This document shows, piece after piece, positions 1 through 64,000 of a stretch of 64,000 nt of DNA. The stretch is from Scyliorhinus canicula. Taxonomy: Eukaryota. The DNA is taken from NCBI RefSeq assembly GCF_902713615.1, contig NC_052151.1, positions 118,516,123-118,580,122 of the forward strand, given 5' to 3'. A program made the translations under genes and the position numbers. The notes below the pieces were generated by a model that saw nothing but the letters and a program-made list of their open reading frames with translations, was not told where the DNA came from and ran no database searches. How positions within the stretch are numbered: the first letter of the stretch is position 1; every line of letters starts with the position of its first letter.

Positions 1-461
1 CTGGGACAGCAAACCCTGTGGAGAAACAGGGATTCATTCTGAACTTCCACATTTAACTACGGATGTGCTGATACTGGAAGTTGTGCTATCAGCCAAGGCA
101 CTGTAGTGGTGTAAATACTGACAACTTTCACTGTTACAAATTCCAGGCGAATGCAGATAAATATATCTAAGAAAGGTGAGGCCATTGCTTTCAATGGATC
201 ATGTACAGTTTGCATTGCTTTGCCCATCACTAATTCATACCAACTGCGATAGATGATTAACCATTGCTAAAGCCAGTGAAAGGGGCAAGTTTCTACTCTG
301 GTGGGCTGCTCCTCAGACAATTTGATGATCAAATCCTCAGCCCAGTGTGGTATCAATCTAGCCCAGAGCACATTCACATTTACTCCCTGGCATGGGCCCA
401 GATTGCTGATCTCATCTCAGAAGATTTATCCAAGAACTCAGGTGTACAGAAACCACATCAA

Positions 462-710
462 GGGCACAGCAGCATTGTGGTTAGCACTGTTGCTTCACAA
501 CACCAGGGTTCAATTCCTGCCTTGGGTCACTGTCTGGGTGGAGTCTCTGGTTTCTCCCACAGTCCAAAGATGTGCAGGTGAGGTGGATTGGCCATTCTAA
601 ATTGCCCTTAATGTCCAATATGGGGACAGGGTAGAGGTGTGGGCTTAAGTAGGGTGCTCTTTCCAAGGGTCAGTGGAAACATGGGCTGAATGGCCTCATT
701 TTGCACTGTA
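462..710 (+). mobile_element. tRNA-derived HE1-like SINE, degenerate
   Basis: gtggttagcactg...ggttcaattcc A/B-box-like head and the ccacagtccaaagatgtgcagg core. Paralogues are present in each unit. Confidence 0.7.
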
Positions 711-1482
711 TATGGCATTTAATCCTGTCTGTCCATCTTCACTCCTATAACTTACCCTCCAAAGAGATTTTACTGAAATAAAAATGAACTCCTAAAACAA
801 CATTTTCTCACCTCAACCTTGGAGACTTCTGGGTTTTGTACTATTGCTTGCATCTGAACATGAAGTTCAAGAATTAAGTTTGGCATTTTTATTTGCTAAT
901 CTATCGTTTTGTGGCATTGCTTACTAAACATGAAAATGGGGTTGCCATATCGGAAAATAGTTAAATCTATTTGCATCAACAATAGAGATGCCAGTGAATT
1001 AAATATTTCAATCCAATCCTATCGTGTAGAAAGAAGCCATTCTGATGGTCCTACCTGTGCTGTCTATTGGAAAGAACCACCCAGATTGTCCTACTCCAGA
1101 TTTCCCCTTAATTACCCCCTTGAAGTACATATACAGTTGCTCTGAAAGTTACTGATTCCACCACCTTTGCAGATCATGCATTTATGATTTCATCAACGAT
1201 ACATGTGAAGAAATGTCTAATTTCCCCCAAGTTTTTTAACCTCAATTTTGAATACATGAACTAAAGGTTCCTTTTTTCTAAAGAACAATCCCAGCATCTC
1301 CAGTCTCTCCTATTACGATGCTGGACCAGACCCCAACAGTGGCTAGGATACTGGACAGAAAGCTCCAATATTTTATTTTAATTTTGTACAACTGAGGGGA
1401 AAGGATACCTTACTCAGAGTGATTTTGCACAATAGGGTTATGGCACAAGATTAAAATTTCTTTAATCAGAGAGTCATTGACT

Positions 1483-2030
1483 TTACAATGCAGAAGGAGG
1501 CCATTCAGCCCATCCAAGTCCTACACCAGCTCCTGAAAGAGCATCCTACCCAAGCCCACATCTCCACTCTATCCTGTAACCCAGCAAATCCACCTAACTT
1601 TCAGACAGTACAGAGCAATTTAGCATGACAAATCCACTGAACCTGCACATCTTGGAACTGTGGGAGGAAACTGGAGCATCCAGCAGAACCACGCAGACAG
1701 GAGAATGTGCAGACTACACAGACAGCAACCCAGCTGGGAATCAAACCTGGTCACAACAATACATCTTCAAAGGCCCATTGAATCTGCACCAACCCACTTA
1801 CACCCTATCCTAGTAACCCCCAATAACCCCTCCTAACCTTCTTGGTCACCAGGGGCAATTTATCATTGCCAATGCACCTAACCTGGATGTCTGGACTGTG
1901 GGAAGAAACCGGAGCACACCAGACACTGGGATAACGTGCAGACTCCACACAGTCAGTGACCCAGCAGGGAATCGAATCTGGGACCCTGGCTCTGTGAAGT
2001 CAGTGTTATCCACTTGTGCTTCCATGCCAC
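1483..2030 (-). mobile_element. Two degenerate HE1-like SINE fragments
   Basis: The reverse-complement core ggactgtgggaggaaaccggagca and tail motifs each occur twice. Confidence 0.6.
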
Positions 2031-2663
2031 CTCGTGGACTCTCCCCATTTCTCTATCACTTCCTAGACTCACTCAAAGCTCATCTTGGCCCTGATGCCTC
2101 ACCTCATGTTCCCTTAACCAGAAGGTCAGTTTGAGGTCAGGTGCCCTGGTTTTTAATTCCCCATGAGGGAATTATTTCTGCAGACCCACCCAACCAAATC
2201 CTTCAACACCTCAGATCAGCCTCAATCTTTAACACAGGAAGATTCAAACTTGGTTCTTAAGCCCCAGTCTTCATTCTGGCCAATCAGCATCAAGCCTGCT
2301 CAGAACAAGATGTCTCGTTTGATTCCCAAATCCTGATGGAGTTCAAAAGCAGAACAATGAGATTGGAGGGCCTTTAGCCCCGATTAAAAATCAGATTCTG
2401 TCTGTATCACTTGCCTGAAAACATTTGGATAACCACAAGGAACTCCCCCCACACTAGAGTAAAGGGGGGGGGGGGGGGGGGAAACTGAAGCAGACAGAAA
2501 ATTAACAGCCCCCATAAAAACAACCCTCTCAATGAGAAGAACCATTCAAGGAGATGTGGTTCTTGGAGCTTTTGGAGTGCACAAGCCACAGCCATTATTT
2601 CCATGGACTCAAGACTAATGAAATGCAGAGGCCAATCAGCTCCCAGACACAAGGAATCACTGC

Positions 2664-2669
2664 TTTATT
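2664..2669 (-). terminator. ZP3 copy 1 poly(A) signal AATAAA
   Basis: AATAAA lies 5 nt after the stop. It is conserved at 17731-17726, 32811-32806 and 57705-57700. Confidence 0.75.
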
Positions 2670-2674
2670 GAAAA

Positions 2675-5656
2675 TTAATTTGATGACTGGGTGAACAGAG
2701 TTTGATTGAGTTTCCTGTACAGGAACAAGGTGATCAATGAAGCAGAGATCAGAGAGACAGCTGTCACAGTCAGGGTCACGGTCAGGACCACCTCAGACTC
2801 CACACCTACAAACCAATGAGAAGCCAATGGTTAGTGAAGGAAACACTGAGGGGCAAATAGAAACCAGCAGTTAGCCAACTCACCACTTGGGGACCTCTCC
2901 TGCATCCTTCCCTCAATCAGGGAGTCCGTTGCCAGGTTGGTCACATCAGTATCCAGAATGATCAGGGGTCCAAGTGTGGCCTCAGCCTCCCACTTCAATC
3001 CAACTTCACTCTCTGCAATATCAAACATTCCAGTTAGAGAGGGGAAAGGGGAAACGTCCACCATCTAGAGGATCAATGTCCTACCAGCTTCAGCTACAAT
3101 ATCTCTCCTTCCTCTGGATCCAAATCGCAGCTCCCTTGTGGCACAGTTACCCACATGACAACAGGCACAAATGTCAATGCTCGATTCCTCCAATGGGGTC
3201 CAGCTGAGCAAGACAAAAATCAGTCAACAAACTGCATTGTGCATCACTTCACAAAAACCCATCACAGAGAGAGAGAGAGAGAGAGAGCTTACATATTCTG
3301 CATCTTCTGGAAAGTACAAGCTTTGTTCTTGGAATCTCTCCGATCCACTGGAGCCACTTTCAGGTGACAGGTGATGAAGATCTGAGGGAAACATCAACAC
3401 GTTGTTATTTAATGACTCCCTCCCAACACAGACCCCAATGATCAGTTTCCTCTTACCAAGGAACGGTCATCTCCAAAGAAACGGAATGCATCCAGGTCAA
3501 ACCGGAGCTTGTCCATCTCCCGCTCGCCACTTGGCAACACAAAGGTTGAAAAGGAGTCCTCAGCTTGGCTGTCCAGGAGGCAACTGAAGATAGATTAAAA
3601 AGGGACATGAAGTGAATCAAGTGAAGCCAGTGAGATGGGAGCAGCTGGAGAAAGCAGAGAGCTCCTTACCCATTGTAGTCAATAATGCTGTATCTCGGGG
3701 TGGAGTCCTTGTCTGGGCTCAAAGTAGCTACACAGCGGTCAATGTAGAGCTTCAGGGGCATGTGGTTGCTCATTGAAACAGAGGCCTCAATGTGAATGAG
3801 GTCACCCAGGTAGTAGACAGTGGAAGTGCGCTCTGTAAGCCAGTCACCTGAAGAACAAGAGGATAAGGGTTGGAGACAGTGGGTGTCACTCCCAGTGAGT
3901 GAAGACAGGAAATCACTCCCCATCACATACCATTCATTAGGCGCAGAGAGAATGAAAGATGTCCTTCTCCAGACCTGGTGGAGCTGAATGGGATCCAGGT
4001 AGGCCTGATGGGGTTGCTGCTCACATTGCCCTTCCTGGAAAGACAGCAGAGTCATTTTAGGACAACTTCAGAGAACACCAGCAGCTGTGGATCTTATTGG
4101 GCATCAAATAAAGATTCTCACCTAAAGTAACGACACTCAATGGGAACGACAGCTCCATTTGTTCTCACAATGACAGATCCATGATACTCTGGGCTGTGGG
4201 TCAGGTGGGTGGTGTAGATCAGGAAATCTCCAGACATCTGAAAGACATCAGGTTAAGGAATGAAGAACTGATCTGAAATGAGAAAGTTCTACACAGGGGT
4301 TAACAATGAACTCATCCCATCCAATTAAAATAATTCAAGGAGATTGGCAGGGTCAGTGCAAATAGGCTACTGGGCCCCAGCTGGAGAGTTGAGGGAGGGC
4401 AGGGGGAAGGAGGGTCATCTCAGGTCAACAGCCAATCATGACAATGAATTTCTTCATTTAGCAGCTCATGAATTCTCTATCCCAGAAAACTGAGAATGTT
4501 CAGTCACAGGATATTCAGGACAGTGGATTTATTTTTGGACATTAAGGGAATCATGTTGAAGACAGGGATGAGGTTGAGAAAAGTTCAGTCCTGATCTTAA
4601 TGAATGGGGTCCAGCCCTGATCTTAATGATCAGGAAACAGGCTGGAGGGGCTGCATGGCCTCATTTTGTTATTATGTTGTTCAGCAACCCCCAGCCATTT
4701 ATACAAAGAGATCATTAGTACAAGACCAGTATCAATTAATAGGTAACTGATTCAATAAAAGGACAGCTTCAGTTAACAGGAAAAGGTGCCACAAGTTGAC
4801 AACAATATGGAGCCTGGAAATAGAACAGTTTTAATCCAGGGCCCAGGGCCCCATTGATTCCAATGACTGGGAAAGTGGGAAGTGTAGAGTTCCTCTTTGG
4901 TCCAATCCATCTGAATTCCCATTTCATCCTGTTCATTAACACCCAACCCAATTGGATTAAACTGAACCCTCAGTTTGAGTGATGTGAATGAGAGGGAAAT
5001 AGAGCTGAAAATCAACAAGAGGAAAAGCTTGGAGGAACCAAAGAGAATCTTCCAGACCAATGGGGTTGATGTCACAACACTGAAGAGACTCAGATCAGTG
5101 GAAGCAAAGTACAATCCAGAACAGGAAGCTAGTTTGGGGGTTTAAGACATAGAAGACCAGTATCTCCTCTATATCAATGACATCTCACCAAGTGTTGGAA
5201 TAAAGAGTGTAGAACAATCTCCAGCCTAAGCTTAGAGCCAGAGTTGAGGTTTGACATTACCTGCAATTTGCTGCCACACTCATGGAGCCCATAGTCAAAG
5301 AGGACAGTGTGGTTCTGAGAGTAGATCCTGGTTGGCAGACAGCCTGCTGCCCCCAGGGTCAGGTCAGCAGCTTTAATCAGGTGCCTGGTTCCAAATAAAT
5401 CCAGCTGGACCCTGACCAGCAGCTTGTCCTCTGCACACTGCACCACCACAGTCCGCAGCAGAGACACACTTTGACCCTCAGACACACGGAAATGGGAACC
5501 AAAGGGAGGAAGAGGGACTCTCTGAGGCACAGAGGTGGCTTTGACTCTGCTCCATGGAAACCTCTGGCCTCGAAACTGTTGCCAAGTATCAGAGGAACAA
5601 ACAGCTCCAACTAACACCAGCACTGGGAACAAAGCCCTCACTCCAAAATCCCCCAT
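2675..5656 (-). CDS. zp3: Zona pellucida sperm-binding protein 3-like (ZP3/ZPC), copy 1, intact, 9 exons, 462 aa
   Basis: Exons 5656-5261, 4237-4122, 4034-3931, 3847-3670, 3583-3457, 3381-3293, 3203-3085, 3012-2884, 2805-2675. All introns are GT-AG with consistent phases (1389 nt). The product has a signal peptide ([22 protein letters not shown]), ZP-N motifs ([25 protein letters not shown]), ZP-C motifs ([42 protein letters not shown]), the ZP3 cysteine cluster [10 protein letters not shown], a furin-type RGRR site, an EHP-like LGPLIIL and a C-terminal TM segment. Confidence 0.93.
3266..3287. repeat. (GA)n microsatellite in ZP3 intron 6
   Basis: Length varies between copies: long in copies 1 and 3, short in copies 2, 4 and the captured fragment. 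Confidence 0.85.
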
Positions 5657-5700
5657 GATACCAAACAACTGAACCATCCTGTCCACCAGGGAGCAGCACC

Positions 5701-5744
5701 TTTTATACTCACAACCTGTACTCACCTGAACTCTTTTGAGGTCA
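5701..5744 (-). promoter_or_regulatory. ZP3 copy 1 core promoter (TATA box, E-box)
   Basis: Minus-strand TATAAAA at 5707-5701, ~45 nt upstream of the ATG; E-box CAGGTG at 5728-5723; TGAGGTCA at 5737-5744 on the + strand. TATA and E-box are conserved in all four copies. Confidence 0.65.
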
Positions 5745-5820
5745 ATCAGCTAATTATACTAAAAGAAACAAACTCAGGGACACATTAAAAGGGGCCGCTC
5801 CTGATAGGGGAACTGCCCAA

Positions 5821-6430
5821 ATAATAATAATAATCTTTCTTATTGTCACAAGTTGGCTTACGTTAACCTATTTAATGCAAGTTAATGAAGTCACTGTGAA
5901 AAGCCCCGAGACGCCAGAGTCCGGCACCTGTTTGGGTACACGGAGGGGGAATACAGAATGTCCAAATTACCTAACCACACATCTTTCAGGACATATGCGG
6001 GTAACCGGAGCAACCACAGGAAACCATCACAGACACGGTGAGAACGTGCTGCTTCTGCACAGACAGTGACCTGCCGGGATTCGACCCTGGCGCTGTGAAG
6101 CCACAGTGCTAACCACTGTGCAACCGTGGTCTCCCTAATAGTTCACAAGTAGGCTGACATTATCACTGCAATGAAGTTTCTGTGAAAATCCCCTAGTTGC
6201 CACATTCCAGCGCCTGTTTGGGTACACTGAGGGAAAATTCAGAATGTCCAAATCGCGTATCAAGCACATTTTGCAGGATTTGTGGGTGGAAACCGGAGCA
6301 CCCGGAGGAAACCCGTGCAGACACTGGGAGAACATGCAGACCCCACACAGACAGTGACGCAAGCCGGGAATCGAACACGGGACCCTGGTGCTGTGAAGCA
6401 GCAGTGCTAACCACTGTGCTATCATACCGC
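5821..6430 (-). mobile_element. Two tandem tRNA-derived SINEs upstream of the ZP3 promoter (paralogues ~20898-21510, ~35961-36575)
   Basis: Two heads (gggaatcgaac...gtgctaaccactgtg) with the shared tail cacaagtaggct...cactgtgaaaa and an (aat)n end. Confidence 0.75.
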
Positions 6431-6434
6431 CTCG

Positions 6435-9400
6435 ACCCAACCATTTTCAGCAGTTTCAAAAATCGCCTTCCTTACATCATAAGGTCAGAAGTAGAGATGT
6501 GTGTTGGTGATTTCACAATGTTCAACAACATTTGAGACTCCAGATACTGAAACAGTCCATGTCCAAATGCAACAAAACCTGAAAAATACCCAGGCTTGGC
6601 TGACAAATGGCAAGTAACCTTCATGCCACACAAAGGCCAGACAGTGACCATCCCCAATAAGAGAGAATCTAACCATTGCCCCATGACATTCAATGGCACC
6701 ACCATCTACAAGGCACAAGTTGAGAATGTGATGGAATGCTTTCCCCTTACCTGGATGAATGCAGCTCCAACGACAGTCAAGAAGCTTGACACCATCCAGG
6801 ACAAAGCAGCCTGCATGATTGGCATCCCTTCCACAAATATTCACTCCTTCCACCACTGATGCACAGTAACAGTTGTGTGTACCATCGACAAGATGAATTG
6901 CAGGAACTCACCATGACATCTTAGATTGCAGCTTCCAAACCCAAGACCACTACCACCTAAAAGTGCAAGGGCAGCAGTCACCTGGGAACATTGATGTGTT
7001 GGGTAGGCTGGGTCTATGTGGACTGCGTTTGATGCAGTGTAGCAAGAGATAGACTTCCAACACTTGATGAGATGCAACATGATTTTATTTAACACCTAAC
7101 TATTTTACATGTTCAACTGTGGGTTGGCACTATGCTGACTTGACTGGAGATCTGAGGCTAGCCTGACCAGACTAACTGATTACCACATGGTGTTTGTTCT
7201 AGCTGCTGCTTACGAGCTCTGACTGTCTCAGAGGCTGGATCCCGAGAGAGCGGGAAAACTGGTGCCCTCTGGCTTTATAGTGGTCGGGTCCTGTCTGGTG
7301 ATTGGCTACTGTGTTCTATGTGCTTACTGGTCATCCTGTGTGTCAATCACTGCCTGTCTGTACTCCATGATATACATGGATGCATATTCTGACATCTCCT
7401 CCAATTTAAAAAAAAGTGTGTTCAGATAATGAATAGTAAGGTTTATGTGCGTGAAGATGTGTATATGTACGTGACTGTATATAGAAAATGCTAAAATGGA
7501 CTTATATACATAGGAAGTTGTCGCTAGTGCAGATATAGGGTAGATGAAATGGTCAAAAAACGATATTTACAGATGTCAAAACGATGAGGTAACAAAATTG
7601 TGCAAACATTCAGTCTATAAGTTTAGTCTCTGTGGCGGGCGACGAATTCTGGTTGATCGCCTCAAGGGTGGATCAGGGGCCGCCTGCACTTGGATGGGCG
7701 GGACTGCCTCCAATGCGGTGGTCGCAGAGGTAGGTAGGATTGCTGGGAGATCGGTGGCCTCGTGGCAGGGCCTGTCCAGGGGAAGCAGTGTGTGAGGTGG
7801 GACATCACGGTCGGGTGGTGGACGTGGAAGTCTGCACAGCGTCCACCTGTTGCGTCGTAGGAAAGAGCCATCGGCCATACGAACGAGAAACGATCTCGGG
7901 GCCACTTGCTTGACCACCACAGCTGTGGCGGACCAGCCGCCGTCAGGCAGCTGTACACGAACCCGATCAGTTGGGACCAGCTCGGGGAGATCCGTGGCAT
8001 GGGCATCGTACGCTGATTTCTGTTGGGCCCGAGACTGCTGCATCTTCTGTATGACCGGGAAGTTGTCAAGGTCTGGAATGTGGATGGCTGGAACCGTTGT
8101 TCGCAGAGTGCGGTTCATGAGCATCTGCACTGGAGACAACCCAGTGGACAGCGGGGTCGCCCTGTGTGCCAACAGTGCCAGGTTGAAGTTGGAGCCTGTG
8201 TCTGCAGCCTTACATAGTAGTCTTTTGACGATGTGTACCCCTTTTTCGGCCTTCCCGTTTGACTGTGGGTAGTGGGGGCTGGATGTGACATGACGGAAGT
8301 TGTATAGCTGGGCAAAATCAGACCACTCCTGGCTGTAAAAACAGGGGCTGTTGTCATTCATCACCGTGAGTGGTATACCATGTCTGGCAAATGTTTCTTT
8401 GAATGCCTTAATCACCGCCGCCAACGTGAGGTCAGATACTCTCACCACTTCGGGGTAATTGGAAAAGTAGTCGACCAGGAGGACATAGTCACGCCCCTTG
8501 GCGTGGAAAAGGTCGACACCGACTTTGGACCATGGGGAGGTCACTATCTCATGTTGCAGCAGAGTTTCTTAAGGTTGACCTGGCGGATGTTTTTGACATG
8601 TAGGGCAGTTGAGGACTGTGTTGGCAACGTCCTAGCTGTTGCCCGGCCAGTAGACTGCCTCCCGAGCTCTACATTGACATTTCTCGACCCCCAAGTGACC
8701 CTCGTGGATTTGGCCGAGCACCATAGCTCGCATGCTCTGCGGGATCACGATTCTGTCAAGCTTCATGAAGATGCTGTCTACCACCGTCAGATCGGCCTTG
8801 ACGTTGTAAAACTGGGGACACTGACCCTTCTGCCAGCCATTCGTGAGGTGCTGCATCACCCGCTGGAGCAGAGGATCCCCGGCCGTTTCCTCACGAATTT
8901 GAATGGCTCTCTCATCAGAGGCCGGAAAGTTGGAGGCAGAGAATTGCACCTGTGCGTCGAATTGACAAACGATGTCAGTTTGCTCACACGGTGTGGTGAT
9001 AGACCTGGAAAGGGCAACTGCAACGATGAGTTCTTTGCCTGGGGTGTAGACCAGTTCAAAATCATAGCGGCGTAGCTTGAGAAGGATGCGTTGTAACCGT
9101 GGCGTCATGTCATTGAGGTCTTTTCGGATGATGTGGACCAATGGCCCGTGGTCCGTCTCAACCATGAATTTGGGGAGGCCATACACATAATCGTGGAACT
9201 TGTCGATTCCTGTTAGGAGGCTCAAGCATTCCTTCTCAATCTGAGCGTACCGTTGCTCAGTGGGCATCATGGCTCTGGAGGCATACGCCATTGGGGCCCA
9301 GGAGGAGGAGTCATCCCATTGGAGGAGCACTGCACCAATGCCGTCCTGGCTCGCGTCAGTGGATATTTTTGTGTCCTTGGCGGGGTCGAAAAACGCCAGC

Positions 9401-9725
9401 ACTGGGACTTTGGTGAGTTTTGCCCTCAGCTCACGCCATTCTTTCTCATGAGCGGGCAGCCACTGAAATTCTGTCGACTTTCTGACGAGATGGCACATCA
9501 CCACCTGGAAGTTCCCCCTCCAAGTCACTCACCGTTCTGACTTGGAAAGATATCGTCCCGTCACTGTGGCTGGGTCAAAATCCTGGAACTCCCTCCCTAA
9601 TAGTACAGTGGGTTTACCTAATCCTTATGGGCTGCAGCAGTGCAAGAAGACAGGTTGCCACTATCCTTACAAGGACAATTAGGGATGGCAATAATTGCTG
9701 GCTTGCGATGCCCACATCCTGTGAA
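6435..9725 (+). mobile_element. CR1-type LINE 3' fragment split by element A (6435-6991 and 9495-9725)
   Basis: RT-like peptides LGPTIFSSF..LPSIIRSEV, DLENIQAW.DKWQVTF, ENVMEYFPLTWM. Paralogues at ~21517-22079 plus 24575-24805, and ~36581-37143 plus 49717-49737. Confidence 0.8.
6992..9494 (-). mobile_element. Element A, 5'-deleted copy (RNase H, integrase, 3' LTR 6992-7394)
   Basis: ORFs 8632-9528 (RNase H) and 7615-8544 (integrase core). The sequence joins directly to CR1 at 9495. Confidence 0.92.
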
Positions 9726-10877
9726 TTAATTATTTAAAAATTGTTTATTTTGGTTTTTGGTTCCCCCACAGGGATTGTAACAATGGACAACCAGGAGTTC
9801 CCTGCACACCAGTGTTGTTTGTGAAGTCATTGATGAAAACTTGGACTGAAACTGCAAATTAATGAATTCATCTCTACTCTGTGGGGTGCCCTTTACTGTA
9901 CATGTATGAACTTTTCACTATCCTACACTTGCCATCCAGTGTTTTGTGCTGTTTGATCATGGCTACTGGTGAATATGCTGGTCTGATTTTACTCGGGCAA
10001 AGATGTCCCTGTAGATGATGCCAGAATGGAGCTGACTTTGTGATAAGTGACATTGACGTGCAACATTATTTCTATGTTCAATTCCCATTCTGGCTCTTTT
10101 CCCAGTCTCCAATGCTCTTCCAATGAAGCTCCAAAGAAACCTGAGAATAGCGCCCCGTGAGCATTTACCATCTGGACTCAATAAGGAGTTCAATGTTTTG
10201 AGATCGGAATTATTGCTCCTTTTTTGGACAGCAGGAGCTGGTAATAATAGCGCTGTTGCAATTTACAGCTCCTCTCGACCCATCTTTTGTTTCTTATCCA
10301 ATTCCTGTCCCCTTTCAACTTGTATCATTGACCCTTTTCTCATTTTAGTCACTTCTGCCTTCTAACCTATCACAGACTTTTGTTCTGTTCTCCCCTCCTC
10401 TCCCCAGCACCTTAAAACTTGTTATATTCCTAAAGTCTTCCAATTCCCAACAAAAGGTTACCAACCTGAAACATTGACTCCGGGAGCAATTCTCCCAAAA
10501 CATTTGATCGCAATCTACCTACAATTAGAATTTTGTTTGGAGGTTGGGGTGAGCTGCAGCCTGATTGGGGGGGGGCGCAGAGTTGAAGACGGCGGCAGGT
10601 CCGTCTCCTCCGAGATCGGGGCACAATTCTTTAAGGAAGATTTGATCTCAGGCAAATGCTCAGCCCCCCACCTCGCCCCATTGCCAGTACCAGCATCCCC
10701 CACGTGAGCGACAGCTCGCTATCCGGCTGGCCAACTGCACCACCTGCGTGGTCATCACTCTGATCTCCATCACTCTGGCTTCACATTGCGCCGGCGGGTG
10801 GGAGAATTCCAGGAACCAGGAGAATCCGGCTGTAAACAGAATCTGTATATTTAAATAAGGGTGTTGGGCACGAACCT

Positions 10878-11467
10878 GGGGCGGGATTCTCCCCTACCCG
10901 ACGGGGCAGGCGGTCCCGGCGCCGAGGAGTGGCGTGAACTACTCCGGCGAAGGGCCGCCCGGAGGGTGCAGAATCCTCCGCCAGCCCGCGCGAGTTGGCG
11001 TATGCGCGGGGGCGCCAGTGTTTGCTGGCATCTTAGTGCATGCGCAGGGGGGTTCTTTTCCGCACCGGCCATGGCGGAGGTTGACAGCGGCTCGTGCGGA
11101 GGGAAAGAATGCCCCCACGGCACAGGCCCGCTTGCGGATCTGTGGGCCCCCATCGCGGACCAGGCCACCGAGGGGGCACCCCCCCCCCCCCCCGAGGACT
11201 ACAGAGGCCGCCAGCAGAGCCAGGTCCCGCCGGTAAGTACCAGGTCTAATGTACGCCGGCGGGACCGGCCTACAACAGGCAGCTGCACGGCCCATCGCAG
11301 GCCGGAGAATCGACCAGGGGGCCGCTGCCAACGGCCATCGACCGGCGTAGCACGTTGCCCGCCCCCACCAAAACCCCGGCGCCGGACAATTCAGCAGCCG
11401 GCGGTGGCGGGATGCACGCTGACCACCGGCTATTCTCCAGCCCCATGGGGTCGGAGAATCACACCCC
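10878..11467. mobile_element. GC-rich MITE-like element (possibly PIF/Harbinger-derived); paralogues 25962-26551 and 50451-51079
   Basis: Terminal inverted repeats GGGGCGGGATTCTCC ... GGAGAATC(A/C)CACCCC and no credible coding frame. It appears nested in a related, older element (~10480-11640). Confidence 0.6.
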
Positions 11468-11897
11468 TGATCACAGCAGCTGGAGAGCTCAAGGAGCATC
11501 GGAAATTGTTTGACACCCGGAGCAAATCCCTTTTCAGGCCTCTCCCGGGATTTTCCCAAGTTCGCAGAATTTGCACTGGGCGTAATGCGCCTGGTGAATC
11601 GCCCCGCTGTTTCTCTACCGATGCTACCCAAATATTTCCAGAAGTTTCTGTTCATGTTGTACATTTAATAACTGAACTTGTTCAACATTGCTGATTTAAC
11701 TAAATACAAATAACAGACTGATGCTTGAGCAAGATTTCTTTACATGTGCCAGGCATAGGTTGCTGTAAGCACATTGAATCTTGTGGAAGTTATAATTTGC
11801 CTTCTGGAATCTTTTCACTTCATGGTCATGCAGAAACTTAAACAGCATTTTGTCTCCAGCACAAGTATGTTTAATGTCGTATGTTCATGTTTTTCAG

Positions 11898-12538
11898 AAC
11901 GATGCCTGTTTAGTGCCTGTTGATGACCCAAAGGCCACCAGTGCCACAGAGGAAATAAATACCGTGACTAGTTCTATTACGGTGCAGGAGTACTTTGCCA
12001 ACAGCATGGCTCAACTGAAAAAATCAAAAACAGGGCATGAGATCGATCGAAGCAGTGCTGTTCAGGAACTCGAAGGAAATGATTTGAATTCATTCAAAGA
12101 AGTACAAATTAAATCCCAAAAAAGAAGTAAAAACGCTGCAGAGGAGATTCTGAGGGGATTTGTAACTTCAACCAACTGTCTCTCCCCACAAAGCAAGTCG
12201 AGAGTGAAGGTGATGGAGAACTAAATAGTGGTCTGATAGAAGACAGCCCAGTTGAGGAAAATTACCAGACTAAAAGAAGCTCCAGAAAAAGCAGAGCGAA
12301 ATCTTCGGTGTCACTCATCCAGAATATTTGTCTTTTAGAAGTTGAGTCGGAAGAGGTTCAGGTTGAACAGTACTCAGCAGTAAATGAGTCATCGGAGAAG
12401 CAAAATGAACAGGATTGGGATGAGGATAAGGAGAAACGAAAGAAGACTAAGAAGAAAGCAACAGCCACAGGTGAAGATGAGGTTTCTCAATCCTGTCATT
12501 CAATAGAAAGGAGGAGGAAAAGGAAAGAAAAGAAATAG
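11898..12538 (+). pseudogene. pinx1: PINX1-like terminal exon, frameshifted (unit 1)
   Basis: Acceptor ttttcag at 11891-11897, then NTVTSSITVQEYFANSMAQLKK, which resembles the PINX1 motif TIQEYFAKRMA.LK. It is followed by a Lys/Glu-rich tail. There is a frameshift/stop in the A-rich run at ~12118-12130. No G-patch exons were seen. Confidence 0.7.
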
Positions 12539-13327
12539 AAGATTTGGGACATGCCAAAATTGTTGGCCACTATTTTAATTGAAAACGATCCAAATGACTT
12601 ATTTTATTACTAATTACAAAATACTTAAATTGTTCCTCTACATTCAGGACGTTGTAGTCTTACAGTGACTGTTGGAATTAAATTTAAGCAGTGAGCTTGG
12701 TAATGGAGGATGGAATACTTGAAGTAAGGAAAGTGATTGAAAGCATGTCCCGCAATGACCCCATAGCTGAGTGACTTCACTGGACAGGGTGGCACGCTGG
12801 CACTGATGCCACCCAAGCACCTTTGAAACTACCAGCCTTGCACCCTGACAGTGCCACTTGCCTACCCTGGCACTGACACCTGGGCATCAGCCTAGCACTG
12901 CCAGTGTGCCAAGTGGTGCTGGCAGGGATACTGCCAGGCCGGCAGTACCAAGAATTAATGCTTTGTTTTTGGTAAGATTGCACTCTAAGTGGGTAAATAC
13001 CATTGTGGATCTCACCTAAAAAAAAGGCAAGAAATATTCTGCCAAACTCACCCACAATGACACTTAGAATTGTTTCATTTTTAAAAAGTTTTTATTCAGG
13101 TTTTTCATTTTATACAATACAAAATAAACACGTCTGTGTAAACCAGATACAATTTACAAAAGCCAAACATTGGAGGTAACCCCCATCTCCCTAGACCCCC
13201 CCACCCTACCCATCACCAACTCCCCTCTTCCTTTTATTTCAATTTATTAAACTTTTACATCTGTACATTGCACAATAGGTGAGCAAGACGCTTCGATGTA
13301 TAGTTTTGTTACAGTTGGTCATAGTAT

Positions 13328-13628
13328 GGGCAGCACAGTGGTTAGCACTGTTTCTTCACAGCACCAGGGACCTGGGTTCGATTCCCAGATTGAGTCACTG
13401 TCTATGCAGAGTCTGCATGTTCTCCCTGTGTCTGTGTGGGTTTCTTCCGGGTGCTCGGTTTCCTCCCACAAGTCACGAAAGACATGCTTGTTCGGTGAAT
13501 TAGACACCCTGAATTCTCCCTCAGTGAGGCTAACAGGCGCGGAGTGTGATGACTAGGGGATTTTCACAGTAATTTCATTGCAGTGTTAATGTAAGCCTAC
13601 TCATGACACTAATAAAGATTATTTATTA
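13328..13628 (+). mobile_element. tRNA-derived SINE within L1
   Basis: Head gggcagcacagtggttagcac...gggttcgattccc; tail aataaagattatttatt. Present in units 1-3. Confidence 0.78.
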
Positions 13629-13849
13629 TGGGTTTGTTGGGGGAAGCGGGGGGTTCGTCTCTGGCCCCCTCTTTGGTCCCTTCCCGTGTCCCCTCCTGAT
13701 TTTTCCCTGGGTACCTCCCTTGCTGCTTCCCTTCCTCCCACTTGTGGGTGTGGTTGGCCGGGCCACCCTGGCACTGTTCACACTGGTCTTCCACCTCTGG
13801 GAAGAACCTGTTCATGTGGGTTCTGGTTAGGTGCGCTCTGCACCACTGA

Positions 13850-14040
13850 GGGGCTGGTTTAGCACACTGGGCTAAATAGCTGGATTTTAAAGCAGACCAG
13901 GGCAGCCCAGCAGCACGGTTCAATTCCCGTACCAGTCTACCCGAACAGGCGCCGGAATGTGGCGACTAAGGGCTTCTCACAGTAACTTCATTTGAAGCCC
14001 ACTTGTGACAATAAGCGATTTTCATTTCATTTCATTTCAT
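13850..14040 (+). mobile_element. Short tRNA-derived SINE with (tttca)n tail, in units 1 and 2 only (paralogue 28934-29124)
   Basis: ggggctggtttagcacac...ggttcaattcccg. Unit 3 has the empty site at ~54170. Confidence 0.8.
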
Positions 14041-17000
14041 TGTACTGCATGAGGCATAGCCTTGTGCAAGAGGTGGTGGAGTTCGCCCTGCTCAGTGCTT
14101 CACTCCAGAGTCCCCACCCTATGTTTGTCCCTAGTTTGTCCTCCCACGTCTGTCTTGCTTCACGTAATGGTGTTCTCACCTTCCTAACAGTTGTCCCTAA
14201 ATGTCCCCACAGTTCCCCTTCTCAATACTGTCCACGTCTAGCAGTTCCTCCAGCAATGTGTCTCTCAGGGCCAGTGGGGTACCTCGCCGTCTCCTTGCGG
14301 AAAAAGTTTTTGATTTGCAAGTGTTGGAGCTCCTGTCCGTTCGGTAGCTCCAGTCTTCCTGTCAGCTGGTCCAGGGTTGTGAGTCTGTCCCCCATGTAAA
14401 AGTCCCGAATCGCGAGTGTTCCCCCCGGCCTGTCTCCACTTCTTAACAATGGCGTCAAGCATGGCTGGTGGGAATTTGTGGTTACCGCATATGTGGGCCA
14501 TGGTGGACATCCCGGTTAAGCCGATGTGCTGTCTCATCTCGTTCCAGATTTTAACGTAGCTACCACCACTGGGCTGGATGTGTACTTTCCCAGGGTGGTT
14601 GGGCTCGGAGGGTTATTCCTGTACATGACGACTCCTCCATTTTCTCCCATTCCTCGCTCAGCTCCCTTACTCATCCCCTCACTCTCTCGGCTGTGGCTTC
14701 TCAATGGTGGTATTGCAGGTTCGGAAGGGCTCGGCCTCCCGTATTTCTTCTCTCGTGCATTTTTAAGGATTCTTGCCCACACAAATGCCATACTCATTTT
14801 GTCCATTCCTTGGAAAAAGGCCTTGGGGATGAAGATCGGTATTGATCTTCTCAATGGTAGTGAAATTTTAGAGTTAAGTTCCTGACCAGTGAGGCTCCTA
14901 ATTGAGAGAGCTAGGTTACATTTATTCTAATCTTTGCTGTGACCCTCCCTGGTAGCTTAATCTCAATCATACTATTTATTTTAACCTTTTCACTACTAGT
15001 CTTGTCCTTGGTTTTGGTATTTAATAGATTTTCAGTCCCCTTCATAATGATAAACTTGGGACAGCAAACCCTGTGGAGAAACAGGGATTCATTCTGAACT
15101 TCCACATTTAACTACGGATGTGCTGATACTGGAAGTTGTGCTATCAGCCAAGGCACTGTAGTGGTGCAAATACTGACAATTTTCACTGTTACAAATTCCA
15201 GGCCAAATGTAGATAAATATATTTAAGAAAGGTGAGGCCATTGCTTTCAATGGATGATGTACAGTTTGCATTGCTTTGCCCATCACTAATTCATACCAAC
15301 TGTGATAGATGATTAACCATTGCTAAAGCCAGTGAAAGGGGCAAGTTTCTATTCTGGTGGGCTGCTCCCCTCAGACAATTTGATGATCAAATCCTCAGCC
15401 CAGTGTGGTATCAATCTAGCCCAGAGCAGGTTCATTCGTATTCACTCCCTGGCATGGGCCCAGATAGCTGATCTCATCTCAGAAGATTTATCCAAAAACT
15501 CCGGTGTACAGAAACCACATCAAGGGCACAGTAGCATTGTGGTTAGTACTGTTGCTTCACAACACCAGGGTTCAATTCCTGCCTTGGGTCACTGTCTGGC
15601 TGGGGTCTCTGGGTTCTCCTACAGTTCAAAGATATGGAGGTTAGGTGGATTGGCCATTCTAAATTGCCCTTAATGTCCAATGTGGGGGGGGGGGGGGGGG
15701 AGAAAGATGATCAGGTGGTGGTGTGGGCTTAAGTAGGGTGCTCTTTCCAAGGTCCAGTGGCACCATGGGCTGAATGGCCTCATTCTGCACTGGATATGAC
15801 ATTTAATCCTGTCTGTCCATAGCCACTCCTGTAACTTGCCCTCCATTGAGATTTTACTTTATGAACTACTCAAGACAATATTTTCTCACTTCAACCGTGC
15901 TGGAGACTTCTGGGTTTTGTCCTATTACTTGCATCTGAACATGAAGTTCAAGAATTAAGTTTGGCATTTTTATTTGCTAATCTATTGGTTTGGTGGTGGG
16001 GTTGCCATACTGGAAAATAGTTAAAGCTATTGCATCAACAATAGAGATGCCAGTGAATTAAATATTTCAATTATCAGTCCAATCCTATTGTGTAGAAATA
16101 AGCCATTCTGCTGGTCCTACCTGCGCTGCCTATTGGAAAGAACCACCCAGATTTTCTCCTTGAAGTACATATACAGTTGCTCTTCGAAAGTTACTGATTC
16201 CACCACACTTGCAGATCATGCATTTTTGATTTTATCAACCACACACGTGAAGAAATTTCTAATTTCCCCAAAGTTCTTTAACCTCAATTTTGAATACATG
16301 AACTAGTTCTCTGTTAAGGTTCCTCTTTTCCAAGAACAATCCCCACATCCAGTCTCCTATTACGATGCTGGACCAGACCCCAACAGTGGCTAGGATACTG
16401 GACAGAAACCCCCAATATTTTGTATGACTGAGGAGAAAGGATACCTCACTCCAAGAGTGATTTCGCACAAAATAGGGTTACGGTATAATATTAAAATTTC
16501 TTTAAATCAGAGTCATTGACTTTACAGTGCAGAAGGAGGCCATTCAGCCCATCCAGGTCCTACACCAGCTCCTGAAAGAGCATCCTACCCAAGTCCACAA
16601 TCTCCACCCTTTCCTGTAACCCAGCAAATCCACCCAACTTTCAGACCCTAGAGCAATTTAGCATGACAAATCCACTGAACCTGCACGTCTTTGGACTGTG
16701 GGAGGAAACTGGAGCATCTGGAGGAATCCCATGCAGACACAGGAGAATGTGCAGACTCAAACACAGACAGCACCAAGCTGGGAATCAAACCTGGTCACAA
16801 CAACTCCCTCTTTAGGAGGCCATTGGGTCCATTGAGTCTGCACCGACCCACTTACACCCTATCCTTGTTAACCCCCAATAACCGCTCCTAACCTTGTTGG
16901 TCACCAAGGGCAATTTATCATTGCCCCGAACCTGGATGTCTTTGGACTGTGGGAGGAAACCGGAGCACACCCATGCAGACACAGAACATGCAGACCCGAG

Positions 17001-17745
17001 TGTGACCCAGCAGGGACTCGAACCTGGGACCCTGGCTCAGTTTGAGGTCAGGTGCCCTTGCTCTTAATTCCCCATGAGGGGATTATTTCTGCAGACCCAC
17101 CCTACCAAATCCTTCAATGCCTCAGATCAGCCTCAATCTTCAACACAGGAAGATTCAAACTCAGCTCTTCAGCCCCAGTCTTCACTCTGGCCAATCAGCA
17201 TCAAGCCTGCTCAGAACAAGATATCTCCTTTGATGTTTAAATGTTCAATTCCCAAACCCTGATGGGAGCTCAAAAGCAGAATAACGAGATTGGAGGGCCT
17301 TCAGCCCCAATTAAAAATCAGATTCCATCTGTATCACTTTCCTGCAAACATTTGGATAACCAAGACCTGAATGAAGTTGAGGCACCAGATCAGATCTCTG
17401 GGGATCAGCACATGTCAGTTCTTGACAGTCACACAATGTTCCCCTCGGGGGTTGGGGGAGGATTCCAGTGAATAGCCACACCAACCATACTCAACAAGGA
17501 GCTCCCCGACCTATACAGCCCCTCCCCCACACTAGAGTAGGGGGGAAACTGAAGCAGACAGAAAGTTAACAACCCCCATTAAAAACAACCCTCTCAATGA
17601 GAAGAACCATTCAAGGAGATGTGGTTCTTGGAGCTTTGAGTGCACAAACCGCAGCCATCATTTCCATTGTCTCAGACCAGTGAAATGAAGAGACCAATCA
17701 GCTTCCAGACACAAGGAATCACTGCTTTATTGAAAATGAATTTGA

Positions 17746-19445
17746 TCACTGGGTGAACAGAGTTTGATTGTGTTTCCTGCACAGGAACAAGGTGATCAAT
17801 GACGCAGAGATCAGAGAGACAGCTGTCACAGTCAGGGTCACGATCAGGACCACCTCAGACTCCACACCTACAAACCAATGAGAAGCCAATGGTTAGTGAA
17901 GGAAACACTGAGGGGCAAATGGAAACCAGCAGTCAGCCAACTCACCACCTGGAGACCTCTCCTGCATCCTTCCCTCATTCACGGAGTCCATTGCCAGGTT
18001 GGTCACATCAGTATCCAGAATGATCAGGGGTCCAAATGAGGCCTCAGCCTCCCACTTCAATCCAACTTCATTCTCTGCAATATCAAACATTCCAGTTAGA
18101 AAGGGGAAAGGGGAAACGTCCACCATCTAGAGGATCAATGTCCTACCAGCTTCAGCTACAAGATCTCTCCTTCCTCTGGATCCAAATCGCAGCTCCCTTG
18201 TGGCACAGTTACCCACACGGCAACAGGCACAAATGTCAATGCTCGATTCCTCCAATGGGGTCCAGCTAAGCAAGACAAATATCAGTCAACCAACTGGGGT
18301 GTGCATCACTTCTCCACAAAAGCCCAGAGAGAGAGAGAGCTTACATATTCTGCATCTTCTGCAAAGTACAAGCTTTGTTCCTGGAATCTCTCCGATTCAC
18401 TGGAGCTACTTTCAAGTGACAGGTGATGAAAATCTGAGGGAAACATCAACACGTTGTTATTTAATGACTCCCTCCCAACACGAGACCCCAATGATCAGTT
18501 TCGTCTTACCAAGGGACGGTCATCGCCAAAGAAACGGAATGCATCCAGGTCAAACCGGAGCTTGTCCGTCTCCCGCTCGCCACTTGGCAACACAAAGGTT
18601 GAAAAGGAGTCCTCAGCTTGGCTGTCCAGGAGGCAACTGAAGATAGATTAAAAGGGACATGAAGTGAATCAAGTGAAGCCAGTGAGATGGGAGCAGCTGG
18701 AGAAAGCAGAGAGCTCCTTACCCATTGTAGTCAATAATGCTGTATCTCGGGGTAGAATCCTTGTCTGGGCTCAATGTAGCTACACAGCGGTCAATGTAGA
18801 GCTTCAGGGGCATGTGGTTGCTCATTGAAACAGAGGCCTCAATGTGAATGAGGTCACCCAGGTAGTAGACAGTGGAAGTGCGCTCTGTAAGCCAGTCACC
18901 TGAAGAACAAGAGGACAAGGGTTGGAGACAGTGGGTGTCACTCCCAGTGAGTGAAGACAGGAAATCACTCCCCATCACATACCATTCATTAGGCGCAGAG
19001 AGAATGAAAGATGTCCTTCTCCAGACCTGGTGGAGCTGAATGGGATCCAGGTAGGCCTGATGGGGTTACTGCTCACATTGCCCTTCCTGGAAAGACAGCA
19101 GAGTCATTTTAGGACAACTTCAGAGAACATCAGCAGCTGTGGATCTTATTGGGCATCCAATAAAGATTCTCACCTAAAATAACGACACTCGATGGGAACG
19201 ACAGCTCCATTTGTTCTCACAATGACAGATCCATGATACTCTGGGCTGTGGGTCAGGTGGGTGGTGTAGATCAGGAAATCTCCAGACATCTGAAAGACAC
19301 CAGGTTAAGGAATGAAGAACTGATCTGAAATGAGAATGTTCTACACAGGGGTTAGCAATGAACTCATCCCATTCAATTAAAACAATTCAAGGAGATTGGC
19401 AGGGTCAGTGCAAAGAGGCTGCTGAGCCCCAGCTGGAGAGTTGAT

Positions 19446-19485
<40 letters not shown>

Positions 19486-20734
19486 GAAGAGAGAGAAAGA
19501 GAGAGGAGGGTCCTCAAGTCAGGGGCCAATGATTTAGGATAATCATGACAATGAATTTCTTCATTTAACAGCTCATGAATCTCAAGAATTCTCTATCCCA
19601 GAGAACTGGGAATGCTCAGTCAGAGGATATTCAGGACAGTGGATTTATTTTTGGACATTAAGGGAATCATGTTGAGGACAGGGATGTGAGAAGTTCAGTC
19701 CTGATCTTAATGAATGGGGAACAGGCTGAAGGGGCTGCATGGCCTCATGTTATTATGTTGCTCAGCAACCCCCAGCCATGTATACAAAGAGATTAGCATG
19801 AAGACCAGGATCAATTAACAGGGAACTGATTCAATAAAGAGGACAGCTTCAGTTAACAGGAAAAGGAACCACAAGTTGACAATATGGAGCCTGGAAATAG
19901 AACAGTTTTAATCCAGGGTCCCATTGATTCCAATGACTAGGAAAGTGGGAAGTGTGGAGTTCCTGTTTGGTCCAATCCATCTGAATTCCCATTTCATCCT
20001 GTTCATTAACACCCAATCCAATTGGATTAAACTGGACTGAAATTTAACCCCATTTCAATTGATGTGAATGAGCAGGAAAGAGCTGAAATCAACAAGAGGA
20101 AAAGCTCAGAGGAACCAAAGAGAAGCTTCCAGACCAAGGGGGTTGATGTCACAAGGTTGAAGAGACTCAGACTAGTGGAAGCAAAGTACAACCCAGAACA
20201 GGAAGCTAGTTTTGGGGGGTTTAGGAATTAGGAGACCAGTATCTCCTCAATATCAATGCCATCTCACCAAGTGTTGGAGTAAGAGTGGAGAACAATCTCC
20301 AGCCTAAGCTTAGAGCCAGAGTTGAGGATTGACATTACCTGCAATTTGCTGCCACACTCATGGAGCCCATAGTCAAAGAGGACAGTGTGGTTCTGAGAGT
20401 AGATCCTGGTTGGCAGACAGCCTGCTGCCCCCAGGGTCAGGTCAGCAGCTTTAACCAGGTGCCTGGTTCCAAATAAATCCAGCTGGACCCTGACCAGCAG
20501 CTTGTCCTCTGCACACTGCACCACCACAGTCTGCAGTGGAGACACACTTTGACCCTCAGACACACGGAAATGGGAACCAAAGGGAGGAAGAGGGACTCTC
20601 TGAGGCACAGAGGTGGCTTTGACTCTGCTCCATGGAAACCTCTGGCCCAGAAACTGTTGCCAAGTATCAGAGGAACAAACAGCTCCAACTAACACCAGCA
20701 CTGGGAACAAAGCCCTCACTCCAAAATCCCCCAT
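17746..20734 (-). CDS. zp3: ZP3-like copy 2, intact, 9 exons, 459 aa
   Basis: Exons 20734-20339, 19289-19174, 19086-18983, 18899-18722, 18636-18510, 18433-18345, 18265-18147, 18074-17946, 17867-17746. Exon lengths match copy 1 except that the TGA stop is 3 codons earlier. Confidence 0.92.
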
Positions 20735-20778
20735 GATACCAAACAACTGAACCATCCTGTCCACCAGGGAGCAGCACC

Positions 20779-20822
20779 TTTTATACTCACAACCTGTACT
20801 CACCTGAACTCTTTTGAGGTCA
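20779..20822 (-). promoter_or_regulatory. ZP3 copy 2 core promoter
   Basis: TATAAAA 20785-20779, E-box 20806-20801; same layout as copy 1. Confidence 0.65.
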
Positions 20823-22079
20823 ATCAGCTAATTATACTAAAAGAAACAAACTCAGGGACAAATTAAAAGGGGCCGCTCCTGATAGGGGCACTGTCCAAAT
20901 AATAATAATAATCTTTCGTATTGTCACAAGTTGGCTTACGCTAACCTATTTAATGTAAGTTAATGAAGTCACTGTGAAAAGCCCTGAGACGCCAGAGCCC
21001 GGCACCTGTTTGGGTACACGGAGGGGGAATACAGAATGTCCAAATTACCTAACCACACATCTTTCAGGACATATGCGGGTAACCGGAGCACCCGGAGGAA
21101 ACCCTCGCTGACATGGTGAGAACGTGCTGCTTCTGCACAGACAGTGACCTGCCGGGAATCGAACCTGGGACCCTGGTGCTGTGAAGCCACAGTGCTAACC
21201 ACTGTGCAACCGTGCTCTCCCTAATAGTTCACAAGTAGGCTGACATTATCACTGCAATGAAGTTTCTGTGAAAATCCCCTAGTTGCCACATTCCAGCGCC
21301 TGTTTGGGTACACTGAGGGAAAATTCAGAATGTCCAAATCGCGTAACAAACACATTTTGCAGGATTTGTGGGTGGAAACCGGAGCACCCGGAGGAAACCC
21401 GTGCAGACACTGGGAGAACATGCAGACCCCACACAGACTGTGACGCAAGCCGGGAATCGAACCCAGGACCCTGGCACTGTGAAGCAGTAGGGCTAACCAC
21501 TGTGCTATCGTACTACCTAGGCCCAACCATTTTCAGCAGTTTCGTCAATCGCCTCCCTTCCATCATAAGGTCAGAAGTAGAGATGTGTGTTGGTGATTGC
21601 ACAATGTTCAACATCATCTGTGACTCCTCAGATACTGAAACAGTCCATGTCCAAATGCAACAAGACCTGGAAAATATCCAGGCTTGGAATGACAAATGGC
21701 AAGTAACATTCATGCCACACAAAGGCCAGACAGTGACCATCCCCTATAAGAGAGATTCTAACCATTGCCCCATGACATTCAATGGCACCACCATCTACAA
21801 GGCACAAGTTGAGAATGTGATGGAATACTTTCCACTTACCTGGATGTTTGCAGCTCCAACGACAGTCAAGAAACCTGACATCATCCAGGACAAAGCAGCC
21901 TGCATGATTGGCACCCCTTCCACAAATATTCACTCCTTCCACCACCGATGCACAGTAACAGTTGTGTGTACCATCGACAAGATGAACTGCAGGAACTCAC
22001 CATGGCATCTTAGATTGCAGCTTCCAAACCCAAGACCATAACCATCTAAAAGGACAAGGGCAGCAGTCACCTGGGAAAT

Positions 22080-24574
22080 TGATGTGTTGGGTAGGCTGGG
22101 TCTATGTGGACTGCGTTTGATGCAGTGGAGCAAGAGACAGACTTGATGAGATGCAACATGATTTTATTTAACATCTAACTATTTTACATGTTCAACTTTG
22201 GGTTGACACTATGCTGACTTGATTGGAGATCTGAGGCTAGCCTGACCAGACTAACTGATTACCACATGGTGTTTGTTCTAGCTGCTGCTCACGAGCTCTG
22301 ACTGTCTCAGAGGCTGGATCCCGAGAGAGCGGGAAAACTGGTGCCCTCTGGCTTTATAGTGGTCGTGTCCTGTCTGGTGAGTGGCTGCTGTGTTCTATGT
22401 GCTTACTGGTCATCCTGTGTGTCAATCACTGCCTATCTGCACTCCATGATATACATGGATGCATATTCTGACATCTCCCCTCTTTTTTTAAAAAGTGTGT
22501 GTTCAGATAATGAATAGTAAGGTTTATGTGCATGAAGATGTGTATATGTATGTGACTGTATACAGAAAATGCTAAAATGGACTTATATACATAGGAAGTT
22601 GTCGCTAGTGCAGATATAGGGCAGATGAAATGGTCAAAATGTGATATTTACAGATGTCAAAACGATGAGGTAACAAAGTTGTGCAAACATTCAGTCTATA
22701 AGTTTAGTCTCTGTGGCGGGCGACGAATTCTGGTTGATCGCCTCAAGGGTGGATCAGGGGCCGCCTGCACTTGGATGGGTGGGACTGCCACCAATGGGGT
22801 GGTCGCAGAGGTAGGTAGGATTGCTGGGAGATCGGTGGCCTCGTGGCAGGGCCTGTCCAGAGGAAGCAGTGTGTGAGGTGGGACATCACGGTCGGGTGGT
22901 GGACGTGGAAGTCTGCACAGCGCCCACCTGTTGCGTCGTAGGAAGGAGCCATCGGCCATACGAACGAGAAACGATCTCAGGGCCACTTGCTTGACCACCA
23001 CAGCTGTGGTGGACCAGCCCCCGTCAGGCAGCTGTACACGAACCCGATCAGTTGGGACCAGCTCGGGGAGATCCGTGGCATGAGCATCGTATGCTGATTT
23101 CTGTTGGGCCCGAGACTGCTGCATCTTCTGTATGACCGGGAAGTTGTCAAGGTCTGGAATGTGGATGGCTGGAACCGTTGTTCGCAGAGTGCGGTTCATG
23201 AGCATCTGCACTGGAGACAACCCAGTGGACAGCGGGGTCGCCCTGTGTGCCAACAGTGCCAGGTTGAAGTTGGAGCCTGTGTCTGCAGCCTTACATAGTA
23301 GTCTTTTGACGATGTGTACCCCTTTTTCGGCCTTCCCGTTTGACTGTGGGTAGTGGGGGCTGGATGTGACATGACGGAAGTTGTATAGCTGGGCAAAATC
23401 AGACCACTCCTGGCTGTAAAAACAGGGGCTGTTGTCATTCATCACCGTGAGTGGTATACCATGTCTGGCAAATGTTTCTTTGAATGCCTTAATCACCGCC
23501 GCCAACGTGAGGTCAGATACTCTCACCACTTCGGGGTAATTGGAAAAGTAGTCGACCAGGAGGACATAGTCATGCCCCTGGCGTGGAAAAGGTCGACACC
23601 GACTTTGGACCATGGGGAGGTCACTATCTCATGTTGCAGCAGAGTTTCTTAAGGTTGACCTGGCGGATGTTTTTGACATGTAGGGCAGTTGAGGACTGTG
23701 TTGGCAACGTCCTAGCTGTTGCCCGGCCAGTAGACTGCCTCCCGAGCTCTACATTGACATTTCTCGACCCCCAAGTGACCCTCGTGGATTTGGCCGAGCA
23801 CCATAGCTCGCATGCTCTGCGGGATCACGATTCTGTCAAGCTTCATGAAGATGCTGTCTACCACCGTCAGATCGGCCTTGACGTTGTAAAACTGGGGACA
23901 CTGACCCTTCTGCCAGCCATTCGTGAGGTGCTGCATCACCCGCTGGAGCAGAGGATCCCCGGCCGTTTCCTCACGAATTTGAATGGCTCTCTCATCAGAG
24001 GCCGGAAAGTTGGAGGCAGAGAATTGCACCTGTGCGTCGAATTGACAAACGATGTCAGTTTGCTCACACGGTGTGGTGATAGACCTGGAAAGGGCAACTG
24101 CAACGATGAGTTCTTTGCCTGGGGTGCAGACCAGTTCAAAATCATAGCGGCGTAGCTTGAGAAGGATGCGTTGTAACCGTGGCGTCATGTCATTGAGGTC
24201 TTTTCGGATGATGTGGACCAATGGCCCGTGGTCCGTCTCAACCATGAATTTGGGGAGGCCATACACATAATCGTGGAACTTGTCGATTCCTGTTAGGAGG
24301 CTCAAGCATTCCTTCTCAATCTGAGCGTACCGTTGCTCAGTGGGCATCATGGCTCTGGAGGCATACGCCATTGGGGCCCAGGAGGAGGAGTCATCCCATT
24401 GGAGGAGCACTGCACCAATGCCGTCCTGGCTCGCGTCAGTGGATATTTCTGTGTCCTTGGCGGGGTCGAAAAACGCCAGCACTGGGACTTTGGTGAGTTT
24501 TGCCCTCAGCTCACGCCATTCTTTCTCATGAGCGGGCAGCCACTGAAATTCTGTCGACTTTCTGACGAGATGGC
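22080..24574 (-). mobile_element. Element A, 5'-deleted copy (3' LTR 22080-22473)
   Basis: ORFs 23712-24608 and 22696-23613. Same deletion junction as unit 1, plus a 1-bp integrase deletion near 23578. Confidence 0.92.
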
Positions 24575-26981
24575 ACATCACCACCTGGAAGTTCCCCCTC
24601 CAAGTCACTCACCGTTCTGACTTGGAAAGATATCGTCCCGTCACTGTGGCTGGGTCAAAATCCTGGAACTCCCTCCCTAATAGTACAGTGGGTTTACCTA
24701 ATCCTTATGGGCTGCAGCAGTGCAAGAAGACAGGTTGCCACTATCCTTACAAGGACAATTAGGGATGGCAATAATTGCTGGCTTGCGATGCCCACATCCT
24801 GTGAACTAATTATTTAAAAATTGTTTATTTTGGTTTTTGGTTCCCCCACAGGGATTGTAACAATGGACAACCAGGAGTTCCCTGCACACCAGTGTTGTTT
24901 GTGAAGTCATTGATGAAAACTTGGACTGAAACTGCAAATTAATGAATTCATCTCTACTCTGTGGGGTGCCCTTTACTGTACATGTATGAACTTTTCACTA
25001 TCCTACACTTGCCATCCAGTGTTTTGTGCTGTTTGATCATGGCTACTGGTGAATATGCTGGTCTGATTTTACTCGGGCAAAGATGTCCCTGTAGATGATG
25101 CCAGAATGGAGCTGACTTTGTGATAAGTGACATCGACGTGCAACATTATTTCTATGTTCAATTCCCATTCTGGCTCTTTTCCCAGTCTCCAATGCTCTTC
25201 CAATGAAGCCCCAAAGAAACCTGAGAATAGCGCCCCGTGAGCATTTACCATCTGGACTCAATAAGGAGTTCAATGTTTTGAGATCGGAATTATTGCTCCT
25301 TTTTTGGACAGCAGGAGCTGGTAATAATAGCGCTGTTGCAATTTACAGCTCCTCTCGACCCATCTTTTGTTTCTTATCCAATTCCTGTCCCCTTTCAACT
25401 TGTATCATTGACCCTTTTCTCATTTTAGTCACTTCTGCCTTCTAACCTATCACAGACTTTTGTTCTGTTCTCCCCTCCTCTCCCCAGCACCTTAAAACTT
25501 GTTATATTCCTAAAGTCTTCCAATTCCCAACAAAAGGTTACCAACCTGAAACATTGACTCCGGGAGCAATTCTCCCAAAACATTTGATCGCAATCTACCT
25601 ACAATTAGAATTTTGTTTGGAGGTTGGGGTGAGCTGCAGCCTGATTGGGGGGGGGGGGGCGCAGAGCTGAAGACGGCGGCAGGTCCGTCTCCTCCAAGAT
25701 CGGGGCACAATTCTTTAAGGAAGATTTGATCTCAGGCAAATGCTCAGCCCCCCACCTCGCCCCATTGCCAGTACCAGCATCCCCCACGTGAGCGACAGCT
25801 CGCTATCCGGCTGGCCAACTGCACCACCTGCGTGGTCATCACTCTGATCTCCATCACTCTGGCTTCACACTGCGCCGGCGGGTGGGAGAATTCCAGGAAC
25901 CAGGAGAATCCGGCTGAAAACAGAATCTGTATATTTAAATAAGGGTGTTGGGCACGAACCTGGGGCGGGATTCTCCCCTACCCGACGGGGCAGGCGGTCC
26001 CGGCGCCGAGGAGTGGCGTGAACTACTCCGGCGAAGGGCCGCCCGGAGGGTGCAGAATCCTCCGCCAGCCCGCGCGAGTTGGCGTATGCGCGGGGGCGCC
26101 AGTGTTTGCTGGCATCTTCTCAGTGCATGCGCAGGGGGGTTCTTTTCCGTACCGGCCATGGCGGAGGTTGACAGCGGCTCGTGCGGAGGGAAAGAATGCC
26201 CCCACGGCACAGGCCCGCTTGCGGATCTGTGGGCCCCGATCGCAGACCAGGCCACCGAGGGGGCACCCCCCCCCCCCGAGGACTACAGAGGCCGCCAGCA
26301 GAGCCAGGTCCCGCCGGTAAGTACCAGGTCTAATGTACGCCGGCGGGACCGGCCTACAACAGGCAGCTGCACGGCCCATCGCAGGCCGGAGAATCGACCA
26401 GGGGGCTGCTGCGAGCGGCCATCGACCGGCGTAGCACGTTGCCCGCCCCCACCAAAACCCCGGCGCCGGACAATTCAGCAGCCGGCGGTGGCGGGATGCA
26501 CGCTGACCACCGGCTATTCACCAGCCCCATGGGGTCGGAGAATCCCACCCCTGATCACAGCAGCTGGAGAGCTCAAGGAGCATCGGAAATTGTTTGACAC
26601 CCGGCGCAAATCCTTTTTCAGGCCTCTCCCGGGATTTTCCCAAGTTCGCAGAATTTGCGCTGGGAGCAATGCGGCTGGTGAATCGCCCCGATGTTTCTCT
26701 ACCTGTGCTGCCCAAATATTTCCAGAAGTTTCTGTTCATGTTGTACATTTAATAACTGAACTTGTTCAACATTGCTGATTTAACTAAATACAAATAACAG
26801 ACTGATGCTTGAGCAAGATTTCTTTACATGTGCCAGGCATAGGTTGCTGTAAGCACATTGAATCTTGTGGAAGTTATAATTTGCCTTCTGGAATCTTTTC
26901 ACTTCATGGTCATGCAGAAACTTAAACAGCATTTTGTCTCCAGCACAAGTATGTTTAATGTCGTATGTTCATGTTTTTCAG

Positions 26982-27622
26982 AACGATGCCTGTTTAGTGC
27001 CTGTTGATGACCAAAAGGCCACCAGTGCCACAGAGGAAATAAATACCGTGACTAGTTCTATTACGGTGCAGGAGTACTTTGCCAACAGCATGGCTCAACT
27101 GAAAAAATCAAAAACAGGGCATGAGAGCGATCGAAGCAGTGCTGTTCAGGAACTCGAAGGAGATGATTTGAATTCATTCAAAGAAGTACAAATTAAATCC
27201 CAAAAAAGAAGTAAAAATGCTGCAGAGGAGATTCTGAGGGGATTTGTAACTTCAACCAACTGTCTCTCCCCACAAAGCAAGTCGAGAGTGAAGGTGATGG
27301 AGAACTAAATAGTGGTCTGATAGAAGACAGCCCAGTTGAGGAAAATTACCAGACTAAAAGAAGCTCCAGAGAAAGCAGAGCGAAACCTTCGGTGTCACTC
27401 ATCCAGAATATTTGTCTTTTAGAAGTTGAGTCGGAAGAGGTTCAGGTTGAACAGTACTCAGCAGTAAATGAGTCATCGGAGAAGCAAAATGAGCAGGATT
27501 GGGATGAGGATAAGGAGAAACGAAAGAAGACTAAGAAGAAAGCAACAGCCACAGGTGAAGATGAGGTTTCTCAATCCTGTCATTCAATAGAAAGGAGGAG
27601 GAAAAGGAAAGAAAAGAAATAG
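26982..27622 (+). pseudogene. pinx1: PINX1-like terminal exon (unit 2)
   Basis: Near-identical to the unit 1 copy. Confidence 0.7.
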
Positions 27623-40544: not shown

Positions 40545-41988
40545 CAGCGCCGGCCCTAGGGATTGCTGGTGCCCCGGGCAAGCTGAACTTCGGCGCCCTT
40601 CGTGGGGGGGGTCGGGTCGGGTCGTGTCGGGTCGGGTCGGGGGGGTCGGGTCGGGTCGGGTCGGGTTGGGGGGGGTCGGGTCGGGGGGGGTNNNNNNNNN
40701 NNNNNNNNNNNNNNNNNNNNNNNNNNNNNNNNNNNNNNNNNNNNNNNNNNNNNNNNNNNNNNNNNNNNNNNNNNNNNNNNNNNNNNNNNNNNNNNNNNNN
40801 NNNNNNNNNNNNNNNNNNNNNNNNNNNNNNNNNNNNNNNNNNNNNNNNNNNNNNNNNNNNNNNNNNNNNNNNNNNNNNNNNNNNNNNNNNNNNNNNNNNN
40901 NNNNNNNNNNNNNNNNNNNNNNNNNNNNNNNNNNNNNNNNNNNNNNNNNNNNNNNNNNNNNNNNNNNNNNNNNNNNNNNNNNNNNNNNNNNNNNNNNNNN
41001 NNNNNNNNNNNNNNNNNNNNNNNNNNNNNNNNNNNNNNNNNNNNNNNNNNNNNNNNNNNNNNNNNNNNNNNNNNNNNNNNNNNNNNNNNNNNNNNNNNNN
41101 NNNNNNNNNNNNNNNNNNNNNNNNNNNNNNNNNNNNNNNNNNNNNNNNNNNNNNNNNNNNNNNNNNNNNNNNNNNNNNNNNNNNNNNNNNNNNNNNNNNN
41201 NNNNNNNNNNNNNNNNNNNNNNNNNNNNNNNNNNNNNNNNNNNNNNCGGGGGGGTCGGGTCGGGGGGGTTGGGTCGCGTCGGGTCGGGGGGGTCGGGTCG
41301 GGTCGGGGGGGTTCGGGTCGGGGGGGTTGGGTCGGGTCGGGGGGGTGGGTCGGATTGGGTCGGGTTGGGTCGGGGGGGTCGGGTCGGGGGGGTCGGGTCG
41401 GGGGGGTCGGGTCGGGTCGGGGGGGGTCGGGTCGGGTCGGGTCGGGGGGGGTCAGGTCGGGTCGGGGGGGGTCGGGTCGGGTCGGGGGGGGTCGGGTCGG
41501 GGGCGGTCGGGTCGGGTCGGGGGGTCGGGTCGGGGGGGTCGGGGGGGTCGGGTCGGGTCGGGGGGGTGGGGTCAGGTCGGGTCGGGTCGGGTGGGGGGGG
41601 TCGGGTCGGGGGGGTCGGGGGGGTTGTGGGGGGTCGGGGGGGTCGGGCCGGGTCGGGGGGGTCGGGTCGGGTCGGGTGGGTCGGGTCGGGTCGGGTTGGG
41701 GGGGGTCGGGTCGGGTCGGGGGGTCGGGGGCGTCGGGTCGGGGGGGGGGTCGGGTCGGGTCGGGGGGGTCGGGTCGGGTCGGGTCGGGTGGGGTCAGGTC
41801 GGGTCGGGGGGGTCGGGTCGGGTCGGGGGGGGGCCGGAGTGTCCTGGTATATGATTGGGACTCACCGATCGGCGGGCCGGTCTCTCTGTCGGCAGGTCTC
41901 TGACGCCGGTCACGCACTCGTTGATGGCGCCCCCTAGCACATGGCGCCCCGGGCGACTGCCCGAGTTGCCGGTACCTTGAGCCGGCCG
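40545..41988. mobile_element. Non-autonomous hAT-type DNA transposon inserted in element A pol
   Basis: 8-bp TSD GGGGTGGC at 40537-40544 and 41989-41996. Imperfect TIRs CAGCGCCGGCCCTAGG / CCTTGAGCCGGCCG. Removing it restores the pol reading KPNATP-MVHAPRR. Confidence 0.8.
40603..41833 (+). repeat. (GGGTC/GnTC) G-rich minisatellite containing an assembly gap
   Basis: Directly visible tandem repeat; N-run at 40692-41246. Confidence 0.95.
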
Positions 41989-42485
41989 GGGGTGGCGTTT
42001 GGTTTCAGCAGGATTTTGTATCGGTATGGGAGCGTGCCCATTCCATCGAACACGCTGTGGTACTGCGTGATGATGTCATCAATTTCAGCCTGGAAGTTTT
42101 CATCAGGTGAGGCCGTCGCCTGTGAGGATGACATGGTGTGGACTCACTGAACCAGGTTCAGGAGTTTGCACCCGAGCACCGAGCACCGAGCAGGGATGCT
42201 CTGTCAGGTCCGACAATCTCAAATTGCAGCGTCGCTTTAAGTGACCTATTGGAAATGCCGAGTTGGCACGAGCCACTGGCAGCAATGGCATTGCCATTGT
42301 AGTCAAGGAGCTGGCAGGCCGGTGGAAGAATGCTGGTCTGACGCGGATAGTGTCGAGATAGGATTTTGAAATGAGGTTCGCTGATGCGCCGGTACCCAGC
42401 TTGAAACGGATGCGGGCCTTGTTGACTGAGGACAGCACGCCACTTGTCATTAGGATCCACGCTTAGGATTGGGAGGTGTTTCACC

Positions 42486-42818
42486 ATAGAACATAGAACA
42501 GTACAGCACAGAACAGGCCCTTCGGCCCTCAATGTTGTGCCGAACAATGATCACCCTACTTTAAACCCATGTAACCCGTATACCCGTAACCCAACAATCC
42601 CCCCATTAACCTTACACTACGGGCAATTTAGCATGGCCAATCCACCTAACCTGCACATCTTTGGACTGTGGGAGGAAACCGGAGCACCCGGAGGAAACCC
42701 ACGCACACACAGGGAGGACGTGCAGACTCCACACAGACAGTGACCCAGCCGGGAATCGAACCTGGGACCCTGGAGCTGTGAAGCATTGATGCTAACCACC
42801 ATGCTACTGTGAGGCCCC
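42486..42818 (-). mobile_element. Well-preserved HE1-like SINE inserted in element A
   Basis: Complete head, core and (catagaa) tail. Removing it restores the host reading KHALPFSKM-VKHLPIL, with a short ccat duplication. Confidence 0.85.
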
Positions 42819-43432
42819 ATCTTTGAGAAAGGCAGCGCATGCTTGGTAATGATGCCTGTGGTGGTATGAATGTGAGCACTGCCATTGGTGCAGAACATGG
42901 GTTTCCCATTGGCTCTGGCTGGTCATGTGCCTCTCGTCCGATTGGCTGGGACTAGTCATGTGACTGCTCATCAATTGGTCGATAGGCAAGTAGACCCCGC
43001 CTCCGAGGCGGGGTATAAGTACCCAGAGTTCCCGGCGGTCGGCCTTTCTCTGTAGTCGACCAGCGGGCTAACAACTAGCTGATTAAAGCCACAGTTTGGA
43101 TCTTAATCGTGTCTCGAGTCCAATTGATGGTACATCAATTTAATCAGCTAGAATTTTGGAATGGAGCTTCGCATCAAGCCTCACTGCCTCCGCACCAGCC
43201 CACATGCTTCAAATGCATCTGCAATCTTTAAACATTGGCAGGCGTGTTTTAATAGCTATCTGACGACTGCAGCCGGCAAGCCCACCATGGAGCAGAAACT
43301 CCACATCCTCCTCTCATGCGTGGGCACAGCGATCTACTCAATGATTGAGGACGACAGCGATTATGATGCGGCCATGGAGATTCCCAAAGGACACTTTCTC
43401 CGGACGGTCAACAAAGTAAACGCACGAAAGTA

Positions 43433-44916
43433 AACATTCTCATTTGAGTTCAGTTTTTCATTCCTTAACCTGGTGCCTTTCAGATGTCTGGAGATTTCCT
43501 GATCTACACCACCCACCTGACCCACAGCCCAGAGTATCATGGATCTGTCATTGTGAGAACAAATGGAGCTGTTGTTCCCATTGAGTGTCGTTACTTTAGG
43601 TGAGAATCTTTATTTGAAGATCCACAGCTGTTAGTGTTCTCTGAAGTTGTCTTAAAATGACTCTGCTGCCTTTCCAGGAAGGGCAATGTGAGCAGTAACC
43701 CCATCAGGCCTACCTGGATCCCATTCAGCTCCACCAGGTCTAGAGAAGGACATCTTTCATTCTCTCTGCGCCTAATGAATGGTATGTGATGGGGAGTGAT
43801 TTCCTGTCTTCACTCACTGGGAGTGACACCCACTGTCTCCAACCCTTATCCTCTTGTTCTTCAGGTGACTGGCTTACAGAGCGCACTTCCACTGTCTACT
43901 ACCTGGGTGACCTCATTCACATTGAGGCCTCTGTTTCAATGAGCAACCACATGCCCCTGAAGCTCTTCATTGACCGCTGTGTAGCTACATTGAACCCAGA
44001 CAAGGACTCCACCCCGAGATACAGCATCATTGACTACAATGGGTAAGGAGCTCTCTGCTTTCTCCAGCTGCTCCCATCTCACTGGCTTCACTTGATTCAC
44101 TTCATGTCCCTTTTTAATCTATCTTCAGTTGCCTCCTGGACAGCCAAGCTGAGGACTCCTTTTCAACCTTTGTGTTGCCAAGTGGCGAGCGGGAGATGGA
44201 CAAGCTCCGGTTTGACCTGGATGCATTCCGTTTCTTTGGAGATGACCGTTCCTTGGTAAGAGGAAATTGATCACTGGGGTCTCTGGGTTGGGAGGGAGTC
44301 ATTAAATAACAACGTGTTGATGTTTCCCTCAGATTTTCATCACCTGTCACCTGAAAGTAGCTCCAGTGGATCGGAGGGATTCCAAGAACAAAGCTTGTAC
44401 TTTCCAGAAGATGCAGAATATGTAAGCTCTCTCTCGGATGGGCTTTTGTGGAGAAGTGATGCACAACCCAGTTGGTTGACTGATTTTTGTCTTGCTTAGC
44501 TGGGCCCAATTGGAGGAATCGAGCATTGATATTTGTGCCTGTTGCCATGTGGGTAACTGTGCCACAAGGGAGCTGCGATTTGGATCCAGAGGAAGGAGAG
44601 ATCTTGTAGCTGAAGCTGGTAGGACATTGATTCTCTAGATGGTGGACGTTTCCCCTTTCCCCTCTCTAACTGTAATGTTTAATATTGCAGAAAATGAAGT
44701 TGGATCGAAGTGGGAGGCTGAGGCCTCACTTGGACCCCTGATCATTCTGGATACTGATGTGACCAACCTGGCAACGGACTCTCTGAATGAGGGAAGGATG
44801 CAGGAGAGGTCCCCAGGTGGTGAGTTGGCTGACTGTGGTTTCTATTTGCCCCTCAGTGTTTCCTTCACTAACCATTGGCTTCTCATTGGTTTGTAGGTGT
44901 GGAGTCTGAGGTGGTC
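43433..44916 (+). pseudogene. zp3: Unspliced ZP3 gene fragment (end of intron 1 to first 20 nt of exon 9) inside the gag of element B
   Basis: Exons 43484-43599, 43678-43781, 43865-44042, 44129-44255, 44333-44421, 44500-44618, 44691-44819, 44897-44916. Lengths match the intact copies and introns are retained. Exon 1 and most of the TM segment are missing. It is flanked on both sides by gag coding sequence. Confidence 0.93.
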
Positions 44917-45106
44917 GCTTACGTTGCTGGCATGCAGTCCCCTTCTATCCGCCAACGATTGCTGGAGAAGAACACCCTCAGCCTAGCTGAGGCACGGACT
45001 CGTGCAACCTCCCTGGAGGTTGCTGACCTGAACGCCCGCGCATACGCCCCCGGCCGCGCAGCAACCCCCTGGACTTCATGGCACGCGCCACCCCCGTCCT
45101 CCGTGG

Positions 45107-45143
<37 letters not shown>

Positions 45144-45522
45144 ACCCCCAAAGCCTGCGCTGCAGGTCACTCTGACAAACTAGCGGGGCCCCGTTGCTAT
45201 TTTTGTGGTCTCTCCAAGCACCCTCGCCCCGCGCTGTCCGGCCCGCTCCGCTCTGTGTAAGAGCTGCGGGAAGAAGGGCCACTACGTAGTGGTCTGCCAG
45301 ACCAAGTCGGTCGCTGCTGTTCCACGCAGCGACCGCGGATCGCCCCCCCCCCCGGGCCCCCCTAGGGCCCAGCGCCGCACACCAACCTCTTCGGCCCGCC
45401 TCCCTGGCCCCCGAACGGCCCCGCGGCCCTCCCGACCCTCGCTCCCAGCTGCCCCGACCGGCCCGCAGACGCCGCTGACACTGCCCCCAGCCGCCATGAG
45501 GTTCCCACGGGCGCCACCTACT

Positions 45523-45655
45523 TGGGCCCCGGACACCATGTGCGGGCCATGGGCGCCGCCATCTTGGGGCCCCGGATCCATGTGCGGGCCCTGGGCGCGG
45601 CCATCTTGGGACCCCGACTCCACGTGCGAGTCCTGGGCGCCGCCATCTTGGGCCA
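45523..45655 (+). repeat. ~42-bp tandem repeat in the gag-protease linker of element B
   Basis: Three copies encoding WAPDTMCGPWAPPS / WGPGSMCGPWARPS / WDPDSTCESWAPPS. Confidence 0.8.
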
Positions 45656-48600
45656 ACACGGAAGGCTCTGCCAGCGATTACTCTGCCACCGAGGAGGATC
45701 TGGAACTCTCACCACGACTTTCTTCCATCACACTCGACCAGTCGCGACCACGCACGCTCGCCAAGACTACGACAACGATCCAGCTCAACGGACACAAAAC
45801 GAGATGCCTGCTGGACACCGGGAGCACGGTAAGTTTCGTCCACCCCAACACGGTAAGACACTGCGCGCTCCCCACCCATCCAGTTAAGCATAAGATTGAA
45901 TTGGCCTCGGGTTCGCACTCCGTCCAAATCACCAGGTGCTGCATAGCGGACCTCACGGTCCAGGTGAGGGTTTTCAAAAACTTCAAACTCCTCATTCTCC
46001 CCCGTCTATGCGCTCCGGCACTCTTGGGCCTGGATTTCCAGTGCAACGTGCAGAGCTTGACCTTTCAATTCGGCGGCCCTATTCCCCCTCTTACTGCTGC
46101 CTCAAACGCTGCCTCGGCTTCTTCTCATATTATGCCCAGTGGGTCCCCAACTACGCCGACAAAGCCCGCCCCCTCATCCAGACCACCTCCTTTCCCCTAT
46201 CGATGGAGGCCCGCCAGGCCTTTAGCTGCATCAAAGCAGATATCGCAACGGCCACGATGCATGCTATCGACGAGCCCCTCCCATTCCAGGTCGAGAGCGA
46301 CGCATCTGACGTAGCTCTGGCGGCCACCCTGAACCAAGCGGGCAGACCCGTGGTCTTCTTCTCACGAACCCTCCACGCTTCCGAAATCCACCATTCCTCG
46401 GTGGAAAAGGAGGCACCGGCCATAGTCGAAGCTGTGCGATACTGGAGGCACTATCTGGCCGGCAGGAGGTTTACCCTCTCACAGACCAACGGTCAGTAGC
46501 TTTCATGTTCGATAATGCACAGAGGGGCAAGATCAAGAACGACAAGATCTTGCGGTGGCGGATCGAATTGTCCACGTACAACTACGATATCTTGTATCGT
46601 CCTGGGAAGCTCAATGAGCCTTCCGATGCCCTATCCCGCGGTACCTGCGCCAGCGCACAGATTGACCGCCTCCGCTCCCTCCACATGGACCTCTGCCATC
46701 CAGGGGTCACCCGTCTTTACCATTTTATTAAGACCCGCAACCTGCCCTACTCCGTTGAGGAAGTCAGGACCGTCACTGGGGACTGCCACGTCTGCGCCGA
46801 GTGCAAACCGCACTTCTACCGCCCCGAACGAGCGCATCTGATCAAGGCGTCCCGCCCCTTCGAACGTCTCAGTATAGACTTCAAGGTTCCCCTCCCCTCC
46901 AACAACCGTAACACATATTTCTTGAGTGTTATCGACGAATACTCCCGCTTCCCTTTTGCCATTCCCTGTCCCGACATGACCACAACAACCGTCACAAAGG
47001 CCCTCCTATCCATCTTCTCCCTGGTCGGTTACCCCGCGTACATCCACAGCGACCGGGGGTCCTCCTTTATGAGTGACGAACTGCGTCAGTTCCTGCTCAG
47101 CAGGGGCATAGCCTCTAGCAGGACGACCAGTTATAACCCCCGGGGTAACGGTAAGGTCAAGCGGGAGAATGGCACCATTTGGAAGACCATCCTGCTGGCC
47201 CTACGGTCCAGAGATCTCCCTATTCCCCGTTGGCAAGAAGTCATCCCCGACGCCCTGCATTCAATCCGGTCTCTCCTCTGTACTACCACTAATCAAACAC
47301 CTCATGAACGTCTTCTTGTTTTCCCCAGGAAGTCGTCCTCAGGATCCCCTCTCCCGACCTGGCTGGCCACCCCCGGGCCCATCTTGCTCCGGAAGCATGT
47401 GCGGGTGCACAAGTCCGACCAGTTGGTCGAGCGAGTCCAGTTACTCCACGCCAACCCGCAGTATGCGTACATGGAGTATCCCGACGGTCGGCAGGATATG
47501 GTCTCACTTCGGGACCTGGCACCCACCGGCGTGCGGCCTTCTCCCCCTACATCAACATCTCCCCACCCAACCCCAATTCCCCCCCAGTGCCCCCTGCGCC
47601 CCCACGACCCAGCGCACATGCCCCCTCGTCTCCACCACCAGCCCGGGGTACGGAGACACATCTACGATCGACGCTCCCAGAGGCAAGGACGGCCATCGGC
47701 CCGACATCACCGGCTCCACTGCGACGGTCCTCCAGAACACCACGGGCACCCGACAGGCTGATCGTCTCCATCTGATGCGACTATGGGACATTTTGGACTT
47801 TGTTGTTATTCTGTTGCACCTTAAGTTGTAGTAGTAGTATTATTTTTTGCCATGAGCCAGTGGGCAGCCCACCTTTCTCGATTTTCGCTGCTCATACCAC
47901 CAGTCCTCGGATCCCCCCCCCCCGCCTCTCTTCCACTTACACCCCCCCCCCCCCCCCCCGGCCTTCTTTCTCCACAAGGGGTGAATGTGGTGGTATTAAT
48001 GTGAGCACTGCCATTGGTGCAGAGCATGGGTTTCCCATTGGCTCTGGCTGGTCATGTGCCTCTCGTCCGATTGGCTGCGACTAGTCATGTGACTGCTCAC
48101 CAATTGGTCGAGAGGCAAGTAGACCCCGCCTCCGAGGCGGGGTACAAGTACCCAGAGTTCCCGGCGGTCGGCCTTTCTCTGTAGTCGACCACCGGGCTAA
48201 CAACTAACTGATTAAAGCCACAGCCAGGCCGGCAGTACCAGGTTCAGGATCCGATGGGCTGTCGGGGTCGGAGTCTGGCACAGCCTGCTGAATCGAACGG
48301 ACGCTCCTGCGCCTTGGCTGGGATCGCTGTGTGCTGGGCAGTGCAGCAGATCTGCAAAGGGTTGCGTAGTGGCCAAGCTTGCCACACTGTAGACACCGTC
48401 GTGATTTTGCCGGATATTGCCGCTTTAAATGGGCGGAGCCAGAATTTGGACACGCCATGACGCCAACGTCAGCGCGTTCTGTACGCCATCGCTCATGCGC
48501 AGTGTGGTTGAATGACGTACGCACCTGCGCAGGCTGGTCGTCGGTCTTGCCGTCCCCTCGGTCGTGGCGCGCATACGCTGGAGCCCAGGAAAAGCTCGGG

Positions 48601-51509
48601 AAATGGCCACTCTCATCAAGACTCAGGCCCTGCATTTGTGCGATTGCCTGCACCCATTCTGCCTCGTGGGGGGGTTAGCTTAGCCATTTCTGCCGCCCTG
48701 ATGTGGGAGAACCGGTTGTTAGCATGCATGTGGAGAACACACGTTTCGATGGCGATGTTGAGGGTGAGCTGCTTGACTTTCAGGAGCTGCTGGTGAAGGG
48801 AATCAGAGTGGACTCCGAAAATGATCTGATCCCGGATCATGGAATCAGTTGTCGAGTCATAGTTAAATGACTGCGCGAGGATGCGGAGATGGGTCAAAAA
48901 GGATTGAAAAGGTTCATCCTTATCCTGAAGCCTCTGCTGGAAAACGTACCGTTCAAAGCTCTCATTCACCTCAATGTCGCAGTGGCTGTCGAATTTCAGC
49001 AGGACTGTTTTAAATTTCGTCTTGTCTCCGCCTTCAGCGAATGTAAGGGAGTTGTAGATGTGGATGGCGTGGTCCCCCGCTGTGGAGAGGAATAGTGCGA
49101 TCTTCCTGGCGTCCGATGCGGCTTCGAGGTCGGTGGCTTCAAGATAGAGTTCGAACTTCTGTTTGAAGATCTTCCAATTTGTACCGAGGTTGCCGGCGAT
49201 GCGGAGCTGCGGAGGAGGGCAGACGTTGTCCATGTTACCGGATGGCTGTTTGCTGGTCAATGCCGATTCACTCAAGGTAGGTCCGTCAATTTTCAGCACC
49301 GAACCTGATACCATGATGTGTTGGGTAGGCTGGATTTATGTGGACTCCGTTTGATGCAGTGTAGAGAGAGACAGGCTTCCAACACTTGATGAGATGCAAC
49401 ACGATTTAATTTAACATCTAACTATTTTACATGTTCAACTGTGGGTTGACACTATGCTGACTTGACTGGAGACCTGAGGCTAGCCTGACCAGACTAACTG
49501 ACGACCACATGGTGTTTGCACTAGCTGCTGCTCACGAGCTCTGACTGTCTCAGAGGCTGGATCCTTAGAGCAAGGGAAAAATGGTGCCCTCTGGCTTTAT
49601 AGTGGTTGTGTCCTGTCTGGTGATTTGCTGCTGTGTACTGTGTGTTCACTGGTCATCCTGTGTGTCAATCACTGACTGTCTGCACACCATCATATACCTG
49701 GATGTATATTATGACAAACATCACCACCTGGACGTTCAAACATTTTGAGATCAGAATTGTTGCTCATTGTTTGGACAGCAGGAACTGGTAATAATAGCGC
49801 TGTTGCAATTTACAGCCCATCTTTTGTTTCTTATCCAATTCCGGTCCCCCTTCAACTTGCACCATTGACCCTGCCTTCTAACCTATCACAGACTTTTGTT
49901 CTGTTCTCCCTTCCTCTCCCCACCACCTTAAAACTTGTTATATTCCTAAAGTCTTCCAATTCCCAACGAAAGGTTACCAACCTGAAACATTGACTACGGG
50001 AACAATTCTCCCAAAACATCTCTAAGTGTGTCTCTGGTGGGAACCGAGGTCAATTCCTGCCGGGTGGTTTGGCGCAATGCAGATCGCAATCTATCTACAC
50101 TTAGAATTTTGTTGGGAGGTTGGGGTGAGCTGCAGCCTGATTGAGGGGCGCAGAGCTGAAGACTCCGGCAGGTCCGGCTCCTCCGAGATCGGGGCACCAT
50201 TCATAAAGGAAGATCTGATCTCAGGCAAACGCTCAGCCCCCCACCCCGCCCCATTGCCAGTACCAGCACCCCCCCACGTGAGCGACAGCTCGCTATGGGG
50301 ATGGCCAATGCACCACCTGCATATTCATCACTCTGATCTCCATCACTCTGGCTTCACACTGCGCCGGCGGGTGGGAGAATTCCAGGAGCCAGGAGAATCC
50401 AGCTTAAAACAGATCCTGCATATTTAAATAAGGGTGTTGTGCACAAACCTGGGGCGGGATTCTCCCCTACCCGACGGAGCGGGCTGTCCCGGCGTCAATG
50501 AGTGGCGTGAACTACTCGGGCGTAGGGCCGCCCAGAAGGTGCGGAACCCTCCGCCGACCGGCGCGAGTTAGCGCATGCGCGTGAGTGCCAGCGTTTGCTG
50601 GCATCTTCTCAGTGCATGCGCAGGGTGGTTCTTTTCCGCTCCAGCCATGGCGGAGGTTGACAGCGGCTCATGCGGAGGGAAAGAATGCCCCCACGGCACA
50701 GGCCCGCCAGCGGATCTGTGGGCCCCCATCGCGGACCAGGCCACCGAGGGGGCACCCCCGGGGCCAGGTCCCTCCGCGACCCCCGGAGGACTACGGAGGC
50801 CGCCAGCAGAGCCAGTTCCCGCCGGTAAGTACCAGGTCTAATTTACTCTGGCGGGACCGGCCTACAACAGACAGCTGCACGGCCCATCGCAGGCCGGAGA
50901 ATCGATGGGGGGGGGGGGGGGGGGGGGGGGGGGGCGCAGCGAGCGGCCATCGACCGGCGTAGCACGTTGCCCGCCCCCACCAAAACCCCGGCGCCGGACA
51001 ATTCAGCAGCCGGCGGCGGCGGGATGCACGCTGACCCCTGGCTATTCTCCAGCCCCGTGGGGTTGGAGAATCCCACCCCTGATCACAGCAGCTGGAGCGG
51101 TCAAGGAGCATCGGAAATTGTTTGACACCCGGCGCAAATCCCTTTTCGGGCCTCTCCCGGGATTTTCCCAAGTTCGCAGAATTTGCGCTGGGCGCAATGT
51201 GGCTAGAGAATCGCCCCGCTGTTTCTCTACCGGTGCTGACTAAATATTTCCAGAAATTTCTGTTCATGTTGTACATTTAAGAACTGAACTTGTTCATCAT
51301 TACTGATTTAACTAAATACAAATAACAGACTGATGCTTGAGCAAGATTTCTTTACATGTGCCAGGCATAGGTTGCTGTAAGCACATTGAATCTTGTGGAA
51401 GTTATAATTTGCCTTTTGCAATATTTTTACTACATGGTCATGCAGAAACTTAAACAGCATTTTGTCTCCAGCACAAGTATGTTTAATGCCGTATGTTCAT
51501 GTTTTACAG

Positions 51510-52150
51510 AACAATGCCTGTTTAGTGCCTGTTGATGACCCAAAGGCCACCAGTGCCACAGAGGAAATAAATACTGTGACTAGTTCTATTACGATGCAGG
51601 AGTACTTTGCCAACAGCATGGCTCAACTGAAAAAATCAAAAACAGGGCATGAGATCGCCCATAGCAGTGCTGTTCAGGAACTCGAAGGAAATGATTTGAA
51701 TTCATTCGAAGAAGTAAAAATTAAATCCCAAAAAAGAAAAAACGCTGCAGAGGAGATGCAGAGGGGATTTGTAACTTCAACCAACTGTCTCCCCCCACAA
51801 AGCAAGTCGAGGGTGAAGGTGATGGAGAACTAAATAGTGGTCTGATAGAAGACAGCCCAGTTAAGGAAAATTACCAGACTAAAAGAAACTCCAGAAAAAG
51901 CAGAGTGAATCCTTCGGTGTCACTCATCCAGAATATTTGTCCTTTAGGAGAAGTTGAGTTGGAAGAGGTTCAGGTTGAACAATACTCGGCAGTAAATGAG
52001 TCGTCGGAGAAGCAAAATGAGCAGGATTGGGATAAGGATAAGGAGAAATGAAAGAAGGCTAAGAAGAAAGCAACAGCCACAGGTGAAGATGAGGTTTCTC
52101 AATCCTGTCATTCAATAGAAAGGAGGAGAAAAAAGAAAGAGCAGAAATAG
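51510..52150 (+). pseudogene. pinx1: PINX1-like terminal exon (unit 3), further decayed
   Basis: NTVTSSITMQEYFANSMAQLKK. The downstream Lys/Glu-rich ORF of units 1 and 2 is disrupted here. Confidence 0.68.
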
Positions 52151-53414
52151 AAGATTTGGGGCATGCCGAAATTGTTGGCCACATTTTTAATTGAAAACGA
52201 TCCAAATGAGGTATTTTATTACTAATTACAAAATACAAAATAGTTCCTCTACATTCAGGGTGTTCGCCTTACAGCGACTGTTGGAATTAAATTTAAGCAG
52301 TGAGCTTGGTAATGGGGGATGGAATACTTGAAGTAAGGAAAGCGATTAAAAGCATGTTAAAAAAAATTTCTTATAAATGCACAAAATAAAATGAGTATGT
52401 TTATTTGTGGGTATTGACTATAGATGCTACGGTCAAACTCGGTGATGCGACAAGGCCATTAAATCGGGGACGAGGCCTCTCGCTAGATTTGCGACGCTCG
52501 AAACGCCTCTCGGGATCCCATCAGATGTTACAATCTGGATCTCGCCCTCACTGGGTGGTATCCGGATATACATCACAAATTATCTATTTGGCTCATTTAA
52601 ATAGGTCAGGGCCCAATTCCCCCTAGCAGCCTGGCCTGGGAGACGTCGCCATGGCGCCGTTTAGCACTGGTCCACAGAAACAGGGGCCAGGTGTACCGGC
52701 GGGGGTTCCCAGGCCATTGGAGACTCATGGGTGGTCGGGGACAGGGCAGGATGGCACCCTGGCTCTCCCTCTGGCACCAAGACAACTTGGCAGTGCCATG
52801 GCACTCAGGTGCCTGAGGGGGGCATGTCCCTGAAAGGGTGGGTGTATGAAGGGCGGATATGAATAAATTGTGTGGGTTAAAGGGTTGGTGTCCTGAAATG
52901 AGGGGTAGCGGCTCGAAAGAGGCATGAAGAAGAGAGACCCTCAGCAACCCCATAGCCGAGTGACCTCATTTGGTTGGGGTAGGGAGGGGGACAGTGAAAT
53001 TTCCTGTGGGTGGGGGATGTGGGGCCCACAAACGGGGACCAGGTGGAACAGCACTTGGGGGGGGGGGGGGGCTTCTCCCAGGCAATCGGTGACCCGCCCC
53101 AGGTAACTGGACAGGGTGGCACACTGGCACTGATGCCACCCAAGCACCTTTGAAACTACCAGCCTTGCACCCTGACAGTGCCACTTGGCTACCCTGGCAC
53201 TGCCACCTGGTCAACAGCCTGGCACTGCCAGGGTGCCCAGGTGGTGCTGGCAGGGATACTGCCAGGCCGGCAGTACCAAGGTGCCCAGAACTCATTCTTT
53301 GTTTTTGGTAAGATTGCACTCTAAGTGGGTAAGTACCTTTGCGGATCTCACTGAAAAAAACGGCAAGAAATACTCTACCAAACTCACCCAAAATGATACT
53401 CAGAAATGTTTATT

Positions 53415-55032
53415 TTTTTAAAATGTTTTTATTCAGGTTTTTCATTTTATACAATACAAAATTAACACATGTGTGTGGACCAGGTACAATTTACAAAAGC
53501 CAAACTTTGGAGGTTACCCCCAAGTCCCTACCCCCCCCCCCCCCTCACCAACTCCCCTGTCCCTTTTATTTTACTTTATTCAATTTTTACATCTGTACAT
53601 TGTACAATAGGTGAGCGAGACAGTTCGATGTATAGTTTGTTACTGTTGAACATATTATGGGCAGCACAGTGGTTAGCAATGTTTCTTCACAGCACCAGGG
53701 TCCTGGGTTCGATTCCCAGATTGGGCCCCTGTCTGTGTGGAGTCTGCACGTTCTCCTCGTGTCTGCGTAGGTTTCTTCCGGGTGCTCGGTTTCCTCCCAC
53801 ATGTTCCAAAAGACGTGCTGTATGGTGAATTAGACATCCTGAATTCTCCCTCAGTGTAGCGAACAGGCGCTGGAGTATGGTGACTAGGGGATTTTCACAG
53901 TAATTTCATTGCAGTGTTAATGTAAGCCTACTCGTAACACTAATAAAGATTATTTATTATAGTTTTGTTGGGCAGGGAAGCCTTCTGGCCCCCTCTTTGG
54001 TCTCTTCCCGTGTCCCCTCCTGATTTTTCCCTGGGTACCTCCCTTGCTGCTCCCCTTTCCTCCCACATGTGGGTGTGGTTGGCCGGGCCACCCTGCCACC
54101 GTTCACACTGGTCTTCCACCTCCGGGAAGAACCTGTTCATCTGGGTTCTGGTTAGGTGCGCTCTGTGTACCACTTTGTACTGCATGAGGCTTAGCCTTGT
54201 GCAAGAGGTGGTGGAGTTCGCCCTGCTCAGTGCTTCACTCCAGAGTCCCCACCCTATGTCTGTCCCTAGTTTGTCCTCCCATGTCTGTCTTGCTCCATGT
54301 AATGGTGCTCTCACCTTCCTAACAGTTGTCCCTAAATGTCCCCACAGTTCCCCTTCTCAATACTGTCCACGTCTAGCAGTTCCTCCAGCAATGTGTCTCT
54401 CAGGGCCCGAGGGTACCTCACCGTCTCCTTGCGGAAAATGTTTTTGACTTGCAAGTGTTGGAGCTCCCGTCCGTTTGGTAGCTCCAGTCTTCCTGTCAGC
54501 TGGTCCAGGGTTGTGAGTCTCGGTTGTGACTTCCTGTCAGCTGGTCCAGGCATTTAAAAGTCCCAAATCTCTAGCGTCCCCCCGGCCTGTCTCCACTTCT
54601 TAACAATGGCATCAAGCATGGCTGGTGGGAATTTGTGGTTACGGCATATGTGGGCCATGGTGGACATCTCGGTTCAGCCGACGTGCTGTCTCAACTAGTT
54701 CCAGAATTTAACGTAGCTACCACCACTGGGCTGGATGTGTACTTTGCCAGGGTGGTTGGGAGCACAGTCGTGGTTAGAACTTGGAGGGTTGTTCCTGTTC
54801 AGGAGGGCTACTCCATTTTCACCCATTCCTTGCTCGGCTCAGTTACTCATCCCCTCACACTCTTGGCTGTGGCTGCCCAGTGGTAGTATTTCAGGTTCGG
54901 AAGTGCGAGGCCTCCCATATTTCTTTCCAGTGTATTTTTAGTGAGTCTTGCCCACACAAATGCCATAATCATTTTATTTATTCCTTGGAAAAAGGCCTTG
55001 GGGATGAAGATCGGTTTGGATCTTCTCAATGG
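53415..55032 (-). mobile_element. L1-clade LINE 3' fragment (unit 3)
   Basis: GGLALPNLKYYHWA, WEDKLG...LMQYKVVHRAHLT. It lacks the second SINE found in units 1 and 2. Confidence 0.8.
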
Positions 55033-56560
55033 TATTGAAATTTCAGAGTTATGTTCCTGACCAGTGAGGCTCCTAATTGAGAGCTAGGTTACATTTATTC
55101 TAATCTTTGTGACCCTCCCTGGTAGCTTAATCTGGATCGTACTATTTATTTCAACATTTTAACTAGTTTTGGCCTTTAAAAAGGTTTTCGGTATTTCATA
55201 GATTTTCAGTCCCCTTCCTAATGATAAAACTGGGACAGCAAATCCTGTGAAGGAGGAGGGATTCATTCTGAACTTCCACATTTAACTATGGCTGTGCAGA
55301 TACTGGATACTGTGCTATCAGCCAGGCACTGTAGTCGTGCAAATACTGACAACTTTCACTTCTGACAACTTTCACTTCTACAAATTCTAGGCCACTATAG
55401 ATAAATATATCTAAGAAAGGCAAGGCCATTGCTTTCAATGGATCATGTACAGTTTACATTGCTGTACTAATTCATACCAAGTGCAATAGATGATTAACCA
55501 TTGCCAAGTTTCTATTCTGGTGGGCTGCTCCCCGGAGACAATTTGATGATCAAATCCTCAGCCAAGTATAGTATCAATCTAGCCCATTGTGGGTTCATTC
55601 ATATTCAATCCCTGGCATGTGCCGAGACAGCTGATCTCCTCTCAGAAGATTTATCCAAGAACTCAGGTGTACAGAATCCATATCAAGGGCAGCACAATGG
55701 CATAGTGGTTAGCACTTTTACTTCACAGTGCCAGTGTCCCAGGTTCAGTTCCCACCTAGGGTCACTATCTGTGTGAAGTCACCAATTCCTCCACTTTCCT
55801 CCCACAGTCCAAAAAAGTGCAGTTATGAGCCATTCTTGTCCTTAATGTCCAAGATGGTGGAGGTATGGGCTGAAGTAGGGTGCTCTTTCCCAGGGCTGGT
55901 GCAGACACAATGGGCTGAATGGCCTCCTTCTGTACTGTAAATTTTATGACATTTAATCTTTTGTCCACTTTCACCCTCTAAAGAAATCTTAATTATACAA
56001 AATGAAATACGAACTACTTGAGAATATTTTCTCACCTCAACTTTGCTGGAGACTTCTGGGTTGCGTCTGAACATGATTTACTTGGCATTTCTATTTGCTG
56101 ATCTACTGTTTGGTGACACTGCTTACCTGAAAATCTATTGAGTCAATTTAAAAAAAAAATGACTTAAAGATACCAGTGGATAGGCAGCAATACAGATGCC
56201 AGTGAAAATTAAATATTTATATCATATTGCATAAAAGAGTCAATTCTGCTGGTCCTGCCTCTTTGAAAGTGTGACCCAGATTGTCCCACTCCAGATTTTC
56301 CCCTCAATCCCTTCATTTAGCCCCTTGAAGTTCAGATCCAGTTGCTCTTAGAAGTGACTGATTCCACCATACTTTGTTTATGCATTGCAGATTTTACCAA
56401 CCATACGCATGAAGAAATTTCTCATTTCTCCAAACGTTTTTTGCCAACTATTTTAAATACATGTGCTAGGTTTCTGTTAAGTTTGCTCTTTTTCCAAGAG
56501 CAACCCCAGCATCTCTAGTCTCCTATTACGATGCTGGACCAGACCCTAGCAGTGGCTAGG

Positions 56561-56741
56561 ATAATGATAAGATAAATCACTTATTGTCACAAGTAGGCTT
56601 CAATGAAGTTATTGTGAAAAGCCCCTAGTCGCCACATTCTGGCACCTGTTCGGGGAGGCTGTTACAGCAATCTAACCATGCTGCTGGCCTGCCTTGGTCT
56701 GCTTTCAAAGCCAGCGATTTAGCCCAGTGCTAAACAGCCCC
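56561..56741 (-). mobile_element. Short tRNA-derived SINE specific to unit 4
   Basis: Same family as 13850-14040. It interrupts ggctaggata|ctggacag, which is contiguous in units 1-3. Confidence 0.75.
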
Positions 56742-57719
56742 TACTGGACAGAAACACCCAATATTTTATTTAAATTTTGTATGACTGAGGGGAAAGGACA
56801 CCTCACTCCAAGAGTGATTTCACACAATATAGGGATATGGCATAGTATTAAAATTTCTTAAATTCAGAGAGTCATTTACAGTGCAGAAAGAGACCATTCA
56901 GTCCATTGAGTCTACACCAGCTCCTGAAAGAGCACCCTACCCAAGCCCACACCTCCACCCTATCCCCGTAACCCAACAAACCCACCTAACTCTTGGATAT
57001 TGGGGGCAATTTAGCATGACAAATCCACTGAACATGCAAAGTTGTGAATCAAATCTGGTCATAAACAACTCCATTTCTCAATGTCTTCAGGCTCACTTCA
57101 ACCCAATGCCTCACCTCATGTTCCCTTAACCTTAATGGATTGGTTCAGTTGCCCTGGTTCAATTCCCCATGTCTTCTTTGATGTTTGATTCCACAATCCT
57201 CATGTGTGAGCTCAAAAGCAGAAGAAGAAGATTGGAGGGCCTTTAGCCCCGATTAAAATAATGCAGTGATCAGATTTCCAGTTGGATATCAGAGACCCAA
57301 ATGAAGTTCAGGCATCAGATGATGGCTCTGGGGATCAGCACATGTCACTTCATTGATTGTTACCATCAAGGTGGGGGGGGGAGGAAGAGGAGTGTGAACA
57401 CCCTGGGAATACAGTGTTTCCCCTATCCAGAAGGGGGGGGGGGCTTCAGTGATCCAGTAAACAGCCCCACCAGCCAGGCTCAGCCCCACCAGTATGTCCC
57501 AGACCTGTTCACACCAGGGAGGAAAAACAACTGAAACAGACAGAACATGAACCAGCCCCCTTAAAAACTACACTCAAGTAGAAGAACCATTCAAGGAGGA
57601 GATGTGGTTCTTGGAGCACACAAACCCCAGCCATTATTTCCATGGACTCAGACTAATGAAATGCAGAGACCAATCAGCTCCCAGACAAGGAATCACTGCT
57701 TTATTGATAATTAATTTGA

Positions 57720-60658
57720 TTACTGGGCGAACAGAGTTTGATTCCGTTTCCTGTACAGGAACAAGGTGATCAATGAAGCAGAGATCAGAGAGACAGCTGT
57801 CACAGTCAGGGTCACGATCAGGACCACCTCAGACTCCACACCTACAAACCAATGAGAAACCAATGGTTAGTGAAGGAAACACCAAGGGGGAAATGGAAAC
57901 CAGCAGTCAGCCAACTTACCACCTGGAATCCTCTCCTGCATCGTTCCCTCATTCAGGGAGTTTGTTGCCAGGTTGGTCACATCAGTATCCAGAATGATCA
58001 GGGGTCCAAGTGAGGCCTCAGCCTCCCACTTCAATCCAACTTCACTCTCTGCAATATCAAACATTCCAGTTAGAGAGGGGAAAGGGGAAACCTCCACCAT
58101 CTAGAGAATCAATGTCCTACCAGCTTCAGCTACAATATCTCTCCTTCCTCTGGATCCAAATCTCAGCTCCCTTGTGGCACAGTTACCCACATGGCAACAG
58201 GCACAAATATCAATGCTCGATTCCTCCAATGGGGCCCAGCTAAGCAAGACAAAAATCAGTCAACCAACTGTATTGTGCATCACTTCTCCACAAAAGCCCA
58301 TTTGAGAGAGAGCTTACATATTCTGCATCTTCCTGGAAAGTACAAGCTTTGTTCTTGGAATCTCTCCGATCCACTGGAGCTACTTTCAGGTGGCAGGTGA
58401 TGAAAATCTGAGGGAACCATCAACACGTCGTTATTTAATGACTCCCTCCCAACACAGACCCACAATGATCAGTTTCCTCTTACCAAGGAACGGTCATCTC
58501 CAAAGAAACGGAATGCATCCAGGTCAAACCGGAGCTTGTCCATCTCCCGCTCGCCACTTGGCAACACAAAGGTTGAAAAGGAGTCCTCAGCTTGGCTGTC
58601 CAGGAGGCAACTGAAGACAGATTAAAAAGGGACATGAAGTGAATCAAGTGAAGCCAGTGAGATTGGAGCAGCTGGAGAAAGCAGAGAGCTCCTTACCCAT
58701 TGTAGTCAATAATGCTGTATCTCGGGGTGGAGTCCTTGTCTGGGCTCAATGTAGCTACACAGCGGTCAATGTAGAGCTTCAGGGGCATGTGGTTGCTCAT
58801 TGAAACAGAGGCCTCAATGTGAATGAGGTCACCCAGGTAGTAGACAGTGGAAGTGCGCTCTGTAAGCCAGTCACCTGAAGAACAAGAGGACAAGGGTTGG
58901 AGACAGTGGGTGTCACTCCGTGAGTGAAGAGAGGAAATCACTCCCCATCACATACCATTCATTAGGCGCAGAGAGAATGAAAGATGTCCTTCTCCAGACC
59001 TGGTGGAGCTGAATGGGATCCAGGTAGGCCTGATGGGGTTACTGCTCACATTGCCCTTCCTGGAAAGACAGCAGAGTCATTTTAGGACAACTTCAGAGAA
59101 CACCAACAGCTGTGGATCTTCAAATAAAGATTCTCACCTAAAGTAACGACACTCAATGGGAACAACAGCTCCATTTGTTCTCACAATGACAGATCCATGA
59201 TACTCTGGACTGTGGGTCAGGTGGGTGGTGTAGATCAGGAAATCTCCAGACATCTGAAAGACACCACGTTAAGGAATGAAGAACTGAACTCAAATGAGAA
59301 TGTTCTACACAGGGGTTAACAATGAACTCGCCCCATCCAATTAAAATAATTCAAGGAGATTGGCAGGTTCGGTGCAAATAGGCTACTGGGCCCCAGCTGG
59401 AGTGTCGGGGGGGGGGGGGGAAAGAGTCATCTCAGGTCAGGGGTCAATCATTTAGGATAAACATGATAATGACTTTCTTCATTTAGCAGCTCATGAATTC
59501 TCTATCTCAGAGCTGGGAATGTTCAGTCAGAGGATATTCAGGACAGATGGATTATATTTTTGGACATTAAGGGAATCATGTTGAGGACAAGGGCATGAGG
59601 TTATGGGGAGCCCAGCCCAGATCTTAATGATCAGGGACAGGCTGGAGGGGCTGCATGGCCTCATCTTGTTATTAGTGTTGCTCAGCAACCCCCAGCCATG
59701 TATACAAAGAGATCATTAGACACAAGATCAGGATCAATTAACAGGGAATTCATTCAATAAAGGGACAGCTTCAGTTAACAGGAAAAGGAGCCACAAGTTG
59801 ACAATGATATGGAGCCTGGAAATAGAACAGTTTCAATCCAGGGCCCCATTGATTCCAATGACTGGGAAAGTGGGAAGTGTGGAATTCCTCTTTTTTCCAA
59901 TCCATATGAATTCCCATTTCATTCTGTTCATAAACACCCAACCCAATTGGATTAAACTGGACTGAAACCAAACCCTCAGTTGGATTGATGTGAATGAGGG
60001 GGAAATAGAGCTGAAAAATCAACAAGAGGAAAAGCTCAAGAGGAACAAAAGAGAAGCTTCCAGATCAATGGGGTTGATGTCACAATATTGAAGAGACTCA
60101 GACCAGTGGAAGCAAAGTACAATCAGGGAGCTAGTTTGGGTGTTTAAGACACAGGAGACCAGTATCTCCTCTATATCAATGACATCTCACCAAGTGTTGG
60201 AATAAAGAGTGTGGAACAATCTCCAGCCTAAGCTTAGAGCCAGAGTTGAGGTTTGACATTACCTGCAATTTGCTGCCACACTCATGGAGCCCATAGTCAA
60301 AGAGGACAGTGTGGTTCTGAGAGTAGATCCTGGTTGGCCGACAGCCTGCTGCCCCCAGTGTCAGGTCAGCAGCTTTAATCAGGTGCCTGGTTCCAAATAA
60401 ATCCAGCTGGACCCTGACCAGCAGCTTGTCCTCTGCACACTGCACCATCACAGTCCGCAGCGGAGACACACTTTGACCCTCAGACACACGGAAATGGGAA
60501 CCAAAGGGAGGAAGAGGGACTCTCTGAGGCACAGAGGTGGCTTTGACTCTGCTCCATGGAAACCTTTGGCCTCGAAACTGTTGCCAAGTATCAGAGGAAC
60601 AAACAGCCCCAACTAACACCAGCACTGGGAACAAAGCCCTCACTCCAAAATCCCCCAT
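57720..60658 (-). pseudogene. zp3: ZP3-like copy 4, +1 frameshift in exon 6
   Basis: Exons 60658-60263, 59253-59138, 59059-58956, 58874-58697, 58610-58484, 58407-58318 (90 nt versus 89; extra base ~58332), 58239-58121, 58048-57920, 57841-57720. The shifted frame stops at TGA 58212-58210 in exon 7. Confidence 0.8.
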
Positions 60659-60702
60659 GATACCAAACAACTGAACCATCCTGTCCACCAGGGAGCAGCA
60701 CC

Positions 60703-60746
60703 TTTTATACTCACAACCTGTACTCACCTGAACTCTTTTGACGTCA
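60703..60746 (-). promoter_or_regulatory. ZP3 copy 4 core promoter
   Basis: TATAAAA 60709-60703, E-box 60730-60725, palindromic TGACGTCA 60739-60746. Confidence 0.6.
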
Positions 60747-61239
60747 ATCAGCTAATTATACTCAAAGAAACAAGCTCAGGGACACATTAAAAGGGGACTG
60801 CTCCTGATAGGGGCACTGTCCAAATAATAATAATCTTTCTTATTGTCACAAGTAGGCTTACATTAACCTATTGAATGTAAGTTAATGAAGTCACTGTGAA
60901 AAGCCCCTAGTCGCCACAGTCTGGCACCTGTTCAGGTACACGGAGGGGGAATTCAGAATGTCCAAATTACCTATCTGCACGTTTTTCAGGATCCGCCCCC
61001 GTCGTCCACCGAATTCTCTAACCCCCCCAAAAATTGCCCCGGCGTGAATCATGCCACCCGCCTCGGAGAATGGTGGGGACCGGTGCGACGCTATGGGCCA
61101 CTGGGCTGCCTGAATTCTCCCGGCTGGATGGGCCGAAGTCCCGCCGATGTGACTACGGGTCACGTTGGCGTAAATTAAACCACCTATTTAACGGCGTCAG
61201 CCAATTCCGATGGTTGACGCCGGGCCAGCGTGGCGTGGC

Positions 61240-61775
61240 GTTGTGTGTGTGGGGGTGTGTGTGTGTGGAGCGGTGGGGGTGTGTGTGTGGAGTTGGGTGT
61301 GTGTGCGTGTGGAGGGGGGTGTGTGTCTGTGGAGTGGGTGTGTGTGTGGAAGGGGGTGGGTGCAGTGGGGGGGTGGATAGGTGGAGAGGAGAGGGCGAGT
61401 GCCGGGGATGGGGGAGGGTGAGTGCCGGGGATGAGGGAGGGCGAGTACCGGGGAGCAGGGGGGTGGGTTGGGGAGGTTGCCCGCATGTGTGTGTGGAGGG
61501 GGGGGGTTGTGTGTGGAGGGGGGTGGGTGTGTGGTGTTGGAGGGGGGTGGGTATGTGGAGTGGAGGGGGGTGGGTGTGTGGAGTGGGGGGTTGTGTGTGG
61601 ATTGGGGTGTGTGTGTGCGTGAAGGGGGTGTGTGTGTGGAATGAGTGTGAGTGTGTCTGTGGAATGGGGTGGAGGGTGTGTGTGTGTTTGGAGGGGATGG
61701 GTGTGTGGTGTGGGGGGCTGTGTGTGTGTGGAGCGGGGGTGTGTGTGTGGAGCGGGGGTGTGTGGAGTGGGGGTG
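61240..61775 (+). repeat. G/GT-rich low-complexity tract following a GC-rich MITE-like fragment (~60990-61240)
   Basis: Degenerate (gtgtgtggagggggg)n visible directly. Confidence 0.85.
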
Positions 61776-64000
61776 TGATGTGACCATCAATTCACGATAC
61801 ACGTGGTTGGAAGTGAACAGTGGTTTTAATAGTCTTACAACTGAGCCTGCCTGCGACGAGATGAACTGGCAGCAGGCTCACAACTGCAGATCTTTATACT
61901 TCCAGTTAGTGGGAGGAGCCATGGGCAGAACCATGGGCGGAGCCACGGGTGGAACCCAGTACAAACTCCTCATCTCCCCCTATGGGCAGATCCGCGCAAC
62001 TGCTCGTATACCGAGCTTACAAAGACACAACACATACAATATAACACAGTGTGAATTGCTCGGATTGTGATTCACCACATTCACCCTCTGTAAAAAATCA
62101 AGTCCAGCGGGGGTGATGGTCTACAAATTGAGTCGGTCCGGCAGTCGAGTCGTCCCCTGAGATCTACGAAGTACCGGGGTTGCAGCCTCTTCTGGTGGCT
62201 GGGTGGTGGCGGTTGGCGAGGGTACCATGGCGGACTCCAGGGGTGATTCGGTCCGAGCTTCGTACCCGAGTGGTTCGACTGGCGACGGGGAGCACCGGAA
62301 ACCCATAGGCGCGGGGGCGCGGAGCACGGACAGTGAACCTGCAGGCGTGGGGGGGACGGGCGCAGGGGTTTGGGTGGGGTGTAGTGTGAGGGGCACCTCG
62401 GCGGTAGTAGTGTCAGAGTTGGATCCTGCAGGTGCCAGGTCCCGGAGGGAAACAGTGTCCTGACGGCCGTCAGGGTATTCGATGAACGCGTATTGGGGGT
62501 TCGAGTGGAGTAGGAGAACTATCTCAACGAGTGGGTCAGTTTTGTGGGTCCGGACGTGCTTCCGAAGAAGAACCGGGCCCAATGTCTTCAACCATGCTGG
62601 GAGCGAAACCCTCGTGGTAGTGCCCCTGGAAAAAACAAATAGCCGCTCGTGAGGGGTCTGATTGGTGGCTGTGCATAGGAGGGACCTAATAGCATGGAGC
62701 GCGTCGGGGAGGACCTCCTGCCAATGGGAGCTCGAGAGATTCCTGGACCGGAGGGTCATTGGACGGTCTTCCAGACCGTCGCGTTCTCCCTCTCCACCTG
62801 CCCGTTCCCCCTGGGGTTGTAGCTGGTAGTCCTGCTCGAGGCGATGCCCTTGTCGAGCAGGTACTGACGCAGCTCGTCGCTCATGAAGGACGAACCCTTG
62901 TCGCTGTGTACATAGTTGGGGAAACTAAACAGGGTGAAGATGCTGTGCAGGGCTCTAATGACTGTGTGGGAGGTCATATCGGGGCACGGGATAGCAAAGG
63001 GGAAGCGGGAGAACTCGTCTATGACGTTTAGGAAGTCCACATTCTGATTGGTCGAGGGGAGTGGCCCTTTGAAATCGATGCTCAGGCGTTCAAAGGGCCG
63101 GGAGGCCTTGACCAGGTGGGCCCTGTCTGGTCTATAGAAGTGCGGTTTGCACTCCGCACAGATCGGGCAATCCCTGGTGATGGCTTTTACCTCCTCGGTG
63201 GAGAAAGGCAGATTTCGGGCTTTGACGTAGTGTGCGAGCCGGGTAACCCCCGGGTGGCAGAGGTCACTGTGGATAGCTTTCAGGCGGTCGTCTTGCGCGC
63301 TGGCGCACGTGCCGCGGGACAGGGCATCTGTGGGCTTGTTGAGCTTCCCCGGTCGATACATAATATCGTACTTGTAGGTGGAGAGTTCGATCCTCCACCG
63401 TAGGATCTTATCGTTTTTAATTTTGCCCCTTTGTGAGTTGTCAAACATAAAGGCAACTAATCTTTGGTCGGTGATGAGGGTGAACCTCCTACCTGCGAGG
63501 TAGTGTCTCCAGTGACGTAAAGCTTCCACGATGGCTTGTGCTTCCTTTTCGACCGAGGTGTGTCGGAGTTCTGAAGCAGAGAGGGTTCGGGAGAAAAAGG
63601 CGACTGGTCTCCCTGCCTGATTTAGTGTGGCTGCAAGAGCTACCTCTGAGGCATCGCTCTCTACCTGGAAAGGGACGGATTCATCCACCGCCCGCATGGC
63701 CACTTTGGCGATGTCCTCCTTGATGCAGGTGAAGGCCTGGCGAGCCTCATCTGATAGAGGAAAGAGTGTGGCCTTAAATAGGGACTCACTGGACATAATA
63801 CGAGAAAAACCCCAGGCACCTTTTGAGGGTCCTGGGACAATGAGGGAGAGGGAGAGGGAGTTGGCATACGTTCCGGGTCGGGGCCCAGAACTCCGTTTTC
63901 TACGACATAGCCGAGGATGGCTAGCCTGGTCGTGCGGAAAACGCATTTCTCCGTGTTATACATGAGGTTGAGTTTCTGGGCACCCTGGAGAAATCGATGG
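61776..64000 (-). mobile_element. Element C: Ty3/Gypsy related to B, 3' part only (RT end, RNase H, integrase, 3' LTR 61776-62079)
   Basis: ORFs 62756-63946 and 62121-62759 closely resemble the RNase H and integrase of B, with a frameshift at ~62759. The LTR termini TGTGGTG...GATGGTCACATCA and the GGGTGAA purine tract match those of B. It runs off the window end. Confidence 0.9.

Follow-up and report, generated by a model that had tools for sequence, protein, structure and literature searches.

The ZP3 sequence inside the gag gene of an LTR retrotransposon in this window (the whole 64,000-nucleotide stretch of DNA analysed here) is best read as a break in gag that arose after integration and was patched with DNA of a neighbouring ZP3 paralogue, a reading to which we assign a probability of roughly 0.6. 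Most likely, the ZP3-in-gag chimera is an ordinary repair scar in a dead element, involving no new capture mechanism. The carrier, here called element B, sits in the spacer that separates units 3 and 4 of a tandem array of ZP3 (egg-coat) genes, within an older element, and is built as follows:

42857-43094, plus strand: 5' LTR of element B, with TGTGG...CCACA termini.
43161-43426, plus strand: N-terminal part of gag, some 89 codons that are intact until the break, corresponding to homologue residues 1-89.
43427-43432, plus strand: putative junction filler AAAGTA, 6 nt (at 43413 and again at 43427, a unique direct repeat of 9 nt).
43433-44916, plus strand: genomic ZP3 fragment, 1,484 nt, recognised by homology to four array copies and by the splice pattern in RNA contigs.
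43484-43599, 43678-43781, 43865-44042, 44129-44255, 44333-44421, 44500-44618, 44691-44819 and 44897-44916, plus strand: exons of the ZP3 fragment.
44917-45183, plus strand: C-terminal part of gag, beginning AYVAGMQSPSIRQRLLE, with a stop at 45181-45183 after a poly-C run.
45256-45297, plus strand: zinc knuckle CX2CX4HX4C of the nucleocapsid, in ORF 45205-46314 (weak zf-CCHC_2 match, E 0.005).
45775-46038, plus strand: aspartic protease (PF13975, E 3.8e-12), residues 191-278 of ORF 45205-46314.
46080-46100, plus strand: site of the internal deletion of the RT core; matching to P0094 begins at 46101.
46206-46478, plus strand: RNase H-like domain (PF17919, E 4.7e-21).
46670-47140, plus strand: integrase, zinc-binding part and catalytic core (rve, E 2.9e-19).
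47986-48223, plus strand: 3' LTR of element B, with a putative polypurine tract directly before it.

Element B belongs to a very abundant, lineage-specific family of Ty3/gypsy-type LTR retrotransposons. Its LTRs are direct repeats of 238 nt that are 96.6% identical (8 differences) and end in TG...CA, as in Ty3/gypsy-type (Metaviridae-like) elements, and the PPT-like tract abutting the 3' copy reads AAGGGGTGAA (47976-47985). The domain order, from gag through zinc knuckle, PF13975 protease and PF17919 RNase H to rve integrase, also fits the Ty3/gypsy type, with the RT core deleted in this copy: no RVT domain was found in element B, and residues 1-165 of P0094 (the PF00078 part) are unmatched. 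The best relatives of the integrase are 68-76% identical, and those with names come from stingrays and rays. This copy is dead, with the RT core gone and several frameshifts. The zinc knuckle lies in a reading frame other than that of gag 44917-45183, and the RNase H-like domain is followed by a frameshift (frame 2 to frame 1) and a stop at 46478-46499. No canonical 4-6-bp target-site duplication was found at the flanks of the element; the element is preceded by ...GATGCC and followed by GCCAGG, and with only 3 bp (GCC) shared, more rearrangement of the locus is possible. The spacer around element B is heavily rearranged; the old element A there contains, all within 2 kb, a satellite, a SINE and an assembly gap. 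The gap, a run of N at 40692-41246, lies 2 kb from element B.

The gag reading frame runs from an ATG at 43161 to a stop at 43431-43433. Residues 1-89 of its homologues align to 43161-43427 (best P0001, 52% identity, E 4.5e-21) and residues 135-397 of P0001 to 44917-45852, frame changes included. Measured against these protein homologues, one internal segment of about 45 codons (about 135 nt) is missing between 43426 and 44917, and the insertion point thus shows the loss of recipient sequence that goes with a delins patch. Family copies, seen at loose contig ends, have ...AGAGA and then T or C right before the position equivalent to 44917. Family read depth seems to drop before 43420, and gag similarity may end a few bases earlier than assumed.

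What fills the gap is 51 nt of a partial intron, seven whole exons, seven complete introns and, from the last exon, 20 nt, all from a ZP3 gene. The complete introns measure 72-86 nt and all run GT...AG, and five of them are spliced out in RNA contigs of run X9, which identifies them as real introns. Joined together, the eight exon pieces give an open 882-nt frame, with which the C-terminal part of gag from 44917 is continuous. For exon 43867-44040 the match to chicken ZP3 (3nk3) has E = 7.6e-19, that to ZP2 only 0.011, and Pfam ZP-C is matched at E 1.6e-12. The sense strand of the fragment is plus, the strand of element B and opposite to that of the array genes. The fragment lies wholly within the ZP3 transcription unit, for which the chance is roughly 13-20% if a 1.5-kb piece is drawn at random from a 15-kb unit. 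Its 19 private substitutions (4 synonymous, 5 non-synonymous and 10 intronic) fit neutral decay, and no sign of expression or selection of the open in-frame ZP3-gag frame was detected. The preliminary description had read the locus in much this way, and LTR comparison together with alignment of gag homologues reproduces its element (42857-48223), its gag ATG and its points of break (near 43426) and resumption; the 1,484 nt of seven-intron genomic ZP3 that it reported also hold, as does their orientation, sense to the element and inverted relative to the four array genes, and the short gag deletion that it proposed is now sized by the protein homologues.

Between 43430 or 43433 and 44916 the fragment matches four inverted, minus-strand copies in the array, at 94-96% identity including gaps (E = 0) or 96.6-96.8% in substitutions, over distances of 9-41 kb:

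57822-59308, minus strand: U4 homologous segment, inverted and 12.9 kb downstream, of the likeliest donor lineage.
32928-34437, minus strand: U3 homologous segment.
17848-19344, minus strand: U2 homologous segment.
2786-4292, minus strand: U1 homologous segment.

As parts of the locus, the homologous segments are delimited at 57822-59304 (U4), 32928-34433 (U3), 17848-19340 (U2) and 2786-4288 (U1). The fragment and U4 form a clade in the tree (support 85/90) and share 7 sites, of which 3 are derived as judged by the letters of organism B, pointing to the U4 lineage as the likeliest donor lineage. All four units retain the segment, which speaks for copying and not cut-and-paste, and no array copy in the window is identical to the fragment; the true donor may sit outside the window. 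The terminal branch of the fragment (0.016) is equal to half the LTR divergence (0.017), so the capture appears about as old as the integration, and a patch after integration is inseparable from one during it. No allele carrying element B with an unbroken gag was observed here.

Both homology borders of the fragment are sharp, with no foreign transposon sequence between gag and ZP3. At the left junction, AAAGTA and the first 3 nt of ZP3 (AAC) together repeat AAAGTAAAC at 43413-43421, a 9-nt repeat with a chance of about 1e-3 if 43427-43432 is filler, and four of four paralogues have GTAGAAC at this position. AAAGTA is probably templated filler, a reading that rests on gag protein homologues at 40-52% identity and presupposes an intact family gag without CGAAAGTAAAC after the Ala-Arg codons. 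Gag codon 90 at this junction is AAG where the homologues have His or Arg, which agrees with gag ending at 43426 or 43427. On the right, ZP3 and gag meet in a blunt join with microhomology of 0-1 nt; this is unlike the classic MMBIR signature and counts against a DNA patch. Neither poly(A) nor a target-site duplication was found at the fragment. Capture by a Helitron or a Pack-type DNA transposon is out, given that ZP3 homology adjoins gag with no more than 6 nt in between.

Read depth in two DNA samples was about 80,000-100,000 for the LTR, 3,000-22,000 for gag, 20-180 for the ZP3 part and 20-45 for low-copy DNA. The LTR and gag values are those of a multicopy LTR retrotransposon family, which by depth comprises hundreds of copies, and gag stands 100-1000 times above the ZP3 part. 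With the ZP3 part at low copy number and the gag family abundant, this depth-level test indicates that the chimera was not amplified, and nothing supports the mobilisation that the preliminary description had considered. The left junction was followed through words of the 111-nt stretch 43396-43506 that cross it or carry fragment-private variants. All 10 sampled words occur in run X2 (share 1.00; sample S1, possibly the source of the assembly) and 6/10 (share 0.60) in run X25 (sample S2, 2019, from a different study).

The anatomy, the size of the gag loss, the donor lineage, the low copy number and the occurrence of the left junction in two samples are established by the data; how events were ordered, that the template was DNA and which repair pathway acted we infer as follows. 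Element B would have inserted into the older element in the spacer, and at or after integration a double-strand break or replication-fork collapse in gag would have cost it the missing 135 nt or so. The gap would have been filled by an inverted copy, 1,484 nt long, of U4-lineage ZP3 DNA from 12.9 kb away. Microhomology-primed synthesis, with AAC as a 3-nt primer and AAAGTA as 6-nt templated filler, may have made the left junction, in the pattern of polymerase-theta or synthesis-dependent MMEJ, and a blunt or 1-nt-microhomology join the right one. The product would be a delins scar that is fixed or common, non-mobile and neutrally decaying. A local patch is favoured by the position of the chimera inside the donor array, 9-13 kb from its closest paralogues, given that the odds of a retrotransposed copy landing by chance in the roughly 64-kb array are about 4e-5 (contig sets of at least 1.8 Gb). 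Passage through element RNA is expected to remove introns, as established with retroviral vectors, and the retention of seven sense-orientation introns that are spliced efficiently from paralogue mRNA argues against such a passage. The preliminary description had offered two origins, an insertion templated at the DNA level, made after integration in place of a short part of gag, and capture of an unspliced pre-mRNA. The first is favoured by the replacement of some 45 codons, a neighbouring paralogue as donor lineage, intact introns, a site inside the donor array and end-joining-like junctions; the second is kept only as a minority rival.

In that rival the scar is likewise made in place, but the patch comes from unspliced or nascent ZP3 pre-mRNA of the neighbouring gene, a highly transcribed one, which undergoes nuclear reverse transcription and is then joined into the break (a 'class 2 templated sequence insertion'). 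We consider this unlikely, yet deserving of weight. With its start in an intron and its end in the last exon, the fragment lies entirely in transcribed sequence, which leaves some room for an RNA-derived patch, to the detriment of the DNA reading. Class 2 insertions (TSIPs) have a microdeletion, microhomology or filler, lack target-site duplications and poly(A), and copy intact donors enriched for transcribed, including intronic, sequence (PMC5110952). RT-encoding elements are present in hundreds of genomic copies, and in X9 a paralogue transcript that keeps intron 4 reaches about 5% of mRNA depth. However, one RNA with seven consecutive 72-86-nt introns unspliced over 1.4 kb would be rare where splicing is as efficient as in X9, and 1.5 kb is long for class 2. 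The filler suggests priming by a DNA polymerase on the gag flank, although a cDNA patch is still compatible with it. By sequence alone, cDNA and DNA are indistinguishable.

A complex local rearrangement, in which inversion or recombination joined halves of two family-B insertions across an inverted ZP3 remnant, appears improbable. It would account for flanks that share only GCC and would suit the disturbed spacer, with element A and its satellite, gap and SINE; against it, gag breaks off and resumes in one orientation with only about 45 codons between the two points, and the 96.6% likeness of the LTRs fits one element better than two independently truncated ones. Retrovirus-like transduction, with RT leaving the element RNA for an unspliced ZP3 transcript packaged in the same particle and returning before the chimeric cDNA integrates, is more improbable still. 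The sense orientation, the in-frame right junction, the similar ages of capture and integration and an RT-core deletion in the same copy, of the kind made by RT template jumps, would all agree with it, and gene fragments are common in maize LTR elements (PMC2774510). It needs, however, a cytoplasmic, packaged and completely unspliced ZP3 RNA and a chance insertion no more than 13 kb from the donor paralogue (about 4e-5), and it meets a low-copy chimera without a canonical 4-6-bp target-site duplication. RNA-mediated host-gene transduction is disfavoured by the retained introns, the low depth of the ZP3 part and a site inside the donor array, 12.9 kb from the sister copy. An assembly artefact (a chimeric contig or a repeat collapsed near the N gap 2 kb away) is scarcely credible. 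In its favour, no Logan contig of X1, X3 or X9 spans either junction, contigs on the ZP3 part carry paralogue letters and not fragment-private ones, and the word share of 0.44-0.47 in the best DNA runs is explicable by paralogues alone (up to 0.61), but the left-junction words found in two samples from different studies speak against misassembly, which the preliminary description had raised, as do 19 private substitutions that no array copy in the window matches and two precise junctions that return to gag 45 codons apart, unlike a misjoin.

For annotation, the locus is a caution that the presence of a host gene fragment in an LTR element does not in itself count as evidence of gene capture by a retroelement; here the location beside the donor, the retained introns, the low copy number and the end-joining-like junctions point to ordinary break repair. 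It also offers a clean, datable case, from a vertebrate germ line, of an inverted templated insertion on the kilobase scale, of about the age of its element (1.6% against 1.7% per lineage). As a 1.5-kb inverted repeat inside a tandem ZP3 array, it could favour inversions or gene conversion between fragment and array genes. More remotely, the inverted copy, which lies 12.9 kb downstream of U4 on the same transcribed strand, could pair with read-through ZP3 transcripts as a hairpin RNA and so bring the array under small-RNA control. Were the RNA patch true, a wholly unspliced pre-mRNA of an adjacent, oocyte-expressed ZP3 gene would have sealed a germ-line break 13 kb away, a natural vertebrate case of transcript-templated break repair with seven introns preserved.

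Among known systems, oncogene transduction by acutely transforming retroviruses shares with the ZP3 chimera a host coding sequence that replaces part of gag, an in-frame fusion and a replication-defective carrier. Transduced oncogenes went through an RNA stage and are spliced, whereas the chimera keeps all seven introns and shows no sign of transmission or expression. The captured sequence of maize Bs1 likewise lacks introns. Plant LTR retrotransposons of this sort also hold a host gene fragment between the LTRs of a recognisable non-autonomous element, and maize B73 has 425 such elements from at least 189 captures (PMC2774510). The maize captures were amplified within their element, whereas the ZP3 chimera is single or low-copy, has intact introns and lies beside its donor. 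Closest in form are the templated insertions of break repair (class 2 TSIPs, MMBIR/FoSTeS and synthesis-dependent MMEJ), which share a recipient deletion, a copied segment with intact donor, the lack of a target-site duplication and poly(A), a short filler, here putative, templated on the flank at one junction with little or no microhomology at the other, and heritability, hence a germ-line origin (PMC5110952; PMC2943611; PMC8421209). For the ZP3 patch, as for class 2 TSIPs, either DNA or RNA may have been the template. The ZP3 patch differs from these insertions in being long, at 1.5 kb, and in coming inverted from a paralogue 13 kb away to land in sense orientation and in frame within gag.

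Four ~15-kb units, arranged head to tail and each with one minus-strand ZP3 gene, make up the window, and the spacing between the third and fourth units (U3 and U4) is ~10 kb greater than the other unit spacings. The U3–U4 spacer contains element A, an older LTR retrotransposon in which three inserts are nested: a satellite with a gap, a SINE and element B, a plus-strand Ty3/gypsy-type LTR retrotransposon (42857–48223) whose gag is interrupted by a piece of ZP3 (the fragment).

2786–4288, minus strand: U1 segment homologous to the fragment (sequence match)
17848–19340, minus strand: U2 segment homologous to the fragment (sequence match)
32928–34433, minus strand: U3 segment homologous to the fragment (sequence match)
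57822–59304, minus strand: U4 segment homologous to the fragment (sequence match)
37144–49716, minus strand: element A, full length and old; LTRs at 37144–37537 and 49314–49716, ~89% alike
40560–41833: G-rich (GGGTCGG-like) satellite, broken by a 555-nt N gap (assembly gap)
~42480–42830: tRNA-type SINE

The satellite interrupts the RT region of element A, and 26 nt separate the SINE from the 5′ LTR of element B. Truncated copies of element A occur in units 1 and 2 (LTR copies 6992–7394 and 22080–22473), so element A is older than the array duplications. Between units, intergenic DNA is 85–97% identical and the ZP3 segments, introns included, are 96–98% identical; this greater likeness of the genes suggests concerted evolution or gene conversion inside the array. 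In U4, the exon homologous to 44333–44421 has one extra G at ~58333 (CCAGGAAG versus CCAGAAG in the other four copies), which causes a ZP3 frameshift with nine stops downstream; either U4 may be a pseudogene or the extra G a base-calling error. A second RNase H–integrase segment (62431–63764, minus strand), with 73% DNA identity to element B, represents a related but distinct family.

The preliminary description of element B as an LTR retrotransposon holds: its 238-nt LTRs have 8 differences, the ends read TGTGG/CCACA and a purine tract precedes the 3′ LTR. At the element ends no canonical target-site duplication was found, only a 3-bp GCC repeat (42847–42856 and 48224–48233), and the window yielded no second copy of the family. 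The RT core is missing, the nucleocapsid region shows frame changes, and a frameshift and a stop lie between RNase H and integrase; this copy is defective. Poly-C runs occur at 45107–45145 (~38 C, where gag is proline-rich) and 47916–47960 (two runs ahead of the PPT), and three tandem repeats of ~42 nt lie between nucleocapsid and protease (45509–45652).

Gag does open at the ATG at 43161 and break as had been described, its ORF ending in a stop at 43431–43433. Genomic ZP3 then occupies 43433–44916 on the plus strand, with sharp homology borders on both sides: the left border is intronic, and on the right the homology extends 20 nt into the last exon. The assignment to ZP3 is supported by the largest exon, which matches chicken ZP3 (3nk3, E 7.6e-19) far above ZP2, and by Pfam ZP-C. 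All seven introns noted earlier as retained are complete (72–86 nt, GT...AG), and five of them are skipped exactly in spliced ZP3 contigs of the RNA run X9 that run on into array-type upstream and downstream exons; the introns thus work in the paralogues. Concatenated, the eight exon pieces give an open 882-nt frame, and the in-frame ZP3–gag ORF (294 ZP3 codons plus 88 gag codons) is real, such in-frame joining being a one-in-three chance. No chimera transcript was detected among the X9 RNA contigs, which carry array-type ends, and left-junction words had a share of 0.00 across the 14 RNA runs listed from the index. One X9 contig (record 27, 44167–44360), from a ZP3 paralogue, shows 9 differences from the fragment and keeps intron 4 at a depth ~5% of that of the spliced mRNA contigs.

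Misassembly was checked at the left junction. None of the short-read contigs spans either junction, and those over the ZP3 part bear paralogue letters, so the lack of bridging contigs is uninformative; this part has mostly one contig per run per bin, and its depth is therefore not a ZP3 copy count. The word share of 0.44–0.47 in the best DNA runs was rejected as support for the chimera, since words shared with paralogues give up to 0.61 on their own, and the query 43396–43506 was used instead, in which each 31-mer spans the left junction or holds a fragment-private variant. Its words were found in 10/10 sampled for run X2 (sample S1, perhaps the assembly source) and 6/10 for X25 (sample S2, 2019, another study). 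The left junction is thus present in reads of two samples.

In a representative search, the 90-aa N-terminal gag piece retrieved gag proteins at identities of ≤52%. Alignments and tblastn place residues 1–89 of P0001 on 43161–43427 and residues 135–397 on 44917–45852, which indicates that ~45 gag codons (~135 nt) were replaced. Other family copies, seen as loose ends of family contigs, read ...AGAGA[T/C] directly ahead of 44917, in agreement with the conserved gag motif LIRD–A(Y/F)V. A word-index search with the 90-aa piece found no intact same-family gag, so the exact nucleotides at which gag breaks are inferred. Organism A carries the family in very high numbers, with depths of 3,000–22,000 over gag and up to ~100,000 over the LTR, low-copy DNA having 20–45. 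In the relative organism B, at ≥92% identity, it is essentially absent over gag parts 43210–43419 and 44960–45090, with depth only at 43070–43209, and the integrase search gave relatives at ≤76% identity, including rays.

At the left junction, gag ...AAAGTAAACGCACGA is followed by AAGTA and then by the ZP3 intron AACATTCTC, where the paralogues all read GTAGAACATTCTC. AAAGTAAAC is a 9-mer present twice, at 43413 and at 43427; the second copy covers the unexplained bases and extends over the first three of ZP3. The simplest reading of the junction, drawn from the sequence of this copy, would be that a ZP3 end annealed to the gag flank through AAC, copied AAAGTA, came free and was then joined to the gag end. 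Junctions formed by polymerase theta or by synthesis-dependent MMEJ are described with such a pattern (PMC2943611, PMC7165422). The right junction has 0–1 nt of microhomology.

The substitution distance between the fragment and the four array copies is 3.2–3.8% (3.4% for U4), and that among the copies 1.8–4.0%. A maximum-likelihood tree groups the fragment with U4, the next gene downstream (85/90), and U2 with U3 (100/99). Seven sites are shared by the fragment and U4, three of which are shared derived states, given that organism B has the other letter there. The 19 fragment-private substitutions comprise 9 exonic (4 synonymous, 5 non-synonymous) and 10 intronic changes, a pattern like that of the array copies (14 synonymous and 19 non-synonymous private changes, summed), so the captured exons give no sign of constraint; 9 substitutions would by chance be expected to leave the frame open. 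The fragment's terminal branch (0.016) is close to half of the LTR divergence (0.017), which suggests that the insertion is about as old as the integration of element B, with a wide error.

Intron retention, location in the array, low copy number, the missing target-site duplication, the gag deletion and the end-joining junctions together fit a break in gag that was repaired by copying in sequence of the neighbouring ZP3 paralogue. We give this DNA-derived patch a probability of about 0.58; of the two options proposed from the sequence, the evidence favours the DNA-level templated insertion after integration that replaced a short internal part of gag. The inversion and the short distance would fit replication-associated template switching or local DNA fragment capture. 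A patch made from RNA is less likely: the fragment does lie wholly inside the ZP3 transcription unit, and an RNA origin has been argued for human templated insertions of class 2 (PMC5110952), but a 1.4-kb RNA from which none of the seven introns had been spliced is expected to be rare. Capture of ZP3 through element B's own RNA cycle is unlikely, given that the seven sense-oriented introns are still present, the chimera sits inside the donor array (a chance of ~4e-5 for a genome of ≥1.8 Gb), the ZP3 part has a low copy number and a canonical target-site duplication is absent. Two truncated elements around an older ZP3 remnant were rejected, given gag breaks only ~45 codons apart in the same orientation and LTRs 96.6% alike, as was Helitron or Pack-type capture, because ZP3 homology abuts gag directly (≤6 nt between).

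Break sites patched by templated insertion are a familiar finding in vertebrates. In plants, gene fragments within LTR elements are well known (PMC2774510). If gag was indeed patched from the neighbouring paralogue's DNA, the chimera would be a new instance of a templated break patch, one that mimics a plant-type gene fragment in an LTR element.

Follow-up and report, generated by a model that had tools for sequence, protein, structure and literature searches.

The window, that is, the whole 64,000-nt stretch of DNA analysed here, contains a minus-strand tandem array of ZP3 genes built of repeated 15-kb units. Its transposon-dense spacer carries a defective Ty3/Gypsy-type LTR retrotransposon (hereafter element B) that is nested in another element, lies between the array copies c3 and c4 and is inverted relative to both. 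Paired LTRs enclose, in this order, a CCHC knuckle, a protease, an RNase H and an integrase (Table 1). The 5′ LTR includes several CCAAT-type boxes, a GC box and the sequence TATAAG at 43013-43018; this TATA box is intact only in the 5′ LTR, the 3′ LTR having TACAAG. The Pfam matches leave about 170 nt between protease and RNase H, with no reverse-transcriptase core in B, so that its lineage cannot be placed by reverse transcriptase. With no room for this core and a gag that shifts frame twice, the rest of the element is indeed broken, as had been read from the letters. No 4-6-nt match was found as a target-site duplication of B, and the 3-nt GCC shared when the LTR is taken as TG...CA is unconvincing.

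Table 1 Features of element B, of the ZP3 fragment within it and of its closest array relative (window positions)
Feature	Position	Strand	Remarks
5′ LTR of B, TG...CA(G)	42857..43094	+	230/238 identical to 3′ LTR
Gag N-terminal piece	43161..43433	+	89 authentic codons, then K and TAA when unspliced
Hypothetical 68-nt intron, AAA/GTAAAC donor to native exon 2 acceptor	43416..43483	+	
ZP3 genomic fragment	43433..44916	+	Junctions read from alignment; 94-96% identity to four minus-strand array copies
ZP3 exon 2, end of ZP-N, only the fourth conserved cysteine	43484..43599	+	116 nt
ZP3 exon 3	43678..43781	+	104 nt
ZP3 exon 4 (ZP-C)	43865..44042	+	178 nt; Pfam ZP-C 1.6e-12
ZP3 exon 5	44129..44255	+	127 nt
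ZP3 exon 6	44333..44421	+	89 nt
ZP3 exon 7, four cysteines, RGRR furin-type site	44500..44618	+	119 nt
ZP3 exon 8, hydrophobic patch LGPLIIL	44691..44819	+	129 nt
ZP3 exon 9, first 20 nt, cut directly ahead of membrane-anchor codons	44897..44916	+	
Gag C-side piece, in frame with exon 9	44917..45183	+	Authentic to ~45100, then poly-C and off-frame codons
Poly-C tract (36 C, A, 5 C), site of gag frame loss	45108..45149	+	
Remaining gag zinc knuckle and aspartic protease of B	45205..46314	+	Pfam gag-asp_proteas 3.8e-12; zf-CCHC_2 weak
RNase H and integrase ORFs of B	45936..47761	+	Pfam RT_RNaseH_2 4.7e-21, rve 2.9e-19
3′ LTR of B	47986..48223	+	
Array copy c4, closest relative, likely donor lineage	57822..59304	-	96.3% identity

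The gag gene of B harbours 1.48 kb of captured ZP3 genomic DNA that runs from the final 51 nt of intron 1 through exons 2-8 and 20 nt into exon 9, with each of the seven intervening introns kept. Exon-wise translation and comparison with the array confirm the sequence-only reading on its main structural points. The eight captured exons sum to 882 nt and have the lengths of those in four minus-strand array copies, all acceptors are AG and all internal donors GT, and no stop codon occurs in the exon-wise translations or among the six split codons (R, G, G, I, E and G). ATG opens exon 2, and exon 9 (VESEVV) closes on a codon boundary at 44916. The break was also correctly placed at the start of the transmembrane segment: the fragment ends just 5′ of the anchor codons, which are present beyond the equivalent position in the array copies and absent here. 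The ZP3 subfamily is identified by exon 4, which matches chicken ZP3 (3NK3, 7.6e-19) and human ZP3 (8BQU, 7.5e-17) compared with 0.011 for ZP2, and exon 2 gives a weak Pfam match to ZP-N (E = 0.021). The furin-type site and the external hydrophobic patch were identified by reading, and the C-terminal anchor that would follow them is cut off. The fragment encodes an odd number of cysteines, nine, of which only that in PIECRY belongs to ZP-N.

On the 5′ side, the Gag piece is 52% identical over residues 1-89 to the Scyliorhinus torazame Gag-protease protein P0001; on the 3′ side, the Gag piece aligns with residues 135-190 of the same protein (E = 3e-17). The ZP3 fragment thus replaces Gag residues 90-134 in P0001 numbering, about 45 codons or ~135 nt, rather than being simply inserted. 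A Pfam search of both pieces returned no match and BLASTP of both against the gag of the neighbouring element C nothing significant, and the identification as Gag therefore rests on the library search that found P0001. A word-index protein search gave no match for the junction ORF 44875-45180 and only P0001 itself for P0001 residues 1-89; both searches have length and word limits, and their blanks say little about absence. Microsimilarity reaches no more than 3 nt (GTA, with a discrepancy of 1 nt) at the 5′ junction and no more than 1-2 nt at the 3′ junction, the native gag of B at the break being unavailable for comparison.

Downstream of exon 9 the frame reads on as AYVAGMQSP... for 88 codons to a TAG at 45181-45183. 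The proposed 88-codon run into Gag therefore stands as an open frame, but only the first ~62 codons are authentic Gag by comparison with P0009. The last ~26 are off-frame and consist of a poly-proline run, encoded by the 36-C tract at 45108-45143, and 10 final codons, the Gag frame being lost ~190 nt beyond the junction. A spliced and translated chimera would be recognisable by a GAGGTGGTC-GCTTAC junction and the peptide VESEVVAYVAG. At the 5′ side, the suggested AAA/GTAAAC donor at 43415/43416 lies 85 codons into gag (ATG at 43161), in phase 0, and would define a 68-nt intron. It is confirmed as weak, scoring 4.25 log-odds against 6.2-9.4 for the seven native donors in a rough position table, not MaxEntScan, in which only the ranking against native donors is trustworthy. 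Unlike all seven native donors it has no G at -1 or +5, and, as a refinement, an identical 9-mer lies out of frame 14 nt further on (43430). ATG/GT at 43130 is a second in-phase candidate. Reading intron 1 as a 54-nt intron starting at 43430 was rejected, since the array copies carry unrelated intron sequence upstream of the junction and their exon 1 lies ~1 kb off.

In the array, this distant exon 1 encodes the signal peptide and the part of ZP-N equivalent to chicken ZP3 residues 4-68. Without it, the predicted product of the chimera lacks two thirds of ZP-N with three of its four cysteines. Array exon 1 reaches a hydropathy of 2.77, compared with a peak of 0.47 in the first 30 residues of the Gag N-terminus, which has no hydrophobic leader. 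The predicted product is also devoid of a membrane anchor. Judged on its sequence, the fused product looks unworkable. The fusion of ZP and Gag lacking both signal peptide and transmembrane segment, which had been put forward as possible, is a real structural possibility, but its weak and duplicated donor, the lost ZP-N cysteines and the lack of detectable constraint (see below) weigh against it.

The relationships of the fragment bear on its source. A tree places c4 as its sister with support 81/84, and the two have a common 9-nt intron deletion. The private changes of the fragment are 19 substitutions and 2 indels; private variants are found, for example, at 43742, 43967, 43994, 44508 and 44706. 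The branch leading to it (0.016) matches in length half the divergence between the LTRs, which differ at 8/238 positions (half, 0.0168), indicating that capture is roughly as old as the insertion of the element. Retention of all introns and a closest relative in the adjoining array copy favour DNA-level templated repair over retroposition; as far as sequence can tell, they point to repair within the ZP3 array as the fragment's source.

Capture at the RNA level would have required the reverse transcriptase, inside a virus-like particle, to leave the RNA of B for a ZP3 pre-mRNA that had been co-packaged with all its introns, and then to return, followed by integration. Both LTRs, the partly replaced element ORF and the sense orientation of the insert match the architecture of the known class of such chimeras (PMC5131818), and a branch of half the LTR divergence fits capture and integration in one step. 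The known class nevertheless consists of spliced copies, whereas seven introns and part of an eighth, intron 1, are kept here, and its junction microsimilarity has a median of 6 bp, compared with an ambiguous ~3 nt or less in B (PMC5131818). Landing in the parental array beside the closest relative c4 would also be a large coincidence, and we consider this route unlikely. That the assembly misjoined a ZP3 piece into the element is scarcely credible: a gap (Ns at 40692-41246) does lie 1.6 kb upstream, and 15-kb units recur in a region that also holds a long homopolymer tract, but the two junctions are 45 codons from each other within a single gag gene, in continuous sequence, and, given the private substitutions and indels, no copy in the window can have supplied the fragment as a misplaced read.

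The intactness of the exons has been examined for signs of selection. In simulations with substitutions alone, the frame and splice sites survive in 38-47% of runs. The private exon changes have an N:S ratio of 5:4 (p = 0.26 against a neutral share of 0.74), too little change for power; the array copies have 15:11, from which the fragment does not differ (Fisher p = 1), and a comparison of exon and intron substitutions, also without power, gives p = 0.35. No purifying selection is thus detectable at low power from dN/dS-type counts against the array copies or from exon and intron rates. Four of the five copies compared are open across these same exons, and frameshifts in exon 1 of c3 and exon 6 of c4 indicate that decay is ordinary in the array. 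With a chance of intactness near 0.4, powerless N:S counts and most copies open, the intact frame does not argue for selection; that the exons have stayed open is explained by a change of only ~1-1.6% in this copy, and an open frame in a copy with ~1.5% change is no evidence of function. The only deviation is in indels: B has two private ones within its 602 nt of intron, but its 882 nt of exon are free of them (naive P(0) 0.05-0.23), a mild hint of constraint, with one of the two lying in a TC repeat. These tests favour the null offered earlier, namely a chance frame in a recent insertion, although "recent" has to be tempered, the capture being about as old as the insertion itself.

Taken together, we regard the locus as a real but non-functional chimera that arose by DNA-repair copying within the ZP3 array, with a probability of roughly 0.7; what has been shown is the anatomy, the relationships and the absence of detectable constraint, whereas the lack of function and the repair mechanism are what we infer. 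A break in the gag of B would have been mended by copying 1.48 kb from a neighbouring, oppositely oriented ZP3 copy, by a templated or microhomology-mediated route and at the cost of ~135 nt of gag. That the insert lies in sense (a chance of 1 in 2) and joins gag in frame at its 3′ end (1 in 3) would then be accidental. In an unspliced transcript started in the LTR, translation would stop at the TAA at 43431, and with seven spliced introns downstream of this stop such an RNA is predicted to be a target of nonsense-mediated decay. Splicing from the weak donor would instead give a cytosolic protein of ~467 aa that lacks signal peptide and anchor, keeps a third of ZP-N, has an unpaired cysteine and includes a broken capsid-like Gag and a junk tail.

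Several functional readings compete with this non-functional chimera. The locus might be transcribed without coding, the inverted copy pairing with ZP3 RNA, feeding small-RNA pathways or promoting inversions of the array. Together with c3 and c4 it does form an inverted repeat (94-96% identity) in a transposon-dense spacer; pairing would need 9-13 kb of read-through, the distance to the array genes, and nothing in the sequence demands such a role. We consider it highly improbable. It is about equally doubtful that a germline-active 5′ LTR drives spliced plus-strand RNA through the ZP3 exons, acting as a cytosolic Gag-ZP-C fusion or at the RNA level. Should it do so, a small-RNA source or decoy against the inverted ZP3 array would be more plausible than translation, and a transposon-borne gene fragment would then regulate an egg-coat gene family.

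A working LTR-driven gene, spliced via the 43416 donor (or ATG/GT at 43130) into a Gag-ZP3-Gag or ZP3-Gag protein useful in oocytes, has very little to recommend it as a probability, even though its structural prerequisites are in place. The 882-nt frame is open with every splice site retained, the 3′ join is in frame with two in-phase candidate donors upstream, the TATA box of the 5′ LTR is intact, indels are confined to introns (two versus none), and gene models of S. torazame with first exons from the Gag N-terminus provide a precedent. Set against these are a disulfide-rich extracellular module with a truncated ZP-N, stranded in the cytosol for want of signal peptide and anchor, a deleted capsid-like Gag core with an off-frame tail, a donor that lacks G at -1 and +5 and has an out-of-frame twin, and an absent constraint signal with intactness expected by chance at ~0.4 under substitutions. 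Expression of the chimera, if it occurred, would make it an example, rare among vertebrates, of exons shuffled into a Gag frame, in a fast-evolving egg-coat gene family. As a non-functional product it illustrates that an in-frame, splice-competent fusion of transposon and gene can arise by accident.

Fusions of this general form are known from acutely transforming retroviruses, whose Gag-onc proteins (Gag-Abl, Gag-Myc) are LTR-driven, intronless, expressed and selected for dominant activity. As in these, an N-terminal Gag stands in frame with a truncated host gene in a replication-defective LTR element; unlike them, the chimera in B has introns, and the host gene contributes an extracellular module that has lost its secretion signal. 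Templated-insertion and microhomology-mediated repair leaves filler DNA copied from a nearby locus. The ~135-nt deletion filled by a 1.48-kb nearby copy, inverted relative to its source and with minimal junction homology, resembles such products, although unlike in documented templated insertions the mechanism in B is deduced from anatomy only.

The closest parallel within the Gag family of B comes from RefSeq models of S. torazame, in which the NEMP1a-like isoforms X1 and X2 (XP_072334470.1 and XP_072334480.1) open with 100 residues of this family. There, too, the family gives an N-terminal coding exon, which in the gene model replaces the signal-peptide exon of the host, indicating that, in gene models at least, host exons can follow the N-terminus of this Gag. 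Unlike in B, the Gag part reaches residue 100 (...QLPG), a position within the segment deleted from B, and the host gene is a separate downstream gene rather than a fragment inside the element.

LTR-mediated retroposition yields chimeras in which a host insert derived from spliced mRNA lies between LTRs, with microsimilarity at the fusion points (median 6 bp); such chimeras have been reported to be co-transcribed from the LTR, and maize Bs1 to make a hybrid protein (Tan et al. 2016, Genome Res, PMC5131818). Element B is like these chimeras and Bs1 in its sense host fragment between LTRs, its partly replaced element ORF and its possible Gag-host frame. It is unlike them in keeping seven introns and part of intron 1 where theirs show exon-exon junctions, in residing inside the parental gene array beside its closest relative, and in a junction microsimilarity of ~3 nt or less. 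Where LTR elements carry pieces of host genes, these are known to stem from reverse transcription and normally lack introns; an intron-bearing fragment beside its source gene suggests that such a chimera can also be reached through DNA repair.

The captured ZP3 exons inside element B, a defective Ty3/Gypsy-type LTR retrotransposon, are best explained, with a probability of about 0.7, as part of a dead, accidentally in-frame chimera that arose in the ZP3 (egg-coat) array through templated DNA repair. What is new here is that the host fragment within gag still carries introns. As the sequence-only reading had claimed, the captured exons are intact: translating each of the eight (882 nt in sum) in its proper phase reveals no stop, AG is kept at every acceptor and GT at every internal donor, and direct reading places an ATG at the start of exon 2. 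The six intron-split codons encode R, G, G, I, E and G. We checked the frame by arithmetic, exon-by-exon translation and scripted position-wise codon bookkeeping. Past VESEVV it continues, also as claimed, into AYVAGMQSP... for 88 codons and ends at TAG 45181-45183; this extension is open, but comparison with the Gag-family relative P0009 shows that just ~62 of its codons are authentic Gag, the rest being poly-proline and ten off-frame codons. Exon 4 gives a Pfam ZP-C match (1.6e-12) and matches the chicken and human ZP3 structures (7.6e-19 and 7.5e-17) far better than ZP2 (0.011).

Coordinates of element B, its surroundings, the captured ZP3 exons and the ZP3 array copies
Feature	Position	Strand	Remark
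5' LTR of B	42857-43094	+	230/238 identical to 3' LTR
3' LTR of B	47986-48223	+	230/238 identical to 5' LTR
Host element gag and zinc knuckle	48224-49314	-	right of B
Host element protease and RT start	41934-42547	-	left of B
tRNA-derived SINE	~42600-42830		between B and left part of host element
Assembly gap, 555 N	40692-41246		1.6 kb upstream
ZP3 exon 2	43484-43599	+	sequence reading and exon-wise translation; opens with ATG
ZP3 exon 3	43678-43781	+	exon-wise translation
ZP3 exon 4	43865-44042	+	exon-wise translation; ZP-C domain
ZP3 exon 5	44129-44255	+	exon-wise translation
ZP3 exon 6	44333-44421	+	exon-wise translation
ZP3 exon 7	44500-44618	+	exon-wise translation
ZP3 exon 8	44691-44819	+	exon-wise translation
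ZP3 exon 9, first 20 nt	44897-44916	+	exon-wise translation
ZP3 array copy c1	2786-4288	-	matches fragment
ZP3 array copy c2	17848-19340	-	matches fragment
ZP3 array copy c3	32928-34433	-	matches fragment
ZP3 array copy c4	57822-59304	-	matches fragment

Identity between the fragment (43433-44916) and four minus-strand ZP3 copies (c1-c4) is 94-96%; these copies are part of a tandem array with a unit of ~15.1 kb. In the array copies, exon 1 lies ~1 kb upstream and codes for the signal peptide and part of ZP-N (aligning with chicken ZP3 positions 4-68), and exon 9 runs on into the membrane anchor and then a stop; the fragment is thereby seen to begin inside intron 1, 51 nt ahead of exon 2, and to stop after 20 nt of the last exon, immediately short of the anchor codons. 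Of five copies compared, four keep an open frame across the captured exons, and frameshifts are found in two array copies, in c4 exon 6 (~58333) and c3 exon 1. The former is one G at 58333 (minus strand) that the other four copies lack (ACTTTCCAGGAAG versus ACTTTCCAGAAG); it puts an otherwise intact array gene out of frame, through either pseudogenisation or a slip in the assembly. In c3, the exon 1 match (35384-35900, minus strand) spans 397 nt, not 396 nt; because its signal-peptide portion is out of frame with its ZP-N portion, this copy appears to have lost start and leader.

Between its LTRs, B carries gag, a CCHC knuckle, aspartic protease, RNase H and integrase in Ty3/Gypsy order. The protease and RNase H matches are just ~170 nt apart, so the reverse-transcriptase core is gone, and comparison with P0009 shows gag slipping out of frame in or after a run of 36 C (45108-45143) and returning to it near 45235, with the first zinc knuckle lying between them in another frame; the earlier description of B as broken, RT-deleted and frameshifted thus stands. 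Neither gag piece has a Pfam match or any likeness to the neighbouring element's gag. An exhaustive library search with the gag N-piece returned 82 relatives, the best being cloudy catshark (Scyliorhinus torazame) RefSeq 'uncharacterized proteins' in which two CCHC knuckles and a protease motif follow. Since the N-piece aligns with residues 1-89 of the S. torazame Gag-protease protein P0001 (52% identity) and the piece after the ZP3 junction with residues 135-190 (54%, E = 3e-17), 1,484 nt of ZP3 have taken the place of ~45 codons of capsid-like gag core. At 45509-45652, B has three tandem diverged ~84-nt repeats coding ...MCGPWAPPSWGP..., which its Gag-protease relatives in S. torazame share. 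B in turn lies within a second, unrelated minus-strand LTR-type element, which is truncated by a G-rich simple repeat and the assembly gap, and B's only target-site duplication, GCC, is unconvincing. At 62121-63764 (minus strand), heading toward the window end, is the integrase region of a further element; its DNA is 73% identical to that of B's integrase.

We propose that a DNA break in B's gag was repaired by copying from a neighbouring ZP3 paralogue. The fragment retains all introns plus part of intron 1, and B sits within the parental array in the opposite orientation. The adjacent copy c4 is the fragment's sister (support 81/84), and the two have a 9-nt intron deletion in common. Junction homology is minimal: <=3 nt with a 1-nt discrepancy at the 5' side, and no more than 1-2 nt at the other. 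Introns, location, kinship and junctions are all consistent with such templated repair.

That the chimera is a working ZP3-Gag fusion is not supported by the evidence and is very improbable. No test supports intactness of the captured exons beyond chance. The fragment has 9 exon and 10 intron private substitutions, at similar rates (p = 0.35); the exon changes (5 nonsynonymous, 4 synonymous) cannot be told apart either from the neutral share (p = 0.26) or from the 15:11 of the array copies (Fisher p = 1). With so few changes, the dN/dS-type comparison suggested earlier has no power and shows no constraint. Simulated loads of 19-25 random substitutions across the 1,484 nt left the frame and all 30 splice-dinucleotide positions undamaged in 47% and 38% of trials. 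The sole hint of constraint is that two private indels fall in introns (one in a TC repeat) and zero in exons, a pattern with a naive probability of 0.05-0.23 that turns on one or two events. As had been said, chance alone would put the 3' join in frame one time in 3, and an in-phase GT somewhere within 255 nt of gag is unremarkable. Because the fragment's terminal branch (0.016) equals, within error, half the LTR divergence (0.0168), the capture is about as old as B's insertion. The view that a recent insertion alone would explain intactness holds as regards chance (38-47%), but the event was not very recent.

From its sequence, the 5' LTR plausibly holds a promoter: it has a GC box, CCAAT-type boxes and a TATAAG that is still intact, while the 3' LTR has lost its TATA and reads TACAAG. 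A perfect 13-nt inverted repeat, CTAGCTGATTAAA at 43075-43087 (end of the 5' LTR) and TTTAATCAGCTAG at 43138-43150, just ahead of the gag ATG, would give any LTR-started transcript a stem in its leader. Since 43161 (the gag ATG) to 43415 is exactly 85 codons, the candidate donor AAA/GTAAAC at 43415/43416 would, as proposed, join exon 2 in phase over an intron of 68 nt. It is also weak, as noted then: G is missing at -1 and +5, all seven native donors have G at +5, and its log-odds on a rough table is 4.25 versus 6.2-9.4 for native donors. The same 9-mer recurs 14 nt downstream, out of frame, and a third weak candidate, ATG/GTACAT at 43130, would likewise give an in-frame join. If 43416 were not used as a donor, translation would end at TAA 43431-43433. 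By established rules, an intron spliced downstream of a stop marks an RNA for nonsense-mediated decay, and because the spliced ZP3 introns would sit downstream of this TAA, such an RNA would be a decay target. Searches matched no annotated or assembled ZP3-Gag chimera, a blank that carries little weight; interest in the chimera is modest unless transcripts are found.

The predicted fusion would, as anticipated, be signal-less and TM-less: Gag-N has no hydrophobic leader, and the fragment ends before the anchor. It retains just the last third of ZP-N and has nine cysteines, hence one unpaired, and folding of a disulfide-rich extracellular ZP module made in the cytosol would be unlikely.

A precedent for exonising Gag-N of B's family comes from gene models, the S. 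torazame NEMP1a-like RefSeq isoforms X1 and X2 (XP_072334470.1 and XP_072334480.1; P0083 and P0004 in our library). Their first 100 residues belong to this Gag family and stand in place of the native signal-peptide exon, an arrangement suggestive of an alternative first exon started by a transposon; the difference is that their Gag part ends at a position deleted in B. Origin of the chimera by LTR-mediated retroposition would draw on another likeness. Chimeras of that class have both LTRs, an element ORF partly replaced and a sense insert (Tan et al. 2016, PMC5131818), as B does. An RNA route, however, would need packaging of a fully unspliced ZP3 pre-mRNA and a product landing by chance next to its source. 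The class is defined by an mRNA-derived, intronless insert (PMC5131818), whereas the insert in B keeps its introns.
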